A stretch of DNA of 64,000 nt from Pseudomonadota bacterium. Its GTDB lineage: Bacteria > Desulfobacterota > Desulfobacteria > Desulfobacterales > RPRI01. Shown in pieces: positions 1 to 64,000 of this stretch. Position numbers and translations under genes: made by a program. The DNA lies in contig JBDRRF010000103.1 of the NCBI GenBank assembly GCA_043825875.1, forward strand, positions 32,001 to 96,000, in the 5' to 3' direction. A model generated the notes under the pieces. It was not told the origin of the DNA. It was given only the letters and a program-made list of their open reading frames with translations, and did no database searches. Positions within the stretch are counted from its first letter, which is position 1, and each line of letters begins with the position of its first letter.

Positions 1-547
1 ATCTTACACAGATAAAACGAGTCTCGGGATTTAGAATGTTTGCGGCAATAACTATCCTTTCCTGAATTGATTTTGTCATACCCATCACATTTACAGGCTT
101 ACAGGCTTTATCAGTGCTTATAGCAATAACGGTTTCAACCTGGTATCTGTTTTCTTCTATCGCTCTTACAATATTGGCTACGCCTAAGCAATTGGTCAAA
201 ACAGCCTGATAAGGGAAATATTCGCATACCGGCACCTGCTTTAATGCAGCAGCATTTACTACTATATTTGCATCTTTCACTGCTGCACAAACATCAGCAT
301 AGTTTCGAATATCACCTATCCTAAACTCTAGCACATTTAAAAAGTTTCGGTATATTACCTCATCTGTGGCCACCAGTTTATGCTGATAACTCATCCGCAT
401 ATCATGCTGCTTGGCTTCATCACGTGAAAAGACAATCACCTTTTTGGGTGTCCCCATCTCACCGCTTAGAATACGATTCACCACGGTTTTTCCCAGGGAT
501 CCTGTGCCCCCGGTAATCACAACTGTTTTATTTTCAAATATTGGCAT
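1..547 (-). CDS. UDP-GlcNAc 4,6-dehydratase/epimerase (FnlA/WbjB/CapD-like), 3' end runs off the window
   Basis: Not in the ORF track; read manually from ATG at 547: MPIFENKTVVITGGTGSLGK...FSRDEAKQHDMR...GDIRNY...AAALKQVPVCEYFP...ISTDKACKPVNVMGMTK, the typical Polysacc_synt_2 motifs. Confidence 0.85.
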   Translation of the reverse strand, partial: MPIFENKTVVITGGTGSLGKTVVNRILSGEMGTPKKVIVFSRDEAKQHDMRMSYQHKLVATDEVIYRNFLNVLEFRIGDIRNYADVCAAVKDANIVVNAAALKQVPVCEYFPYQAVLTNCLGVANIVRAIEENRYQVETVIAISTDKACKPVNVMGMTKSIQERIVIAANILNPETRFICVR

Positions 548-564
548 TTTTCTCTCTGGCTGCT

Positions 565-1446
565 TTATTTTAAAGACTTTCCCTCATATCCAAAGTCAAC
601 ATAGTGCTGATACATACTGTCAACAAGTTCCGCCCACGAGGGCGGATTGTAACCGGTTGCCTTTTGAAAAACAGATGAATTAATTGAACGGTCAAGAACA
701 AAATCATCAAAAGGCTCTATCTCTATTTTCTTTCCATACCTTTCCATCACCAAGCGGAGCAGATCGTACTTTGATATAGATTCGGACGATACCTGATACA
801 AGCCGGACAAATCAGAATTAGTGAGGACATATTCTGAAATAATCCGTGCCAATTCCACTGTAGGAAAGCCCGAATAAATCGCTCGGGTAAATCCCCGCAT
901 CTTTCCTTCCTGGGCCAGAAACCACTCAATCAGTCCAAATTTTCCCTTCAGCTCATGTCCGATGATGGATGTCCGCAAAGTAACACAATGCGGATAGGTG
1001 ACCTCACCTAAAAATTTAGACCTTCCATAAAGATCTTTCGCATCCGACGGATCATCTTCTTTGTAATCGCCCTTCATTCCGTCAAATACGCAATCGGTGC
1101 TTATATGAATCAATTTGGCGCCTGTTGTACTGCATATCTGTGCTACTCTGTGAGGAAGTAATGAATTGATTTTAATCGCGGACAGCGGATCGTGGGCTAT
1201 TGGCAATTGTTTAATTAATCCAATACAATTGATAACAATATCCGGCTGAATGGATGCAAGGGCATGAATCACTGTATCAAAATTATCAGCATCAACATCT
1301 GCTCTGATTTTCTGTCGGAATTCCGGTGAAAACCATTTGTCAAGATTCGACGAAGTCCGTGCTGTTGCATAAACATCCAAATCGGAGCTCAATGAAAGCC
1401 GGGTAAACAATACGTGCCCCAGCATACCTGTACAACCTATAATCAA
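565..1446 (-). CDS. RmlD-like SDR, NDP-4-keto-6-deoxy sugar reductase
   Basis: GCTGMLG Rossmann motif, HISTDCVFDG, YGRSK; sits next to the FnlA-like gene; true start may lie upstream (see findings). Confidence 0.8.
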   Translation of the reverse strand: MIIGCTGMLGHVLFTRLSLSSDLDVYATARTSSNLDKWFSPEFRQKIRADVDADNFDTVIHALASIQPDIVINCIGLIKQLPIAHDPLSAIKINSLLPHRVAQICSTTGAKLIHISTDCVFDGMKGDYKEDDPSDAKDLYGRSKFLGEVTYPHCVTLRTSIIGHELKGKFGLIEWFLAQEGKMRGFTRAIYSGFPTVELARIISEYVLTNSDLSGLYQVSSESISKYDLLRLVMERYGKKIEIEPFDDFVLDRSINSSVFQKATGYNPPSWAELVDSMYQHYVDFGYEGKSLK

Positions 1447-1656
1447 TATTTTTTTTAGAATGTTAAAAAATCTCCCTTAATTTTCTTTAATATTACAATA
1501 TTCCACAAAGTTGTAATATTACGAATTCTGAATGATGTTTGCGCTCGGCTAAAACATCCACAACATGATATGATATCAATTCTTGTGTCATCTTTTTATC
1601 AACTTGAGGAAGTGCACAGGCAAGTTTGATATCTGTACCTATAAATAAATAACAAT

Positions 1657-2439
1657 TTACAGTATGTGGTACTTCTCTTTAATGAGCGCATCTTTCTCTG
1701 CTCTGTTCGGATAATTTATGAGAACTGCCTTATAAACGCCTTTAAACACAAATAAACTACCGGCTGCAGCACCGATTATTCCATACTTGGCGATCAACTT
1801 CCCAATATCATCAAGCGAACCGGCACCACCGAGAACTGTCAGCGGTACGGTTATTGAATTTCTGATTCTGTCAATCAGCGTGATGTCGTAACCTTTCATA
1901 TTACCGTCATTATCAATAGAATTAACTACTACTTCGCCGACACCGAGATCTTCGAGCCGTCTAGCAAAATCGATAGGGCATTTACCGGTATTCTTTTTTC
2001 CATTATGAATCCTGACTTCATATTTACTGCTAAGCATTTTTTTTTTGACATCGATAACCGCAACCACACTCTGGCTACCGACGGCATCAGCTATTTGGGG
2101 AATCAATTCGGGATTATCGACTACGGCAGAACTCAGAGCCACCTTTTCCACACCAAGGCTGATTATTCTTTGTGCCTGATGCACTGTTTTAATGCCTCCA
2201 CCATAGCAAAAAGGCATACGGCATTCAGCCGCTAGATTTTCAATCATCTTAAAGTCTGGTTCATTCCCGTTGGCAGCGGCATCTATATCCAGTACAATCA
2301 GCTCATCTACTTCCTTCTCGTTAAAAATCCGCACAGCGTTAATGGGATCGCCAAGATATTTGCCATCCTTGAAATTGATGGTTTTTACAAGCCCTTTATT
2401 TTTTACCAGTAGGCACGGAATGATTCTAGGACGTAACAT
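1657..2439 (-). CDS. wbuZ: HisF2/WbuZ-type cyclase-like subunit of an acetamidino-forming amidotransferase
   Basis: MLRPRIIPCLL, GDPINAVRIFNEKEVDEL, YGGGI, AAAGSLFVFKG; follows HisH-like and amidotransferase genes. Confidence 0.85.
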   Translation of the reverse strand: MLRPRIIPCLLVKNKGLVKTINFKDGKYLGDPINAVRIFNEKEVDELIVLDIDAAANGNEPDFKMIENLAAECRMPFCYGGGIKTVHQAQRIISLGVEKVALSSAVVDNPELIPQIADAVGSQSVVAVIDVKKKMLSSKYEVRIHNGKKNTGKCPIDFARRLEDLGVGEVVVNSIDNDGNMKGYDITLIDRIRNSITVPLTVLGGAGSLDDIGKLIAKYGIIGAAAGSLFVFKGVYKAVLINYPNRAEKDALIKEKYHIL

Positions 2440-2441
2440 AT

Positions 2442-3056
2442 TTATATTTCAGAAAAATTTTTAAGAAGCTGAATGCCCCATTGATGGCTTTTTTCCGGAT
2501 GGAACTGAACACCGAAAATATTACCGGAATGAACTGCCGAAGCAAACAGCCCGCCATAGTCGGTAACCGCAAGCATATCTTCATTTTTCCGGCAATGGAA
2601 ATAATATGAATGTAAAAAATAAAAACGGCTGTCCGCTCCAAGGTCTTTTAATAAAGAGTTCTGTATAAGCGGTCGGATATTGTTCCAGCCCATATGAGGA
2701 AGATGCGTGGCCGAAGTTAATTTTGAAGAGTCAAATTTCTTTACCTCACCATCAATCCAACCCAAACCGGGCATTTTCCCTTCCTCGCTGGAATGAGCCA
2801 TAATCTGCATTCCTACGCAAACACCTAACACCGGCAAATGCCTCTTAAGCGCAATGTCATCAAGAGGTTGCCGCATATCCGATTTGTCCAACAGACGCAT
2901 CGCACTATCAAAGGCTCCGACACCCGGAAGAATTATTTTAGTAACCGGCTTTAAATCAACTGCTTTTGCCACTATTACAAACTTGATGCCCAATCTATTG
3001 TAGATATTGGCAAACGCTTTGATATTTCCCAGACCATAATTAATTATGCCAATCAT
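2442..3056 (-). CDS. wbuY: HisH-like glutaminase subunit (WbuY)
   Basis: ILPGVGAF, GVCVGMQ (catalytic Cys), PHMGWN, QFHPEKS. Confidence 0.88.
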   Translation of the reverse strand: MIGIINYGLGNIKAFANIYNRLGIKFVIVAKAVDLKPVTKIILPGVGAFDSAMRLLDKSDMRQPLDDIALKRHLPVLGVCVGMQIMAHSSEEGKMPGLGWIDGEVKKFDSSKLTSATHLPHMGWNNIRPLIQNSLLKDLGADSRFYFLHSYYFHCRKNEDMLAVTDYGGLFASAVHSGNIFGVQFHPEKSHQWGIQLLKNFSEI

Positions 3057-4210
3057 CGAATAACTCTTTTTTCCACACCCAGCAGTCTCATTATTGTTGT
3101 ACCCAAATTTATGAGAAATAATTTATTTTTGTAATCACGAAAAGACTTATTTTCCCCGTTAAAAAGCTCCTGCAATTGATCTTCGGTCAAGTCCAGTTTT
3201 TTGGCTACATATTCAAAATCGTCTCTCATTTCCTGTTCACTTATTTCCGGCTTTGCTACTCGTGCCAATGCTTCTTCGCGGGTCATCTGCTTAGTTAGAA
3301 CTAAGCTGGAAAGATGAGCTTTGCGTCTTTCATAACCAAACTTTTGCGGAAGCCAGTAGCATTCTACAAATCTTGTGAAACGTGACTCATGATGCTTCTG
3401 TGCGTATTTTTGCCAACCGAAACGCTCTGTCAGCAAACGAATGACATCTTCTTTAATGTAAGGAACATAATCCAGCGGCCTTATTATTTGAAGGCCTTTG
3501 ATGTATCTATAATAAAGCTTATACTTAAGAATATCTGCCGTGGGAAAAGTCTTTAAGGGAATCATGCCGAAGCGGTGATGAATATCTTTCACAAAACGCA
3601 TATCCGTCTGATAGTATGCCCCCCATTCCAGCGGTTCCCGGACACATTCCGTGGAAAAGTTTCCACCTGTCAGAATATATTTATATTTATTCTTAGCAGC
3701 AAAGTTGTAAAGAGCTGAAAAAAAACATAAATCCTGCGGCGTATCAACATTGGCCACTTGTGCTTTGAAAAAAGACAACTGCAAATCTTTCATCTCAGAC
3801 CAATCGACAACTTCTGTATAAAGGTCCAGCCCTAATCCATCAACAAGTCTGTGAATGTTATTCGCGGATATCTCCGAATTCCATCCGCCGTCAACATGGA
3901 ATAACAGTGGATTTAATCCCAATTTTTCTTTTGCAATGTACGCAACATAGGAACTGTCCACACCGCCGCTGATTCCAACAAGACAATCATGGGGGAGGCC
4001 TTGACTATCGCTTTTAATTTTCTCGACAACAGACGCAAGATACTTTTCCCCTCGTTCATCCGTATGCCAATTGGGAAGAATATTTTCGTAGTAATTGCGA
4101 CAATAGTCACACCAACCACGTTCATCAAAGGTAATATCAGGATCAGTAGTATCCATTATGCAATTAGAACATATTTGATAATTTTTCTGACTCATTTCTT
4201 TACTTCTCAA
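3053..4210 (-). CDS. wbuX: N-acetyl sugar amidotransferase (WbuX/WbpG family)
   Basis: N-terminal CSNC...CDYC, PP-loop SGGVDSS, KHHESRFTRF. Confidence 0.88.
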   Translation of the reverse strand: MRSKEMSQKNYQICSNCIMDTTDPDITFDERGWCDYCRNYYENILPNWHTDERGEKYLASVVEKIKSDSQGLPHDCLVGISGGVDSSYVAYIAKEKLGLNPLLFHVDGGWNSEISANNIHRLVDGLGLDLYTEVVDWSEMKDLQLSFFKAQVANVDTPQDLCFFSALYNFAAKNKYKYILTGGNFSTECVREPLEWGAYYQTDMRFVKDIHHRFGMIPLKTFPTADILKYKLYYRYIKGLQIIRPLDYVPYIKEDVIRLLTERFGWQKYAQKHHESRFTRFVECYWLPQKFGYERRKAHLSSLVLTKQMTREEALARVAKPEISEQEMRDDFEYVAKKLDLTEDQLQELFNGENKSFRDYKNKLFLINLGTTIMRLLGVEKRVIR

Positions 4211-4232
4211 AACCTATCTTAAGTAGGTAGAT

Positions 4233-5465
4233 TTAATGCTGCAGATGCTTTTTAAAAAGTTGACGATTTGTTTCAAGAATTCTCGGATCAAGCAAGCGTT
4301 CAACGATTTTAGTTTTAATTTCCGACCTCTTTATGAGACGGTCATCATGGTTCAACAAAGCCAGCTTCTCAATGACATTAACAAAAGAATCTTGCTGTGT
4401 TAAATCAATATCCCAACCAAGTCCATCATCCTGAAGGTTGCGCCATGGTGTTTCGGTGCTTATCAAAACCGGAGTACCGGCAGTTAAACATTCTGCAATA
4501 ACATGTCCATAGGCTTCTCCGCCGGTAGGAAACAAAAACAGATCATAACTGCCGAATATTTTTACTACTTCATTTGAGTCGACACGACCCAGATAATTAA
4601 CAGCCACATTTGCCGGTAATTGGCTGATTAATGCCTGACATTCGTTCCAATAAACTGTATTTTCGGCAGGACCATAAATATCAAAAATAACCTTGGTATT
4701 AACCTTTTTCAATACTTCCAAAGCGTAGTCCAGATTTTTTTCCCGCGATATTCGGGATAAAAAGACGATTCTCAAACTATTGCCATCAGTTTGACATAAA
4801 TTTACATCTTGTGAAATGTTTTTAATAGGTAGATCTTCCGTTATATGAATCTCGTCAATTTTTATTTTCATGACCTTAACAATATCCGCCATTTCAAACT
4901 CACTGGATGCACGCCAGGTCACATTATTATAAAGCCCAATAAGTCTTGCAAATTGAATAAAAACAAACTTTTTTAGGTATTTTTGCTTTAATGAAGCCCA
5001 GCCAAACTCACCCCAAGGCGCAACAATAAAAGGTTTAAACATTTTTTTATGAAGCTTCCTGTTCAACAACACCTTGATTGTGAAGAGGTCAAAAAAACTA
5101 TTGAGGTACAACACATCATGAGGCGTATTTGTTATTAAACTGTATATATCTTTTAGCGTGTTGGACTGAGAAGATAAATAATAAACTTGGGCATTACCAA
5201 CCTGTTGCCATTGATTAAGTTTTATATCAGAATATGGGTTATCATCTCCCAAATCACGATCTCTCGTTACTATCTTAAACTCAAATTCATCACACAAATG
5301 ATCGACGGTATTGACAGTTATACGCAAAATACCGCCAGCTTTATAGCCGGGGAGATAATTACCGATAAAGGTAAGAATTACCGGTTTGTCACAAGATTTT
5401 GCAGAACTATCGGTTTGTTGGTAATTGCTCACAATATGCTCTATTTCATCATTGCTGTACCGCAA
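4233..5465 (-). CDS. Glycosyltransferase family 4
   Basis: YLPGYKAGG, FLSRISREKNL, EAYGHVIAE (EX7E-like motif). Confidence 0.85.
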   Translation of the reverse strand: MRYSNDEIEHIVSNYQQTDSSAKSCDKPVILTFIGNYLPGYKAGGILRITVNTVDHLCDEFEFKIVTRDRDLGDDNPYSDIKLNQWQQVGNAQVYYLSSQSNTLKDIYSLITNTPHDVLYLNSFFDLFTIKVLLNRKLHKKMFKPFIVAPWGEFGWASLKQKYLKKFVFIQFARLIGLYNNVTWRASSEFEMADIVKVMKIKIDEIHITEDLPIKNISQDVNLCQTDGNSLRIVFLSRISREKNLDYALEVLKKVNTKVIFDIYGPAENTVYWNECQALISQLPANVAVNYLGRVDSNEVVKIFGSYDLFLFPTGGEAYGHVIAECLTAGTPVLISTETPWRNLQDDGLGWDIDLTQQDSFVNVIEKLALLNHDDRLIKRSEIKTKIVERLLDPRILETNRQLFKKHLQH

Positions 5466-6372
5466 CTATGCTACGAACAGAACCTTCTACACCAAGACGG
5501 TAACGAAAACCTGTTGATAAAAGTTTGGTCGAAGAATAGCGGACATTGCCATAATTACAAGGGCCTCTCCATAACCTTCGAAAGATATAAGGTATAATGA
5601 TTGGCAGATAAATTTTCCGGCTGATTCTCTCAATGGGAAAGCCTTGTTGAATTGACTTATACAGTTTCCATAAACCTCCAAATGTATTGAATAGCTCATG
5701 GTCACAGGATATGAAAAAACAGGCCGGTTTTTCGAAACTGCTTTTCATAAAATACATAGCCGCATCAGCAACGTCTTCAGAGTGAACAATGTGAGCGCAT
5801 TCATTCCCTTTCAAAAATACGGTAAGCCTGTCAAGTAGATTACTCCTTATCGGCAGAGATAATGCACCCGGCCGTTTCTCATCAATTACATCCGTTGGCC
5901 TAAGTATTACGGTACTGCAATTCCCGATAGTTTTAGCTACCAATTTTTCGGCAGCCCACTTAGATTTTTCATAATAATTTTGGGGATTGCACTTACTTCT
6001 TTCGTCAACAACATGGTCATCAGTTAATCCTATTACCCCTGCACTGCTCAAATAACAGAAATAGGTGATATTTGATTCAGAAATTAAATTCAATATTTTT
6101 TCAGTAACTGATACATTGACATCCCACATTTTTGATTCATCACGCAGCTCGGCAGCACAATGGAAAAGATATGATACATTTTCTAAGAATAGTCGCAACG
6201 AACTCTCATCCTCAATATTACCAACGATTGTCTGCACATTGTCGATATGAAGTGATTTATTTCTTGTTAAGATTCTTACTTCATATCCCTCTTGCAATAA
6301 TTTTTGCGTTATTTTCCGGCCAACCATGCCGGAACCGCCCGTGACTGCTGCTATGCCCTTAGCCATCTTCAT
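5449..6372 (-). CDS. NAD-dependent epimerase/dehydratase
   Basis: VTGGSGMVG, LSSAGV, YEKSK. Confidence 0.85.
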   Translation of the reverse strand: MKMAKGIAAVTGGSGMVGRKITQKLLQEGYEVRILTRNKSLHIDNVQTIVGNIEDESSLRLFLENVSYLFHCAAELRDESKMWDVNVSVTEKILNLISESNITYFCYLSSAGVIGLTDDHVVDERSKCNPQNYYEKSKWAAEKLVAKTIGNCSTVILRPTDVIDEKRPGALSLPIRSNLLDRLTVFLKGNECAHIVHSEDVADAAMYFMKSSFEKPACFFISCDHELFNTFGGLWKLYKSIQQGFPIERISRKIYLPIIIPYIFRRLWRGPCNYGNVRYSSTKLLSTGFRYRLGVEGSVRSIVAVQQ

Positions 6373-6377
6373 TTATC

Positions 6378-7862
6378 CTATCGATGGATTTCTTCTCCTA
6401 TTCTCGCATGAAGGCTCAGTGGCATGCTCTTTTCCTGCTTATTTAAAGAAGAAAAAATAAGGGCTATTAATAAAAAATATAAGGGCGTCATCCATGTTCC
6501 ATAAACCATATTTTGAAAAAAAAGTACTAACCATGCTTGAAATATCCTCAATTGATATGCAGATGGAGGAAAGGCACTAATAAAGCCCAAAATTACTTTT
6601 GATTCTCTAAGCAAGAGAATGATCAATCCAATAATTCCTGTGAAAAATAACCACATGACAGGCGCAGAAGCGGAAACTACAACACCTCTTCCTTTGCTGT
6701 CCACACCCGTAATTCTGAATCCTTCCCCCATTATAATTTTATAAAAAGATATACCAAAACATCTTCCTGCAAGTTCACCGCGCTTCATCATCGTATCATC
6801 AATAGTTATAGCCTTTATATTTGGGGCTGGAGCTTGGCCTGAGGCCGGTACCATGTTAAGCAACTCGCCGCGAACGCCCGTGATTGCTTTCAGGGTGTTG
6901 CTGTTGGGAATGTATTTAATAACAGCATACCGACCAAAAAGAGAAAATAATATTAAAAATATAGATGTCGCCATGAGAAAATGGTATGCTATGGCCCTCG
7001 GCAGAACAACACGAAGAGCCCTGTTTTTGTTGCCGCAAATAAAGTAAACAATTTGACCTGTCAATAATGCAAAACCTAAGGCAAAATACCCTGCATTGGA
7101 AAAAGCGAATATGCCACCAATGCAACAGATACCACTCGCAATCATCCACATCTTTTTTTGCGTTTCGATGTAGAGAGCCTCCGCTATGAAAGAAGCCATA
7201 AACAGGAAGGCTGATGCATTCGACGGTTCTACCCAAAACCCTTGTATTTGAAACTTTGGAACTTTATAGAAAGAAGAAAATTGAGCAGTGCCATTACCCA
7301 AAACACCAAATGGTCCATAATAAACCCCTCCCGAATGGCTTTTCAGGTTTATGCCATTTTCCACCCATCCCATTAAGCTAGTCATCTCTAAAATAAAATA
7401 TTGTACAACAGTAGCTACTGCTACGATCACTAAAATCTTCATTATGATCAATTGATGAGATGTCGGGCGCTTAATAAAATACAAGCATACAGCAATGCAA
7501 AAAATAAATCTGAAAAAAAACTTTGCCCACTGGGATATTCCTTCCATGAAAAAATTGGAGAAAATTGTTGAAATGGCACCCCAGACCATGAAGATTGCAA
7601 AGAAATAAATAAACCTTTTAAAAGGAGTAAAATGAAAATTACACGGATAAACGATTAACAGCAGAAACAAGGGAATTGCTATTTTAAACGATACTACAAA
7701 CGGCTGTAAGGACTCTAACTCAAAAAAACCCCACCACTCGTATAAAATGCAATTTATGACGATTAGTGAAATTGGAACCGATGGAGGCAATTTATTGATA
7801 AAGCTATGAATAGTCAATAATTTACCATTCATAGATAAGCTATGCATTCCGTACCCTCTCAT
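6378..7862 (-). CDS. Polytopic membrane protein, probable O-antigen polymerase Wzy
   Basis: About 11-12 hydrophobic segments, large loop with GFWVEPSN, located in a cluster that has Wzx; start may be ATG 7847. Confidence 0.55.
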   Translation of the reverse strand: MRGYGMHSLSMNGKLLTIHSFINKLPPSVPISLIVINCILYEWWGFFELESLQPFVVSFKIAIPLFLLLIVYPCNFHFTPFKRFIYFFAIFMVWGAISTIFSNFFMEGISQWAKFFFRFIFCIAVCLYFIKRPTSHQLIIMKILVIVAVATVVQYFILEMTSLMGWVENGINLKSHSGGVYYGPFGVLGNGTAQFSSFYKVPKFQIQGFWVEPSNASAFLFMASFIAEALYIETQKKMWMIASGICCIGGIFAFSNAGYFALGFALLTGQIVYFICGNKNRALRVVLPRAIAYHFLMATSIFLILFSLFGRYAVIKYIPNSNTLKAITGVRGELLNMVPASGQAPAPNIKAITIDDTMMKRGELAGRCFGISFYKIIMGEGFRITGVDSKGRGVVVSASAPVMWLFFTGIIGLIILLLRESKVILGFISAFPPSAYQLRIFQAWLVLFFQNMVYGTWMTPLYFLLIALIFSSLNKQEKSMPLSLHARIGEEIHR

Positions 7863-9120
7863 TGCTATTCATCGAGACATGATTGAATATTTGGGATAAC
7901 TGTAATGCCAGATTCTTTCGACTGAAGCGTTCGATGAATTCTTCAGATACCATGCTATTGTCCTTATGAGCTACTATAAATGCATGAAGTTTCTTTATCT
8001 GAATATCCTCTGGTTCATCATAGAAAAGGGTCACTCCTTTTCCGTATTGTTTGATGATACTGGCAAGTTCACTCTCACGAGGTGCAAGGCATATGATCCG
8101 ACTCTTGTTGCCTATATAATCGTAAAACCTGGCGGGTATCCATGATGAAGTATCCACATCACGAGGCATACACACGATCACATAATCCATAGACTGAATA
8201 AGCCCATAAAAGATTCCATGATCAAGGTATCCATGCGTTCTTTCTCTGCCATTAATTCCTGCCAGCACACAGAGATCTATGAAATCACTCCCTTCATTGC
8301 CCGCATAATGTAGTTCCCAAGGAAAGTTTAATAGACCTTTGTCTTCCAATCTGGATAACAATTTTAATATGGGTAACGGTGTGTAATTACTTGCTCTGTC
8401 AATAAGTCCACCATAAAAAAAAGAGTTTTCAATAGGAGACTGATTCTCTGTTGGAATATCCTCCGGATCAAAACCGTTGGGAATTATACACGTTTTATTT
8501 TTCAAAAACGGGTATTTATCAACCATTCTGGATTTGCTGGCATCCGTATTAACTATAAGAGCATCACAGTAGTTCAGGTATACTTTTTCGATAACATTCG
8601 AGATAACATGATGATATGAACTTAAAAATCTCTTGCGATCCGGATTAAGAGTCCAAAGATCCCGGAAATCAGTAACCCATGGTACATGATATTTTAATTT
8701 AACCCATAAGCCAATCAGATTTATGCTAAAAGGGCTGCAAGTTGTATAAACAATATCCGGTTTATGCTTTTTCATTTCTTTGCCTATCTGATTTAACGCC
8801 AACAGGCTCCAGAAAATATGACCATCAGGCGGAATGATGTTATTTATCAGATAACCCAAATATTTTGCCATCTTATTCACATCAGCTCGATCATGCAGGA
8901 AAAAAAACGGATCTGAGGGCATGGGCAGGACAGTAACGGCCGACCCTATTTGACTCATCAGCCTTCGGCTTGTCTTCGTTTGATCAAGGGTTTCCTTAGG
9001 ACAGGCTACCAATGCTTCCCACTCATATTGTGCCAGATATTTGAGAAACTTGACATTACGATTTGTAGCAACATTAATTCGCGGGGGAAAGAATGAAGTA
9101 ATCCAAAAAACCTTTTTCAT
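7840..9120 (-). CDS. Glycosyltransferase family 4-like
   Basis: MKKVFWITSFFPP, WVTDFRDLWT, IPNGFD, IPARFYDY; ATG overlaps the stop of the upstream gene. Confidence 0.8.
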   Translation of the reverse strand: MKKVFWITSFFPPRINVATNRNVKFLKYLAQYEWEALVACPKETLDQTKTSRRLMSQIGSAVTVLPMPSDPFFFLHDRADVNKMAKYLGYLINNIIPPDGHIFWSLLALNQIGKEMKKHKPDIVYTTCSPFSINLIGLWVKLKYHVPWVTDFRDLWTLNPDRKRFLSSYHHVISNVIEKVYLNYCDALIVNTDASKSRMVDKYPFLKNKTCIIPNGFDPEDIPTENQSPIENSFFYGGLIDRASNYTPLPILKLLSRLEDKGLLNFPWELHYAGNEGSDFIDLCVLAGINGRERTHGYLDHGIFYGLIQSMDYVIVCMPRDVDTSSWIPARFYDYIGNKSRIICLAPRESELASIIKQYGKGVTLFYDEPEDIQIKKLHAFIVAHKDNSMVSEEFIERFSRKNLALQLSQIFNHVSMNSNERVRNA

Positions 9121-11003
9121 ACCGGACACAGGAGGAACCTCACGGAGTAATCATGTGTAGATCGAACAGACATACGCATTGTCAAGGCCGGGACACGGGC
9201 ACCATAATCGGGAATTTGCCATCCTTCAAGGCTATTGGGAGTACCTTCGTAAAATTCTACAGCGCCATCTTCCCCAAGCATCATTTCGATCTTTAGCCTA
9301 TATACCCTCCCGGTTTTACCAATCAGAAAATCATCCGAATCGTTTTCCATATTGTTTACAATCGTCCAACCTGGTGCCCAATGAATATAAGATTCGCTGT
9401 TTATAGCCACACCTCTCGGGTTTAATATAGTTTCCAGACTTTCTATTTGATCCCGCTTTATGACTAAATCGCGGCACCATTTTATATCTTTACCAAATCT
9501 TTCAAGTGCATTTGTTCGCCAGGAAATGATTTTATCAAAACCCCTGTCATAAATACCAACCTCACTCCCATGTGATAGATATTCACTGTAGCCGGAAAAA
9601 ATGCCGCGACAATCCGGTATAATAGGAAAACCGTTGATCAGCGTTGTATTGTGCGCCCTTGCAGAAAAGCCGTAAATCCCATAGGCATCTGGGTGATATG
9701 ATATCCGGCCCCTGTCAACAAGAACAGGTCCCTCTGCATCATTAAGCAGGAATCCACCGAAATCCAAGTGTCCATGGGCCGCGGGATATAAACCAAGCAA
9801 TTGTGGCGTATGAATTAAAGCCCTCAACGTGCCACGGGAAGTACGTACCCACTTCCACTGTTTCAAGCCCCCTATCAGTTTCTTTTGTCCGGCTTTTTCT
9901 TTCAATAGAGATGATACCGTGGTGGCATCCCAAAGTTTTTGCCAAGATTCAGGTTCCTGTCTATAATCAGGATGGGGATAAAACCAGGAAACAGGATAAT
10001 CGGGAGATATATCACCAATACATGGAAATGAATCGACTGTATTGTCAAGAGACGTGCCCCCCAAGTATAGACAGCAGGAGATCATCGAAGAGGCCTCCTT
10101 TTCCGCCCACAGGGCGAAATCGGAATCTCCGCTGGCCTTGGCAGCCCACAATACCTCAACTAACGTGCGAGTCAACAAAAGCTGATAATGAGTTGATCCT
10201 TCCAAAAGGGAACCTTCCTCATCGACCAACCGGGGTATGCACTTTTGGAAAAGGATTTTGCCCAAGTGCGCTACCTGCGGGAGGTGCAGGAACCGTCCAC
10301 CAACATATAATGCACGGGCATTATTTAGAATATGATTGTTATACGATTTACCGTAGTACTCCAAGTGTGTCATGATGTGTTTGAGATGCTCAAAGAGAGA
10401 CGCCCCGATCGTTCCCGCCATTTTTGAATCTAAGTTGCGGTGATTCTTTGTGGCACACAAAAACACTAACCAGTTAACCACTCGTTCAGAAACCGAATAA
10501 GTTCTCCAGGCCAGACTGTTCCTCGCCGGACCGACTTTTTCGATCCAATCCAGTATAGTTCTATCGGCGGATAAAAGATCAGCCCGAGAAGGAACTTGGG
10601 ATAACCACCTTAATAACCAGATGAAGCGATGTAATGCAAATGAATTTTCCTCATCCGGTTCATCCTTGAACCAGTCCAAATCTTGCAAACTGGAAGAATA
10701 TGTAGCCAAGGGAATCGGCCAATTCTTTATTTCACAGCCATTTCCCGGTGACCAACCGGTAGTGGGCAGATGATCAATCCAGTCTTCGTTTGGAGAAGAA
10801 GGAATAGAAATTCCTTTGACCTCTTTGCGTATTTCTGCAGGATAGTGATGGAGGCAAGTAGTACGGGAGGGTACTGCATGGAGCCTGTCGCTGATTTTCA
10901 AGGTGATGCGCTCCCAGACGTAAGAGACGACTATCCGCCATAGAAAACAACGTTTAAAGCAGAATCTTAAATAATATTTAATTTCGCTAGAGTTCAGCGC
11001 CAT
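9117..11003 (-). CDS. Heparinase II/III-family protein
   Basis: LEYY...NNHILNNARAL, EGSTHYQ, HGHLDFGGF, VDRG, ARAHNT. Confidence 0.8.
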   Translation of the reverse strand: MALNSSEIKYYLRFCFKRCFLWRIVVSYVWERITLKISDRLHAVPSRTTCLHHYPAEIRKEVKGISIPSSPNEDWIDHLPTTGWSPGNGCEIKNWPIPLATYSSSLQDLDWFKDEPDEENSFALHRFIWLLRWLSQVPSRADLLSADRTILDWIEKVGPARNSLAWRTYSVSERVVNWLVFLCATKNHRNLDSKMAGTIGASLFEHLKHIMTHLEYYGKSYNNHILNNARALYVGGRFLHLPQVAHLGKILFQKCIPRLVDEEGSLLEGSTHYQLLLTRTLVEVLWAAKASGDSDFALWAEKEASSMISCCLYLGGTSLDNTVDSFPCIGDISPDYPVSWFYPHPDYRQEPESWQKLWDATTVSSLLKEKAGQKKLIGGLKQWKWVRTSRGTLRALIHTPQLLGLYPAAHGHLDFGGFLLNDAEGPVLVDRGRISYHPDAYGIYGFSARAHNTTLINGFPIIPDCRGIFSGYSEYLSHGSEVGIYDRGFDKIISWRTNALERFGKDIKWCRDLVIKRDQIESLETILNPRGVAINSESYIHWAPGWTIVNNMENDSDDFLIGKTGRVYRLKIEMMLGEDGAVEFYEGTPNSLEGWQIPDYGARVPALTMRMSVRSTHDYSVRFLLCPV

Positions 11004-11006
11004 ATG

Positions 11007-12824
11007 TCAGAGCTCACTTAGACGTATCCCATCCGGGCGGGAAGAGGGTTTTTGCACAAATTGAAACCAGAGTTCCAGATTCAGCAAAATCCACAAAGCC
11101 CAAACCCACTCTTTCTTTAAGCGCAAAAAAAACTTCAACCGACGAAGAGATCGTTTGTCAATTATCCCTTGTTTCATCAACTCTCCTCGCTCAAGCAAAT
11201 CAAGCGCGTTTTTCATAAGTGGACGCTGAGCCCAAGAATTAATGGGAGCACCAAATCCATCCTTGCGGCGTCGAAGGATGTCGTCAGGCAAATATTGTCC
11301 CATAGCCTTTTTAAATATGATCTTCTGATCGGCTCCCATTATTTTATATGCCGAAGGCAGGCCCAAGACAAACTCTACAATTCTGTGATCCAATAAGGGA
11401 ACCCGTGCTTCCAACGATGCAGCCATACTCATCTTATCGGTAAGTAAAAGCACATCATCTTGTAACCAATACTTTAAATCCATAGCCATTTGAGCATTCA
11501 GTTCATCTCCGGACGGAATCTTGGAATAATATCCCAAAAAATCCCCGGAAGTTCCTGATTGGTACGACGGTAAAACTAAAGCCCACGGAAAGTTGAAAGC
11601 TCTGCCTGTATAAACTCCCGCATGCTTATGCCATAAATCAGAAGTCATAAGCTGCCGTAGCACCCGTTTGAAAAGGGGATAGGAATAATACCAACCATAT
11701 CCGGCAAACAGCTCATCTCCACCCGCACCTGTTAGTATAACCTTTGCTTTCTGTCTCGCAAAGCTTGAGATAACATAAGTGGGCACATAAGCACCGTCCG
11801 CATTTGGCTCTTCCATATGCCAAACCAGAAGAGGAAGTAACCGGTCAAAATCATCATAGGAGACTGAGGTTTCATGATGGGCACAGCCGTACCGTTCCGC
11901 CACATCTTTAGCGAAAGGTCTCTCATCCATTTTCTCTGGAGCATCCTCCCAGAATACTGTAAATGTATCCATATCCAGCGATTCACTGACGTTGGACAGG
12001 GCAACTACAGCAGAGGAGTCCAGGCCGCCACTTAGAAATGCACCAACCGGAACATCGCTGCGAAGCTGCAAACGACAAGCATCTTTCAAGAGATATTGAA
12101 GATGCTCTGATGCATCCTCAAAAGACATTTTTCCAGCAGGATCATTTTCCAGAAATGTGTTTATATCCCAGTATGTTTTAAATCGTAGGATTCCTTCTTC
12201 CAGGATTGCCATTGTCCCAGATTCCAGTTTCTTTATTTCTTCAAAACCTGTTTTTGGAGATGGGACGAAAAGCAAATTAAGATATGCACTGATAGCCTGC
12301 CAATCCGGGGTACGATTGATCCATGGACAGAGTAAAAGGGGTTTGATTTCCGAGGCAAACGCCAGATTTTTGCCATCCCAAGAATAGTAAAGGGGTTTTA
12401 TACCAATCCTGTCTCGAACCAAAATTAACCGGTTTATAGAAACATCGTAGAGGGCCAGACCGAACATACCGTTCACATCTTTTAAAAAATCCAGCCCATG
12501 CTCCTCATATAGATGAACCAGAACTTCAACATCACTTTTTGTGCGGAAAAGATGTCCCTTCTTTGTTAATTTACCGCGTAGTTCCAAATAATTATAAATT
12601 TCACCATTGCATGCAATCCATACAGTATTCTCTTCATTTGATAGCGGTTGATGCCCTCCTTCAAGATCAATGATGCTGAGACGACGCATTCCAAAGTTAA
12701 CACGGTCGGCATTATTAACATAATAACCTGCATCATCAGGCCCTCTATGAGATAAAGCATTTCCCATCTGGCATAGGAGTCCATAAACTTCATCCTTACC
12801 AATATAACCGAAAATGCCGCACAT
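11007..12824 (-). CDS. asnB: Asparagine synthase (glutamine-hydrolysing)-like amidotransferase, glycan-associated
   Basis: MCGIFG N-terminal Cys, HRGPDD, RRLSIIDL, NGEIYN, LSGGLDSS, GAGGDELFAGY. Confidence 0.92.
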   Translation of the reverse strand: MCGIFGYIGKDEVYGLLCQMGNALSHRGPDDAGYYVNNADRVNFGMRRLSIIDLEGGHQPLSNEENTVWIACNGEIYNYLELRGKLTKKGHLFRTKSDVEVLVHLYEEHGLDFLKDVNGMFGLALYDVSINRLILVRDRIGIKPLYYSWDGKNLAFASEIKPLLLCPWINRTPDWQAISAYLNLLFVPSPKTGFEEIKKLESGTMAILEEGILRFKTYWDINTFLENDPAGKMSFEDASEHLQYLLKDACRLQLRSDVPVGAFLSGGLDSSAVVALSNVSESLDMDTFTVFWEDAPEKMDERPFAKDVAERYGCAHHETSVSYDDFDRLLPLLVWHMEEPNADGAYVPTYVISSFARQKAKVILTGAGGDELFAGYGWYYSYPLFKRVLRQLMTSDLWHKHAGVYTGRAFNFPWALVLPSYQSGTSGDFLGYYSKIPSGDELNAQMAMDLKYWLQDDVLLLTDKMSMAASLEARVPLLDHRIVEFVLGLPSAYKIMGADQKIIFKKAMGQYLPDDILRRRKDGFGAPINSWAQRPLMKNALDLLERGELMKQGIIDKRSLRRLKFFLRLKKEWVWALWILLNLELWFQFVQKPSSRPDGIRLSEL

Positions 12825-12839
12825 TATATAATTATGATC

Positions 12840-12929
12840 CTAATTATTTTGGAAAACCTTTAGTAAAACCTGCCAACCGAGAAGTTTTTCCTGTCTGCAA
12901 ATTGCCCGTGCTTTCATATTCTCATAAAT
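12840..12929 (-). pseudogene. 3' remnant of a paralog of the 28706..30520 membrane protein
   Basis: Translates IYENMKARAICRQEKLLGWQVLLKVFQNN*; aligns without gaps to IYKNLNPKPIPRLESVLGWNILLRAL (11/26 identical by hand). Confidence 0.6.
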
Positions 12930-13002
12930 AGGTACCTAACAGTTCATGCCAGATAAATTGCAGCTGCTTCCACCTTCATTCCTATTTCAAAGATCATGAA
13001 CA

Positions 13003-14874
13003 TTATGGCAAATCTGAAGCCAGCAAACACTTCCACCGGGGCAATTCAGAATCAAGGAAAAAGAATTCATTATGATCGATTGTGTCTTCTGAATCTTGGA
13101 TAGCTGCTTGTAATGATTCTGACAGCTCTTCAGGAGTACTGAAAAAGCGTACTTTCGGCTGACCACGGAGTGGATTGAAATTAAGTGTTGTATCATCAAG
13201 CATCACCACAACCGGCACCCCTGCGACATAGGCATCCACCGAAGCTGACGTTGAGTTACTGGCACAGGCAACATCACAATCCGGAAGAATTTCCCCCAGA
13301 TGATCCACCACAACCTTTAAATTCAGAGAGGGGAAGTCTTTAGCTTCAACTAAGTAGCTGGGATGCGGTTTAACAATATAGCTATATCGACCCGGGTTAA
13401 TTAGCGCAGATTTCTCTATCAATTTCAGGAGGTTTATGGTTGCTGTAGGGTCGTAATCGCCTAGCACGAGAACTTTAGGCATTTCATGATGCTTAGGTTT
13501 TAATCGATTTGCAGAAAGAAAGTTATTAAGGTATCCGTAACGGAGAGCCTCCGCTTCAACTACCGTATTCATAGGGTAGTTTACACTATGATAAGCATCT
13601 ACAGCAGCTTTGCCGTTCAGTACCGTAAGATCCGGTTGCGGTAGCGGGTGCGAATCTGATGATTGTATGGTACGCGGGTCACTAAAGTAACGTAAGTCCC
13701 AAAATCGCACCGTTGAGTGCGGTATACCGATCAACTGACCATGACCATGTTTGCGCCACATATAAATCAGAGCCCGCTCCCAAGATTGATTTTCGCAAAG
13801 ATAAAATCCCCTTTTCTGATGTGGAAGATGCTTCATTGCCTGGTCAAATAGTTCAATCCAAAACAGATTCATAATGGCGTCCGGTCCACAAAGGGAAGTC
13901 TTCCAATCCCTTCGCATGAGAGGCCACATCGAGACGTGAGAACTCTGCGGGTGGAATGCCTCCTCCGGCATGCCCAGCCGCCAAGTAACCCAGTTCAACC
14001 ATAGCCAACGCATCAGGATGCGCCAGATGACCCGTAGGGAAAGGTACGCATCGAGAAAAGTGTGAAATCCTTCCTCCTCACGGATGCGGTTGAATCGCTG
14101 TACCCAATCGATGGCAATCCCGGTATCCGGCACGACGCTGCTTTGCAGATAGTGCTGTATCCAGTTTGTGCGAAACCCTCTTTTATGCAGCAGCCTCGGC
14201 AGGTCTCCCCATAGGGAGGACTGGTATCTGCCATTGGCACATGAAGCCTGTTCAAGATGGATAAAGTAAGAACAAAAAAACAGGGCCTGGTCGCCCCCAA
14301 ACCAATCCGTATCAGACAGTCTTCTGAACGGCCACCGGTCTAACAAATACCGGAAAAGGCTAATGACCGCCCGGACCGGTTGTGGCAGTAATTGATAAAT
14401 GCTTCTGAGGTTCAGACGATGGGATTGGGCACGTGTCCTCTCCCACTCGTATGCGATTCCTAAACTCTTACACAGACTGCAAATTGCCTTATGCAGGTCC
14501 CGGTTAGCGCTCAGCAAGCACAATCGCTTAGGTTTATTCTCTTTAAGAATCTCTTCCAGGGCCAACAGGCGGATCGCTGCAGAGATCGGCGATTTATAGG
14601 AACTTTTCTCCACAAAAAGCGACAACCACCAGAAACTCAGTCCGTTATCTAAGACAAAGTAATCGATCAGGCGCTTGCCATGAATCCGACTATTTCCAAG
14701 GTCATGGATCCACGACAGATAATTGTTTCGTAAACGGGACCCGTGGTCATCGGCATACCGTAGCAAGGAATGGATGGTTCCGGTTTCCTCATAGCCGCTC
14801 CACCGATAAATCAGCACTGCCTGATCGGGGGGCGGATCAGCGGAATCCCAAATTTTTATTAATGACAGGGGCAA
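13003..14874 (-). CDS. Surface carbohydrate biosynthesis protein (TIGR04326-like), putative GT-B transferase
   Basis: SFWWLSLFVEKS, YLCENQSWERAL, HSTVRFWDLRYF, EALRY, KPHP, NSTSASVDAY. Confidence 0.7.
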   Translation of the reverse strand: MPLSLIKIWDSADPPPDQAVLIYRWSGYEETGTIHSLLRYADDHGSRLRNNYLSWIHDLGNSRIHGKRLIDYFVLDNGLSFWWLSLFVEKSSYKSPISAAIRLLALEEILKENKPKRLCLLSANRDLHKAICSLCKSLGIAYEWERTRAQSHRLNLRSIYQLLPQPVRAVISLFRYLLDRWPFRRLSDTDWFGGDQALFFCSYFIHLEQASCANGRYQSSLWGDLPRLLHKRGFRTNWIQHYLQSSVVPDTGIAIDWVQRFNRIREEEGFHTFLDAYLSLRVIWRILMRWLWLNWVTWRLGMPEEAFHPQSSHVSMWPLMRRDWKTSLCGPDAIMNLFWIELFDQAMKHLPHQKRGFYLCENQSWERALIYMWRKHGHGQLIGIPHSTVRFWDLRYFSDPRTIQSSDSHPLPQPDLTVLNGKAAVDAYHSVNYPMNTVVEAEALRYGYLNNFLSANRLKPKHHEMPKVLVLGDYDPTATINLLKLIEKSALINPGRYSYIVKPHPSYLVEAKDFPSLNLKVVVDHLGEILPDCDVACASNSTSASVDAYVAGVPVVVMLDDTTLNFNPLRGQPKVRFFSTPEELSESLQAAIQDSEDTIDHNEFFFLDSELPRWKCLLASDLP

Positions 14875-14962
14875 GACGCACTCACCATCGTTTACACCAT
14901 AAAAATGATTATAGAATAATATCTTCTGAAAACAGATGAGTCTTTAATCGAAGAGGATGACC

Positions 14963-16051
14963 TTACGTCTGTCGATGGATATTTGACAGAAGCATAGTGT
15001 TGAAGTACGCTTGAAGGGTATCCCTGAATACATCGTCCATCATGATGCGCTGCTTGGTCAAACGCCCGGGCCCTTCAGGAAGAATACACACCAGATCGCT
15101 TCCGATATTTTTCTTGTCCTTCGAAAGAAATCGAATGTAAGTCTCCATGTCAAAATGGCCCCAGTCATAATCGGGGAAATTTCTCATTAGTAGAGGATGA
15201 ACCCAGTCAAACATCCGACGGTCCATGATTCCCTGCTGCAACGACAGATAATTCGCTATATCCATGCCAACGGTAACGGCTTGTCCGTGCTTGATAGCAT
15301 AATCCGTTAGCGACTCCAATGCATGACCGAACGTATGGCCGTAATTGAATTTATTTCGCTCACCTCGATCAAACTCATCACTTTCAATCACCGACTTCTT
15401 GATCTTTAGGCTTTCCTGGATGTGTTTGATAAGGCAGTTCCGGTTTCTGATTACCAGTTCGTAATCAGAAAGCAGCTCATCAAAAAGAGGACTCGCAGAA
15501 TAAAGATAATAGTGCAGTATCTCGCCAATGCCCGATTTAATATCATCGACGGCAAGTGACTTAAGAAAAGTTGTATCGATAAAAATATCAGCCGGGGGAT
15601 AAAAATTACCGACGATGTTCTTTTTATCGCCAAGGTTTATGGACGTCTTGCCTCCAATACAACTATCGGCCTGCGACAGAAGCGTTGTCGGGAAAAAGGT
15701 CCAGTCCACACCTCTGTATAGGATCGATGCCGTAAAAGCCGTGATATCCTGGATGACCCCGCCGCCAATGGCGATGAGACGGTCATTTCTTCGAAATTTT
15801 GCTTCAACAAGCGTCTCTATGATCTCCTGACACTTGTTGATAGTCTTGTTTCGCTCGTTAGCCTTGATGACAAGAATGCGGTCTTGTGGCACGACAGAGC
15901 TAATTCGGGTGCCATAGATCTCAAGTATCAAAGAATCAATGATAAAAAAAGCGCCCTGGTCGGCGTATTCCTGCAGAAGAATAACAAAGTCTTCAACAAA
16001 TAAAACCCTATAGTCTTTTATCCGAGATTTGATCAAGATATCATCATGCAT
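14963..16051 (-). CDS. AroB/3-dehydroquinate-synthase-related sugar-phosphate cyclase
   Basis: GGGVIQD, PTTLLSQADSCIGGKT, KN, NYGHTFGHALE, HGQAV, DKK; likely start ATG 16051. Confidence 0.85.
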   Translation of the reverse strand: MHDDILIKSRIKDYRVLFVEDFVILLQEYADQGAFFIIDSLILEIYGTRISSVVPQDRILVIKANERNKTINKCQEIIETLVEAKFRRNDRLIAIGGGVIQDITAFTASILYRGVDWTFFPTTLLSQADSCIGGKTSINLGDKKNIVGNFYPPADIFIDTTFLKSLAVDDIKSGIGEILHYYLYSASPLFDELLSDYELVIRNRNCLIKHIQESLKIKKSVIESDEFDRGERNKFNYGHTFGHALESLTDYAIKHGQAVTVGMDIANYLSLQQGIMDRRMFDWVHPLLMRNFPDYDWGHFDMETYIRFLSKDKKNIGSDLVCILPEGPGRLTKQRIMMDDVFRDTLQAYFNTMLLSNIHRQT

Positions 16052-16793
16052 TGACAACCCCCCCGTCAACGATAATGTTCTGTCCTGTCATATAGGTATT
16101 GAGGTCACTTACTATAAAAAGGACTACTCGTGAGATCTCATCGGGCGAGGCAAGACGTCCCAAAGGAACTTTCAATGCCATCTCCTGCATCCCTTTCTCG
16201 CCAAGAATACGCCGTGTGAGGTCTGTGGAGACAAACCCGGGGGAAACTGTGTTTACAAGAATATTGTACTTCGCTAGATCCAAAGCTGTTGCGGCAGTAA
16301 GTCCTCTAACTCCAAACTTCGTGACAGAGTATGCCGCCCGTTTCTCTTTACTGATGACGCCAAAAATGGAACCAATGTTAACAATACGACCGTAACTATG
16401 TTTTTTCATGACCCGGCTGACTGCGCGTGTCACCAGAAACGGAGCATCGAGGTTGACGCGAAGAACGTCCAGCCAATCTGTTTCTTGTATTTCATCGATG
16501 GGGTTGATCCGGTTGATACCGGCATTATTGATACAAATATCAATACGATCATAGACTTCAATTTCTCGGAAAAATTTTTTTACGCTCTCAGCGTTCATGA
16601 AATCAACGGCATGCCAGTGGCGGGGCGATTTCCGACGGCGTCCAGCTTGGTTCAGTTTAGCAATCTCCTCTGGGTTGGTCCCGGTCAGGATTAATTCGGC
16701 ACCTAGCCTTCCCATATCATCGGCAATTTGTTTACCGATGCCCCGTGTCGCCCCGGTGACAAGAGCTATTCGTCCTTTAAAACTTATTTGCAT
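16044..16793 (-). CDS. Classical SDR oxidoreductase (FabG-like)
   Basis: TGATRGIG, NNAGI, YSVTK, VSPG, GQNIIVDGG. Confidence 0.88.
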   Translation of the reverse strand: MQISFKGRIALVTGATRGIGKQIADDMGRLGAELILTGTNPEEIAKLNQAGRRRKSPRHWHAVDFMNAESVKKFFREIEVYDRIDICINNAGINRINPIDEIQETDWLDVLRVNLDAPFLVTRAVSRVMKKHSYGRIVNIGSIFGVISKEKRAAYSVTKFGVRGLTAATALDLAKYNILVNTVSPGFVSTDLTRRILGEKGMQEMALKVPLGRLASPDEISRVVLFIVSDLNTYMTGQNIIVDGGVVNA

Positions 16794-16805
16794 GATATTA
16801 ATTTC

Positions 16806-17717
16806 TCATTTCTGCAAGACCTTCAACAAATTACTGACAGCCTCATTTTCCATGTTTTGCCGACATTCGGCAGTATAAGAACCGATGTGAGGCGTAAGGA
16901 CAACATTTTCATAACTGCAAAGAAGTCCTTCGTAAGGTTCTTTTTCAAAGGTATCGAGCCACGCCCCAGCGACAATCCCTTTATCGAGGGCATTTATGAG
17001 GGCTTTTTCCGATATGATGCTTCCCCTTGCGGCATTAAGAAGCAGTGTGCCGCTCTTCATAAGTGAGAAGGCTGCTGCATCGAAAAGACATTCGTCGCCG
17101 CTGGTGTGGATGGTAATGATATCGGCCTGTGAAAGCGCTTCTTCCATCGGCAATAGTGGACAAGGTAAGGTAAGCGATTTAACCAGGAAAGGATCAACAG
17201 CAATTAGTTGCGCCCGGAAGGGTGCCAGCAATTCCGCCACGCGCCGCCCGATGCGGCCAAAGCCGATAATGGCAATGGTCTTGCCTTCGATCTGCCCCCC
17301 TATTTTTCTTACCCATTTCCGATCATGAAGGGCTTGATGTGATTGCGGAAGCCAACGGAGCAGGGTGACAAGCGCACCCACCGTCAACTCAGCTACAGCG
17401 CTAGTGGGACCATCAGGCGTATTGAAAACCGCTATATTCAGTTCTTTTGCCGCTTCAATATCCACATTGTTCATGCCCGCACCAACCCTGGAAATACATT
17501 TCAAATGTGACTGTGAAAGCACATCGCGATCCAGCGGTTCCAACCCGGCCAAAATGCCTACAACATCTTCTTTCAGGAGCGTGTGCAATTCTTCCCTAGT
17601 CATTTTTCTTTTGAAGCGGTTGTCTATAACAGTGAAACCAGCCGCTAAAAGCCTATCCAAAGGTTTTTTGTCTGATTCGGCAAAGGATGATGGGCCGATG
17701 AGAATCTTTGATGTCAT
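16806..17717 (-). CDS. D-2-hydroxyacid dehydrogenase (phosphoglycerate-dehydrogenase-like, no ACT domain)
   Basis: SRVGAGMNNVD, VAEL, GFGRIG, NAARG, LDTFEKEP, TPHIGS. Confidence 0.88.
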   Translation of the reverse strand: MTSKILIGPSSFAESDKKPLDRLLAAGFTVIDNRFKRKMTREELHTLLKEDVVGILAGLEPLDRDVLSQSHLKCISRVGAGMNNVDIEAAKELNIAVFNTPDGPTSAVAELTVGALVTLLRWLPQSHQALHDRKWVRKIGGQIEGKTIAIIGFGRIGRRVAELLAPFRAQLIAVDPFLVKSLTLPCPLLPMEEALSQADIITIHTSGDECLFDAAAFSLMKSGTLLLNAARGSIISEKALINALDKGIVAGAWLDTFEKEPYEGLLCSYENVVLTPHIGSYTAECRQNMENEAVSNLLKVLQK

Positions 17718-17746
17718 TTCTGGTAACGCTCCATATTATCCGATAT

Positions 17747-18358
17747 TTATTTCAGCTTTAACTGAAACCAATGGGCCAGAATGTGGTTAAGAACGAGATG
17801 AGCATCCTCCACCGGACCATATTCTCCAGATTCCGATTTCACATGAACAACAACGTCAGAAATTTCCTTTAATTTGCCGCCCGTAAACCCGACAAAACCT
17901 ATGACGCATCCGCCTTGCTTCTTTACCCATTCCGCTGCTAAAACAACGTTGGGAGAATTACCGCTTGCGGAGATAGCTAAGAACTTATCTCCTTGGCGAT
18001 AGTGGATCTTCAGTTGATTCAAGAAAACATACTCATACCCAACATCATTGGCGATTGCCGTCAACACTGATGTGTTGTCGTTCAAGGCAAAAACCCGGAA
18101 AGGTTTTTTCGTACCGGTCTTCTTAATCACATCGAAGCCGAGATCATTGGCCATACTTGTTGCCGTGGTGGCGGATCCGCCATTACCGGCAATAAAGATT
18201 GTGTTCCCGTTCAGCTGCGCCTCTTCAAATGTTGCCACCAAAGAATCGATAGCTTTTGCGTCTATGGCGTCCAGGACTTGCTTTAAATAATTAAAATATC
18301 CTTTGGCAAATTCTCCCGGGCTTATTGATTGATGGGCTAACTGATCGACATGGTTCAT
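17747..18358 (-). CDS. SIS-domain sugar-phosphate isomerase (GmhA-like)
   Basis: AGNGGSA, TAIANDVGY, ISASGNSPNV, VEDAHL. Confidence 0.85.
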   Translation of the reverse strand: MNHVDQLAHQSISPGEFAKGYFNYLKQVLDAIDAKAIDSLVATFEEAQLNGNTIFIAGNGGSATTATSMANDLGFDVIKKTGTKKPFRVFALNDNTSVLTAIANDVGYEYVFLNQLKIHYRQGDKFLAISASGNSPNVVLAAEWVKKQGGCVIGFVGFTGGKLKEISDVVVHVKSESGEYGPVEDAHLVLNHILAHWFQLKLK

Positions 18359-18381
18359 TCTGTGTTTATCTCCTGACTTTT

Positions 18382-19410
18382 TTATATTTTTATATTAAAG
18401 GCTTCTTGCCACGACTGATCGGCACAATAAATCCGATAAACCATTTCCATAACCTTCAGGGCATCTGAGCTGTTGCCGTTATCGACACTTTTATTCTGAA
18501 TGATGACATCTGCAAATTCATTAATCTCATCCCGCCACGAGTTGTCTTCTAAATACAAATTGGTTATTTCGTGAAAAGAACCTTTATCAGATCCATTATT
18601 CCTCGGAACGATTTTTAATTTTTCCTCGCCATAACTTTTCGAGCCGGATAAAATCCCAGTCAACTCAATCAAGGCCTCCCGCAACGTTATCTCCAATCTG
18701 AATTTATGTTGCCACTGCGTCGCCGTTGAATGGATCATGGCCACACAACCATTATTACTTCTCATGATCGCATAGGCATTGTCTTCCACATCATGCCGCC
18801 AATAATCGTTGGAAACAAAACTCTTGATCTCTTCGAAATCCCCGGCAAAGTAGCGTATCATATCCAGCATATGAATGCCCTGGTCAAGCAGGATACCGCC
18901 GCCGGCATATTTTCTTTCGGAACGCCAACCGGAATCGAAGGGAATGATGCTGCTTTTACCATAAATTCCCCGAATATTGATAATCTCTCCATATTGCTTT
19001 GAATCGATAATCTTTTTTGCTTCTGCCACAGAGGCATGGTACCTGTGATTAAAACCATATTTAAGTTTCAATCCCGCGTTTTTAACCTCTACATTGATTA
19101 CGTCTTTGATATCCTGGACACTGCGCCCCGGCGGTTTTTCACAAAAGACATGCAAGCCCTTCTCCAAACCGTCGATGGTGGCTTCTGCAGCAAGATAATT
19201 GGGCAGGCTCACGAAGAGGACATCAAGATTCTGTTCAAAAAGTTTGTGGTATTTATCAAAACAAGACACTCCATCCGGTAGAACTCCATCACCTGCAAAA
19301 CTCACATCACTCACGGCAACCGTGGTTAAATATGGATTTGCGTCAATGAAGGCCTTTCGCCTCTTGCCAACCACACCGTAACCGGCTATTCCTACCTTTA
19401 ATTTTTCCAT
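18382..19410 (-). CDS. Gfo/Idh/MocA oxidoreductase
   Basis: GIAGYGVVG, CEKPPG, GFNHRY, GGGILLDQGIHMLD. Confidence 0.9.
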   Translation of the reverse strand: MEKLKVGIAGYGVVGKRRKAFIDANPYLTTVAVSDVSFAGDGVLPDGVSCFDKYHKLFEQNLDVLFVSLPNYLAAEATIDGLEKGLHVFCEKPPGRSVQDIKDVINVEVKNAGLKLKYGFNHRYHASVAEAKKIIDSKQYGEIINIRGIYGKSSIIPFDSGWRSERKYAGGGILLDQGIHMLDMIRYFAGDFEEIKSFVSNDYWRHDVEDNAYAIMRSNNGCVAMIHSTATQWQHKFRLEITLREALIELTGILSGSKSYGEEKLKIVPRNNGSDKGSFHEITNLYLEDNSWRDEINEFADVIIQNKSVDNGNSSDALKVMEMVYRIYCADQSWQEAFNIKI

Positions 19411-19414
19411 TTTT

Positions 19415-20398
19415 TTAATTTTTCTGCGCTATGACTCTCATGTGCGAGCTGAAATTATGTCTACCTATCCAGGACTGGAGATCTTTCTTAGCCTGAGCTG
19501 AGCCGTATTTGGAGACCGTGCTGAAAAAACGGCCGGGGTCAAGCGATTCCTGACGATAACCACTCTCAACGATATCCCAATCCAACTGTCCCGGTGTTGA
19601 GACTTCGATCAAGGTAAATCCCATTTTTTCAAGCATCAGGCGAATGGATTGGGTATTGAAAAAATTGAGGTGATGGGGCGGCATCACGCTTTTTGATCTT
19701 TCCCATAACAGTTGAATGTCAAATCCTAATCCATTCAATGTGGTCAGATACAAATAACCGCCCACATTGAGAAACTGCGAGACTTTCCTGACAAAGGCGG
19801 AAGGATCGTGGAGATGTTCGAATAACTCAAAGGCCGTCAACAAATCGAATTTATGACAATTAGGATCGATATTTTCCATTGTTGATTCTATGACGGCTAA
19901 ACCTCTGTCTCTGCAAATTTTTGCCATATCAATCGATGGCTCTATCGCTATAATATTTGAATCAGGCCAAATTTTTTTCAATTCCTCCGGAAAGATGCCG
20001 AAGCCTGCGCCAATATCACCAATGATTCCTGCTTGTAATTGAGGAAATTTCTCAGTGATGTATTGCGCCCGTGGCTTGAAGATTTTTTCCCGGCGGGCCT
20101 CGGCCATCGGGAGGAAGAATTCCTCAACCCAGAATTTTGTGGATAAAGAATCAGTGTAAATCTGCATTAAGTTTTCGTACGTCGGCCTTGGATTGACAAA
20201 GAGAGTATCACATTTTGAGCACTGGACGTAATGAAATCCCGATTTGTCAAATTGCGCCACATTGTGATCGCACCCGCAGGCAGGGCAGCAAATGGTCTGA
20301 AATGTTGATTTATCCCGAAAGACAACCTCAGCGTCGATTTCTACCAATTTGAGATATCGATTAAAGACATCCCTTTTTCTTATTTCATCTTCTTTCAT
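19415..20398 (-). CDS. Class I SAM methyltransferase with N-terminal Cys cluster
   Basis: CPAC...CSKC, DIGAGFG, FELFEHL, PPHHLNFF. Confidence 0.85.
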   Translation of the reverse strand: MKEDEIRKRDVFNRYLKLVEIDAEVVFRDKSTFQTICCPACGCDHNVAQFDKSGFHYVQCSKCDTLFVNPRPTYENLMQIYTDSLSTKFWVEEFFLPMAEARREKIFKPRAQYITEKFPQLQAGIIGDIGAGFGIFPEELKKIWPDSNIIAIEPSIDMAKICRDRGLAVIESTMENIDPNCHKFDLLTAFELFEHLHDPSAFVRKVSQFLNVGGYLYLTTLNGLGFDIQLLWERSKSVMPPHHLNFFNTQSIRLMLEKMGFTLIEVSTPGQLDWDIVESGYRQESLDPGRFFSTVSKYGSAQAKKDLQSWIGRHNFSSHMRVIAQKN

Positions 20399-20405
20399 TC
20401 TTGCT

Positions 20406-21179
20406 CTATACCTTTAGGTATTTTGCAACAAGAGGATCTCTTTTCAGTTGCTCTTCTACAAATGTAATATCTCCAGGAACATCAACCCCGTATGATTTGA
20501 ATTTGGTCTTAACCATTTTAATTCTTCTGCCATGTTCCAGGAGTCTGTTCATATCAACAGATTCGATTATTTCTAATGGCGTCGGTGATAAATTGATGTA
20601 TTCTAAAAGTAGGTTTTTTTCGAAAAGAATGATGCCGAGCTGCTTCCACATAGGTAAAACACCACTATAATTTCGTTTTGACGGTATAGGTTCTCTGGAA
20701 AAATACAAAACAAAATCATTCAAATCCAAAACGACCTTGATGATATTGTAGTTGTTGAATTCTTCTTCCGTTTCAATTTTGTTGATCAGGTTTGTAATCT
20801 TTAATGTCGGATCATTGATCACCGGGTTAATAAGATCGTTAATCATGCCCGGCATCAGCATGGGCTCATCGCCCTGAATCATTGCGACATAGTCAACCGC
20901 AACGTTCTCTTTCTGCTCAATATTAACGATGGCCTCTGCCGCCCGATCCGAGGCGCGCTGGTGCGAATCGGCCGTCATGACCGCCTTGCCGCCAATAAAG
21001 TTTATATAGTTAAATATTTCCTCATCACAAGTGGCCACCCACACATCGTCAAGGTGGGAGCACATTTTTGCGCGAAAATAAACATGACCAATCATAGGCA
21101 TACCAAGGATAGGGGCCATAGGCTTATTGGGAAAACGGGATGCTGCTAAGCGTGCTGGTATAATAGCTGTAATATTCAT
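20406..21179 (-). CDS. kdsB: KdsB-like 3-deoxy-2-ulosonate cytidylyltransferase
   Basis: IIPARLAASRFPNKP, QGDEP, LYFSREPIP, LEIIESVDMNR, GVDVPGD; start ATG 21179. Confidence 0.85.
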   Translation of the reverse strand: MNITAIIPARLAASRFPNKPMAPILGMPMIGHVYFRAKMCSHLDDVWVATCDEEIFNYINFIGGKAVMTADSHQRASDRAAEAIVNIEQKENVAVDYVAMIQGDEPMLMPGMINDLINPVINDPTLKITNLINKIETEEEFNNYNIIKVVLDLNDFVLYFSREPIPSKRNYSGVLPMWKQLGIILFEKNLLLEYINLSPTPLEIIESVDMNRLLEHGRRIKMVKTKFKSYGVDVPGDITFVEEQLKRDPLVAKYLKV

Positions 21180-21516
21180 AACACTTCTTCGTTTATGTTT
21201 CTGAGCCAATATAAGAATCTGACCCATTGCCACTGCAGTTTAGTTGGCCGGTTTTAATCGATATATCCATATTTCCCTTGCTGTGACAATTACTTGACCT
21301 CTACAAGGGAGAAGACCTACAAAATTTTGTCTCATACCAATTAGTTTTCAAACACTAAATAATATTTCAACTGATTTATAATAATAACTGGAAGATAAGC
21401 ATCATAATAGTTTAATATGTGAAAGCGTATTGGTATCATGTTGTTGAAGGGGAAATCATATGTGCCTTTTTGCATACCACGAAGTCAAAAAGTTACACAA
21501 AATATCCAAAAAAAAT

Positions 21517-22125
21517 TTATGGAAACTTAAAATAATGTTTAGAAAAATTTATTAATTTTCTACTGCCAATCACTCTGGCTGGATTACTTGTAACAATTGA
21601 ATATGGAGGGAAAACACCTGAAACAAATGAGCCTGCAGCTATAATCGAACCATAACCAATTTTTGTGCCGGTTAGTATAATGCAGTTCGCCCCAATCCAA
21701 ACATCACCCTCTATAACTATACTTGCTTCCTCTTTATCTTCACTAAATACCTTCTTTGCAAGATGACCTTGGTGGATGAAGGGTGTAGTTGAATCAGAAT
21801 AGTCATGGTTTGAAGCTCTTATGAAAACCCCGCTCGCTATGTGCACGTCGGCCCCTATTATTATGCCAAAGCTATCATTAGGATCAAGAATAGAGTTACG
21901 TCCAATCGAAAACGAGTCACCAATTTTCAGTTTAGCATCATTGTAGATAAAAGTATTTGGGGAAATATGCGGATTCTTGCCGAGATTACCGCTTAATTTC
22001 ATTCTGAAATAGGATTCTCTTAATTGTCGGCCAATTCTCGTTTCAGGGTAAAAGATTACGAATACTTCAATCAGCCCAACTATTTCATCCTTTATAGATC
22101 TTAGAATACGTCTAATCATCATCAA
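21517..22125 (-). CDS. Hexapeptide-repeat (LbH) acyltransferase
   Basis: ASNHDY, IEGDVWIGANCIILTG, IAAGSFV, NPARVI. Confidence 0.88.
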   Translation of the reverse strand: MMMIRRILRSIKDEIVGLIEVFVIFYPETRIGRQLRESYFRMKLSGNLGKNPHISPNTFIYNDAKLKIGDSFSIGRNSILDPNDSFGIIIGADVHIASGVFIRASNHDYSDSTTPFIHQGHLAKKVFSEDKEEASIVIEGDVWIGANCIILTGTKIGYGSIIAAGSFVSGVFPPYSIVTSNPARVIGSRKLINFSKHYFKFP

Positions 22126-23734
22126 TGACCACCATGTCTTTAATGTTTCGCAATTGTTCTGATATGTCAGACGAATGACTAAAGCAGCTTAGATTATCTT
22201 CTCTGGTGATCTTGTCAATTATATGCTGATAGTAAGATATTTGTTCCCAAGAAAATGATCTGCTTCTGAGATAAATTAGATACCAAAGCCCAAGATCCGA
22301 ATCAACATATAGACAATTATTGATTTTATCATGCATATATAGTTTCATTCTTGATGCTTCATCACTTGACATCGTCTCATGAATCCATTTAAATCCTTCA
22401 CCTTCAAGTCCATATTTTCCCCTCTGCAAATGAACAGGTGAATTATGGAGATAATAAAATTCCTTGAGCGAATAATAATCGAGACCGGATCGATTTATGA
22501 AGTTTATCGTGTTATTAATTGTATTTTCTGTTTCCATTGGAAATCCTACTATAAACGATGCAAAAGTAGTTATTCCGTGCTTTTTTATGGACTCAATGCC
22601 CTTTTCATAGTTGCCAATATTGGCTTTTTTGTTCATCCGCATAAGGATATCATTATCGCCCGATTCTAATCCAAGGTATACTCCATCACATCCAGAATCC
22701 GCCATTTCAGCAGCAATCTCGTCGGTGATAAACTGTGCTCTAAGGAAAGCATACCATTTAAAATTATGATTATTTAGCCTTTCGAGCAATGTTGAGAAAA
22801 ATCTTCTTGAAGCATTCAACGTGTCATCTATGAAAACCAAATTTTTTATACCAGCGTCCTCTAAAGTAATAAGTGTTTTTTCGATAAAATCATTTTCTGA
22901 GCACTGAAATTGACTAGCCATCGAAGGGTAACTACAAAAAGCACACTTAAAAGGACACCCTATAGAAACACGTAATTGTATGATATTATTATGGAAAATA
23001 GAAATTGACCTTCTAAATACTTCGGGATCAAACCAGGGATTTTGAGCGACATCATGGCATCTGTTATTATGAAAGACACCTTGGTCATCCAAGTAAACAA
23101 GATTCTTGATACTCCCGAACTCTGATTGCTTATTTATTAAGGTATTATAAATTTGTACAATTGCGGTATCGGCATCATTTCCATGCAGGATGAATCTAAT
23201 ACCATATTTTTTCATGGATTTTTCAAAAGACGCGAATCCCTTCATCCGGTTCTGGTTATGAACAAAAGCCCCTCCGAGAATAAATATTACATATGGAAAG
23301 TCTTTTAATATTTGTTTTGTTATTCTCTTAATTTCAGACCATTGTAAAATGAAAGTGGTCGATATGCCTACTATCTGGATATCAGTGTCCGATAAGAGAT
23401 TCTTTAGCACATCATATTCAGCATCAAAATCGTTTATTATGTTACATTCCACGCCCTCCATAAGCAGATGCTGGATCGATAATATCCCATTCAGTGACGG
23501 CATATTCCAGATGGAAAAAAATTTACGCCTTTCAGAATAGGATGCCTCGCTGAAATATTTTCCAAAGTAAATACGGTTGAGTACATCCAAATGAGTTCTA
23601 AAGCCGTTTTCATAATATACCATCCTAAGCTGGACAAGATGCCTGTATAGCTCAATTCGATTTATATCGAGATCTTTATAACCCTCTTGTACGTTCTCAG
23701 AAGATGAAATTATTATAAATGGTGATTTTTTCAT
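22112..23734 (-). CDS. Cobalamin-dependent radical SAM enzyme (PhpK/CysS/BzaD-like clade)
   Basis: VGISTTF and LGGAF B12-domain-like segments, CPFKCAFC, FIDDTLN, WYAFLRAQ, GVYLGLESG, FIVGFPMET, GLEGEGFKWIHETM. Confidence 0.75.
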   Translation of the reverse strand: MKKSPFIIISSSENVQEGYKDLDINRIELYRHLVQLRMVYYENGFRTHLDVLNRIYFGKYFSEASYSERRKFFSIWNMPSLNGILSIQHLLMEGVECNIINDFDAEYDVLKNLLSDTDIQIVGISTTFILQWSEIKRITKQILKDFPYVIFILGGAFVHNQNRMKGFASFEKSMKKYGIRFILHGNDADTAIVQIYNTLINKQSEFGSIKNLVYLDDQGVFHNNRCHDVAQNPWFDPEVFRRSISIFHNNIIQLRVSIGCPFKCAFCSYPSMASQFQCSENDFIEKTLITLEDAGIKNLVFIDDTLNASRRFFSTLLERLNNHNFKWYAFLRAQFITDEIAAEMADSGCDGVYLGLESGDNDILMRMNKKANIGNYEKGIESIKKHGITTFASFIVGFPMETENTINNTINFINRSGLDYYSLKEFYYLHNSPVHLQRGKYGLEGEGFKWIHETMSSDEASRMKLYMHDKINNCLYVDSDLGLWYLIYLRSRSFSWEQISYYQHIIDKITREDNLSCFSHSSDISEQLRNIKDMVVIDDD

Positions 23735-23976
23735 TTGGGGTTAATTTTTTTCATCAGATAATCTACAAACTGCCCAACATTCTGGATTTCCATTACATCC
23801 TCAGTTTTGAATGCAACATTAAACTTTCGCTCAATTGCAAGAAGCAACTGAATATGCATGAGTGAATCCCATTCTTCAATATCGTTAGCTGTCATCTCAT
23901 CGAATATTTCTATGGAGTTATCATCGAATACTTCTCTAAATATTGATTGTAAATCACGCTTGACACTGTCCCGCAT
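23731..23976 (-). CDS. Acyl carrier protein
   Basis: 81 aa, acidic, WDSLMHIQL phosphopantetheine Ser motif. Confidence 0.9.
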   Translation of the reverse strand: MRDSVKRDLQSIFREVFDDNSIEIFDEMTANDIEEWDSLMHIQLLLAIERKFNVAFKTEDVMEIQNVGQFVDYLMKKINPK

Positions 23977-25873
23977 AGTGGTTCTCCCTTGTATTATTAT
24001 TTTTTTTCATATCTTCTATAACATGTTTCTTATAAACAATATCCCCCATTTTGATTGAATAAAAAATGCCACCCCCTGATAACTTGCTAAGTTCAGATGG
24101 AATATCTTTTAACGGCTTGAATCCAAGGGAGGGTAGAAATTCATTGACAACTTTGTTTTTCTCTGTTGGAATAAACTCTCCTACGATGCAAGATATTTCA
24201 TTCCATGTTTTTACTTTTTCAGTGATTTTATTGAACATAGCATGCTCAACACCCTTGTTAAAGGCTCTGCAACTCAAGACCCAAGTATCGATAAATGCCA
24301 TGTTCTTTAACTTCCTTAAAATTAAGCAAGTTATAATTCCAAAATTGCTAAATTTGTCCTTGAGTTCACCTAAAAGAAGAATAAATTGTGATGCATCATT
24401 CATTATTTTTTGAATATCACCTTTGCTATATCTTTTTGTTCTCAGATTGAATTGGTTTGTTTTGTTAATAAGTTGGACAAATCTTGCCAAGCTCTGTTCA
24501 GAAGGCTCATTGATCCTGATCTCCATTTCAAGTGATTTTAGAAAAGAATTATAATCTGTGTGTTCCTTCCTGATCTCTTCACGCTGGTAGTTTGTTACAT
24601 ATGTTTCAGTCCGCTCAATATCCTCCTTTGTAAGTTGAATCCAATCAAAATAAGCACCCCTATCAAGGATTTTTGTATAATACGCTGGTTCATCATCCAC
24701 AGGGACAACAGTCACTTCTGGCAGGTATCTCTTTACAAGCTCTCTTTCTGCTGGATTGTCATCAAAGAAAACTAAAGAATCAATCCCAATATTTAACTGC
24801 TTGGCGATGCTTCTTATGTTACTGACCTTGTCATCCCAGTTGGCCACAAAACAACAAATATCATCGAGTTTGAGAATCATCTGTTCATGTTTGAGAAAAG
24901 GAATCTTAGCCATATCCTCGTTATTTTTACTGCAAACCGCGAGCATTACACCCCTTTCTCTGAGCTTTTTTATATATTTCTGAAATGAGAGATATGCCTC
25001 ACCAACCGCATTATTAGGGTCTAAATTTATTCCCTCAATACCATCATCACCTATAACACCGCCCCATAGGGTGTTATCCAAATCTAAAATAAGGCATTTG
25101 TTGACCTTGCCTGACGCTGAAGCAACAAGCGATGAAAACAAATTGGCCAAATGAGGAATCGCATCGAAACTAAAACCTTGCTTACTAAGAAAGTAATTCT
25201 TATCATCAAACCATTTGTCCTTACCATAGAGAGCTGAATGATAATCCATATCTATCAGATTAATATGCATAGGTTTATTTGCTATAAGTTGGTAGTTGAA
25301 AAGCTTGATGCAAGATGTCTGAGTGAAGATATAATTAGATTCAAGATTACCTATCGGCATTTCAGCGGGTATTGCATACAGCGTCTGAAATAAAGTTGAT
25401 ATTTTTGATCCTTTAAGTCTATCCCAAAGTCGAATCCAATCGGATATTTTATTTTCCGACCACACATCAACACTTTTTTTTGAGGAAAATAAAGGAGGAT
25501 ATTCCTTTATGTCTCGATAATCCGTCAAAATAAAAAGTATATCAGGATCAAATTTATATAAACCTGAATCGGGATTTAATATTTCATATTCAGTGTTATT
25601 GAAGATCCCCTCGTAAAATTCTGGCTGTATTGCTTTATTCAAGAGAAATAACTTAAATACATATTGAAAATGCTGAGTAGAATACGAGGCCAAAATGGCG
25701 ATCTTTTTATAAACCAACTTGTTTCTGTGTTTTGAGATATACAAATCTTCAATCTTTGAGAATTTCTTATAAAGTGTTAGGAGATCAGAGATATCTCTAT
25801 TTGAGAAAAAATCTCTTTTATCAAATTCTCTTTCAAAATAAGCCATTCTTTCATTTACATCATTCATGTTCAT
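23954..25873 (-). CDS. FkbH-like HAD-IIIC glyceryl-transferase/phosphatase
   Basis: LILDLDNTLWGGVIGDDG, CSKN, FFDDNPAER, KTNQFNL, LSCR; ATG 25873 overlaps the MaoC stop. Confidence 0.9.
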   Translation of the reverse strand: MNMNDVNERMAYFEREFDKRDFFSNRDISDLLTLYKKFSKIEDLYISKHRNKLVYKKIAILASYSTQHFQYVFKLFLLNKAIQPEFYEGIFNNTEYEILNPDSGLYKFDPDILFILTDYRDIKEYPPLFSSKKSVDVWSENKISDWIRLWDRLKGSKISTLFQTLYAIPAEMPIGNLESNYIFTQTSCIKLFNYQLIANKPMHINLIDMDYHSALYGKDKWFDDKNYFLSKQGFSFDAIPHLANLFSSLVASASGKVNKCLILDLDNTLWGGVIGDDGIEGINLDPNNAVGEAYLSFQKYIKKLRERGVMLAVCSKNNEDMAKIPFLKHEQMILKLDDICCFVANWDDKVSNIRSIAKQLNIGIDSLVFFDDNPAERELVKRYLPEVTVVPVDDEPAYYTKILDRGAYFDWIQLTKEDIERTETYVTNYQREEIRKEHTDYNSFLKSLEMEIRINEPSEQSLARFVQLINKTNQFNLRTKRYSKGDIQKIMNDASQFILLLGELKDKFSNFGIITCLILRKLKNMAFIDTWVLSCRAFNKGVEHAMFNKITEKVKTWNEISCIVGEFIPTEKNKVVNEFLPSLGFKPLKDIPSELSKLSGGGIFYSIKMGDIVYKKHVIEDMKKNNNTRENHYAGQCQA

Positions 25874-26292
25874 ATTTTTATCTCTACCATCTCTTTTACT
25901 TGGCATTTCCCCTGTGCGATTGTTACTTTTTTCCCATTAGTAAAAGTCAACTTCAGTTCGGCAACTTTTAGTGCAATCGAGATATTTTCCATGATCCCTA
26001 GCAACTGGATTTTATCACCTGGATGAAAGGGATGCCTATAAAGGATGTTTTGCGAAATAAGCATTACTTTATATTTTCTCATCTCAACGCCAACCAATGA
26101 AGATATCATTAAACCGAGAAGGTTGCCATAACATACTATATTTCTGAATCCATATAATTTTGAATAGTTAGGGTCGATATGAATTGGATTATCGTCTAAA
26201 GATATTTCTCTAAACTTATTCATAATATCTATTGTTATTACCATATTCCAATGAAACTCTTGTCCTATTTTAAGCATCTCAATCATATACAA
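25870..26292 (-). CDS. MaoC/PhaJ hot-dog dehydratase
   Basis: FREISLDDNPIHID (DxNPIH), YGNL, PGD. Confidence 0.85.
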   Translation of the reverse strand: MYMIEMLKIGQEFHWNMVITIDIMNKFREISLDDNPIHIDPNYSKLYGFRNIVCYGNLLGLMISSLVGVEMRKYKVMLISQNILYRHPFHPGDKIQLLGIMENISIALKVAELKLTFTNGKKVTIAQGKCQVKEMVEIKI

Positions 26293-26336
26293 TTATTCTC
26301 ATATCCATATAAATAACTACTAATACGCGCCAATAA

Positions 26337-26750
26337 TTATGTGAGGATAGCTGCTAAACCCATCCTACAACTACATCAAGTATTCGAATATCGATGCTAT
26401 AAGCAATAAATCGGTATCCTTCTTCTCTTCGCTGTTGAAGCTGCATTACCTCCGGCTCAACAATATGGATGCACGTAGCTTTACCCGATGCACCCCCAAC
26501 TGATTCTTATAGTGGCCATTACCTTTTGCATAAAGCGAATGCGATTAATAATCCGTGATGCCTAATGATCTGGAGAGCTCGTAAGAACCGACAATAAACC
26601 CGTCGACACTATCAACGACAGACTTTCAGCAAGATTATCAACAGGCTTGGATATGTTCAATCTGAACACAGTGGCTTCATGACTTAGCCAATCCTTATAT
26701 GCTTAGAATGAAATCAACAAGTCCAACAGGTTCTCTAACAGCTTTTTCAT
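26337..26750 (-). pseudogene. Frameshifted 3' remnant of a second HpcH/HpaI aldolase gene
   Basis: Colinear DNA similarity to about 27860-28320, e.g. tggcttcatgact-agccaatccttatatgctt, gcttggatatgttcaatctg, gtagctttacccga; pieces translate to AYKDWLSHEA, VQIEHIQA, YSIDIRILDV. Confidence 0.85.
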
Positions 26751-26845
26751 ACAATCATTCTTACCATATAGATTCATCTGCCGTTCATCCTTTTCCAAGT
26801 CCGCCGACGTATGACACGGTCAAAACATCAGCTACTTTCTTAGCA

Positions 26846-27805
26846 CTAGAAATTCCCTATTTTTTCATCACACCCACTGGCCCAACTATCTATGGTAAAT
26901 AGATTAGAGATTTTTCTAAATATTATTTCAATTCTTCCTTTACCCTTAAAATTACGAAGAACAAATTTTTCATTATTTTTCAAATATTGTTTAATATGTA
27001 CATGCATCTCCTTGGACAATATACCAATTTTAGAAGATAAATTTAAAAGGACTTCAGCTAAATCGAAATATTCATATGCAAGATATACTGTAACCGCTCG
27101 TAATATCTTATCTTCATTAACATTCTTATCAGAGCAGATATTTTCTGGGGTTTTGAAATATAATGCATCTCCAAAAATAATTTGGCCTTTTTGTCCTGGA
27201 CCATAATGATGTGTATTGTTTCTTCTCCAATAATACCTTTTTAAATCGATAAGTTCGAAACCACGACTTGTTATGAATTGATCGATTTCGGGAAACAGGG
27301 GTTGATCCTTGTAGATGGGCAAAAATTCAACCTCAACCTCCAGGCCGATCACATTTTCAAGCGTTTTTACAGCACCTTCCAAAATTGATAATTCATATCC
27401 TTGTGTATCAATTTTGATGAAATCAACTTCAAGCAAGCCGGCTTTACGTAATTGGCTATCCATTGTATCAGTTTTCATTGTTATGGTATTTACTATGTCA
27501 TGCCTTTCAGCCTCTGGATATTTGCTAAGTAATTCAAAATTTGGCATAAAAATTGACGAGACTTGTTGTTTTCGGCAGAGATTGAATTTTAGGTCTTTGG
27601 GAAAATCGGATAAAGCACTGTTTAATACTATATAATTATCGCCTACACTTTGTTTCAACCTATCATATTCCCTGGGATCTGGCTCAAAGAGCACCGCTTT
27701 AAAATTAGAACCAGCTATCTTTGGCCATCTTGAATGGAGTCCGCCACTGGCTCCTACATCAATAACATAAATAGTTTTGTTTTTTAAAATGCCTTTATTA
27801 CTCAT
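26846..27805 (-). CDS. FkbM-family methyltransferase
   Basis: IDVGASGG, FEPD, FIKIDTQGYELSILEGA, EVEF, GDALY. Confidence 0.88.
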   Translation of the reverse strand: MSNKGILKNKTIYVIDVGASGGLHSRWPKIAGSNFKAVLFEPDPREYDRLKQSVGDNYIVLNSALSDFPKDLKFNLCRKQQVSSIFMPNFELLSKYPEAERHDIVNTITMKTDTMDSQLRKAGLLEVDFIKIDTQGYELSILEGAVKTLENVIGLEVEVEFLPIYKDQPLFPEIDQFITSRGFELIDLKRYYWRRNNTHHYGPGQKGQIIFGDALYFKTPENICSDKNVNEDKILRAVTVYLAYEYFDLAEVLLNLSSKIGILSKEMHVHIKQYLKNNEKFVLRNFKGKGRIEIIFRKISNLFTIDSWASGCDEKIGNF

Positions 27806-27859
27806 CCATCCGCCTCAAATTGTCTTTGTTTAATCAGTAAAACTTCTTATATATATCTG

Positions 27860-28630
27860 CTATGAATGAATCGACATTATTGCAGTTCTACAGGTAACAT
27901 CCAGCATTCGAATATCGACGCTGTAAGCGATAAACTGGTAATTTTCCTTGATGCGCTGTTGAAGCTGAGTTACGTCCGGCTCAATAATATGAATGCCTGT
28001 AGCTTTACCCGAAGTGAGTCCCACGCTTTTTATCGTGGCCATTGTCTTTTGCATAAGCGGATGCTCAAAATCACCGGGGACGCCCAACGATCCTGAAAGA
28101 TCGTAAGGTCCCACAATAAAACCATCTACGCCCTCAACAGACAGGATTGCGACAAGATTTTCTACAGCTTGGATATGTTCAATCTGCACGATTACAATGG
28201 CTTCATGACTAAGCCAATCCTTATATGCTTCGAAGGTGTTACCGTAACCCTGTGCCCGTGCCAGCCCCACCCCTCTTTTTCCTTGTGGCGGGTAACGAAC
28301 AGCTGCAACGGCCCGCTCTGCCTCGGCGGCAGAATTCACCATCGGCACGATTATACCATATGCGCCCGCATCCATAACTCGTTTGATTTGAACAGAATCA
28401 TTGGTCGAAAGACGGACTAAAGGTACAGCTCCACACAGATCGATTACCCTGATCAATTCCTCGGCCTCCCGAATTGTGATAACACTGTGCTCCAAATCGA
28501 CGGCCAGCCAATCAAATCCTGCCTTCGCCATGATTTCCGCAATCGCCGGATGTGCAAGCGTGATCCAGGAACCAATACTCAATCCATTATTATGCAGTTT
28601 CTCTTTAAGTGTAGCAATTCTCATTTTCAA
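27860..28630 (-). CDS. HpcH/HpaI class II pyruvate-dependent aldolase
   Basis: GFDWLAVDLEH, PLVR, VQIEH, VGPYDLSGSLG. Confidence 0.9.
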   Translation of the reverse strand: MKMRIATLKEKLHNNGLSIGSWITLAHPAIAEIMAKAGFDWLAVDLEHSVITIREAEELIRVIDLCGAVPLVRLSTNDSVQIKRVMDAGAYGIIVPMVNSAAEAERAVAAVRYPPQGKRGVGLARAQGYGNTFEAYKDWLSHEAIVIVQIEHIQAVENLVAILSVEGVDGFIVGPYDLSGSLGVPGDFEHPLMQKTMATIKSVGLTSGKATGIHIIEPDVTQLQQRIKENYQFIAYSVDIRMLDVTCRTAIMSIHS

Positions 28631-28705
28631 TCATCGCCCTTCTATTTGGCAGTAGTGTTAAGAATTTTTCGCTTTTTATTGGCAGCGCCCTTTCATTGCC
28701 TTTCA

Positions 28706-30520
28706 CTAATTATATTGACAAGGAATTAACGCCCTGAGCAAAATATTCCAGCCCAAAACGCTTTCCAGTCTGGGGATAGGTTTGGGGTTGAGATTTTTAT
28801 AAATCACGAGCCCGTTTTCCTTATAAAGCAGTTTATTATTTTTGTCACTTTCCACTTTGATCATATATCCCTGCCATGGGGGGAGGTTCGGATCAATGTA
28901 AACCACTTCCTTAGTCTGAATGAAATAATATTCAACGCCTTCCGGGTGATATCCCAGGTACCATGCCTTTTGCCTGTTTGTTACATATGCCTGCATGGCA
29001 GCATCAATCCTATAAGCAACCGAAGCGTCTTTAGGTATATATTCCCTCATTTTTTCTAAGACATGCTCATATTTAGCGTTAACAGGCGAGGATCTAATAA
29101 ACACAATTTTCTTATTTGTAATACCAGCCCATGGATAGTTATTTGAAAACCATAAAGTTGTGGATATTATGCCTGCAGCCATTAGAATTAACATCAAATA
29201 TTTATTATTATCGGCGACTGCTTTTTTGTCCGAGATTGTTCCCGGACTAAACATGCAGGTAAGTACCATAAAAGCGCTTAAATACACCGGAACAACCATG
29301 TTTGCATTTCTATGGGAAGCAATATCATAACTTCGGAATAAACCCATTACGGCACCAACAGCAGCAAATACAAGCAAGCCAATGAGAGGCCAATTCCAGC
29401 ACTTATCTCTTTTTATTCCTAAAAGAGGAACAAAGCCGACTGTCAATAGCAGGAGAAAGATATATACTGCATGGTATAGAGATGCTCGGATAAATGATGT
29501 GAAATCAAGCTTCAAAAAAAGTTGGATCATAGTACCGGTAGGTTGGCTCGACAGATCCCAAATACCTCGCAGGCTTTCCCTGATAATGGCCTGATCCCAC
29601 AACATAACCAAAAGACCGATCACTAAAGTTATAATGCCCTGCTTGGGAGCTCTAAAGAAAAGAGCTATTATTACACCAAGCGCAATTACGGAATATGTAT
29701 AAGGCATATTGATAATTGCTAGTAGGAACACAAAAACATAAAACAACATCCAGCGTCGTGAAAATAATGAGGCAAATACATAAGGATAAACGGCGTATGA
29801 TATTAGGTCAAATTGACCGCTCATCAAAATGGATCTTTCCACCCATGGTAATAGACAAAATCCCATTGCCGCCATAAGCGCCATTATTTTTGACCCCTTG
29901 AGTGCGCGCACCGCTAAATATATTCCAAATGATCCGAAAGTAATAACCACTATGACAACGGCAAACACATGCATTGGGGGATTAGGATAAAACCAATAGA
30001 GGGGAGTTAGTAAAAGGCTTGGCAGTATTTGCGGCACCGTAGAAAATGCCGAAGCGTAAAAGAAAGGATTAGCATGGAAATAGAGAGCGCCGTTATATTT
30101 AACCGTATTTTCAGGTCCGATTCCAGCGCATAGATTATGGAGTACCTGAGCAAAATAGGCCCCGTTCCCATGGTTGTACTCATACAGATAGGGATTCATA
30201 AATATATCAATCCCAAACCAACCGATGACCAGTATGATAAACATACCTAAAATTAATTTATAATTTGATTCAATAAACATTCGCCACGGATGCCGGTTAT
30301 CAAAGATAAACCGCCACCTCAATAGTACATAGTCCTTACATAAATAGAGGCTCCAGAAAAGCATAATAAAGGTAGTCGTTGCCCTGATGAATCTTGTTCT
30401 GTCTATGGTAATCCGGGGAAGAATTAGAAAAAATAGAATCAGCGAAACAATAAGTAGTAAAATTGATTTGTTCAGGATATTTCTTTTTGTCAATATTTTT
30501 TGCATACGATCAATGCCCAT
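28706..30520 (-). CDS. Polytopic membrane protein, DUF2079/GT-C-like
   Basis: More than 10 TM segments, early periplasmic loop (GNGAYFAQVLHN), soluble C-terminal domain (IPKDASVA). Confidence 0.55.
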   Translation of the reverse strand: MGIDRMQKILTKRNILNKSILLLIVSLILFFLILPRITIDRTRFIRATTTFIMLFWSLYLCKDYVLLRWRFIFDNRHPWRMFIESNYKLILGMFIILVIGWFGIDIFMNPYLYEYNHGNGAYFAQVLHNLCAGIGPENTVKYNGALYFHANPFFYASAFSTVPQILPSLLLTPLYWFYPNPPMHVFAVVIVVITFGSFGIYLAVRALKGSKIMALMAAMGFCLLPWVERSILMSGQFDLISYAVYPYVFASLFSRRWMLFYVFVFLLAIINMPYTYSVIALGVIIALFFRAPKQGIITLVIGLLVMLWDQAIIRESLRGIWDLSSQPTGTMIQLFLKLDFTSFIRASLYHAVYIFLLLLTVGFVPLLGIKRDKCWNWPLIGLLVFAAVGAVMGLFRSYDIASHRNANMVVPVYLSAFMVLTCMFSPGTISDKKAVADNNKYLMLILMAAGIISTTLWFSNNYPWAGITNKKIVFIRSSPVNAKYEHVLEKMREYIPKDASVAYRIDAAMQAYVTNRQKAWYLGYHPEGVEYYFIQTKEVVYIDPNLPPWQGYMIKVESDKNNKLLYKENGLVIYKNLNPKPIPRLESVLGWNILLRALIPCQYN

Positions 30521-31155
30521 TAGATGGCTGCCTTAAGTAGTTTTTTTGAGCGGCATAAAACCATAATCCATGGGGTAGGAGTAAGAACATCAATAATATC
30601 AAAATATGAGGATAGCAATTTTAATAGAGCGGTTTTTGACCAATGTTGAATATGACCAGGTGTGTTGCCAAGCTCAAAAATATATTTAAAGCGAACAAGA
30701 TTCATAATTCTCCAGAGGGGTTCCCGTGGCACACTGATAATGAGAAAGGGATCAGCTAATTGTTCCAAAATAGCCAAAGCATTGACCGGGTTATGGAGAT
30801 GTTCAAGAACTTCTGAACATAAAATCAATTTTGCCGAATCGCTGGTAGCCAAGTCATAAATACTGGCAATTTTAAATTTAATATCTACCTTGGCTCTTCT
30901 CGCATTTTCCGATGCAATTTCGATGATTTTTCCCGAAAAGTCGCTTGCGACAACTTTCTTCTTCTGTTTTGCCAAAGCAATGCTAAGATTCCCCTCCCCA
31001 CATCCGACCTCGTGTATCTCATTTACACCAGTCTTGGAAACCAAAGCATCAAGACAGTCATGAAATCCTTTCATCATATACCTTACGACTGGATTCGCTG
31101 AAGCGTATTTATCATAAAGATTACCAGCAATTATGCCGTCTTCTATGATAGTCAT
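30520..31155 (-). CDS. Class I SAM methyltransferase
   Basis: GNLYDKY, EVGCGEG, SEVLEHL, SVPREPLWR, TPGHIQHWS. Confidence 0.88.
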   Translation of the reverse strand: MTIIEDGIIAGNLYDKYASANPVVRYMMKGFHDCLDALVSKTGVNEIHEVGCGEGNLSIALAKQKKKVVASDFSGKIIEIASENARRAKVDIKFKIASIYDLATSDSAKLILCSEVLEHLHNPVNALAILEQLADPFLIISVPREPLWRIMNLVRFKYIFELGNTPGHIQHWSKTALLKLLSSYFDIIDVLTPTPWIMVLCRSKKLLKAAI

Positions 31156-31203
31156 TTCCTTATCCTTACATCAATACCAAGTTCAAATAGCATGATTACC
31201 AAC

Positions 31204-32547
31204 TCATTTGATTAAAAAACTTTTTATAAAACCAAAACTATTTCTAATGGCTGAGCTAAAATCTGCTCTCGTCAAATTGTAAAGTATAATAGACGGACGT
31301 AAATAAAATTTTAAAAGTGCCTTACGTTGCCAGTTCACCAGATCCTTTGGTTCTAAATCATTGACTCTTATAACAGCATTCCCCCATCGTCTATAATCTG
31401 CCCAATTTGAAGACAATAAACTCAATCCACCAACTCCAGACTTTGCATATTCATAATATTCTGTTCCCGGAAACGGTGTTCCTATATTAATATAGGCTTG
31501 TTTACATTTTAATTTTTTAATAAAATTAATTGTGTTTTTAATAGTTTCTTCCGTTTCTTCAGGCAGACCGAAAATAACAGAGAGCCTTGTTTCTAGACCA
31601 ACCTCGTCGGCTATTTTATAGGCCTTCTTTATTTGGTCAAGAGTTGTTCCCTTTTTTGCCGCATCTAAAATATGTTGATTCCCGGACTCTACACCAAAAG
31701 ATATTCTGTTAAGCCCTGCCTGCTTTAATTTTTTAAGCAAATCAAGCGTTACCACATTTACGCGGGTATATCCTTCAAATGTAATATTCAGTTTTTCCTT
31801 GATTATCGAATCGCAGAGGTTAATTGTCCTTTCATGATTAAGGCCGAGGGTATCATCTAAAAAGCTGAAGTGCCGGATATTATATTTGTCAATGACCATC
31901 TTAAGTTCTTCGATAATTCCAGGGACGCCACGATAACGAACATGGTTTCCGAAGATTACCTTCTGCGAGCAGAATATACATTTAAAGGGACAGCCCCTCG
32001 ATGTCATAATCGTCGCCATGGGTTGAATGCCTTTGCCGGGGACGGACCATACATACTTTTGATTATCCAGGAGATCCCGATTCGGAAAACTTATGGAATC
32101 AAGATCCTTAATCAATGGCTCCTGCGCCATTATCCCTCTGGCCGGAGATTTCAAAAATTTATTAAAAGCAACTTCGCCTTCACCTGGAATTACAGTGTCA
32201 ACAAAGGGGCTGGATATGACGGATTCAGGCACTGCGGAACAATGTGGTCCACCTGCAACCGTCCAGATATATGCACTATGTTTTTTTACTATTTGGAACA
32301 GATCAAAAGCCTGATTAACAAGAGGCGTCGTAAATGTCACACCGATAATGTCAGGCTTGAAGGATTTCAAGGTATCTAAGAGATTAGGGTTCAATTCAAG
32401 ATCAATAATTTTCGTTTCGTGATCGCCCTCAATATTTGCAGCGAGTGAGGCAAGCCCCAAAGGAGGATATAGAACTCCGATTTTTGCCGCCGGAGAGAAA
32501 TTTCCATAAACACCGGTAAAGGATGGATTAACCAACAAGATTTTCAT
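31204..32547 (-). CDS. B12-binding radical SAM methyltransferase-like enzyme
   Basis: PPLGLASLAA, GGPH, GEGE, SRGCPFKCIFC, GVESG, PFPGT. Confidence 0.9.
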   Translation of the reverse strand: MKILLVNPSFTGVYGNFSPAAKIGVLYPPLGLASLAANIEGDHETKIIDLELNPNLLDTLKSFKPDIIGVTFTTPLVNQAFDLFQIVKKHSAYIWTVAGGPHCSAVPESVISSPFVDTVIPGEGEVAFNKFLKSPARGIMAQEPLIKDLDSISFPNRDLLDNQKYVWSVPGKGIQPMATIMTSRGCPFKCIFCSQKVIFGNHVRYRGVPGIIEELKMVIDKYNIRHFSFLDDTLGLNHERTINLCDSIIKEKLNITFEGYTRVNVVTLDLLKKLKQAGLNRISFGVESGNQHILDAAKKGTTLDQIKKAYKIADEVGLETRLSVIFGLPEETEETIKNTINFIKKLKCKQAYINIGTPFPGTEYYEYAKSGVGGLSLLSSNWADYRRWGNAVIRVNDLEPKDLVNWQRKALLKFYLRPSIILYNLTRADFSSAIRNSFGFIKSFLIK

Positions 32548-32562
32548 TATATAAAATTTTCC

Positions 32563-33117
32563 TCATTTACTAGCAGTGGTTTTAAGGATAAAAAGTTGAT
32601 TTAGGCCGATAAGAAACTTCTCGTATTTATCAATGCTAATGTCCGCTTGGGCAACGATACCATTCATACGACTAAGATTAATTAGTTTTTCATGTTGCTC
32701 GTTGGCAAGAGAGCTGAATAATCCTATCTGCGTACCCAAGTAATGTATAATATCTGCCATCGGATGAGGCGTTGTGATGATAATCCAACCGTCCGGATTT
32801 AACATAACACTCATACTCCTAAGCAAATCCACAGGGTTTTTTATATGCTCGATAACCGCAAGTAAAACAATACTATCAAATTGCTCGTCCTCAGGCATGA
32901 TTGTCTCAAACCTGAATCGGGGATTTTTCATCCGTGCGATATTAATCGACGAAATATCGATATCCACACCTATGTAATTATTCGGCGTACAAATTTCAGC
33001 CAGAGACCCGGTACCGCAACCATAATCCAGAATTTTCCCCCGTAAATACGGCGAGACCCTTTTTATTCTCTGTGTGCGTAACCACGGAGATAACAAACCA
33101 ATCATCTGATCAGCCAT
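32563..33117 (-). CDS. Class I SAM methyltransferase
   Basis: LDYGCGTG, LAVIEHI, LNPDG, ITTPHP. Confidence 0.88.
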   Translation of the reverse strand: MADQMIGLLSPWLRTQRIKRVSPYLRGKILDYGCGTGSLAEICTPNNYIGVDIDISSINIARMKNPRFRFETIMPEDEQFDSIVLLAVIEHIKNPVDLLRSMSVMLNPDGWIIITTPHPMADIIHYLGTQIGLFSSLANEQHEKLINLSRMNGIVAQADISIDKYEKFLIGLNQLFILKTTASK

Positions 33118-33140
33118 TGTTTAACATTTTTCTCCAATTG

Positions 33141-34130
33141 TTATTTTCGGACTTCATCTTTCTTAATACTTAGAAATAAATACCCAAGAAGGCCCACTAT
33201 AGAGGCACTGATAATAAGCATTGAATGCATGACAATGGCGCTCAGCACTGCACTGTTTTTATCGAGCCCGACAAACAGAAAACCAAGTACCCAGCCGGCA
33301 TCAAGAAGCCCGGTATTTCCCGGGGCATTTAAAGGAAGCATGGAGGCAAACAGAGCGAAAGATGAGCCCACAATAGTTGCTGTAATTGAACAGCGTATAT
33401 TTAAGCTGATCATGACTATCTGAAATATTAAAATGGATGATATACTGCAAAACAGTGTTGATACAATTAAATATGAATGAGTTCTGATATTCCCCATCTG
33501 AGTGGTACTATGCAGAAAATGACCGAGGAGGTGAAGAATTTTTTCTTTCACCGATATTAATAAATTTATTTTCCTTATTAGAAGAATCAAGATACGGATA
33601 AGCCTTGGCAAATTCCACAATAATAAAATTATTATTATAAAAATCAGCAGGGCAGCAGATATCAGCAAGGGTGAGCGCTTTAATACATGCCCGAAAAAGG
33701 AAGCCGCAAAAACGAAAATCATGGAAATCATGAGAAAATCGTAAATACGAATTGTGATCAATATTCCTGTAGCATGGCCAATTTCCATGTGAAAATGTTT
33801 TTTCGTCAAATACAGAAAAGACAACTCCCCTGATCGTGCAGGCAAAATATTGTTCCAGAAGCTATGAATTGCCACTATGCTTAATAATTTTAGGGGATTT
33901 ACATTTGAAAGCTCAGGGGTATTATGCAGACGAAATGACCGGAAACAGCAAAGCAGAATATAACCGATAGGTATACAGAGCAACTTTGGGAGATCTGCTT
34001 TTTTCATTATTTCATATGTTTTTGATAAATCGACACCCCTACACATCCACCAGATCAAAAAGAGAATAATCAGGGATGAGACTGCATATCTAATCCCGCG
34101 GCGGTATTCAACATATGTCTTTCCTGACAA
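33141..34130 (-). CDS. Lysylphosphatidylglycerol-synthase-TM / flippase-like membrane protein
   Basis: RSFR, FWNNILPARSGE, RIYD, LPLNAPGNTG; about 8 TM segments. Confidence 0.8.
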   Translation of the reverse strand: MSGKTYVEYRRGIRYAVSSLIILFLIWWMCRGVDLSKTYEIMKKADLPKLLCIPIGYILLCCFRSFRLHNTPELSNVNPLKLLSIVAIHSFWNNILPARSGELSFLYLTKKHFHMEIGHATGILITIRIYDFLMISMIFVFAASFFGHVLKRSPLLISAALLIFIIIILLLWNLPRLIRILILLIRKINLLISVKEKILHLLGHFLHSTTQMGNIRTHSYLIVSTLFCSISSILIFQIVMISLNIRCSITATIVGSSFALFASMLPLNAPGNTGLLDAGWVLGFLFVGLDKNSAVLSAIVMHSMLIISASIVGLLGYLFLSIKKDEVRK

Positions 34131-34297
34131 GTAAGAGATAAATTATTCCTTTTAACTTCCTGAGATAAATTAATACTTTTCTGAAAAAAAGAAGTATGAA
34201 TTCAATTCCTGTAATCGTTCACAGGAATAACCATTACGAATGAAATCGAAAGTATTGCCATGGAAAAATGATCCGAAGATCTTGAGGTATTTTCTAA

Positions 34298-35290
34298 TCA
34301 TCTGTCTTTCCTTGCGGAACTCCCTTTACGATATCCAATTTTTCTTAACCGATACTGGATATCTTCCATCAACTTTCTGTTTACGGAGAGAAGATCGGCC
34401 AGAAATGCTACCAGTATAGTCTGAAAACCAATCCCGATCAGTATAGAGGCCAAAATAAGAGATTGGACATGTGCCGCAATATCAGAACCTGTAATAAAGT
34501 GATAGATTAAATAGTATGCGTATCTAAGGCCTATTAACAGACCAATTGATAATGATACTAAACCAATGGTCATGAAAAAGCGAAAGGATTGATAAACCAC
34601 AAATATTCTAATGATAGTGAGAATTGAGCGTTTCAAATATACAGGAATGCTTTTTATCAGCCTTGAAGGCCGCAAATATTTATTGGTTCTGATAGGTACC
34701 GATGCCACGGTCATATTTTTCTGACCTGCTTGAATGATGGTTTCCAATGTATATGTGTATTCGTTAAAAACATTAAGATGCATCGCGGCATCTCTACTTA
34801 TGGCTCTAAATCCACTTGGGGCATCAGCGACATTCGTCTTGCTTACCAGCCTGACCACATAACTTCCAAACTTTTGAAGAATTCTTTTCAGCGCGGAAAA
34901 ATGCTCAACCTCATTTATAGGTCTAGCACCGATAACTATATCGGCTTCGCCGTCCAATATTGGTTTTACAAGTTTAGGAATATCTCCAGCATCATATTGA
35001 TTATCTGCATCTGTATTCACAATGACATCAGCACCGAGCTTTAGACATGTTTCCAAACCGGCCATGAAAGCGGTTGCTAATCCTTTGTTTCTTGACAGAT
35101 TAACGATATGATCCGCACCGGAATTTTTAGCTACTACTGCCGTATTATCTGTGCTACCATCATCAATAATCAGCCACTCAACCGATTCAAACCCTTCTAC
35201 CTCCCGGGGAAGCTCGCCGAGGGTTAGACCGATAGTTTCAGCCTCATTGTAACAAGGTATTTGAATAATTAACTTCAATGGCCCCTCCAC
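34298..35290 (-). CDS. GT2 polyprenol-phosphate glycosyltransferase (DPM/GtrB-like)
   Basis: IQIPCYNEA, IDDGSTD, TDADNQY, DAPSGFRA, two C-terminal TM helices. Confidence 0.88.
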   Translation of the reverse strand: MEGPLKLIIQIPCYNEAETIGLTLGELPREVEGFESVEWLIIDDGSTDNTAVVAKNSGADHIVNLSRNKGLATAFMAGLETCLKLGADVIVNTDADNQYDAGDIPKLVKPILDGEADIVIGARPINEVEHFSALKRILQKFGSYVVRLVSKTNVADAPSGFRAISRDAAMHLNVFNEYTYTLETIIQAGQKNMTVASVPIRTNKYLRPSRLIKSIPVYLKRSILTIIRIFVVYQSFRFFMTIGLVSLSIGLLIGLRYAYYLIYHFITGSDIAAHVQSLILASILIGIGFQTILVAFLADLLSVNRKLMEDIQYRLRKIGYRKGSSARKDR

Positions 35291-35310
35291 TTAACAGATA
35301 ATTGGCACAC

Positions 35311-36918
35311 TTAGCACTTATCCTGAGTTACATCGGTAAACCGATTTCGAATCAGCTGCACCAGGAACTTAACATCTTTGCTTTTCAAGTCCAATATCTC
35401 CGGTTTAAAGTACACTGACACAATAACTATCATCGTATATATGATGCCAGATAAAATAAAATCATATAATCCTCCATCTGCAAATAAATAATTGGCAACA
35501 AGCGCTGACATTGCAGCAAGCCCCGTAAAAAAAAACAGACAACCAATCTGGTGCACCAGATAATGCAAGTAGCTAAGATGGAGCAATTTGGTGTTAAAGT
35601 ATAATTGGACATTGACAGCTATGATATTTATTATTACCATTTTTATTGCCAATCCAGTGGCCCCTGCATTTAAACCAAACTTATCAAAAGGTGCAATCAT
35701 GAAATAAGTAAGAGGAAGGCTCACCAGAGAAAAGATTACAGTAATGTTCCTATATAGTTTTGTTCTCCCGGTGGCGTAAAACAGCGAACCTGTCAACTGT
35801 CCATATGTCTGGTGAACAGGATATAGCGACATGATAGCAACAGCCATGATACTTCCCTGAAAAGCGCTTCCCCCAATAATTCTCACAACATTTTGCGCTT
35901 GCACCATTAAAAAGCATGAAAAATAGGCGGCTATGGCATACAATATAGGGACATAACGTTTAAAAAGCCGCCCCATTTCATTCAGGTTGTTAGTACCATG
36001 AAGGATTGAATATTCTCTCATCAACAGTGGTGTCATGGCACCGGTAAAAAGAAAACAGATGGTTCCTATCTGATATGATAGACTGTAAAAACCCTGCTGT
36101 ATACTTCCGCCGAAGTATTGCAACAACCATCTGTCAAATATCCCCCCTACCAATCCAAATAGGGCAATAATAAAGAGTGGATGGCTATAATTAAAAAATA
36201 CCTTTAGGTATTTTTTTGCACTATCCCACGATAACCTCAGATTCTTTTTGGCTAAATGAACATTACTGCCGATTACTCCTATCAAAACAATTATTAGAAA
36301 AAGAAGTATAAAATAATTGTAGAAGAAAATTTGGGGCAGATAAATCTGGTTGTATAAATAAAGTAAAACAATAAACACAAGACCTGAAATCCGCTGAAGC
36401 ATTCGTACTTTTTCTGCAGGTACGGTTAATCCATAGGCATCAGCCATCGTCCCCAATATCTGCGCAAACCAACTGAGAAGTCCCCAACCCGCAGCCAGAT
36501 AAATATAAACCAAATTCTGCCCTATCCAGATTGTTTCATGTATACCCGAGAAATGAACTAACAGTACAAACCCAATAACGAAAAAAGAAACAAAAGCGAT
36601 AAAGTACAAATAAAACAAGATTAACGAGTGTTCTTCAGGATTGCGCGAAATATTCGTATAGAAACATGTTGATGTTCCCATATCAAGAAAACCGACAACC
36701 TGGGTAAAAAAATTAGTAAGAAAATTAAAATCTCCATACGCCTTGGGACCCAATCCCCGCGGAATGATCAGCTGGGTGATAACACTGATTATTAGGCCAA
36801 GAAAATTGGAGGAGAGTTTAAAAAAATATCTCTTATTAAGTGAATCTTTATTTCCGAGGTTCGGATGAATATCGGGATTATCGAAATTTCTGTTTTCGCC
36901 TTTACCGATAATTGTCAT
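35311..36918 (-). CDS. wzx: Wzx flippase (MOP superfamily)
   Basis: IPRGLGPKAYG, DRWLLQYFGG...QGFYSL, 12-14 TM segments. Confidence 0.85.
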   Translation of the reverse strand: MTIIGKGENRNFDNPDIHPNLGNKDSLNKRYFFKLSSNFLGLIISVITQLIIPRGLGPKAYGDFNFLTNFFTQVVGFLDMGTSTCFYTNISRNPEEHSLILFYLYFIAFVSFFVIGFVLLVHFSGIHETIWIGQNLVYIYLAAGWGLLSWFAQILGTMADAYGLTVPAEKVRMLQRISGLVFIVLLYLYNQIYLPQIFFYNYFILLFLIIVLIGVIGSNVHLAKKNLRLSWDSAKKYLKVFFNYSHPLFIIALFGLVGGIFDRWLLQYFGGSIQQGFYSLSYQIGTICFLFTGAMTPLLMREYSILHGTNNLNEMGRLFKRYVPILYAIAAYFSCFLMVQAQNVVRIIGGSAFQGSIMAVAIMSLYPVHQTYGQLTGSLFYATGRTKLYRNITVIFSLVSLPLTYFMIAPFDKFGLNAGATGLAIKMVIINIIAVNVQLYFNTKLLHLSYLHYLVHQIGCLFFFTGLAAMSALVANYLFADGGLYDFILSGIIYTMIVIVSVYFKPEILDLKSKDVKFLVQLIRNRFTDVTQDKC

Positions 36919-38117
36919 TAAACCTTTTTTATTCTGTTGGCTAATATTTGCCAGGAATATAAATCTTCAGTGCCTTCTTTTTTAATGTAGTGGTTTTTAT
37001 AGGCACAATATTTGTTTTCGTCCACATATAATTCGTTTTGCAGATCAAACTTGATGGGATAATCCAGATTATGCACCTTTTTACCAAAGAATTCAGCCAT
37101 CCACTCTGGCGTTGGATCTTCTACCCAGTATTCGCTATATTTATCCGTTGTCACAATAATCACGGGTTTTTTATACAGAATGGCAAAATTGATAGCCGTA
37201 CTCGTATGCATGATTACAAAACCGGATGTTCTCACCAACTCCGATGTCTTGCCACGTATCACAGGCCTACCGCCAAAATAGTCGGGAAGATCTTCATAGC
37301 GAGAACGGGGATGCGCGGCAATGGTTATTTTGAACCCGTTCTTACTTTCAAGATAATCGAAGAATTTGCAAAGCTTCGGATAATATTCATCCGGACTTAC
37401 CGGTGAACTGTGCCCGGTGTAAGCATAATCGGGATGAAAAGGCTTAAATTCGTCAATAAAAATCCCTCTCTTTGCATCAACTGGTTCCGGCATATCTGCT
37501 TCCTTTAAATAAATATCATAATCGAGATAATGCGCCCATACAATCTCTGACTGAGCCGTTACAACCAACCCCGATGTCCCATTATATTTGTCACCCCCGA
37601 TGACCAACAAAAAATCGGCAGGCTTTACATTTAACAAACCATAAGGAAGAGAATATAATATTTTAGTCAGTACACCATTCCAGGTCACTAGTTTAAACTT
37701 CAAAGAGAACCTCTTGGAAAGCTTTAAGCCCGAACGATCAACTGTCGGCAGTGCCATTGTAACAACACAGCGTTTAATTTTTTTTTTCAAAATCATTCTA
37801 AAAATGCGAAGCGTCTTTGGAGTATATCGAATTAACGATATGATAAAGCAGGTATAGTCCAATCCCTTAATTGCGGTGATCGCTTCTTTTTTGGTGTGGA
37901 ATAAGCGCCAGTTGTCACAATTAAAGGCCGGTGGCTTAACTAAAATTTTAAATTCATCTGTAGCAATGAAAGGGGTAAAGTCCCATATTTCAACATCAAA
38001 CCCATTATCTTCAAATATATTAATGCCGAATCGTTTATAATCCCGCATATTAAAATAAGATTCAATAAAAAAGATTATTCTCTTAATGCCTGAAGATTTA
38101 CTAGTCAACAACGCCAT
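36918..38117 (-). CDS. Putative nonulosonic-acid glycosyltransferase (GT-B)
   Basis: AAHPRS (HP motif) and HTSTAINFAI; located between the Leg pathway and wzx. Confidence 0.5.
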   Translation of the reverse strand: MALLTSKSSGIKRIIFFIESYFNMRDYKRFGINIFEDNGFDVEIWDFTPFIATDEFKILVKPPAFNCDNWRLFHTKKEAITAIKGLDYTCFIISLIRYTPKTLRIFRMILKKKIKRCVVTMALPTVDRSGLKLSKRFSLKFKLVTWNGVLTKILYSLPYGLLNVKPADFLLVIGGDKYNGTSGLVVTAQSEIVWAHYLDYDIYLKEADMPEPVDAKRGIFIDEFKPFHPDYAYTGHSSPVSPDEYYPKLCKFFDYLESKNGFKITIAAHPRSRYEDLPDYFGGRPVIRGKTSELVRTSGFVIMHTSTAINFAILYKKPVIIVTTDKYSEYWVEDPTPEWMAEFFGKKVHNLDYPIKFDLQNELYVDENKYCAYKNHYIKKEGTEDLYSWQILANRIKKV

Positions 38118-38214
38118 CCTTGTTTATGGTATGTCTGTTTTTCCACTGACCATCGACTTTTGCCAGGGAATAGGGAAAATTATTCTGATCACAGAGGATA
38201 AGCAAAAGTCTCAT
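38101..38214 (-). pseudogene. 37-codon chimeric remnant ending like an N-acetyl sugar amidotransferase
   Basis: MRLLLILCDQNNFPYSLAKVDGQWKNRHTINKDGVVD*; DGQWKNRHTI matches NGEWKLRHVV of 39851..41077. Confidence 0.5.
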
Positions 38215-38309
38215 TTTAATTCCTAATAAAATCTATCCAGGGTCACTATCAAAGATGATTTCAAAATAAGATAAAGCATCTATCTGAATGACCTTTTGCA
38301 TGGATAAAA

Positions 38310-39698
38310 CTAACTATGCCGGAAACCCCGAAATGAAGCATCATTCTCCAAATAGAGTTTACGGGAAGCATCTTCGGTTTTCTTTATTTGCTCCGAGTAA
38401 TAATTATTAATTAATATAGAATTGGCTTCATATAAATTTTTATGAAACTCCGTATCGCTCAAGTTTGTAAAGTTGACTGATAGCAAATCGGAGTTCAAGT
38501 GTTTGTTTTCATAAAAATCTTCGCAATTTCTTAATAATCCAGTTTTAATAGCATGATAGTATAACGGGCACCCAGGATATGGAGTTACTGGCCGAATAGT
38601 TCTTAGCTGTGAATGATCACTATATTTTAGTAAAAAATCCACTCCAAGCTTTAAAGTTTTTTCATCATCGCCTATGTGACCAAAAATAATATTTAATCCG
38701 GGACTAATACCTGTGGCAATCGTATTTTCTATTCCAACTGTTATTTGCCGTGTAGTCAGATTTTTTTTCATTTTTCTCAACACATCCTGGTCCATTGACT
38801 CAATCCCGTAATTAATAAAAACGCATCCTGCAGCTTTCATTACTTTTAATACTTCGGGAACAGCATAGTTGAGTCTTCCATTGCAGTCCCAATTAATATC
38901 CAGATTTGCTTTTATAAAAGCTTCACAAAGTTCAACCGTTCTTTTTTTTGAACTCATAAGCAATTCATCAGAAAATGCAATATAAGATATTGCATTTTCT
39001 TTCTTTAGGATTTGAATTTCCTCAATTATGCTTTCCGCCGAACGAGGTCTGAATCCCTTATCCATTCTGTAACAGAAATTGCAGTGGAATGTACAACCTC
39101 TTCCAGATAATACCGGTATACATCGTTGACTATTTTTAATATTCGGCATCCGGAGCAAAGCATAATGATCCATCGGGAATAAATCCCAAGCAGGAAAAGG
39201 TATCCCGTTAATATCATCAATCAAAGCTCTGCGGTCAGTTTGAACAAATTTGCCGTCATCCAAATAAGCAATGCCGTTTATCGAAGCTAATGATTTTTTA
39301 CCATCTAATTGTTTTAAGAGTTCTAAAATTGTAACTTCACCTTCACCTATAACGACTGCATCGGCTTTTGTTTTTTTTAAAAAATATTCCGGCTCAGGAG
39401 CAACCAGATGACCTCCTAAAACATAAAAAGGACGATTCTTCGCAAGATTTATTGCATCGGATATTTTCAATATTTTTCTATATTGGTAATAGCCGCCACA
39501 GGCACTCACGCCAATCACATCAAATTTATTTTGATTAATGTAAGCAAGAAGATGCGATTCCGGCCAATGGTATACATCCTGATTGTAAATTGTAACATTA
39601 TGCCCTGCCTTTCTGCATACAGAAGCGAGATAGGCAATACCTTGAGGAAACCACGAGATAAAAGAATCGTTATCGTAAACAACAAAAAGAATTTTCAT
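38310..39698 (-). CDS. B12-binding radical SAM enzyme
   Basis: WFPQGIAYLA, LGGH, GEGE, GRGCTFHCNFC, YGIES, PYPG. Confidence 0.9.
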   Translation of the reverse strand: MKILFVVYDNDSFISWFPQGIAYLASVCRKAGHNVTIYNQDVYHWPESHLLAYINQNKFDVIGVSACGGYYQYRKILKISDAINLAKNRPFYVLGGHLVAPEPEYFLKKTKADAVVIGEGEVTILELLKQLDGKKSLASINGIAYLDDGKFVQTDRRALIDDINGIPFPAWDLFPMDHYALLRMPNIKNSQRCIPVLSGRGCTFHCNFCYRMDKGFRPRSAESIIEEIQILKKENAISYIAFSDELLMSSKKRTVELCEAFIKANLDINWDCNGRLNYAVPEVLKVMKAAGCVFINYGIESMDQDVLRKMKKNLTTRQITVGIENTIATGISPGLNIIFGHIGDDEKTLKLGVDFLLKYSDHSQLRTIRPVTPYPGCPLYYHAIKTGLLRNCEDFYENKHLNSDLLSVNFTNLSDTEFHKNLYEANSILINNYYSEQIKKTEDASRKLYLENDASFRGFRHS

Positions 39699-39850
39699 AG
39701 ATCACTCATCGATTAATAATTTTTTGATAGGCAGCTTATTGCTATTTCAAAGCGATATCGGCTACCGTTTATAATGTTTGTTGTTTTCTGCTCAAGCTTT
39801 TCTGTTTATTAGGATAGTAAATCTGTATTGACATCTAATATGGAAATGAA

Positions 39851-41077
39851 TCATAGTTGCTCTTCGCGCCACACAACATGACGCAATTTCCATTCTCCGT
39901 TTTCTTCTTTCCATAGATGAGGCGACCGAAACTGATCACAGAGTTCCATAAAGTGATCCGGTTTCATCTCAATATATTCCATGACTTCTTGAAAATACTT
40001 TTCGGGAAATTCACCATCAAACCGCTTTACTAAAGAAACTCCTTCTTCACGGGTCAGGTGCCTGTTTCTGATTTCCTGTGATGCGTCATAGGATGATCGA
40101 CCCAGCCCAAATTTAATAAATGCCGTATAGTAATGAAGATCATCAATCTTATCATCGATACTGTTGTATTTACTATATGTCCCTTGAGTCCTAAACGGTC
40201 TGGCTTCAAACCCCGTGTTTTCCACCGCATAATAATAAACTTCCTGAGGAGTCCATTTTAAGTAGTAACCAAGATAATGTACCTCAATATTGGATTTTTC
40301 TACTTCTTCGTATGGTGCCGGCAAGTAAGCCATCAAGTCAACCAAATCAACTCCATACTTTTCTATTAATTCTTTTATAGTAACACCACCAAGATATATG
40401 CCATCTATTTTTTTCATGCTATAATATGATTTATCACGAAGCGAAGTCGTGTTGTCTGCAATCGGATTCCCATACTCTGCTTCATTTTCACCATAGAAAA
40501 TCAGCGGAATCTTATATTTTAATGCGATTTTTGGCCCAAAATTTTTCTGCCCCAATATGAAAGTCTGAAATGGATGTAAAAGATTTTCAATAGACAATCT
40601 GGTTAACAGTTTCATAACCCGACCGTTTTGATTAAAACTAATATTATCAAACCCACCAATTTCCAACCATCTTCTGAAATTTTTATATCCGTAATCTGTA
40701 TAAATAATTGGCGCCCAGGTTATAGTTAATGGATGCATACCATATTTATATTTTAAAATGTGTGATTGAAAAGCGCTATCCTTGCCACCGCTTCCGGGGA
40801 CAATGCAATCATAGTAACCGTCGTTGCTACGGTGTTTATCTAATAATCGCAGAAGTTCTTCTTCTCTTTTTTTCCAATCAATCTTTTCTTTTTCCTCGGC
40901 ATGCTTGCAGGCATCGCAAATACCATCTTCCCCTATATTTAAAGTTGCTTTTTTACTATCAATAGTATGTTTAAATTCAACTGCCGAACCTGGTCTTTGA
41001 TTGGACATCACGCAACGTTTACAAAAAACAACTTTATCAGGAAGTCCATATTTCGTTTCTAATATTTTTCCTGTCAT
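39851..41077 (-). CDS. N-acetyl sugar amidotransferase (PtmG/PseA-like)
   Basis: CKRC...CDAC, PGSGGKDS, YGENEAEYG, GTYSKYNSIDDK. Confidence 0.88.
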   Translation of the reverse strand: MTGKILETKYGLPDKVVFCKRCVMSNQRPGSAVEFKHTIDSKKATLNIGEDGICDACKHAEEKEKIDWKKREEELLRLLDKHRSNDGYYDCIVPGSGGKDSAFQSHILKYKYGMHPLTITWAPIIYTDYGYKNFRRWLEIGGFDNISFNQNGRVMKLLTRLSIENLLHPFQTFILGQKNFGPKIALKYKIPLIFYGENEAEYGNPIADNTTSLRDKSYYSMKKIDGIYLGGVTIKELIEKYGVDLVDLMAYLPAPYEEVEKSNIEVHYLGYYLKWTPQEVYYYAVENTGFEARPFRTQGTYSKYNSIDDKIDDLHYYTAFIKFGLGRSSYDASQEIRNRHLTREEGVSLVKRFDGEFPEKYFQEVMEYIEMKPDHFMELCDQFRSPHLWKEENGEWKLRHVVWREEQL

Positions 41078-41758
41078 CTAATTCTCCACAAAATTATTAA
41101 TTTGATTCGCCCAATATCGATATATTTTTATGCCTTCTTCAGCACTTTTTTCGGGATGAAACTGTACAGCAAATATATTTCCTTTAATTACAGATGAACA
41201 ATATCGAATTCCCCCATAATCAGTTGTTGAAAGAATATTGTCGGATATGGAAGGATTTGCATAATAAGAATGCACAAAATACATGAACTCTCCATTAGCA
41301 ATTTTTTCTAATGGAGTACCTGACCACTTATATACATCTGATAAAGGATAAAATATTCGATTCCATCCAATTTGCGGAATTTTCATTCTTTCCCCATTTC
41401 TATTTGCTTCCGGAAATTTTACAACTTCTCCTTCAATAAGATTCAGCCCTTTATGTTCTCCAAATTCGTTACTACCAGAAAAAAGAATTTGCATTCCAAG
41501 GCAGACACCAAGAAATGGCCGGCCTGTTGCCGTAAAGTCCAATATTGGCTGAACTAAATCCAATCTATGCAGGTTTTTCATGGCGGCACCAAAAGCACCG
41601 ACCCCTGGCAAAATTAAAGCATCGGCATTTATAATATCGGCTGCTTTGTTTACTATCGCTGGTTTTAATCCAACGGTTTTGCAAGCATGCTCAACACTGA
41701 ACAAATTACCTGCTTCGTAATCTACTATAACAACTCTTGGCATTTCTTTTTCAGGCAA
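41078..41758 (-). CDS. hisH: HisH-like glutaminase subunit (second copy)
   Basis: ILPGVGAF, GVCLGMQ, PQIGWN, QFHPEKS. Confidence 0.88.
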   Translation of the reverse strand: MPEKEMPRVVIVDYEAGNLFSVEHACKTVGLKPAIVNKAADIINADALILPGVGAFGAAMKNLHRLDLVQPILDFTATGRPFLGVCLGMQILFSGSNEFGEHKGLNLIEGEVVKFPEANRNGERMKIPQIGWNRIFYPLSDVYKWSGTPLEKIANGEFMYFVHSYYANPSISDNILSTTDYGGIRYCSSVIKGNIFAVQFHPEKSAEEGIKIYRYWANQINNFVEN

Positions 41759-42626
41759 TATCCTGACCTTTCTTCAAATTATACCGGCAGGGAATACTTT
41801 TACTGTACAAATATTCTTTAATTTCCGGTATAGTCTTCATGTCAATTTTGGAAAAACCTCGTCTGCTTTTCAAAAACTCAACATTACCTTCTTTTTTATA
41901 GTCATCGATCATCTCTGTATTATCAATGACCTGATAATGAAGCATGGATGCAATGGCAACGGCATCTGCCTTCCCTTTTTCAAGAACCATACTAATATCT
42001 TCCAATCGTCCGCCTCCACCATGAGCAATAACAGGAATAGAAACAGCTTCAGCAACCATCTTCGTTAATCCTATATCATATCCTTGTCCCGTACCTTCCT
42101 GATTGACAGAAGTAATTACAATTTCACCAGCTCCTAGCTCCTCTACTTGTCTTGCCCAACTCAATACCTCAATACCGGTAAATTCTCTTCCATTATCGGT
42201 ATAGGCAAAATAACGCCCATTTTGTTGCTTTATAGCTTCAATCGTTACAACTATAGTGGAAGATCCAAATTCTCTGGATGCTTCTTTTATGATCCCAGGC
42301 CTTTTGATTGCTGCCGTATTTAACGAAACCTTATCAGCGCCCGCCCTAAGTATTTCACGGATATCAGCGATTGTCCGAATCCCCCCAGCTACACTAAGGG
42401 GAATAAAAATTTCTCTTGCCGTTTTCGAGATAATATCCTGTAAGCTATTGCGATTATAAAGACTGGCAACAATATCCACAAACTGCATTTCATCCGCGCC
42501 ATTCTCATAATAATACCGGGCAAATTTTTCAGGCTTACCAAGCACTCTCAAACCCTCCAGGTGGATACCTTTAACCAGATTCGGTCCTTTTATATCAAGA
42601 CGTGCAATAATTCGCTTGTTTAGCAT
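41751..42626 (-). CDS. hisF: HisF-like cyclase subunit, glycan-associated (second copy)
   Basis: RIIARLDIKGPNLVKGIHLEGLR, VASLYNR, AGGIR, IAHGGGG. Confidence 0.85.
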   Translation of the reverse strand: MLNKRIIARLDIKGPNLVKGIHLEGLRVLGKPEKFARYYYENGADEMQFVDIVASLYNRNSLQDIISKTAREIFIPLSVAGGIRTIADIREILRAGADKVSLNTAAIKRPGIIKEASREFGSSTIVVTIEAIKQQNGRYFAYTDNGREFTGIEVLSWARQVEELGAGEIVITSVNQEGTGQGYDIGLTKMVAEAVSIPVIAHGGGGRLEDISMVLEKGKADAVAIASMLHYQVIDNTEMIDDYKKEGNVEFLKSRRGFSKIDMKTIPEIKEYLYSKSIPCRYNLKKGQDIA

Positions 42627-42726
42627 ACTCAGCTTTCTTATATAAAATTATCTGCGATATTTTAATCCGATTTTTACCTTGTCCTGAATTGCACCTATAG
42701 AGGAGCAAACCTGACAGCTTTTATAA

Positions 42727-43431
42727 TCAACCAGAATCATTAGCCATCATCATTTCGGCAATTTTGAAATCTATGTTATCATCAATATCAATTGAACGTG
42801 ATTTGGGCATTATATATATATGGCTATTTTCCAAAATTATTTTTCCCTCTTTTTTTAAAAGCTCTTTCCACCAAACATATATAGATGCGTTTATATCATA
42901 AACTTTTGGCGCACTTTGCCTTGATGAAAAAGTCCCCTTTTTAGAGAGGTGTACTTTTCCATTCGGACTGATTTCTACCATGTTGAAATAGGGATTCCTA
43001 TGGGCTTCGGTTACAGAAAAAACATTATCTGCTTTTGTTCCTAGCAGCATTTCAATACTTGAATCAATGTCTTTTACCGCACGGAGAGGTGTTGTCGTAT
43101 GGAGAAGAACAAGGATGTCAAAATTATATTTTTCTTCCTCTTCCAGCCAATTGATCGCATGTAAAAGGACATCGACAGTTGCAGCTTCATCACCTGCCAG
43201 AGACTCCGGTCTTAGAAATGGAACTTCCGCACCATACTGTTTTGAGATATCAGCTATTTCCTTATCTTCTGTGGAGACAATGGTTCTATCGATGTATCGA
43301 GATTGTAAAGCATGTTCGATTGTGTAGGCAATTAGGGGCTTATCAGCCAGTTTTTTTATATTTTTTCGCGGCACACCTTTTGAGCCCCCACGGGCTGGGA
43401 TAACGCAGACGACCCTATGCTTGCTTATCAT
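42727..43431 (-). CDS. neuA: CMP-nonulosonic acid synthetase (NeuA/LegF/PtmB)
   Basis: IPARGGSKGVPRKN, VPFLRP, TTPLR, SRQ, SIDID. Confidence 0.9.
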   Translation of the reverse strand: MISKHRVVCVIPARGGSKGVPRKNIKKLADKPLIAYTIEHALQSRYIDRTIVSTEDKEIADISKQYGAEVPFLRPESLAGDEAATVDVLLHAINWLEEEEKYNFDILVLLHTTTPLRAVKDIDSSIEMLLGTKADNVFSVTEAHRNPYFNMVEISPNGKVHLSKKGTFSSRQSAPKVYDINASIYVWWKELLKKEGKIILENSHIYIMPKSRSIDIDDNIDFKIAEMMMANDSG

Positions 43432-44392
43432 GACTGTCTTCCAATAGTTCTAAGACTTTAATTCCATCATCTATGGATATTGCCGTCGTCATGTTTGATT
43501 TGAGTGTTTCAATAAAATGCTGCAATTCAACTTTATAGGTATCTTCCATCTTGAACATATTTTCTTCTGTTAATCGGATTTCACGATCAGGAATGTGAAT
43601 ATCTATCAATTTCTCAATGAAATCACAAAGAATCTCTCCTTTACTGCCAACAATTCTTATTTTTCGCTTTGCTTTACTTTGTAGGTAATCCATGTGAACG
43701 TGGCACACAAATCCATGTTCGTATTGGTAAATACCTTCAAAAATGTCTTCTGAATTTATGTCCAACTCGCTTGCTTTTGATTTTAAGGTTTTCCAAAGGA
43801 AAGGTTCCCCAAAGAGAAACCGCATATAATCGACTTCGTGCGAGAGATCAAGGGCAACACCACCACCAAATTCGGCATTTGCACTATAGGAATTTGTGTA
43901 GTTAACATTGGATCTCCAATAAGGCAGATATTGCCCTACTTCGATTTGGACAAAATATAAATTACCAAGGACTTTTTGTGTTATTTGGTCTTTGAGATAT
44001 TGAATAGCCGGAAGAAATCGTAAATTATAGGCAACAAATACCTTAGTCTGATTTTTCTGCACAATCTCTTTTAAGAAATCAACTTTTTCAAGATTAAGTG
44101 AGAGAGGTTTTTCAATAAATAAAGGGATCTTTCTTTTCGCAAGGATAATGGCGGCATCAATATGTTTATAAGTTTCATTGGCTATAATCGCAAAATCAAC
44201 TTTGTTTCGGTCAATGACAGTACCTAAATCCATGATTGAAGCATCGATAAAAGAAATTTTCTTTTCACATGTATTCTCAAAGCCACCCTTGATTTTTGTA
44301 TAAACAATGATTTCTTCAATAGTATCTATGTTTGACAGATTGAGGATATGCCTTCTTCCTATCGAACCATATCCGACAACTAAGACTTTCAT
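43415..44392 (-). CDS. Gfo/Idh/MocA oxidoreductase (PtmF/ElaA-like)
   Basis: MKVLVVGYGSIGRRH, IEKPL, YNLRF, GGGVALDLSHEVD; start ATG 44392. Confidence 0.85.
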   Translation of the reverse strand: MKVLVVGYGSIGRRHILNLSNIDTIEEIIVYTKIKGGFENTCEKKISFIDASIMDLGTVIDRNKVDFAIIANETYKHIDAAIILAKRKIPLFIEKPLSLNLEKVDFLKEIVQKNQTKVFVAYNLRFLPAIQYLKDQITQKVLGNLYFVQIEVGQYLPYWRSNVNYTNSYSANAEFGGGVALDLSHEVDYMRFLFGEPFLWKTLKSKASELDINSEDIFEGIYQYEHGFVCHVHMDYLQSKAKRKIRIVGSKGEILCDFIEKLIDIHIPDREIRLTEENMFKMEDTYKVELQHFIETLKSNMTTAISIDDGIKVLELLEDSHDKQA

Positions 44393-44414
44393 CTTGGTAA
44401 TGCCATCCTTGTAA

Positions 44415-45185
44415 TCACCAGGCCGTCCAGCCTCCATCAACTAATATGTTTTGCCCTGTTACAAAAGAAGATGCATCCGATGCAAGATAAATAACGGTTC
44501 CCACAATTTCACTTGGCTTACCCATCCGGCCCATAGGGGTCTTTTTAGAATAATTGTCAACGAAAGAGATGGTTTGATTATCATATATGCCACCGGGCGA
44601 TATCGTGTTTGCCCGTATATTATCAGCGCCGAAATAGGTGGCTATGTATTTTGTTATGGCAATGATCCCGGCCTTTATAGACGCATAGGCAACGGGCATG
44701 GTCATTTCCGATCCTTCATAGATCGAGAAATCTGGCGCCACAACTCCATAAATAGAAGCCAAGTTGATAATACTGCCCCCGCCTTGTTCTTTCATAATCA
44801 TGGCTGTTTCCTGGCACATGAGAAAATAACCGCCAAGATGATTATCAACGTTCAGTTTCCATGAGTCGAATTTTACATCTTCAAACTTTGCGCCCCAGTC
44901 CTTCGTGCGCGGATACGCACAATTGATCAAGGTGTCAATTTTTCCGCTCTCTAGGACGACCTGTTTCAAAACATCTCGTACAGAATTTTCCGAGGTAATA
45001 TCAAGATTGATGTATTTAATGTTTTGTTTAATGAGCTTTTTAGCTTCAGTTTCATTTTGATCTGCAATATAAACATTTGCTCCATATTGGGATAAACCCT
45101 GGACAATCTCTCTGCCAATGAGACCACAGCCACCCGTCACAACGGCGGTTCGGTTCTGACATGAAAACAATTTGTTGTATATCAA
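44415..45185 (-). CDS. SDR oxidoreductase (PtmA/ElaC-like)
   Basis: TGGCGLIG, INCAYPR, SIYGVVAPDF, YASIK, GQNILVDGG. Confidence 0.85.
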   Translation of the reverse strand: MIYNKLFSCQNRTAVVTGGCGLIGREIVQGLSQYGANVYIADQNETEAKKLIKQNIKYINLDITSENSVRDVLKQVVLESGKIDTLINCAYPRTKDWGAKFEDVKFDSWKLNVDNHLGGYFLMCQETAMIMKEQGGGSIINLASIYGVVAPDFSIYEGSEMTMPVAYASIKAGIIAITKYIATYFGADNIRANTISPGGIYDNQTISFVDNYSKKTPMGRMGKPSEIVGTVIYLASDASSFVTGQNILVDGGWTAW

Positions 45186-46261
45186 CTGTTAATTCCCAAA
45201 TATTTCAATGTTTTCTTATATTCATCCCATTGTCCGACATCGAGCCATCGACCCCAGCAAGGGAATACGCCAACTTTGTCTGTATTGGATAATTTAATTT
45301 TTGTTATCAATTTGTCGATGTCCATTTTTTCAATATCACCCAAATAATTGAATATTTCTGGCTCCATTACATACGAACCGGTATTTACGAACAAATCATA
45401 TTTCGGCTTTTCTAACATTTCAGCAAGGGAACCGTTGGTCATATTAAGGACACCGTAGGGTACATCAATTTCTTTGTGCGAACCGATAATGGTTAATGTG
45501 TTTTTATTTTCTTTATGCCAGGACATGAATTCACCATAATCGCCTTCAAGTAATGTGTCACAATTTGTAAAAATAAAGGTATCCTTGATTTTCCCTTTCA
45601 ATAGACAAAGTCCGCCCACTGTCCCGCAATATTCATTTTCTTCTATCAGCTCGAGTTCATAGGGTTGTTTATTCTCGCTGAAATAGAGTTTAATCATTTC
45701 TTTCTTATGGTTGATCACCAGTTTAAATTTATAAAATCCCCTTTCGTAAAAGCGATCCATAATTACTTCAACGATTGGTTTCTCACCAAGGGGAATCAGA
45801 GGTTTGGGAAGAATTTTAGTAAAAGGATCTAATCTGGTACCTCTACCTCCTGCCATGATAACCACATAGTTATCAAACAATGGGCGTTCAATCTCAGTTG
45901 GTTCAGAAGCAAGGCTCTCATACCAGGACCTAATATCTACTACCTTTCCTGAATCATCTATAACAGGTATGAATTCTATCAGGTATTCTTTCATCAGTTC
46001 ATGAGCTTTTTGTTTAGCATTTTTATCATCCAGATTAAGACTGTAAAAGTTCTTTTTCATTACCTCCGTAATATTCTCTGTTAATTCTATGCCTCGTGTT
46101 ATTCCCCGACGTATATCTCCGTCGGTCAGTGTTCCAATAAGCTTTTGGTTCTCGTCTGTTATAAAGAGAATTTTGATGCCTTTTTCAGTTAACCGCAGCA
46201 TCGCTTGCTTTATGGAGATATCTTTACCTACGAGAAATGATTTGACAGTTTCTGAATCCAT
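45182..46261 (-). CDS. ptmE: CBS-domain nucleotidyltransferase (PtmE-like GlcN(Ac)-1-P guanylyltransferase)
   Basis: N-terminal CBS pair (GTLTDGDIRR), MAGGRGTRL..PKPL, VPYG, WLDVG. Confidence 0.85.
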   Translation of the reverse strand: MDSETVKSFLVGKDISIKQAMLRLTEKGIKILFITDENQKLIGTLTDGDIRRGITRGIELTENITEVMKKNFYSLNLDDKNAKQKAHELMKEYLIEFIPVIDDSGKVVDIRSWYESLASEPTEIERPLFDNYVVIMAGGRGTRLDPFTKILPKPLIPLGEKPIVEVIMDRFYERGFYKFKLVINHKKEMIKLYFSENKQPYELELIEENEYCGTVGGLCLLKGKIKDTFIFTNCDTLLEGDYGEFMSWHKENKNTLTIIGSHKEIDVPYGVLNMTNGSLAEMLEKPKYDLFVNTGSYVMEPEIFNYLGDIEKMDIDKLITKIKLSNTDKVGVFPCWGRWLDVGQWDEYKKTLKYLGINS

Positions 46262-46266
46262 TGAGA

Positions 46267-46914
46267 TTACCTTTTTTCAACAATCCTTGCGGGCACACCG
46301 ACTACCATTACGTTTGCTGGAATATCTTTTATAACGACAGCACCAGCCCCGATGATTACACCGTCACCAACTTTGATTCCCTGAATAATTGTTGCTGCGG
46401 TTCCTATATGGGTCATATCACCAATCTGAACACCTCCTGACAGGACAGCGCCGGGGGCAATATGTACGTGCGCACCGATAATACAATCGTGATCAACGAC
46501 CGAACCAGTGTTGATAATGGTATTATTGCTTATTATACAACCTATTTGGACGATTGCACCTGCCATGATTTGGACTCCTTCGCCTAATTGCACGCCGCTT
46601 ATGATCGTCGCTGTGGGATGAATTACAGTTGCAAATGAATACCCATCTTTTTTAAATTGAAGGTAGATGTTTTTTCGCTTTTCCGTTAATGATACTGAAC
46701 CGAGTCCATTGACAAGTTCAACAGAATCAGAAGCATAGTTTTTTACCATATTATCGTTTCCAAGGATGAAAGCCCCGGCAATAGACTGACCGGTCAACGA
46801 CACATCCGAGTGAAGTATTCCGACAATTTCTCGTCGCAAGACGTTGAGCGAAGAGATCAAGACTTTGGCATGCCCACCAGCACCTATAATAATGACCGGC
46901 CGGTTTAAAATCAA
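46267..46914 (-). CDS. neuD: NeuD/PglD-type acetyltransferase (LegH role)
   Basis: IGAGGHAKV, IHPTA, VDHDC, GVPAR. Confidence 0.88.
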   Translation of the reverse strand: MILNRPVIIIGAGGHAKVLISSLNVLRREIVGILHSDVSLTGQSIAGAFILGNDNMVKNYASDSVELVNGLGSVSLTEKRKNIYLQFKKDGYSFATVIHPTATIISGVQLGEGVQIMAGAIVQIGCIISNNTIINTGSVVDHDCIIGAHVHIAPGAVLSGGVQIGDMTHIGTAATIIQGIKVGDGVIIGAGAVVIKDIPANVMVVGVPARIVEKR

Positions 46915-48005
46915 ATTAGTGTATCCCTTTCGTAATCTTTTTCCGATTTATTACCGATTAATTCCCAGTATCGCATCGGTGACAATCCTTTTCCTGGTCT
47001 TTTCATAGTGAGATTTGATGTCGAAAATATTTCACCTGAGCGAATCAGTTTCGCAGAGACTAAGCTTTTCCGGGATATATCTCTGTTTTTCAACTCTAAA
47101 GGCATGGGCACTTTATGCCCATTCCCAAGAGCTGCTTCCACATTACGTATTGCTGTAACCATAGCTTTCAATTCGTCAGGCTCCAAAGACGCCTTATGAT
47201 CCGGTCCGGGAAGATTTCGATCCAAGGTAAAATGTTTCTCGATGACAGTAGCCCCCATGGCAACCGCAGCAATAGGTATGGCAATGCCCGGCGTGTGATC
47301 GGATAGACCTACCTGAAGACCGAAGGCACTACGCATGGTACTCATTGACCGCAGATTGACTTCATCAAAAGACGCTGGGTATTCTGTCGTACAATGCAGA
47401 AGTATAACCTTTTCTTTTAAGATTTTACGTCCTGCTTCCGAACAATAGACATCCCGGAATTTTTCTAAAGAAGGCTTGTCACTGCTAAGTAAATAGCCAA
47501 ACGCTAAAACACCCAGAGCGGTTTCAACCTCTCCGAGGGAGCTCATTCCTGTCGAAAGTATAACAGGTTTTTTTGTTTTTGCTATGTACAGAAGGTAAGG
47601 CCCATTTGTAATTTCCCCGGAAGGTATTTTAAGGTGTAGAAGATCTAATTTATGAGCAAGTAAATCGATGCTATCAAAATCGAATGGTGTGGATAAAAAT
47701 TCGATGTTTTTTGATCGGCAATGTTCAATAAGTATTCGATGGGCAGGCTCATCTAGTTCCAGCTTTTTGACCATATCCAATTGGGTATCATTTTCGGTGG
47801 TCGTCTTTTTCTGGTATTCGGCTTTCGGGGCATGCTTGCTGATGACCTTATCCGCTTTGAAGGTCTGAAATTTTACGGCATCGGCATCGGCCTGTGCTGC
47901 CACATCTATAAGCTGTTTTGCCATTTCAATGTCGCCATTATGGTTCACCCCGGCTTCAGCGATAATGTAGGTGGTTTTTTTCTGATATCTTCGATCAGTT
48001 ATCAT
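46911..48005 (-). CDS. neuB: Nonulosonic (legionaminic) acid synthase NeuB/LegI
   Basis: IAEAGVNHNGD, VKFQTF, STPFD, LHCTTEYP, SDHT, IEKHFTL, SAF domain. Confidence 0.93.
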   Translation of the reverse strand: MITDRRYQKKTTYIIAEAGVNHNGDIEMAKQLIDVAAQADADAVKFQTFKADKVISKHAPKAEYQKKTTTENDTQLDMVKKLELDEPAHRILIEHCRSKNIEFLSTPFDFDSIDLLAHKLDLLHLKIPSGEITNGPYLLYIAKTKKPVILSTGMSSLGEVETALGVLAFGYLLSSDKPSLEKFRDVYCSEAGRKILKEKVILLHCTTEYPASFDEVNLRSMSTMRSAFGLQVGLSDHTPGIAIPIAAVAMGATVIEKHFTLDRNLPGPDHKASLEPDELKAMVTAIRNVEAALGNGHKVPMPLELKNRDISRKSLVSAKLIRSGEIFSTSNLTMKRPGKGLSPMRYWELIGNKSEKDYERDTLI

Positions 48006-49167
48006 AATTCACATCATAAAATTTCTTCATCAGTATGTTCTTTAGCGAGACCTTCTTTAAATATTCTTTGATCTTTAGCGACGCATTTCCCTGCCCATAA
48101 GGATTCTTTGTGTTTCTCAATATTTTTTTAAACTCTGTAGACAATCCTTTAGTGATGGCATCAACAATCGCCTGCTCCTTTTCTTTACAGTCTATTACAG
48201 AATCAGCCTTTAATCGGCCTTGCTGGCGTTGCCCAATGTTAACGGTGGGTTTATGGAAAGCAGGTGCTTCTATAATCCCGCTTGACGAGTTTCCAATGAT
48301 GACATCTGCATTTTTTACAGCATTGAGATAAAGTAGTTGCCCCATGGATGTGAATACTTTTGCCCGTACAGGATTCTTTTCTACATACTTCTCAATATAA
48401 TGATTAATAATTCGCCCAGCAGCGTCTGCGTTTGCCTTAGTAAAAACAATACTTGCTTCCGGAAATTTATCGATAGCATTTAATAATTCGTTAAATACCT
48501 TTTCAGGCCTTGTATTGCTGAGTGTCTCGGGATGATAGGTAACCAGGAAAGATAGCTTGCCAAGTTGAAAATCGATAGCTTTTTCAAAAGAGGTTTTGCT
48601 GAGAAGCTTCATCTTTTTAATATTATCAAGGCCGGGCGCTCCATAATTCATAACCCGTTCCGGCACTTCGCCTAATTGGACAACTCTCTTGCGATATGGT
48701 TCAGCCGCGGTAAAATGAAAATGGGACATCTTCGTAATGGCATGGCGTATTGCTTCATCGATGGCCCCCTCCGTGGCTTCGCCGCCATGAATGTGCGCTA
48801 TGGGAATTCTTGCAATCATGGCAGCCTGGGAGGCGGCAAGAATTTCAAACCGGTCGCCGAGAACAACCATAATATCTGGTTTTTGACGAGCAATGGCATC
48901 GGCAAATCCTATAATTCCCAAGCCAAGAGACTTGGTAATCCCGACAGAAGTGTCACTTGAAAGAAGCATCTCTACTTTTTCATCTATTTGGAAGCCATCT
49001 GCCTCGATTATTTGGTATGTCAACCCGAATTCGGGCGAAAGGTGCATGCCCGTGGCTATAATTTGAAGTTTCAGTTCAGGGTCATCCTGGATTTCCTTCA
49101 TAAGCCAATACAGCAAACCATATTCGGCCCGTGTTCCAGTGACGACACAAATCTTTCGTTTATGCAT
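47995..49167 (-). CDS. neuC: Hydrolysing NDP-diacetylbacillosamine 2-epimerase NeuC/LegG
   Basis: VTGTRAEYGLL, GMHLSPEFG, LGDRFE, HIHGGE, GNSSSGIIEAP. Confidence 0.93.
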   Translation of the reverse strand: MHKRKICVVTGTRAEYGLLYWLMKEIQDDPELKLQIIATGMHLSPEFGLTYQIIEADGFQIDEKVEMLLSSDTSVGITKSLGLGIIGFADAIARQKPDIMVVLGDRFEILAASQAAMIARIPIAHIHGGEATEGAIDEAIRHAITKMSHFHFTAAEPYRKRVVQLGEVPERVMNYGAPGLDNIKKMKLLSKTSFEKAIDFQLGKLSFLVTYHPETLSNTRPEKVFNELLNAIDKFPEASIVFTKANADAAGRIINHYIEKYVEKNPVRAKVFTSMGQLLYLNAVKNADVIIGNSSSGIIEAPAFHKPTVNIGQRQQGRLKADSVIDCKEKEQAIVDAITKGLSTEFKKILRNTKNPYGQGNASLKIKEYLKKVSLKNILMKKFYDVNYDN

Positions 49168-50338
49168 CTTGCTCTCCAAGGAAAGCGCTGCTAGGAATAT
49201 TAATCAGCCTTGCTTCCAGACTTTCAGCACAAGAAAGATCCATGCGTGGGCAATCGCGAAACATAACCAGCTTATTCAGAAGGGTCCAGACTGGCCGGGT
49301 CATGATCCCTGCGTCGTTTGTCTTTTCCAATAGTTCATTCCGTTGTTTCTGATTGACTTCGTCAAGCAATAAGACATTCAGCCAATAATTGCTTTTCGAA
49401 TGGGACGGTTCCGTGAAGAATTGAATGCCGTCAGTATTCTCAAAAGCACGGTTGTAACGGGCGGCAAGATCTCTTTTCTTTTCCAAGAATCCGGGAAGTT
49501 GTTCCATTTGGGCGCAACCAAGAGCGGCATTGATATTGGGCAGACGATAGTTATAACCAATGTGATCGTGGCAATATTCCCAGCGGTGAGGTATTTTTGC
49601 TGTGGATGTCAGATGTTTCGCCAATTTTGCCAAGGCTTCGTCATTTGTAATGATCGCACCGCCGCCGCCTGTGGTGATGGTTTTGTTCCCATTGAAACTC
49701 ATAATTGATAGTTTCCCCCAATTTCCTGTATGCTTGCCTTTGTATAATGAACCCAGGGATTCTGCTGCGTCTTCAATCATTTCGATCTTGTACTCTCTGC
49801 AAATCTCGGCAAGGGGATCGAGATCAATTGGATGACCAAATATATGCACCGGAATGACAGCTTTAATTCGTCTTCCGGAAAATTTGTTTATACAGGTATC
49901 AGATTTCAACTTAGCAATATTTTTGAGATAGTCCTTAAGTTTATGGGGGTCAAGTCCCAACGTTCTTTCTTCACTGTCAACAAAATGGGGAATAGCACCG
50001 CAATGGGCTACTGCGTTGGCTGTCGCTACAAAGGTTAGGGCCGGAACAAGAACTTCATCACCCAATTTTATGCCTGCTAATTCCAGTGCGATTTGGAGTG
50101 ATGCAGTACCATTGACAACCGCTACGGCTTTTTTTACACCTGTAAAGTCAGCAAGCATATCTTCAAAACGATCAACATATTTACCAACATATGAGACCCA
50201 AGTTGAATCGATGCAGTCTTTGACATAGGCCCATTCGTTGCCGTTGAAGCGCGGCTCATGGAGTGATACCGGACATTCGCGGTCGGGGATGACGGTTTTG
50301 ATAGCGTTGATGATGCCTTCAACATCCAGCTGTGCCAC
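49160..50338 (-). CDS. legC: LegC-family PLP aminotransferase
   Basis: LHEPRF, VNGTASL, EDAAESLGS, SFNGNKTITTGGGG. Confidence 0.92.
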   Translation of the reverse strand: MAQLDVEGIINAIKTVIPDRECPVSLHEPRFNGNEWAYVKDCIDSTWVSYVGKYVDRFEDMLADFTGVKKAVAVVNGTASLQIALELAGIKLGDEVLVPALTFVATANAVAHCGAIPHFVDSEERTLGLDPHKLKDYLKNIAKLKSDTCINKFSGRRIKAVIPVHIFGHPIDLDPLAEICREYKIEMIEDAAESLGSLYKGKHTGNWGKLSIMSFNGNKTITTGGGGAIITNDEALAKLAKHLTSTAKIPHRWEYCHDHIGYNYRLPNINAALGCAQMEQLPGFLEKKRDLAARYNRAFENTDGIQFFTEPSHSKSNYWLNVLLLDEVNQKQRNELLEKTNDAGIMTRPVWTLLNKLVMFRDCPRMDLSCAESLEARLINIPSSAFLGEQDA

Positions 50339-51348
50339 TATATGTTATATTCTCCCGGCTTGTATTGCCTTAAATATTCTGTATTGGTAAACCACTCTAC
50401 TGTTTCCTGTAACCCTCTTTTCAGTCCTTCGATACCTCCGTAGGCAGGAGTCCAACCTGTTAATTTTTCAGCTTTGCTGTTATCAGCCCAAAGCCTTTCA
50501 ACTTCGCTATTCTCCGGTCTGATCCGTTGCAAATCGCTTTCGATATCTATGTTCATATTCATGATATCGGCAATAATATTTACGGTTTCACCGATAGAAA
50601 CTTCAAAATTACTGCCTATATTGATTACTTCCCCTATGGCCTGATCTGCCTCCGCTACAGCTATAAAACCGTTTACTGTATCTTTAACATAGTTAAAATC
50701 TCGTGTCGGATGCAATGATCCCAATTTAATTTTCCTGGTACCAATAGCAATCTGGGTAATAACTGTTGGAATAACTGCCCGTGCCGACTGTCTTGGCCCA
50801 TAGGTGTTAAAAGGGCGAACAATGCTTATGGGTGTATCGAATGCATGATAAAAAGACATGGCAATCTGATCTGCACCAATTTTGCTTGCAGAATAAGGCG
50901 ACTGGCCCTGTAGTGGATGGTCTTCGGTTATGGGCACGAATCGGGCAGTACCGTAAACTTCGCTCGTGGATGTATGAATGATCTTCGATATCCCAAGTTC
51001 CCGTGCTGCCTGCACAACATTAAGAGACCCTTTTACGTTGGTATCAATATAAGTATTTGGTGAATGGTACGAGTAAGGAATGGAAATCAAAGCAGCCAGA
51101 TGGAAAACCACATCACATCCCTTCATGGCCTGCCGGACACCATGCGGATCTCTGATATCACCTGCAAATATTTCCATATTCTTTTTAATCTCCGGTTCCA
51201 AATGATCAAGCCAACCCCAGGAATTAAAGGAATTATACAGGACGAACGCCCGGACATTATAACCGTGCCTGATCAGTTCTTCTGTCAGGTGGGATCCGAT
51301 AAAACCGTCAGCACCAGTTATGAGAATTTTTTTGTTTTGAAGATTCAT
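50338..51348 (-). CDS. legB: LegB NAD-dependent 4,6-dehydratase
   Basis: TGADGFIGSHL, YNSFNSWGWLD, TSTSEVYG, YSASK, RPFNTYGPRQSARA. Confidence 0.92.
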   Translation of the reverse strand: MNLQNKKILITGADGFIGSHLTEELIRHGYNVRAFVLYNSFNSWGWLDHLEPEIKKNMEIFAGDIRDPHGVRQAMKGCDVVFHLAALISIPYSYHSPNTYIDTNVKGSLNVVQAARELGISKIIHTSTSEVYGTARFVPITEDHPLQGQSPYSASKIGADQIAMSFYHAFDTPISIVRPFNTYGPRQSARAVIPTVITQIAIGTRKIKLGSLHPTRDFNYVKDTVNGFIAVAEADQAIGEVINIGSNFEVSIGETVNIIADIMNMNIDIESDLQRIRPENSEVERLWADNSKAEKLTGWTPAYGGIEGLKRGLQETVEWFTNTEYLRQYKPGEYNI

Positions 51349-51539
51349 TTTTGTTTATTCCGCCACACCATGCCAGCTTATATATAATGTTTGAGAGCTT
51401 AACATAACTACCCCCAAAATGCTTTTCGGTAGCTTCTTTTTTACTTCTTAAATTCACATCATAAAAGAAGCCGTTATTTGAATTTAACATACTAAATTAA
51501 CTTAATATTAATCTATGATATGCCATGTTGTAACTAAAT

Positions 51540-51860
51540 TCAAACACTGTGGTGCTTGGCATTTTTTATGTGTTCAATGAACAAGGCGATGAAAGTCGCT
51601 ATGAATAAAGATATTACACCGAAAATCAATGCAATTTTTCTAATATTTACTGCTCTTATTTTATTTATTCCAGGATACCTTACAATTTTGACGGCATTAC
51701 TTAAGAAAGCACTAAGATATTCCATGTTCAAATCATTTGCCGTTTTTGATAAAACAAAAATTCTGTCGTTTATATTCTTTAGATTCTCCTGTAGGTAGGT
51801 AAAATTTTCCTTTTCCCTCTTTTTTCTTTCAACTTTTAAAATCTTTGAGATCTGTATTTG
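51540..51860 (-). pseudogene. C-terminal fragment of a second Wzz-like chain-length determinant
   Basis: Frame open from 51860 with no proper start; coiled-coil segment, then VRYP and a C-terminal TM helix (IALIFGVISLFIATFIALFIEHIKN). Confidence 0.55.
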
Positions 51861-52545
51861 TCAATAATTACAGCCAAAATCATGCTTAAGATCAACGAAA
51901 AGAAGAAAACCATAGTAGTTGAAACAAGTATTTTTGGTCTAACCGGTTTATCCTCTATTGTCGGAGAAGAGTGTATTATAATTTTGTGTGTAGCAGCAGC
52001 TTCTTTCTGCAGTTTTGCAATTATAATCTCTAAATCCTGTCTTTCCAGTTCTAAATCTTTAACCTTTCCCTGAAGTGAATTAAGATATATCTGCTTATCA
52101 AGAACTTCTTTGGAACAAAGGAATTTTAATATATTACTATACGCCTGATTATTTACAGCCTGTTTGCATTCGGCTTCAATTCTATTTATATCTTTTTGTA
52201 GCTTTGCTTCCTGCTCTTTCGCAAGATTCATCTTAATTACTTTATTCTGGTATTCATTCTCATAAGCTTTTTTTGCTTTTCTGTCACTACATCAGATTCG
52301 AACCTTGCCTGAGTATAATTTGAGATTTTTGGCATAAATTCATTTAATATAGCAATTCCTTTTTGAGTATCCCTGCTTTCAATTGAAATTTCCAGTAAAT
52401 TGTTACTGCCAATAATTTTAGTTTTAATTTGTGGGATATCTGAAATATCTAGTGATAATTTTTCTGCAATCTCTTTATTGAAAATTCCTCCAAGAAGCAC
52501 ATCGCTGATTTCAGCCGGAGAAACTATGATCTTTTGAAGTGAATA
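51836..52545 (-). pseudogene. wzz: Wzz-like chain-length determinant, 5'-truncated and frameshifted
   Basis: 52237..52500 (LLEISIESRDTQKGIAILN) joins 51836..52231 (coiled coil, SSPTIEDKPVRPK plus TM) by a -1 shift at the A7 run 52268-52274; the N-terminal TM is absent. Confidence 0.7.
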
Positions 52546-53107
52546 CTATTTTGTCTTTTGAAATATTATTTATTTCTTGCAAAAATTCTTCAACAGGTTT
52601 TTCATCGGAATAAAGAAGCTTGTCATATGTAAAATCGTTTAAGCGATCCACTGATTCAATAGTAAAACCAAAGAAATTATCTCCTTTTTTATCTTCATCA
52701 AATATTGCTATCAACTTAATTGATGTTTCCTGCAAAGATAAATAGGCAATTTCTGCAAGATCTGTTGCTCCGTAGAAAGCTATTCGCTTAACATTTTGTT
52801 CGGAAAGAGCGGCAAACAGATTTTTAAGTTTCTTTCGGGCATCTTTATAAAAACGATAGGAATATTCAATATACTGATAAGTCAGGCGGGTTTTTTCAGC
52901 AGCACCTTTGGGGGTTAAAATATATGTAACTCTGTTTTTAGGAATGTTGACTATCTTGAAATATCCTTTGCGGGCAAGCCTTTTTATAAAAGAATTTACA
53001 AGCCCGAGCGAAATATTGAGATTTTTAGCAATATCTCTTTGGCTTAAAAGTTCTTCTTTATTGAGTTCTTCAAGAATTTTTAGAGTATGTATATCCGGAG
53101 TTCTCAT
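52511..53107 (-). CDS. EPS-associated MarR-like winged-HTH regulator with C-terminal Rossmann-like domain
   Basis: SQRDIAKNLNISLGLVNSFIKRL, YILTPKGAAEKTRL, RIAFYGATDLAEIAY. Confidence 0.85.
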   Translation of the reverse strand: MRTPDIHTLKILEELNKEELLSQRDIAKNLNISLGLVNSFIKRLARKGYFKIVNIPKNRVTYILTPKGAAEKTRLTYQYIEYSYRFYKDARKKLKNLFAALSEQNVKRIAFYGATDLAEIAYLSLQETSIKLIAIFDEDKKGDNFFGFTIESVDRLNDFTYDKLLYSDEKPVEEFLQEINNISKDKIVFTSKDHSFSG

Positions 53108-53124
53108 AAAATTTTATGATTATT

Positions 53125-53266
53125 GAGCCACTTTCAAAACGTTTCAGTTTGGTCAAGCTCAAGGCGGGAGAAAATTTCAACCACAGGAATACATCGAGTA
53201 TTTCGAGGATTGAAATTTGAGCCCAACGCCGAGATCGGCCAAAATGGGGCGTTTTGAAACTGGCTC
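53125..53266. mobile_element. 142-bp MITE-like palindromic element, copy 1
   Basis: 17-bp terminal inverted repeats GAGCCACTTTCAAAACG / CGTTTTGAAACTGGCTC (1 mismatch), nested internal IRs, second copy at 55579. Confidence 0.8.
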
Positions 53267-53683
53267 TTTTCTTTTATAGAATTCTTAGGATTTCAAACCA
53301 GATTCAAGGGAAAAACTAACAAACAGCCCAATAGTTTGGTATGATTCCTGTGTTTTGGTTTGGGAGATTTATTGCAGACAGCTCCGCCCGGTAAATTACA
53401 AAACGATGCCTCTAAACAATATCTCTTTTAGCTGCTTTGCGGCAGATTCTGACTAATCTGTCTGTATTACTCAACGGCTACTCGAAATCATGAAATAATG
53501 ATAATATAAAATGCTATCAAATTTATACTTACTGTAGTCTGGCAACTAATTTTTTCATCTTAACTAATTTTTTGGCAAAACTGGATATTTTTTAAGGATA
53601 TTATGTAATTAATTGATATTGCCAACTCACCTGTCTAATACCAACATGATTATTGAAGTGCTTTAAAAAACTGGATTTATTTT

Positions 53684-53718
53684 TGTTCATATATTGAACA
53701 TATCAGAGCATTTGTCAA
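53684..53718 (-). promoter_or_regulatory. Candidate sigma70 promoter (-35 TTGACA at 53718-53713) overlapped by palindromic operator TGTTCA-N5-TGAACA (53684-53700)
   Basis: Perfect -35 facing the cluster and a perfect 6-bp inverted repeat across the expected -10 region; the -10 itself is weak. Confidence 0.5.
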
Positions 53719-53944
53719 GTATAAATTAGTCCTCTCTTACTGAACTATATGATATTAATATCTATCAATATAATAGCAGAATCTGAAATATATTTAACGA
53801 ATCTCTAAAAAAAGATCCAAAAAGTTAGTAATTCACAATTACTATTATAAATTAACAGTCTGACAATATTAGATATAATATTTATATGGCTTTCAATAAA
53901 TTACTTATTTTACAGACTTGACGATTTAGAATATAGGCAGGAAG

Positions 53945-53992
53945 ATAAAACGCAAATCCGGTCACAGATAATTTTCTGCGGCCGGATTTGTG
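53945..53992 (-). terminator. Rho-independent terminator of comEA
   Basis: Stem CAAATCCGGTCACAGA / TCTGCGGCCGGATTTG followed on the minus strand by TTTTATCTT. Confidence 0.7.
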
Positions 53993-54007
53993 GAAAATAC
54001 TATAAAT

Positions 54008-54298
54008 TTATTTATGCATTTCAACACTTATAATATCTTTATTACGATCAAAAATTTTCTGACCGATACCGGGCACTTTCATTAGATCTTCCGGTTTGAC
54101 AAATGGACCGTTTTTTTCTCTGTAATCAACTATTTTTTGGGCAACTTTAGCGCCGACTTTCTTGAGCTTTACAAGCTCCTTCACGGTTGCCGTATTAATG
54201 TTGATCTTGGCTTCATCTTTTGCAAAGGCAGTAGCCCCTGAAGCTAAAACAAACGCAACCACAACACACAAACCAATAAATCGCTTTAATTTTCGCAT
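54008..54298 (-). CDS. comEA: ComEA-family helix-hairpin-helix protein with signal peptide
   Basis: ININTAT..EL..L..VGAKVAQKIVDYRE.NGPF...DLMKVPGIG; AGGAGA RBS before ATG 54298. Confidence 0.88.
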   Translation of the reverse strand: MRKLKRFIGLCVVVAFVLASGATAFAKDEAKININTATVKELVKLKKVGAKVAQKIVDYREKNGPFVKPEDLMKVPGIGQKIFDRNKDIISVEMHK

Positions 54299-54589
54299 TT
54301 CAAATCTCCTTTGTTTGTTTGTTCTCGGTAATAACCAAATACCCACAATAGCAGATATATCAGACCTGCTAGCTTAAAGGCGTATACCCACAAGATCAGG
54401 GTAGACACATTTGGATTTTACTAAAATATAGTTTAATTAAACTATTATAATTTTTTATAACATACGGCACCCCACAGATAGCATACAGATTAGCATGCAA
54501 AAAGAGTTCTTGATTTTTATAAGAATAATTGACAGTATATTGACTATATTAGATTAATTATACTTGTATTGATATTGGAAAAAAATATA

Positions 54590-55564
54590 ATGATAATAGA
54601 TGAAGCCATTGAAGTCTTAAAAATTGAAGCACAAGGAATTTTAAATTTAATAGACCGTATAGATAACAATTTTGCCAAAATGGTGGAGCTGATTTATAAA
54701 TCAAAAGGCCGGGTAATAGTCAGCGGAATAGGGAAGTCGGGAATCATCGGGAGAAAAATAGTTGCAACCTTAAATAGTACTGGTACACGATCTTTTTTTC
54801 TGCATCCTGTTGAAGCAATGCACGGAGACCTTGGCCTTGTTTGCAAAGATGATATTTTTCTTGCGCTTTCAAACAGCGGTGAAACAGACGAGTTGAACGT
54901 ACTGATTCCAACTATCCGGAAAATGAAATGTATGGTAATAGCATTTACCGGAAAAACAAATTCCACACTGGCAAAATACAGCGATATTGTCATTGACATC
55001 GGAGTCGAGAAAGAAGCATGCCCTTTGGGGTTGGCACCTACTGCCAGTACTACTGCCCTGCTTGCTATGGGCGATGCTCTTGCTGTTACTCTTATTAAAA
55101 AGAAGAAATTTAAATCAAGCGATTTTAAAAAGGTTCATCCCGGTGGGGTGCTTGGCCAGCAACTTTCCAGCATGGTTAAAGATATAATGCTTACAGGGGA
55201 ATCATTACCGGTAGTATTTAAAGGGGCAGGCATCACAGAGGCCATACAGAAAGCCGATTCAGGCGGCCTGGGCGCAACCCTTGTTCTGGAAAAAGACGGT
55301 ACGCTTGCCGGTATAATAACCGATGGAGATATAAGGCGTATGATAGCCAAAAATCAAAATGCCCAAGAACTTAAAGCCGAAGATATTATGACCCAAAATC
55401 CCAGAACCGCAAAACCCGATTCTCCGGCTTATGACGCATTATATCTTATGGAAAAATTTCTTATCACAGTACTTCCCATAACGGATTCTGACAACAAAAT
55501 TCTTGGGGTATTGCATCTTCATGACATACTAGGCAAAGGCAGTTTCAGATTTAACGGGAATTAA
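54590..55564 (+). CDS. kdsD: Arabinose-5-phosphate isomerase KdsD/KpsF
   Basis: GIGKSG, HPVEAMHGDLG, SNSGET, EACPLGLAPTASTT, HPGG, CBS pair. Confidence 0.93.
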   Translation: MIIDEAIEVLKIEAQGILNLIDRIDNNFAKMVELIYKSKGRVIVSGIGKSGIIGRKIVATLNSTGTRSFFLHPVEAMHGDLGLVCKDDIFLALSNSGETDELNVLIPTIRKMKCMVIAFTGKTNSTLAKYSDIVIDIGVEKEACPLGLAPTASTTALLAMGDALAVTLIKKKKFKSSDFKKVHPGGVLGQQLSSMVKDIMLTGESLPVVFKGAGITEAIQKADSGGLGATLVLEKDGTLAGIITDGDIRRMIAKNQNAQELKAEDIMTQNPRTAKPDSPAYDALYLMEKFLITVLPITDSDNKILGVLHLHDILGKGSFRFNGN

Positions 55565-55578
55565 AAAAAATGAATCAG

Positions 55579-55743
55579 GAGCCACTTTCAAAACGTTTCA
55601 GTTTGGTCAAGCTCAAGGCGGGAGAAAATTTCAACCGCAGGAATACATTAAGTATTTCGAGGATAGCGCTAAAGCTTCACTTCGTGCGAAATTTGAGCCC
55701 AACGCTTAAGATCGGCTAAAATGGGGCGTTTTGAAACTGGCTC
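55579..55743. mobile_element. MITE-like element copy 2, with a 23-bp internal insert
   Basis: Same TIRs and body as 53125..53266; AGCGCTAAAGCTTCACTTCGTGC at 55665-55687 replaces a single T. Confidence 0.8.
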
Positions 55744-55768
55744 CCGGTTTTGATGGAATTAAGCAACT

Positions 55769-57100
55769 ATGGATAATAACAGCTATTATGAAATTGACAC
55801 AACAATTCCTGTACTGGGAGAAGCAAAGATACCGGCGCCTGTTCATTATAATGAAAATGGGGATGTTAAGCAGACTTTCATTTCGGATAAGGACAAAGTA
55901 CTAATAGATGTAAATCCTTATAGAATTACCAAAATGGTAAAAGAAGGTAAAAAACTTCCTTCATTTGAAATGGCTGGCCCTAGAGAAATGATCTATTTTG
56001 ATCCCAGTAAGCTAAGATGTGCACTTGTAACATGCGGCGGGCTTTGTCCGGGATTAAATGATATTATTCGCTCAATAGTCTTAGAGCTTTACCACAGATA
56101 CGGAGTGCGTAATATCTATGGTATCAGATATGGCCTCCAGGGCTTTATCCCTAAGTACGGTCATGATATTATGGAGCTTAAGCCAGATAATATTTTGCAT
56201 ATACTTGAAATAGGCGGATCTATTCTTGGCTCATCCAGAGGGCCGCAGTCAATTGATGAAATTGTGGACAGTCTCGAAAGAATGGGAATCGGCGCTCTTT
56301 TCATGATTGGAGGTGATGGAACTCTTAGGGCAGCGATAAAGATTGCAGATGAAATCTTTAAAAGAGGTCTTAAAATAAGTGTCGTTGGTATTCCAAAGAC
56401 TATTGATAACGATATTTATATGGTTTCCCGGTCATTCGGATTTGATACTGCCGTTGATGTAGCAACTCTTGCGATAAAAAGCGCGCATAACGAATCGAGC
56501 AGTTTTTTAAACGGCATAGGGCTTATTAAACTCATGGGAAGATATTCAGGTTTCATAGCTGCAACTTCGGTTCTTGCCCAGCAGGATGTAAACTTTGTTC
56601 TTATTCCCGAAATAGATTTTGATATCGATGGCCCAAAAGGACTTTTATCATCTTTAGAAAAGCGGCTGATAGAAAGAAAACATGCAGTAATAATTGTTGC
56701 AGAAGGAGCCGGGCAAAGATTTGTTAAAAGTGAAGATAAAGAAGTTGACGCATCAGGCAATATAAAGTTAAACGATTTCACTTCGTTTTTAAAAGATGCC
56801 ATACTGGACTATTTCAAATCCAAGAAAATTGAAATATCATTGAAACATATAGATCCAAGCTACATTATCAGAAGCCTTCCTGCAAACGCCAATGACCATG
56901 TTTTTTGCAGTTTTCTCGGAAGAGACGCTGTGCATGCTGCAATGGCAGGTAAAACCAAGCTTCTTGTCGGAAGCTGGAGCAATAATTTTGTTCATATCCC
57001 TATGATTGAGTCAGCAAAAAAGAGAAAACAGGTAAATCCGCACGGAAAGCTGTGGCAAAGCGTACTTGAAGCAACAGGGCAGGGACCTTTGAAAAACTAG
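55769..57100 (+). CDS. pfkA: ATP-dependent 6-phosphofructokinase (long type)
   Basis: VTCGGLCPGLN, GSSRG, IGGDGT, PKTIDNDI, LMGR, VAEGAG. Confidence 0.92.
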   Translation: MDNNSYYEIDTTIPVLGEAKIPAPVHYNENGDVKQTFISDKDKVLIDVNPYRITKMVKEGKKLPSFEMAGPREMIYFDPSKLRCALVTCGGLCPGLNDIIRSIVLELYHRYGVRNIYGIRYGLQGFIPKYGHDIMELKPDNILHILEIGGSILGSSRGPQSIDEIVDSLERMGIGALFMIGGDGTLRAAIKIADEIFKRGLKISVVGIPKTIDNDIYMVSRSFGFDTAVDVATLAIKSAHNESSSFLNGIGLIKLMGRYSGFIAATSVLAQQDVNFVLIPEIDFDIDGPKGLLSSLEKRLIERKHAVIIVAEGAGQRFVKSEDKEVDASGNIKLNDFTSFLKDAILDYFKSKKIEISLKHIDPSYIIRSLPANANDHVFCSFLGRDAVHAAMAGKTKLLVGSWSNNFVHIPMIESAKKRKQVNPHGKLWQSVLEATGQGPLKN

Positions 57101-57119
57101 CAGACAGGAGCGCCTGGGT

Positions 57120-59078
57120 TTAATCTTTGCCAAGCTCAATAAATCTTTTCCATTTTACAGTAAGAAGGCATAATTCTTTTTGTGCATCCTGATTACCATC
57201 AAAAGAAGTAAGACCGGTAAGTCCATTATAATTTTTTATTTTAATAAGTTCATTTCTTACTGATTCAGGAAAACGGAGGCCGGATTTGCTTATTGTCTGA
57301 AACAGCATCATAGCAGTATCATAAGAAACAGCTTCAACAAAACCGGGATCTTCACCAAAATATGTTATAAAATCATTAACAAATTCTCGTATATCAACAG
57401 AATCTTTTTCGCTAAAAAAACCATCCGGTATTATTGCTTTATCTTGCATAAACTCACCGGCCATATTTATCATTTTTTGTGAGTTCCAGAGATTCGTACC
57501 CAGCAGATACACCTTATTTATATCTTCAAATATTAACTGTGGAATAATAAGACCGGCTTTTGTTGGTGAATCAGGAATAAAAATCGCATCAAAATCAAGC
57601 AGCAATTTGTCTTGTTCTTTGTTTTGATTGTCAATATTTTCATCCGATTCTTCATCTGAAGATGATGAATCGGATGGCTTCCATTTTTCAATATTTTCGT
57701 GAGAAAAAGCCTGTCTTCCAATAATTTTTTTAATTGTATCAGTAAAATCTGTATGGTCTGGGTTATATGATTCAGCACTTACGATTGTACCGCCATTTGC
57801 CAAAACTTCATCATAAAACAGGCTCGTATATTTTATGCCATAATTTTCCAATGGATACAAAATTGCAAATCTTCTTATTCCTCTATTTTCCATTGCATAT
57901 TTCACAATGGAGGCTACCTGCATTTCCGGCATTAAAAAGTTCCTGAAAACAAAATCTCCAGTATCTGTAATATCCTCTTTCTGGGTTAATAATACTATCG
58001 GAATTTTAGCTGCCTGAGCTTCTTTAGCCGCGATAACGGATTCATCTGATCCCATAGGCCCGATAATTACAGAAACATCTTCCAGCACAAGATCATTCAC
58101 AGCTTTTGCCGCACTTTCAGGATTTGATTCGGTATCTTTTACCACAAGGTTTACCAAAACCAGCCCTCTTTCATCAGAAAATTTGCTTAAAGCAAGCTTG
58201 ACTCCTTTTAATGCTTTATTCCCGAAAACATTAAGTGTTCCTGTTAGAGGAAGCAAACAACCTACTGTAAATGGTTTGCCAGCTGAAGTTTCATATATTT
58301 TCTGCAATACATTCTCTGCTTCTTTAACATTTTCATGATCAGGCATTTTTTGTATAAAATCGGTAAAAATGCTTGCCGCCTCTTTATATTGCTGATTTTC
58401 ATAGTAGCGCAGCCCGATCTGATACTTAAGGTATCCTTTTAAATTATCGTCTTTTATGCTTTCTATGAGAAAATTTATGTCATTTTCTTCAAGTTGTGAT
58501 ACGGCATTTTTTAGTTTTGTATTAATAATATCATTTTCATATTCTGTGCTTTTTAAGCGGGCATTGAAATAAGAAACCACGGCATCTGAAGGATTACTCA
58601 AAGCAAGCTGGGCATCTCCAACTAAAACATATGTTTTGGAAACATCTTTTTCTGAAAGCTTGTCTGAAAAAATACTTGCGGAGTATTTTATTACATCTTC
58701 AAACATTTTTTGCTTAAAATATCCTTCAAGAACTTTTATTTTTACATCAGGAATATAATTACTTTCCGGATAGTCATTGATAAGACTCAAGTAGCTGATA
58801 CGCGACTTATTGTGTTCACCAAGTTTATCATAGATATCGCCTATCCGAAACAACGCTGCAGGAATGAGGTGAGTTCCGGGATACTGTGTAAGATATTCAT
58901 TATAAGCTTCAAGGGCTTTGCTATATTTTTGTGTGGAAAAGAAATTTTCAGCTCTTGAAAACAAAACTATTCTTTCTGCATCATCATCTGTAGCTGTAAC
59001 ATTAACAATTTCTGCTTTGGGCATACAGGCGAGTAAAACAAATAATACCGGAACAAATAATAATCTGAAATGTCTCAT
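57120..59078 (-). CDS. TPR plus periplasmic-binding-fold lipoprotein (LpoA/LppC-like PBP activator)
   Basis: Lipobox VLLAC, TPR-like repeats, GCLLPLTG, IIGPM, GLTGLTSFD. Confidence 0.78.
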   Translation of the reverse strand: MRHFRLLFVPVLFVLLACMPKAEIVNVTATDDDAERIVLFSRAENFFSTQKYSKALEAYNEYLTQYPGTHLIPAALFRIGDIYDKLGEHNKSRISYLSLINDYPESNYIPDVKIKVLEGYFKQKMFEDVIKYSASIFSDKLSEKDVSKTYVLVGDAQLALSNPSDAVVSYFNARLKSTEYENDIINTKLKNAVSQLEENDINFLIESIKDDNLKGYLKYQIGLRYYENQQYKEAASIFTDFIQKMPDHENVKEAENVLQKIYETSAGKPFTVGCLLPLTGTLNVFGNKALKGVKLALSKFSDERGLVLVNLVVKDTESNPESAAKAVNDLVLEDVSVIIGPMGSDESVIAAKEAQAAKIPIVLLTQKEDITDTGDFVFRNFLMPEMQVASIVKYAMENRGIRRFAILYPLENYGIKYTSLFYDEVLANGGTIVSAESYNPDHTDFTDTIKKIIGRQAFSHENIEKWKPSDSSSSDEESDENIDNQNKEQDKLLLDFDAIFIPDSPTKAGLIIPQLIFEDINKVYLLGTNLWNSQKMINMAGEFMQDKAIIPDGFFSEKDSVDIREFVNDFITYFGEDPGFVEAVSYDTAMMLFQTISKSGLRFPESVRNELIKIKNYNGLTGLTSFDGNQDAQKELCLLTVKWKRFIELGKD

Positions 59079-59366
59079 TTTTTCATCACTCTTTTTATAT
59101 TATATTTATAAAAAGGTTACATAACTTTTAATGGTTGTCAATTAAATCTTGATATTGTTTGAAGAAAATACGATGTCTCTGTAAATGATTCGCCCGATAA
59201 GAAATAAAAGTAATTATTGCGGCAGCAAATCTATCAAAAACATACCATATAAACACATAATTACAAAAAATCCTTGAACTTAAAGTATTTTAGGTTTAGC
59301 ATAAAACCTTAAAAGAATTAAGGTAGTCTTTAATCCGCTTTATCTGGAGAAATATTAGAGGGAGAA

Positions 59367-60041
59367 TTGTATATGAAAAAAATAAAATTCTTGTTATTTC
59401 TTATGGTATTGATATTTGCAATTCCTGCATCGGCCGAATTTTTCCGCTATGTTGATAAGGATGGTATGGTCAAATATACCGACGATTACAGCAAAATTCC
59501 AAAAAATCAGAGATCTTCTAGCAGCGAATATACAGGTTATGAAAACGGTTATACTGGCGAAGCAACAGAATCTGACATAGAAACCGAATATGATGCTGAA
59601 GCCGACACAGAAACAGACACCGAAATTGGAACCGAAACAGATACTGATACTGACACTGAAATTGATACCGAGTACCCACCTGAAATAACGCAGGAAACGG
59701 AAGCAGACAAAGAAACTGCTCCAATAAATAATACGGAAGATTTGGATGCAACAAAAAAACGCCTGGATCAAAAACAACAGGAAATCGATAAAGAGCTTGA
59801 TGACCTGAAAAAAGAAAAAAGCGCCCTTGATGACCTGAAAAAAGATGCAAAAACAAAAGCGCAGGTCAATGAATACAATTCAAAAATTCAGGCTTTGAAT
59901 GAAAAAATAAAAATTTCCCAGGAAAAGCTAAAGGTATTTGAAGCTGAAGTTGAGATATATAACATTGATCTGGAAAACAGTATGAAGAATTCATTGAAAC
60001 AATATAAGAAAGAAAAACAAGAGAAACAAAAAGCTAAATAG
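59367..60041 (+). CDS. Secreted DUF4124-like protein with acidic D/T/E linker and coiled coil
   Basis: Signal peptide, AEFFRYVDKDG.VKYTDD..KIP, DTETDTE repeats, C-terminal coiled coil. Confidence 0.7.
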   Translation: MYMKKIKFLLFLMVLIFAIPASAEFFRYVDKDGMVKYTDDYSKIPKNQRSSSSEYTGYENGYTGEATESDIETEYDAEADTETDTEIGTETDTDTDTEIDTEYPPEITQETEADKETAPINNTEDLDATKKRLDQKQQEIDKELDDLKKEKSALDDLKKDAKTKAQVNEYNSKIQALNEKIKISQEKLKVFEAEVEIYNIDLENSMKNSLKQYKKEKQEKQKAK

Positions 60042-60087
60042 CAAAAAATATAACTCAGCACTATGAATAAATTATAGGAGGATTACT

Positions 60088-61380
60088 ATGCCAGATATGA
60101 CAGGCGATATTTCTGATTTCGATAAGGCGGTAGAAATAGGCCGGCCACCAAACATCAAAAAACTCTTTCCAAACTCAAAGGCACTTATAGTCAGCGGGAA
60201 ATTTATCGACAGAGCCATGACAGCCAAAGGCAAGGCAATTTCGATGGCTGCAAACGGCAGAAGCAATATAGTAATCCGTGGCGCATTGATGGCTGCCCAA
60301 AGAGCTAATTCCGCTATAATTATTGAAATCGCAAAATCCGAAGGTGGTGCAAGCGCATATTGTGCTGTCAATTACTGGAATATAGCAAGGCAGGTAGATG
60401 CTCTTTGCAATGAGCTGTCAATTACTATACCTGTTGCAATTCATGCGGATCACTACGGAATAAAAAACGAAAAGGACATTGCTGCGGCAAAAATCGAGAT
60501 ACCTACTCTTTTTGAAGCTGGCATGACTTCAATTGCAATAGATGCGTCACATATGCCGGATGATAAAAATCTTTTGGCAAATATAGAACTGAATCCCTTT
60601 ATTCCTAAATGGGCAGGCCTTGAAACCGAAGTCGGAGAAATAAAGGGCAAATCCGGGCTTTCAACAGTTGATGAGGCTTTATTTCTTATACAGGGTCTTA
60701 ATGCACATGATATTTTTCCGGATTGGATTGCTTTAAATAACGGGACAACGCATGGTATAGAAGCAAGCGATCAGGGAATTCAGGTGGATCTGACAGTAAG
60801 TATACACGACTCTTTGGCCAAATATAAAATTTCCGGTGCACAGCACGGAACATCAGGAAACAGCTCCGACAGATTAAGAGAAATAGCATCAAAAACACGC
60901 ACAACAAAGGCTAATGTTGCTACAGCGCTTCAGATGGTTTCATGGGGTCTTGAAGTAAATGATTACGGGAATGCAATACTTGACAGTAATGGAAACTTCA
61001 TAAAAGTAAAAGGGGAAGGTGTTACTGAAGATTTATGGAAACAGATGGTGGAGTATGCGAATTCAAAAGAAATAAAAGGTGGAAACTATAAAAAACTTAA
61101 CATAGTTTTTGAAAACAAAATACTGAGTCAGCCCGAAAATATCAGAAACAGAATGGCAAAAAGAGTGGAAGAATTTGTATACAAAATTCTTGTGAATGTT
61201 TTCAATGGCAAGGATTCCGCTCCTTTAACCATACAAAATATCATAGAAGCCGGAACATATGATCCGGGAGCAAAAACAAAAAGAATTGAAGATCCGTCAC
61301 AGTGGACACCTGAAAAAATATCCGAAAAAGCTGCCTTGATAACATCGGACAAAGGAGCAGAAGGGACTTTCGACGATTAA
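60088..61380 (+). CDS. fba: Class II fructose-bisphosphate aldolase
   Basis: IHADH, IDASH, ETEVGEI, NGTTHG, AQHGTSG, KANVAT. Confidence 0.88.
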   Translation: MPDMTGDISDFDKAVEIGRPPNIKKLFPNSKALIVSGKFIDRAMTAKGKAISMAANGRSNIVIRGALMAAQRANSAIIIEIAKSEGGASAYCAVNYWNIARQVDALCNELSITIPVAIHADHYGIKNEKDIAAAKIEIPTLFEAGMTSIAIDASHMPDDKNLLANIELNPFIPKWAGLETEVGEIKGKSGLSTVDEALFLIQGLNAHDIFPDWIALNNGTTHGIEASDQGIQVDLTVSIHDSLAKYKISGAQHGTSGNSSDRLREIASKTRTTKANVATALQMVSWGLEVNDYGNAILDSNGNFIKVKGEGVTEDLWKQMVEYANSKEIKGGNYKKLNIVFENKILSQPENIRNRMAKRVEEFVYKILVNVFNGKDSAPLTIQNIIEAGTYDPGAKTKRIEDPSQWTPEKISEKAALITSDKGAEGTFDD

Positions 61381-61883
61381 TGCGGGAAAAAACGAATTGC
61401 TATTACTGTGGAGCGAAGCTCACTAAAAAATTGTTTGAAGACAGGCTACGTCTTTTTTGTGAAGAATGCAATGAACCCATTTACGAAAATCCTGTTCCTG
61501 CAACATGCCTTGTGACGATTGATGAGAAGAAAAGAGTTCTTCTTGTTAAAAGAAATGTGGAACCAAAAGCAGGATTCTGGTGCCTGCCGGGTGGTTTTAT
61601 TGAGCTTGGTGAAAATCCTGAAGAAGGTGCTTTGCGTGAACTTGAAGAAGAAACCGGCTTAAAAGGTAAAATCAAGATGCTTCTCGGTGTTAGTTCAAAC
61701 CGGAACCAGCAGTATAATACAGTTCTTATTGTTGGATATCTTGTAAAAAATTACAGCGGGATTCTTTGTACCGGCTATGATGCATCTGATGCCGCATGGT
61801 TTCATTACAAAGAGATCCCCGAAATTGCATTCCAGAGTCACTTAAATTTTATCAGAATGTATTATGCTGCATATGGAGACTGA
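61380..61883 (+). CDS. NUDIX hydrolase with N-terminal zinc ribbon
   Basis: CYYC...CEEC, YENP, GGFIELGENPEEGALRELEEETG Nudix box. Confidence 0.9.
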   Translation: MREKTNCYYCGAKLTKKLFEDRLRLFCEECNEPIYENPVPATCLVTIDEKKRVLLVKRNVEPKAGFWCLPGGFIELGENPEEGALRELEEETGLKGKIKMLLGVSSNRNQQYNTVLIVGYLVKNYSGILCTGYDASDAAWFHYKEIPEIAFQSHLNFIRMYYAAYGD

Positions 61884-62010
61884 TATAGACTTACAGATAA
61901 AGCTTTTGGACTGCGTTATCAGTCGCCCCCCTTCGACAACGTACCATCTGTACGTCTTACTCAGGGGTGCTCCTTCTGGCCTTGCCAAAAACATTATCTG
62001 TAAGTCTATA
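61884..62010. mobile_element. 127-bp MITE-like hairpin element (second family)
   Basis: Perfect 17-bp TIRs TATAGACTTACAGATAA / TTATCTGTAAGTCTATA with internal IRs. Confidence 0.7.
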
Positions 62011-62059
62011 GTCGCATAAATTTATTAAAATAAACATAAAGAATAAAAACTCCAGGACT

Positions 62060-62128
62060 CGTCATACCGGCGAAAGCCGGTATCCATAACCTGTTAAGTT
62101 ATTCAATTCCAGATTAAGCCGGAATGAC
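62060..62128. repeat. CGTC-type REP doublet
   Basis: CGTCATACCGGCGAAAGCCGGTATCCA ... GCCGGAATGAC, hairpin with GAAA loop. Confidence 0.7.
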
Positions 62129-62190
62129 AATAAAAATACTTTTCAACTTTATCAATAGAACAACAAAATATAATTAGGTTAAAATAGTCT

Positions 62191-63012
62191 ATGAAAATTA
62201 TTGATTTCCATTTTCATCCATTAAGTGCGGTTGTTGATTTTCTGCCCCAGCCTATGGGGCTGTTGAAAAAAAGAAACCCTGCGTGGGTCAAAAGGTTTGC
62301 AAATATTCCCACGGCCCGTGATATATTATCTTTTCTTGATGAAGAAGAAATAGATTACGCAGTAATGCTTGCGGAAAGAATTCCAACAGTAACAGGAATT
62401 ATATCAAATGAATTTGTTGCCTCACTATGCAAAGGCGAGCCCAGACTGATTCCTTTTTGCAGCATAAATCCTGCTTTAGATATTCATATGGATGTTATGC
62501 TGGAAAAACTTGTTAAAGACGGTTTTAAAGGATTAAAACTGTGGCCCAGCTATCAGCACTTCTACCCGAATCAGCAAAACATCTACCCACTTTATGCAGC
62601 TGCCCAGAAATTGGGTATTCCAATACTTTATCATATAGGAACTTCCGTATTTGAGGGAACAAAGCTTAAATATTGTGACCCCATTTACCTTGATGAAGTA
62701 GCAGTAGATTTCCCAAAGCTCAATATTATTATGGCCCATGCCGGAAGGGGGTTTTGGTATGATAAGGCATTTACCCTGGCTTCTTTGCATAAAAACATAT
62801 ATCTTGAAATATCAGGCTTACCTCCGGCCAAACTTCTTGAATACTTTCCCCGGCTTGGAAAAATCGGCTCCAAAATAATTTTCGGATCGGATTATCCTGA
62901 TGTAACATCCATAAAAAAGAATGTGGACTACATAAAGACTCTGCCCCTCGAACCTTCAGTTATTGAAGGAATACTAGGGTTGCACGCCAATAAATTGCTA
63001 AACGTGTTTTGA
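62191..63012 (+). CDS. Amidohydrolase_2-family metallohydrolase
   Basis: IDFHFH, KGLKL, YHIG, MAHAG, FGSDYP. Confidence 0.88.
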   Translation: MKIIDFHFHPLSAVVDFLPQPMGLLKKRNPAWVKRFANIPTARDILSFLDEEEIDYAVMLAERIPTVTGIISNEFVASLCKGEPRLIPFCSINPALDIHMDVMLEKLVKDGFKGLKLWPSYQHFYPNQQNIYPLYAAAQKLGIPILYHIGTSVFEGTKLKYCDPIYLDEVAVDFPKLNIIMAHAGRGFWYDKAFTLASLHKNIYLEISGLPPAKLLEYFPRLGKIGSKIIFGSDYPDVTSIKKNVDYIKTLPLEPSVIEGILGLHANKLLNVF

Positions 63013-63027
63013 CAATTTATTAAGCTT

Positions 63028-63040
63028 GAGCCACTTTCAA
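63028..63040. repeat. Solo left end of the 53125/55579 element
   Basis: GAGCCACTTTCAA, 13/13 match to the TIR, between convergent genes. Confidence 0.5.
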
Positions 63041-63064
63041 TTTGTAATTGTTTGGTTATTCTTC

Positions 63065-64000
63065 TTAAACATTTTCAAGATCGAATCCAATTGACAACCG
63101 GATCTTTTGCCACTCGGAATCCATAAGCAGAAAATATCCGAACAGGCCGTATCGATAGATTTCAGGATCTTTGGCCGGATCATAGGGCTCCGTTATATTT
63201 GTGGCATACATCAATCGGCCAAGAAAAAGCCCATCGGCTATCTGAACCAGCTCATCTATGCAGTAACAATCCGGAATTATCGTTTTTAACATTGGCCAGC
63301 GGTAGTTGAGCTGAAACGTTTCTTTGCCAATGCTTAAAGGATTAAATGAAATGTTTTTTCTTGCAATAAAGAAGAAATTCTTAACATCATAGCCAAATTC
63401 CTGGGCTTCTTCTGTTGTTGCCTTTTCAGTCCATATATCGGCCACATCCATCAGTCGTCCTACAAAACGCTCTTTAAGGGTGCGCAAAGCCTGACCGTTT
63501 GAACCCCATACAGTATTAACCTTTCCGGTTTCATACCCATCGGTGAATTCAATAAGTTTTTCTTTGGATACAGGATCAAATCGTTTACCTGTCCATGTGG
63601 AAAAAGGAGATGCTACGCTTGTGTAAAGCAGATTAATGATGTTTTTCCCGAAGAGGTCGAAAATGCCTGCCGAATGCCAGCTTATAAGCGCACCATAGTA
63701 GAAGCCATCCATAGTATCGGGGGCAATCCCACGGTTAAACAGTTCTGAAAGCTGATCAAAATATGGCGATTTATTTAGCAAATTATCCTTAAGCTCCCTG
63801 GAGTGTGTTTTCAGATAATGAAGCAAAGTGGGATACTTTCCTGCTTTAATAAGTATTTCAGATTTTAATTTATCATTGCATATTGGCAGTGCCGGTTCCT
63901 GAAACGTAAAGTCATTAAATTTATTCTGCTTGAAATTAGCCTCTATTCCGGTTTGTTTCATGCCTGGGGCATCGGGTGGAATATCCAGATATGGAAAAAG
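63065..64000 (-). CDS. Hypothetical protein, 5' end outside the window
   Basis: Frame stays open from 63961 to the edge (LFPYLDIPPDAPGM...); WTGKRF, IDELVQIADGLFLG. Confidence 0.7.
   Translation of the reverse strand, partial: LFPYLDIPPDAPGMKQTGIEANFKQNKFNDFTFQEPALPICNDKLKSEILIKAGKYPTLLHYLKTHSRELKDNLLNKSPYFDQLSELFNRGIAPDTMDGFYYGALISWHSAGIFDLFGKNIINLLYTSVASPFSTWTGKRFDPVSKEKLIEFTDGYETGKVNTVWGSNGQALRTLKERFVGRLMDVADIWTEKATTEEAQEFGYDVKNFFFIARKNISFNPLSIGKETFQLNYRWPMLKTIIPDCYCIDELVQIADGLFLGRLMYATNITEPYDPAKDPEIYRYGLFGYFLLMDSEWQKIRLSIGFDLENV

What the first reader, a model, noticed from the sequence alone, without database searches (positions are those of the whole stretch)
21517..27805. PKS-style ACP assembly line with a B12 radical SAM inside a glycan locus: candidate new pathway for an acyl substituent
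Seen: MaoC - FkbH - ACP - cobalamin radical SAM - LbH acyltransferase form an overlapping chain (ATGA couplings at 25870-25873 and 23731-23734), with an FkbM methyltransferase just upstream. Known: FkbH proteins load a glyceryl unit from 1,3-bisphosphoglycerate onto ACP. MaoC hot-dog enzymes dehydrate acyl thioesters. PhpK/CysS-type B12 radical SAMs methylate unactivated atoms, and CysS acts on a carrier-tethered substrate. LbH proteins acylate sugars. Inference: glyceryl-ACP is dehydrated and/or O-methylated, radical C-methylated on the carrier, and transferred to a sugar amine or hydroxyl (e.g. on legionaminic acid), giving an unusual short hydroxy/methoxy-acyl group. No PEP mutase is visible in the window, so P-methylation is less likely.
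Basis: partly seen in the sequence, partly recalled or inferred. Interest (0 to 1): 0.8.

Follow-up and report, generated by a model that had tools for sequence, protein, structure and literature searches.

The report
Vitamin-B12 methylase building glycan acyl group
A four-gene cassette found scattered across unrelated bacteria appears to build a small acid from a glycolysis intermediate on a carrier protein, add a methyl group with an unstudied vitamin-B12 radical enzyme, and attach it to surface sugars, which points to a surface decoration and an enzyme reaction that have not been described.

Summary
The radical SAM (22112-23734) defines a well-supported clade near, but outside, PhpK (340 bits, cut-off 600; no PEP mutase). 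All 19 related loci with enough flanking DNA, from several phyla, carry stand-alone MaoC, FkbH and ACP beside it. New result: none of these 19 has a ketoreductase beside MaoC, whereas 15 of 15 MaoC genes in control FkbH loci do (lactyl-type DH-KR route). The radical SAM thus stands where the reductase normally stands. A predicted complex puts the ACP's serine face on the enzyme (0.65, best control 0.00). The transferase is interchangeable: MBOAT in 16 of 19; here a rare LbH subfamily, with no MBOAT found in this genome. FkbM and the CysS and legionaminic-acid links are not supported as general. Best reading (0.5): glyceryl-ACP is dehydrated and C3-methylated to 2-oxobutyryl (or a further methylated acyl group), then transferred to the glycan. 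The product is inferred, not shown. The scan earlier noted a similar MBOAT cassette on other DNA (e1-3609344).

The parts
25870..26286 (-). Stand-alone MaoC hot-dog dehydratase (about 138 aa; start codon 26292, 26286 or 26277) with the D-x4-H dyad (DDNPIH)
   Evidence: PF01575 E 2.9e-7; dyad seen here and in 19 of 19 related loci (the motif's catalytic role is recalled)
23954..25873 (-). FkbH glyceryl loader, long form with FkbH_N domain; DLDNT phosphatase motif and WVLSCR cysteine
   Evidence: TIGR01686 298 bits over cut-off 146.65, PF21211; motifs read from the translation, their roles recalled; 19 of 20 cassette FkbHs form one clade, support 95
23731..23976 (-). Dedicated acyl carrier protein, 81 aa, WDSL motif with Ser38
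   Evidence: PF00550; W36-D37-S38 invariant in 17 aligned cassette ACPs
22112..23734 (-). Cobalamin-dependent radical SAM enzyme, 540 aa, member of an uncharacterised clade near PhpK; N-terminal helices 16-33 form the predicted ACP dock
   Evidence: TIGR04479 340 bits, under cut-off 600; tree; C260/C264/C267, S125, T127, G154-G155, D303-D304 invariant in 78 sequences; model pLDDT 92.7; complex 0.65 vs control 0.00
21517..22122 (-). LbH hexapeptide acyltransferase of a small distinct subfamily; likely local transferase
   Evidence: PF00132; 19 proteins at E<=2e-31, then a gap to 5e-20; 4 of 18 others share their contig length with a clade radical SAM vs 0 of 101 other LbH hits; no MBOAT found in this genome
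26373..26708 (-). Decayed 3' fragment of an HpcH/HpaI aldolase gene, a scar between FkbM and MaoC
   Evidence: 77% nucleotide identity over 341 nt to the intact gene, stops and frameshifts
26846..27805 (-). FkbM-family methyltransferase; inside the low-GC block but not part of the conserved core
   Evidence: TIGR01444 78 bits over cut-off 37.7; FkbM domain in view in 2 of 19 related loci

Best explanation
MaoC, FkbH, ACP and the B12 radical SAM form a mobile four-gene module that builds a short C-methylated acyl group on a dedicated carrier and hands it to an interchangeable transferase. Step 1 (family knowledge): FkbH takes 1,3-bisphosphoglycerate and loads glyceryl on ACP Ser38. Step 2 (inferred): MaoC removes water, giving the enol and then pyruvoyl-ACP. 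Step 3 (inferred): where the common version of the cassette reduces this to lactyl with an SDR, this version uses the radical SAM, which binds the ACP, abstracts a hydrogen at C3 with the 5'-deoxyadenosyl radical and adds a methyl from methylcobalamin. Methylation before dehydration (glyceryl to 2,3-dihydroxybutyryl) leads to the same product: 2-oxobutyryl-ACP, or with repeats 2-oxoisovaleryl or 3,3-dimethyl-2-oxobutyryl; a reductase encoded elsewhere could turn it into the 2-hydroxy acid. Step 4 (inferred): transfer to a cell-envelope acceptor, by the coupled cytoplasmic LbH in this genome and by an MBOAT in most others. Shown here: gene content, co-occurrence, reductase exclusion, intact motifs. 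Predicted: ACP binding. Not shown: every chemical step and the acceptor.
For: 19 of 19 long loci carry MaoC, FkbH and ACP, in several gene orders, with radical SAMs only 35-42% identical to this one. SDR beside MaoC: 0 of 19 cassette loci (nearest SDR 3.2 kb away, beside an FAD oxidase) vs 15 of 15 MaoC genes among 20 control FkbH loci. Cassette FkbHs sit within a clade (support 99) whose other members are MaoC-SDR cassettes. MaoC lies directly before the radical SAM in 16 of 19. Predicted complex: 0.65, best of 3 controls 0.00; the mark was reached by 116 of 157 solved and 2 of 215 mismatched pairs; runs agree in at least 93% of contacts, partner pLDDT at least 83; the interface includes ACP Ser38 and conserved residues Y19, R26, L33. 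Thr127 and Thr305 stand at the places of TsrM Arg69 and Glu273, favouring radical over polar chemistry. Nearest characterised relative is a methylase. Glycan genes in view in 12 of 19 loci.
Against: No chemistry was tested and no glycan structure is linked to any carrier of the cassette. 2-Oxoacyl esters are reactive, and none of the 25 papers listed for such group names held them (a weak search). A reductase could act in trans; this was not checked genome-wide in the other genomes, and this genome has many SDRs. 7 of 19 loci show no glycan genes in view, three of them beside a type I PKS. The window's own sub-branch has gene context only from this window and one short contig. The LbH link is indirect (equal contig lengths), and 0 of 19 loci carry this LbH subfamily. 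The complex score is a model's confidence; no unrelated ACP was used as control. Controls come from one order, and kin are not independent.
Confidence: 0.5

Rival explanations
1. Methyl instead of hydride: the enzyme adds the methyl group to C2 of pyruvoyl-ACP, giving 2-hydroxyisobutyryl-ACP, a stable tertiary-alcohol acyl group, which is why no ketoreductase is needed.
For: Explains the strict exchange of SDR for radical SAM (0 of 19 vs 15 of 15) and avoids a labile 2-oxo ester.
Against: C2 of pyruvoyl has no hydrogen to abstract, so a ketyl-type mechanism would be needed; I know no precedent (recalled), and the SAM-binding motifs look canonical. Methylating C2 of glyceryl first would block MaoC, whose dyad is kept in 19 of 19 loci.
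Confidence: 0.12
2. The enzyme is not a methylase but does radical redox or rearrangement chemistry on the ACP-bound unit (deoxygenation or reduction to lactyl, 3-hydroxypropionyl or propionyl).
For: It replaces a reductase; the best sequence hit among solved structures is the diol dehydratase AprD4 (E 5e-15); non-methylating members of the class exist (PMC9204698).
Against: The AprD4 hit covers only residues 248-418; the full-length best family is the methylase PhpK; cobalamin-domain motifs are invariant.
Confidence: 0.1
3. FkbH, MaoC and ACP make a glyceryl or pyruvoyl group, and the radical SAM methylates the sugar or the finished glycan precursor, not the carrier-bound unit.
For: B12 radical SAMs that methylate sugars are known (MoeK5, GenK; listed in PMC9204698); the window holds two more B12 radical SAMs not tied to an ACP.
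Against: The enzyme stays with MaoC, FkbH and ACP while acceptors and transferases change; predicted ACP interface at Ser38; in MBOAT loci the acylation is presumably outside the cytoplasm.
Confidence: 0.1
4. CysS-like route of the first reader: FkbM O-methylates glyceryl-ACP and the radical SAM extends the methoxy group to ethoxy or isopropoxy.
For: FkbM lies in the same low-GC block; one related locus has FkbM directly before its MBOAT (L278); O-methylglyceryl groups exist on Campylobacter flagellin (PMC3068675).
Against: No methyltransferase belongs to the conserved core (FkbM domain in view in 2 of 19); FkbM here is cut off by a pseudogene; CysS is only 11-13% identical.
Confidence: 0.07
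5. PhpK-type P-methylation of a phosphinate or phosphonate.
For: Best family hit is TIGR04479 over nearly the whole length; automatic annotations call relatives p-methyltransferase.
Against: Score 340, and 361-386 for 10 other clade members, vs cut-off 600 and 728 for a true PhpK locus; no PEP mutase over cut-off here and in only 1 of 5 other carriers; PEP-mutase motif in 0 of 19 loci, found in the PhpK control; separate clade.
Confidence: 0.03

Closest known systems
FkbH loading modules of polyketide synthases (DH-KR-FkbH-ACP giving D-lactyl; DH-MT-FkbH-ACP in OocJ)
   Same: FkbH loads a 1,3-bisphosphoglycerate-derived unit on an ACP next to a dehydratase (PMC7901079 table row; PMC4552970 passage; the bryostatin and tartrolon examples are recalled).
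   Different: Here the genes are free-standing in envelope loci, the ketoreductase is absent, a B12 radical SAM takes its place, and the unit goes to a transferase rather than a ketosynthase.
PhpK/BcpD P-methyltransferase (TIGR04479)
   Same: Nearest characterised family; similar length and domain order; about 30% identity to a true PhpK (L019).
   Different: Below cut-off, separate clade, no phosphonate genes; its partner is an FkbH-loaded ACP.
CysS and TokK, B12 radical C-methylases of pantetheine-linked substrates
   Same: Same fold class (TM about 0.5), solved with pantetheinylated substrates (entry titles), radical-type motif at the GGE position.
   Different: 11-13% identity; they form their own cluster (PMC9204698); substrates are aromatic ethers or carbapenams, not a three-carbon acyl-ACP for a glycan.
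Campylobacter jejuni 11168 di-O-methylglyceryl pseudaminic acid system (cj1295, fkbH-domain gene cj1302)
   Same: A glycerate-derived acyl group on a surface glycan, with an FkbH gene in the locus (PMC7099621, PMC3068675). Glyceroyl on pseudaminic acid also occurs in Tannerella, genes unknown as of that paper (PMC5378307).
   Different: That group is O-methylated; no MaoC plus radical SAM step is described in the passages read; this window has no DUF4910 or AAC(3)-type gene.
Dlt pathway (carrier protein DltC plus MBOAT DltB)
   Same: 16 of 19 related cassettes pair the carrier with an MBOAT whose best NCBIfam hit is DltB (155-163 bits in two tested, cut-off 375).
   Different: The cargo is built by FkbH, MaoC and a radical SAM, not D-alanine; in this genome no MBOAT was found.

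Membership tests
Cobalamin-dependent radical SAM enzymes | CxxxCxxC cluster motif, N-terminal B12-binding Rossmann domain with G-x-S and GG motifs | tested here: met
   C260/C264/C267, S125, G154-G155 invariant in 78 sequences; PF02310 weak (23 bits, under its cut-off); fold matches TsrM, CysS, TokK, OxsB
Cobalamin-dependent radical SAM enzymes | Binds cobalamin and transfers methyl | not testable with these tools
   Needs reconstitution
PhpK family (TIGR04479) | Score over curated cut-off 600 | tested here: not met
   340; 10 other clade members 361-386; true PhpK control 728
PhpK family (TIGR04479) | Phosphonate/phosphinate pathway context (PEP mutase) | tested here: not met
   None over cut-off in this genome; 1 of 5 other genomes, on another contig; motif in 0 of 19 loci, present in control L019
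CysS/TokK/ThnK group | Full-length sequence kinship; Trp two places after the last cluster Cys | tested here: not met
   11-13% identity; profile E 1e-10 and 2e-8; position 269 is Tyr in 78 of 78 (motif from PMC9204698)
TsrM-type non-radical methylase | Glu of the GGE motif ligating the cluster; Arg under the cobalt | tested here: not met
   Thr305 (T 67, N 11 of 78) and Thr127 (78 of 78); positions mapped by motif and through the CysS alignment, not by a direct TsrM alignment
FkbH glyceryl transferase/phosphatase (TIGR01686) | Score over cut-off; HAD DxDxT motif; C-terminal Cys | tested here: met
   298 vs 146.65; DLDNT and LSCR in the translation
MaoC (R)-enoyl hydratases | Asp-x4-His dyad | tested here: met
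   Window and 19 of 19 loci; motif recalled
DH-KR-FkbH-ACP lactyl route | Ketoreductase fused or adjacent to the dehydratase | tested here: not met
   0 of 19 related loci and not in the window (nearest SDR 9 kb away) vs 15 of 15 controls
Dlt-like carrier plus MBOAT acylation | MBOAT gene with the carrier | tested here: not met
   No hit in this genome with a profile built from the related MBOATs; met in 16 of 19 related loci
Campylobacter DMGA-type acyl exchange | DUF4910 (Cj1295-like) and AAC(3)-type transferase | tested here: not met
   Neither family among 58 window proteins scanned; that Cj1295 is DUF4910 is recalled

The most novel reading that the evidence does not exclude
The clade performs a methyl-for-hydride swap: it adds a methyl group to the carbonyl carbon of ACP-bound pyruvate, making 2-hydroxyisobutyryl (or, by repeated C3 methylation, a tert-butyl-bearing 2-oxoacyl) as a new surface-glycan substituent, by cobalamin radical chemistry not described for this enzyme class.
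Probability: 0.15. Interest if true: 0.87.

Novelty: new variant of a known kind. Interest (0 to 1): 0.64.

Why it matters
Most of the B12 radical SAM superfamily has no known substrate, and I found no solved structure close to the PhpK branch. Gene context here narrows the substrate of a whole clade (all 120 top homologues score 670 bits or more) to a three-carbon acyl group on a named carrier, testable with four soluble proteins. It predicts an undescribed acyl substituent on envelope polymers of environmental bacteria, and shows modular evolution: one loader, a swappable tailoring step (reductase or radical methylase) and four alternative transferases. It also suggests that database labels 'P-methyltransferase' and 'anaerobic cyclase' on these proteins are wrong.

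Tried and rejected
Viral contigs: no clade member among 76 loci (best E 3e-19). Plasmids: no match at 1e-30. Own relatives: 0 of 60 and 0 of 400 genomes; 0 of 231 in another phylum. Search for fused forms of 1006-2870 aa: one NRPS-fused distant relative, no fusion with MaoC or FkbH (weak evidence). Two clade contigs were left out of the count of 19 as too short: L091 (starts in the ACP; ACP-radical SAM) and L094 (2.5 kb, ends inside the gene; a MarR-like gene and a GT2, not MaoC, lie upstream). Fold search did not separate TsrM, CysS and TokK. L353 first seemed to lack an ACP; tblastn found it. The careful tree did not finish; the quick tree is reported, and the FkbH tree is FastTree with long-branch warnings that include the window's row. 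Literature searches with no describing paper: FkbH+MaoC+radical SAM, 0 papers; four of five related terms, 1 unrelated paper; FkbH+MBOAT, 2 cyanobacterial peptide papers, none of 30 listed (of 39) holds FkbH, 0 papers. The library lacks most subscription papers; no supplements were read.
Full report
OBSERVATION. The six ORFs and their overlaps are as described. MaoC/FkbH and ACP/radical SAM are joined by ATGA; FkbH/ACP overlap by 23 nt and radical SAM/LbH by 11 nt. FkbM is separated from MaoC by 553 nt that contain a decayed HpcH aldolase fragment (26373-26708, 77% identical over 341 nt to the intact gene upstream). The six genes have GC 0.33-0.37 against 0.47 for HpcH and 0.41-0.48 for the eight genes from the KdsB-like gene to TIGR04326: the block interrupts an HpcH-KdsB-methyltransferase-GFO-SIS-dehydrogenase-SDR-AroB-like run inside a roughly 50-kb surface-glycan locus that also encodes a legionaminic acid pathway and two amidotransferase triads. 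The enzyme was found in 0 of 60 relatives and 0 of 400 genomes of the phylum.

THE RADICAL SAM. Its best family is TIGR04479 (PhpK) at 340 bits, cut-off 600. A true PhpK locus found as control (L019, with PhpG over cut-off and a PEP-mutase motif) scores 728; 10 other clade members score 361-386. With a profile of 78 homologues, full-length clade members score 670 bits or more and the next relatives 423 or less; the profile was built from the clade, so the size of the gap is partly by construction, but it does not use gene context. In a quick maximum-likelihood tree of 72 rows the clade has support 100 on a long stem, and the PhpK control falls among relatives mostly from NRPS/PKS-type loci. 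CysS and TokK are distant (11-13% identity; passages of PMC9204698 place them in their own cluster). Cluster cysteines and cobalamin-domain motifs are invariant. Thr127 and Thr305 occupy the places of TsrM Arg69 and Glu273 (motif definitions from passages of PMC9204698; mapped by motif and through the CysS alignment), which favours radical chemistry. No PEP mutase passes the cut-off in this genome or in 4 of 5 other carriers.

CO-OCCURRENCE. Clade loci came from pattern scans (5 of 80 and 3 of 80 loci) and genome samples (3 of 130, 1 of 281, 7 of 251, 2 of 251, 1 of 5, 0 of 231, 3 of 241 at clade-level score, centres included). Two contigs were too short and were left out (L091, L094). In the remaining 19 loci (L011-L015, L092, L278-L286, L353-L356; Pseudomonadota, Elusimicrobiota and Myxococcota by record label, plus the phylum of an Omnitrophota record and one metagenome contig), MaoC, FkbH and ACP are present in 19 of 19, in several gene orders. 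Some are kin (three from one family). Among 14 loci of the next relatives, 3 show two or three of these genes (L093, L291, L296). MaoC lies directly before the radical SAM in 16 of 19 and keeps its Asp-His dyad in all.

THE REDUCTASE SWAP. As control I took 20 of the 24 FkbH loci without the clade enzyme from a sample of one alphaproteobacterial order. Fifteen have a MaoC, and all 15 have an SDR fused to it or next to it (14 by Pfam; L346 by 49% identity to another's SDR half); two of the 15 lie 4-5 kb from FkbH among FabH genes and may serve another substrate. In the 19 cassette loci and the window, MaoC stands alone; the nearest SDR-like genes are 3.2, 4.9 and 9.1 kb away in other modules. 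In the FkbH tree, 19 of 20 cassette FkbHs form one clade (95) inside a clade (99) whose other members are MaoC-SDR cassettes (FastTree, with a long-branch warning on the window's row). Dehydratase plus ketoreductase plus FkbH is the lactyl-ACP route of polyketide loading modules (one table row of PMC7901079; a passage of PMC4552970 for the DH-MT form; named examples recalled). The simplest reading is that the radical SAM takes the reductase's place and works on the same carrier-bound intermediate.

CARRIER BINDING. The predicted complex of enzyme and ACP scored 0.65 against 0.00 for the best of three controls; this mark was reached by 116 of 157 solved complexes and 2 of 215 mismatched pairs; runs agree in at least 93% of contacts, partner pLDDT at least 83. 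The interface is ACP 34-49 including Ser38, on enzyme helices 16-33 and loop 131-136; Y19, R26 and L33 are conserved in 71, 76 and 74 of 78 sequences. This supports binding and does not show it; an unrelated ACP was not among the controls.

THE TRANSFERASE VARIES. MBOAT in 16 of 19; FabH plus GNAT in L012; a GNAT-like protein plus polysaccharide deacetylase in L356 and the short L091 (32% identical pair); L286 ends at the gene. No MBOAT was found in this genome. The window's LbH belongs to a subfamily of 19 proteins set off by an E-value gap, absent from the 19 loci. An FkbM domain is in view in only 2 of 19 loci, NeuB in 3 of 19. Glycan genes are in view in 12 of 19; three loci adjoin a type I PKS and four show no glycan genes, so the acceptor need not always be a polysaccharide.

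MECHANISM. Most likely (0.5): glyceryl-ACP, dehydration, radical C3-methylation in either order, giving 2-oxobutyryl or a further methylated acyl group, then transfer, here by LbH to a sugar precursor. Rivals: C2 methylation to 2-hydroxyisobutyryl (0.12), non-methylating radical chemistry (0.10), methylation off the carrier (0.10), FkbM-dependent CysS-like ether extension (0.07), P-methylation (0.03). That the four genes act together on the ACP is far better supported (about 0.85) than any one product.

WHAT IS KNOWN. Glycerate-derived groups on nonulosonic acids are described (passages of PMC3068675, PMC7099621, PMC5378307), and iterative B12 methylation on a carrier is described for TmoD (passages of PMC9303977). 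A 2026 review lists characterised members and calls the largest groups unexplored (passages of PMC12931638). My searches found no paper on FkbH with MaoC and a radical SAM; the library lacks most subscription papers and I read no supplements. PMC13122637 (passages) concerns a peptide and does not bear on this. An earlier scan note (e1-3609344) describes an MBOAT, B12 radical SAM, FkbH and ACP cassette in another genome; I could not check whether its enzyme belongs to this clade.

VERDICT. A real, conserved, mobile module; a new variant of carrier-based glycan acylation, with an uncharacterised B12 radical SAM clade whose substrate is now narrowly predicted. Interest 0.64.

Noticed in passing
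L328-L347 (control FkbH loci): A MaoC-SDR(-fusion)-FkbH-ACP cassette, often with MBOAT, is common in glycan loci (15 of 20 control loci): a candidate route to lactyl or O-methyl-lactyl groups on surface glycans; my searches did not find it described for glycans.
   Followed up: partly
L287-L291: Another branch of PhpK-like radical SAMs sits with an AAC(3)-family acyltransferase (4 of 5), AMP-dependent ligase (3 of 5) or DUF4910 (2 of 5), some near NeuB: a second carrier-based acyl cassette. L291 also has MaoC-SDR and FkbH.
   Followed up: partly
L021:9758-15160, L022:9788-15148: PhpK-like radical SAM directly before a 3-hydroxyacyl dehydrogenase, ACP, acyl-CoA dehydrogenase and short FkbH (hydroxymalonyl-ACP set, annotated in L021) ahead of a very large ORF; no O-methyltransferase among these genes; possibly a C-methylated extender unit.
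   Followed up: no
L016:8901-10550: Passes the PhpK cut-off (667 bits) while lying among very large ORFs typical of NRPS/PKS clusters; the family label may over-call P-methylases.
   Followed up: no
window 13003-21233 and 27860-28630; L354:7010-16221: HpcH aldolase, KdsB-like cytidylyltransferase, SIS isomerase, D-2-hydroxyacid dehydrogenase, SDR, AroB-related cyclase (TIGR04425 over cut-off) and TIGR04326: an unexplained sugar or cyclitol pathway. In L354 the cassette also lies between the KdsB-like gene and the dehydrogenase.
   Followed up: partly
window 31204-32547 and 38310-39698: Two further B12-binding radical SAMs of other clades in the same glycan locus, no family over cut-off among the best five shown.
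   Followed up: no
L356:7001-8963, L091:1968-3970: Unannotated GNAT-like protein plus polysaccharide deacetylase after the radical SAM, in L356 directly before NeuB: a candidate acetyl-for-acyl exchange pair on a nonulosonic acid.
   Followed up: partly
L013, L284, L285: The cassette with MBOAT adjoins a type I PKS (KS, DH, MT, KR domains in L284) rather than glycan genes; the acceptor may be a lipid.
   Followed up: no
window 6378-7862 and 28706-30520: Two multi-pass membrane proteins (about 9 and 10 hydrophobic segments) with no Pfam or NCBIfam hit.
   Followed up: no
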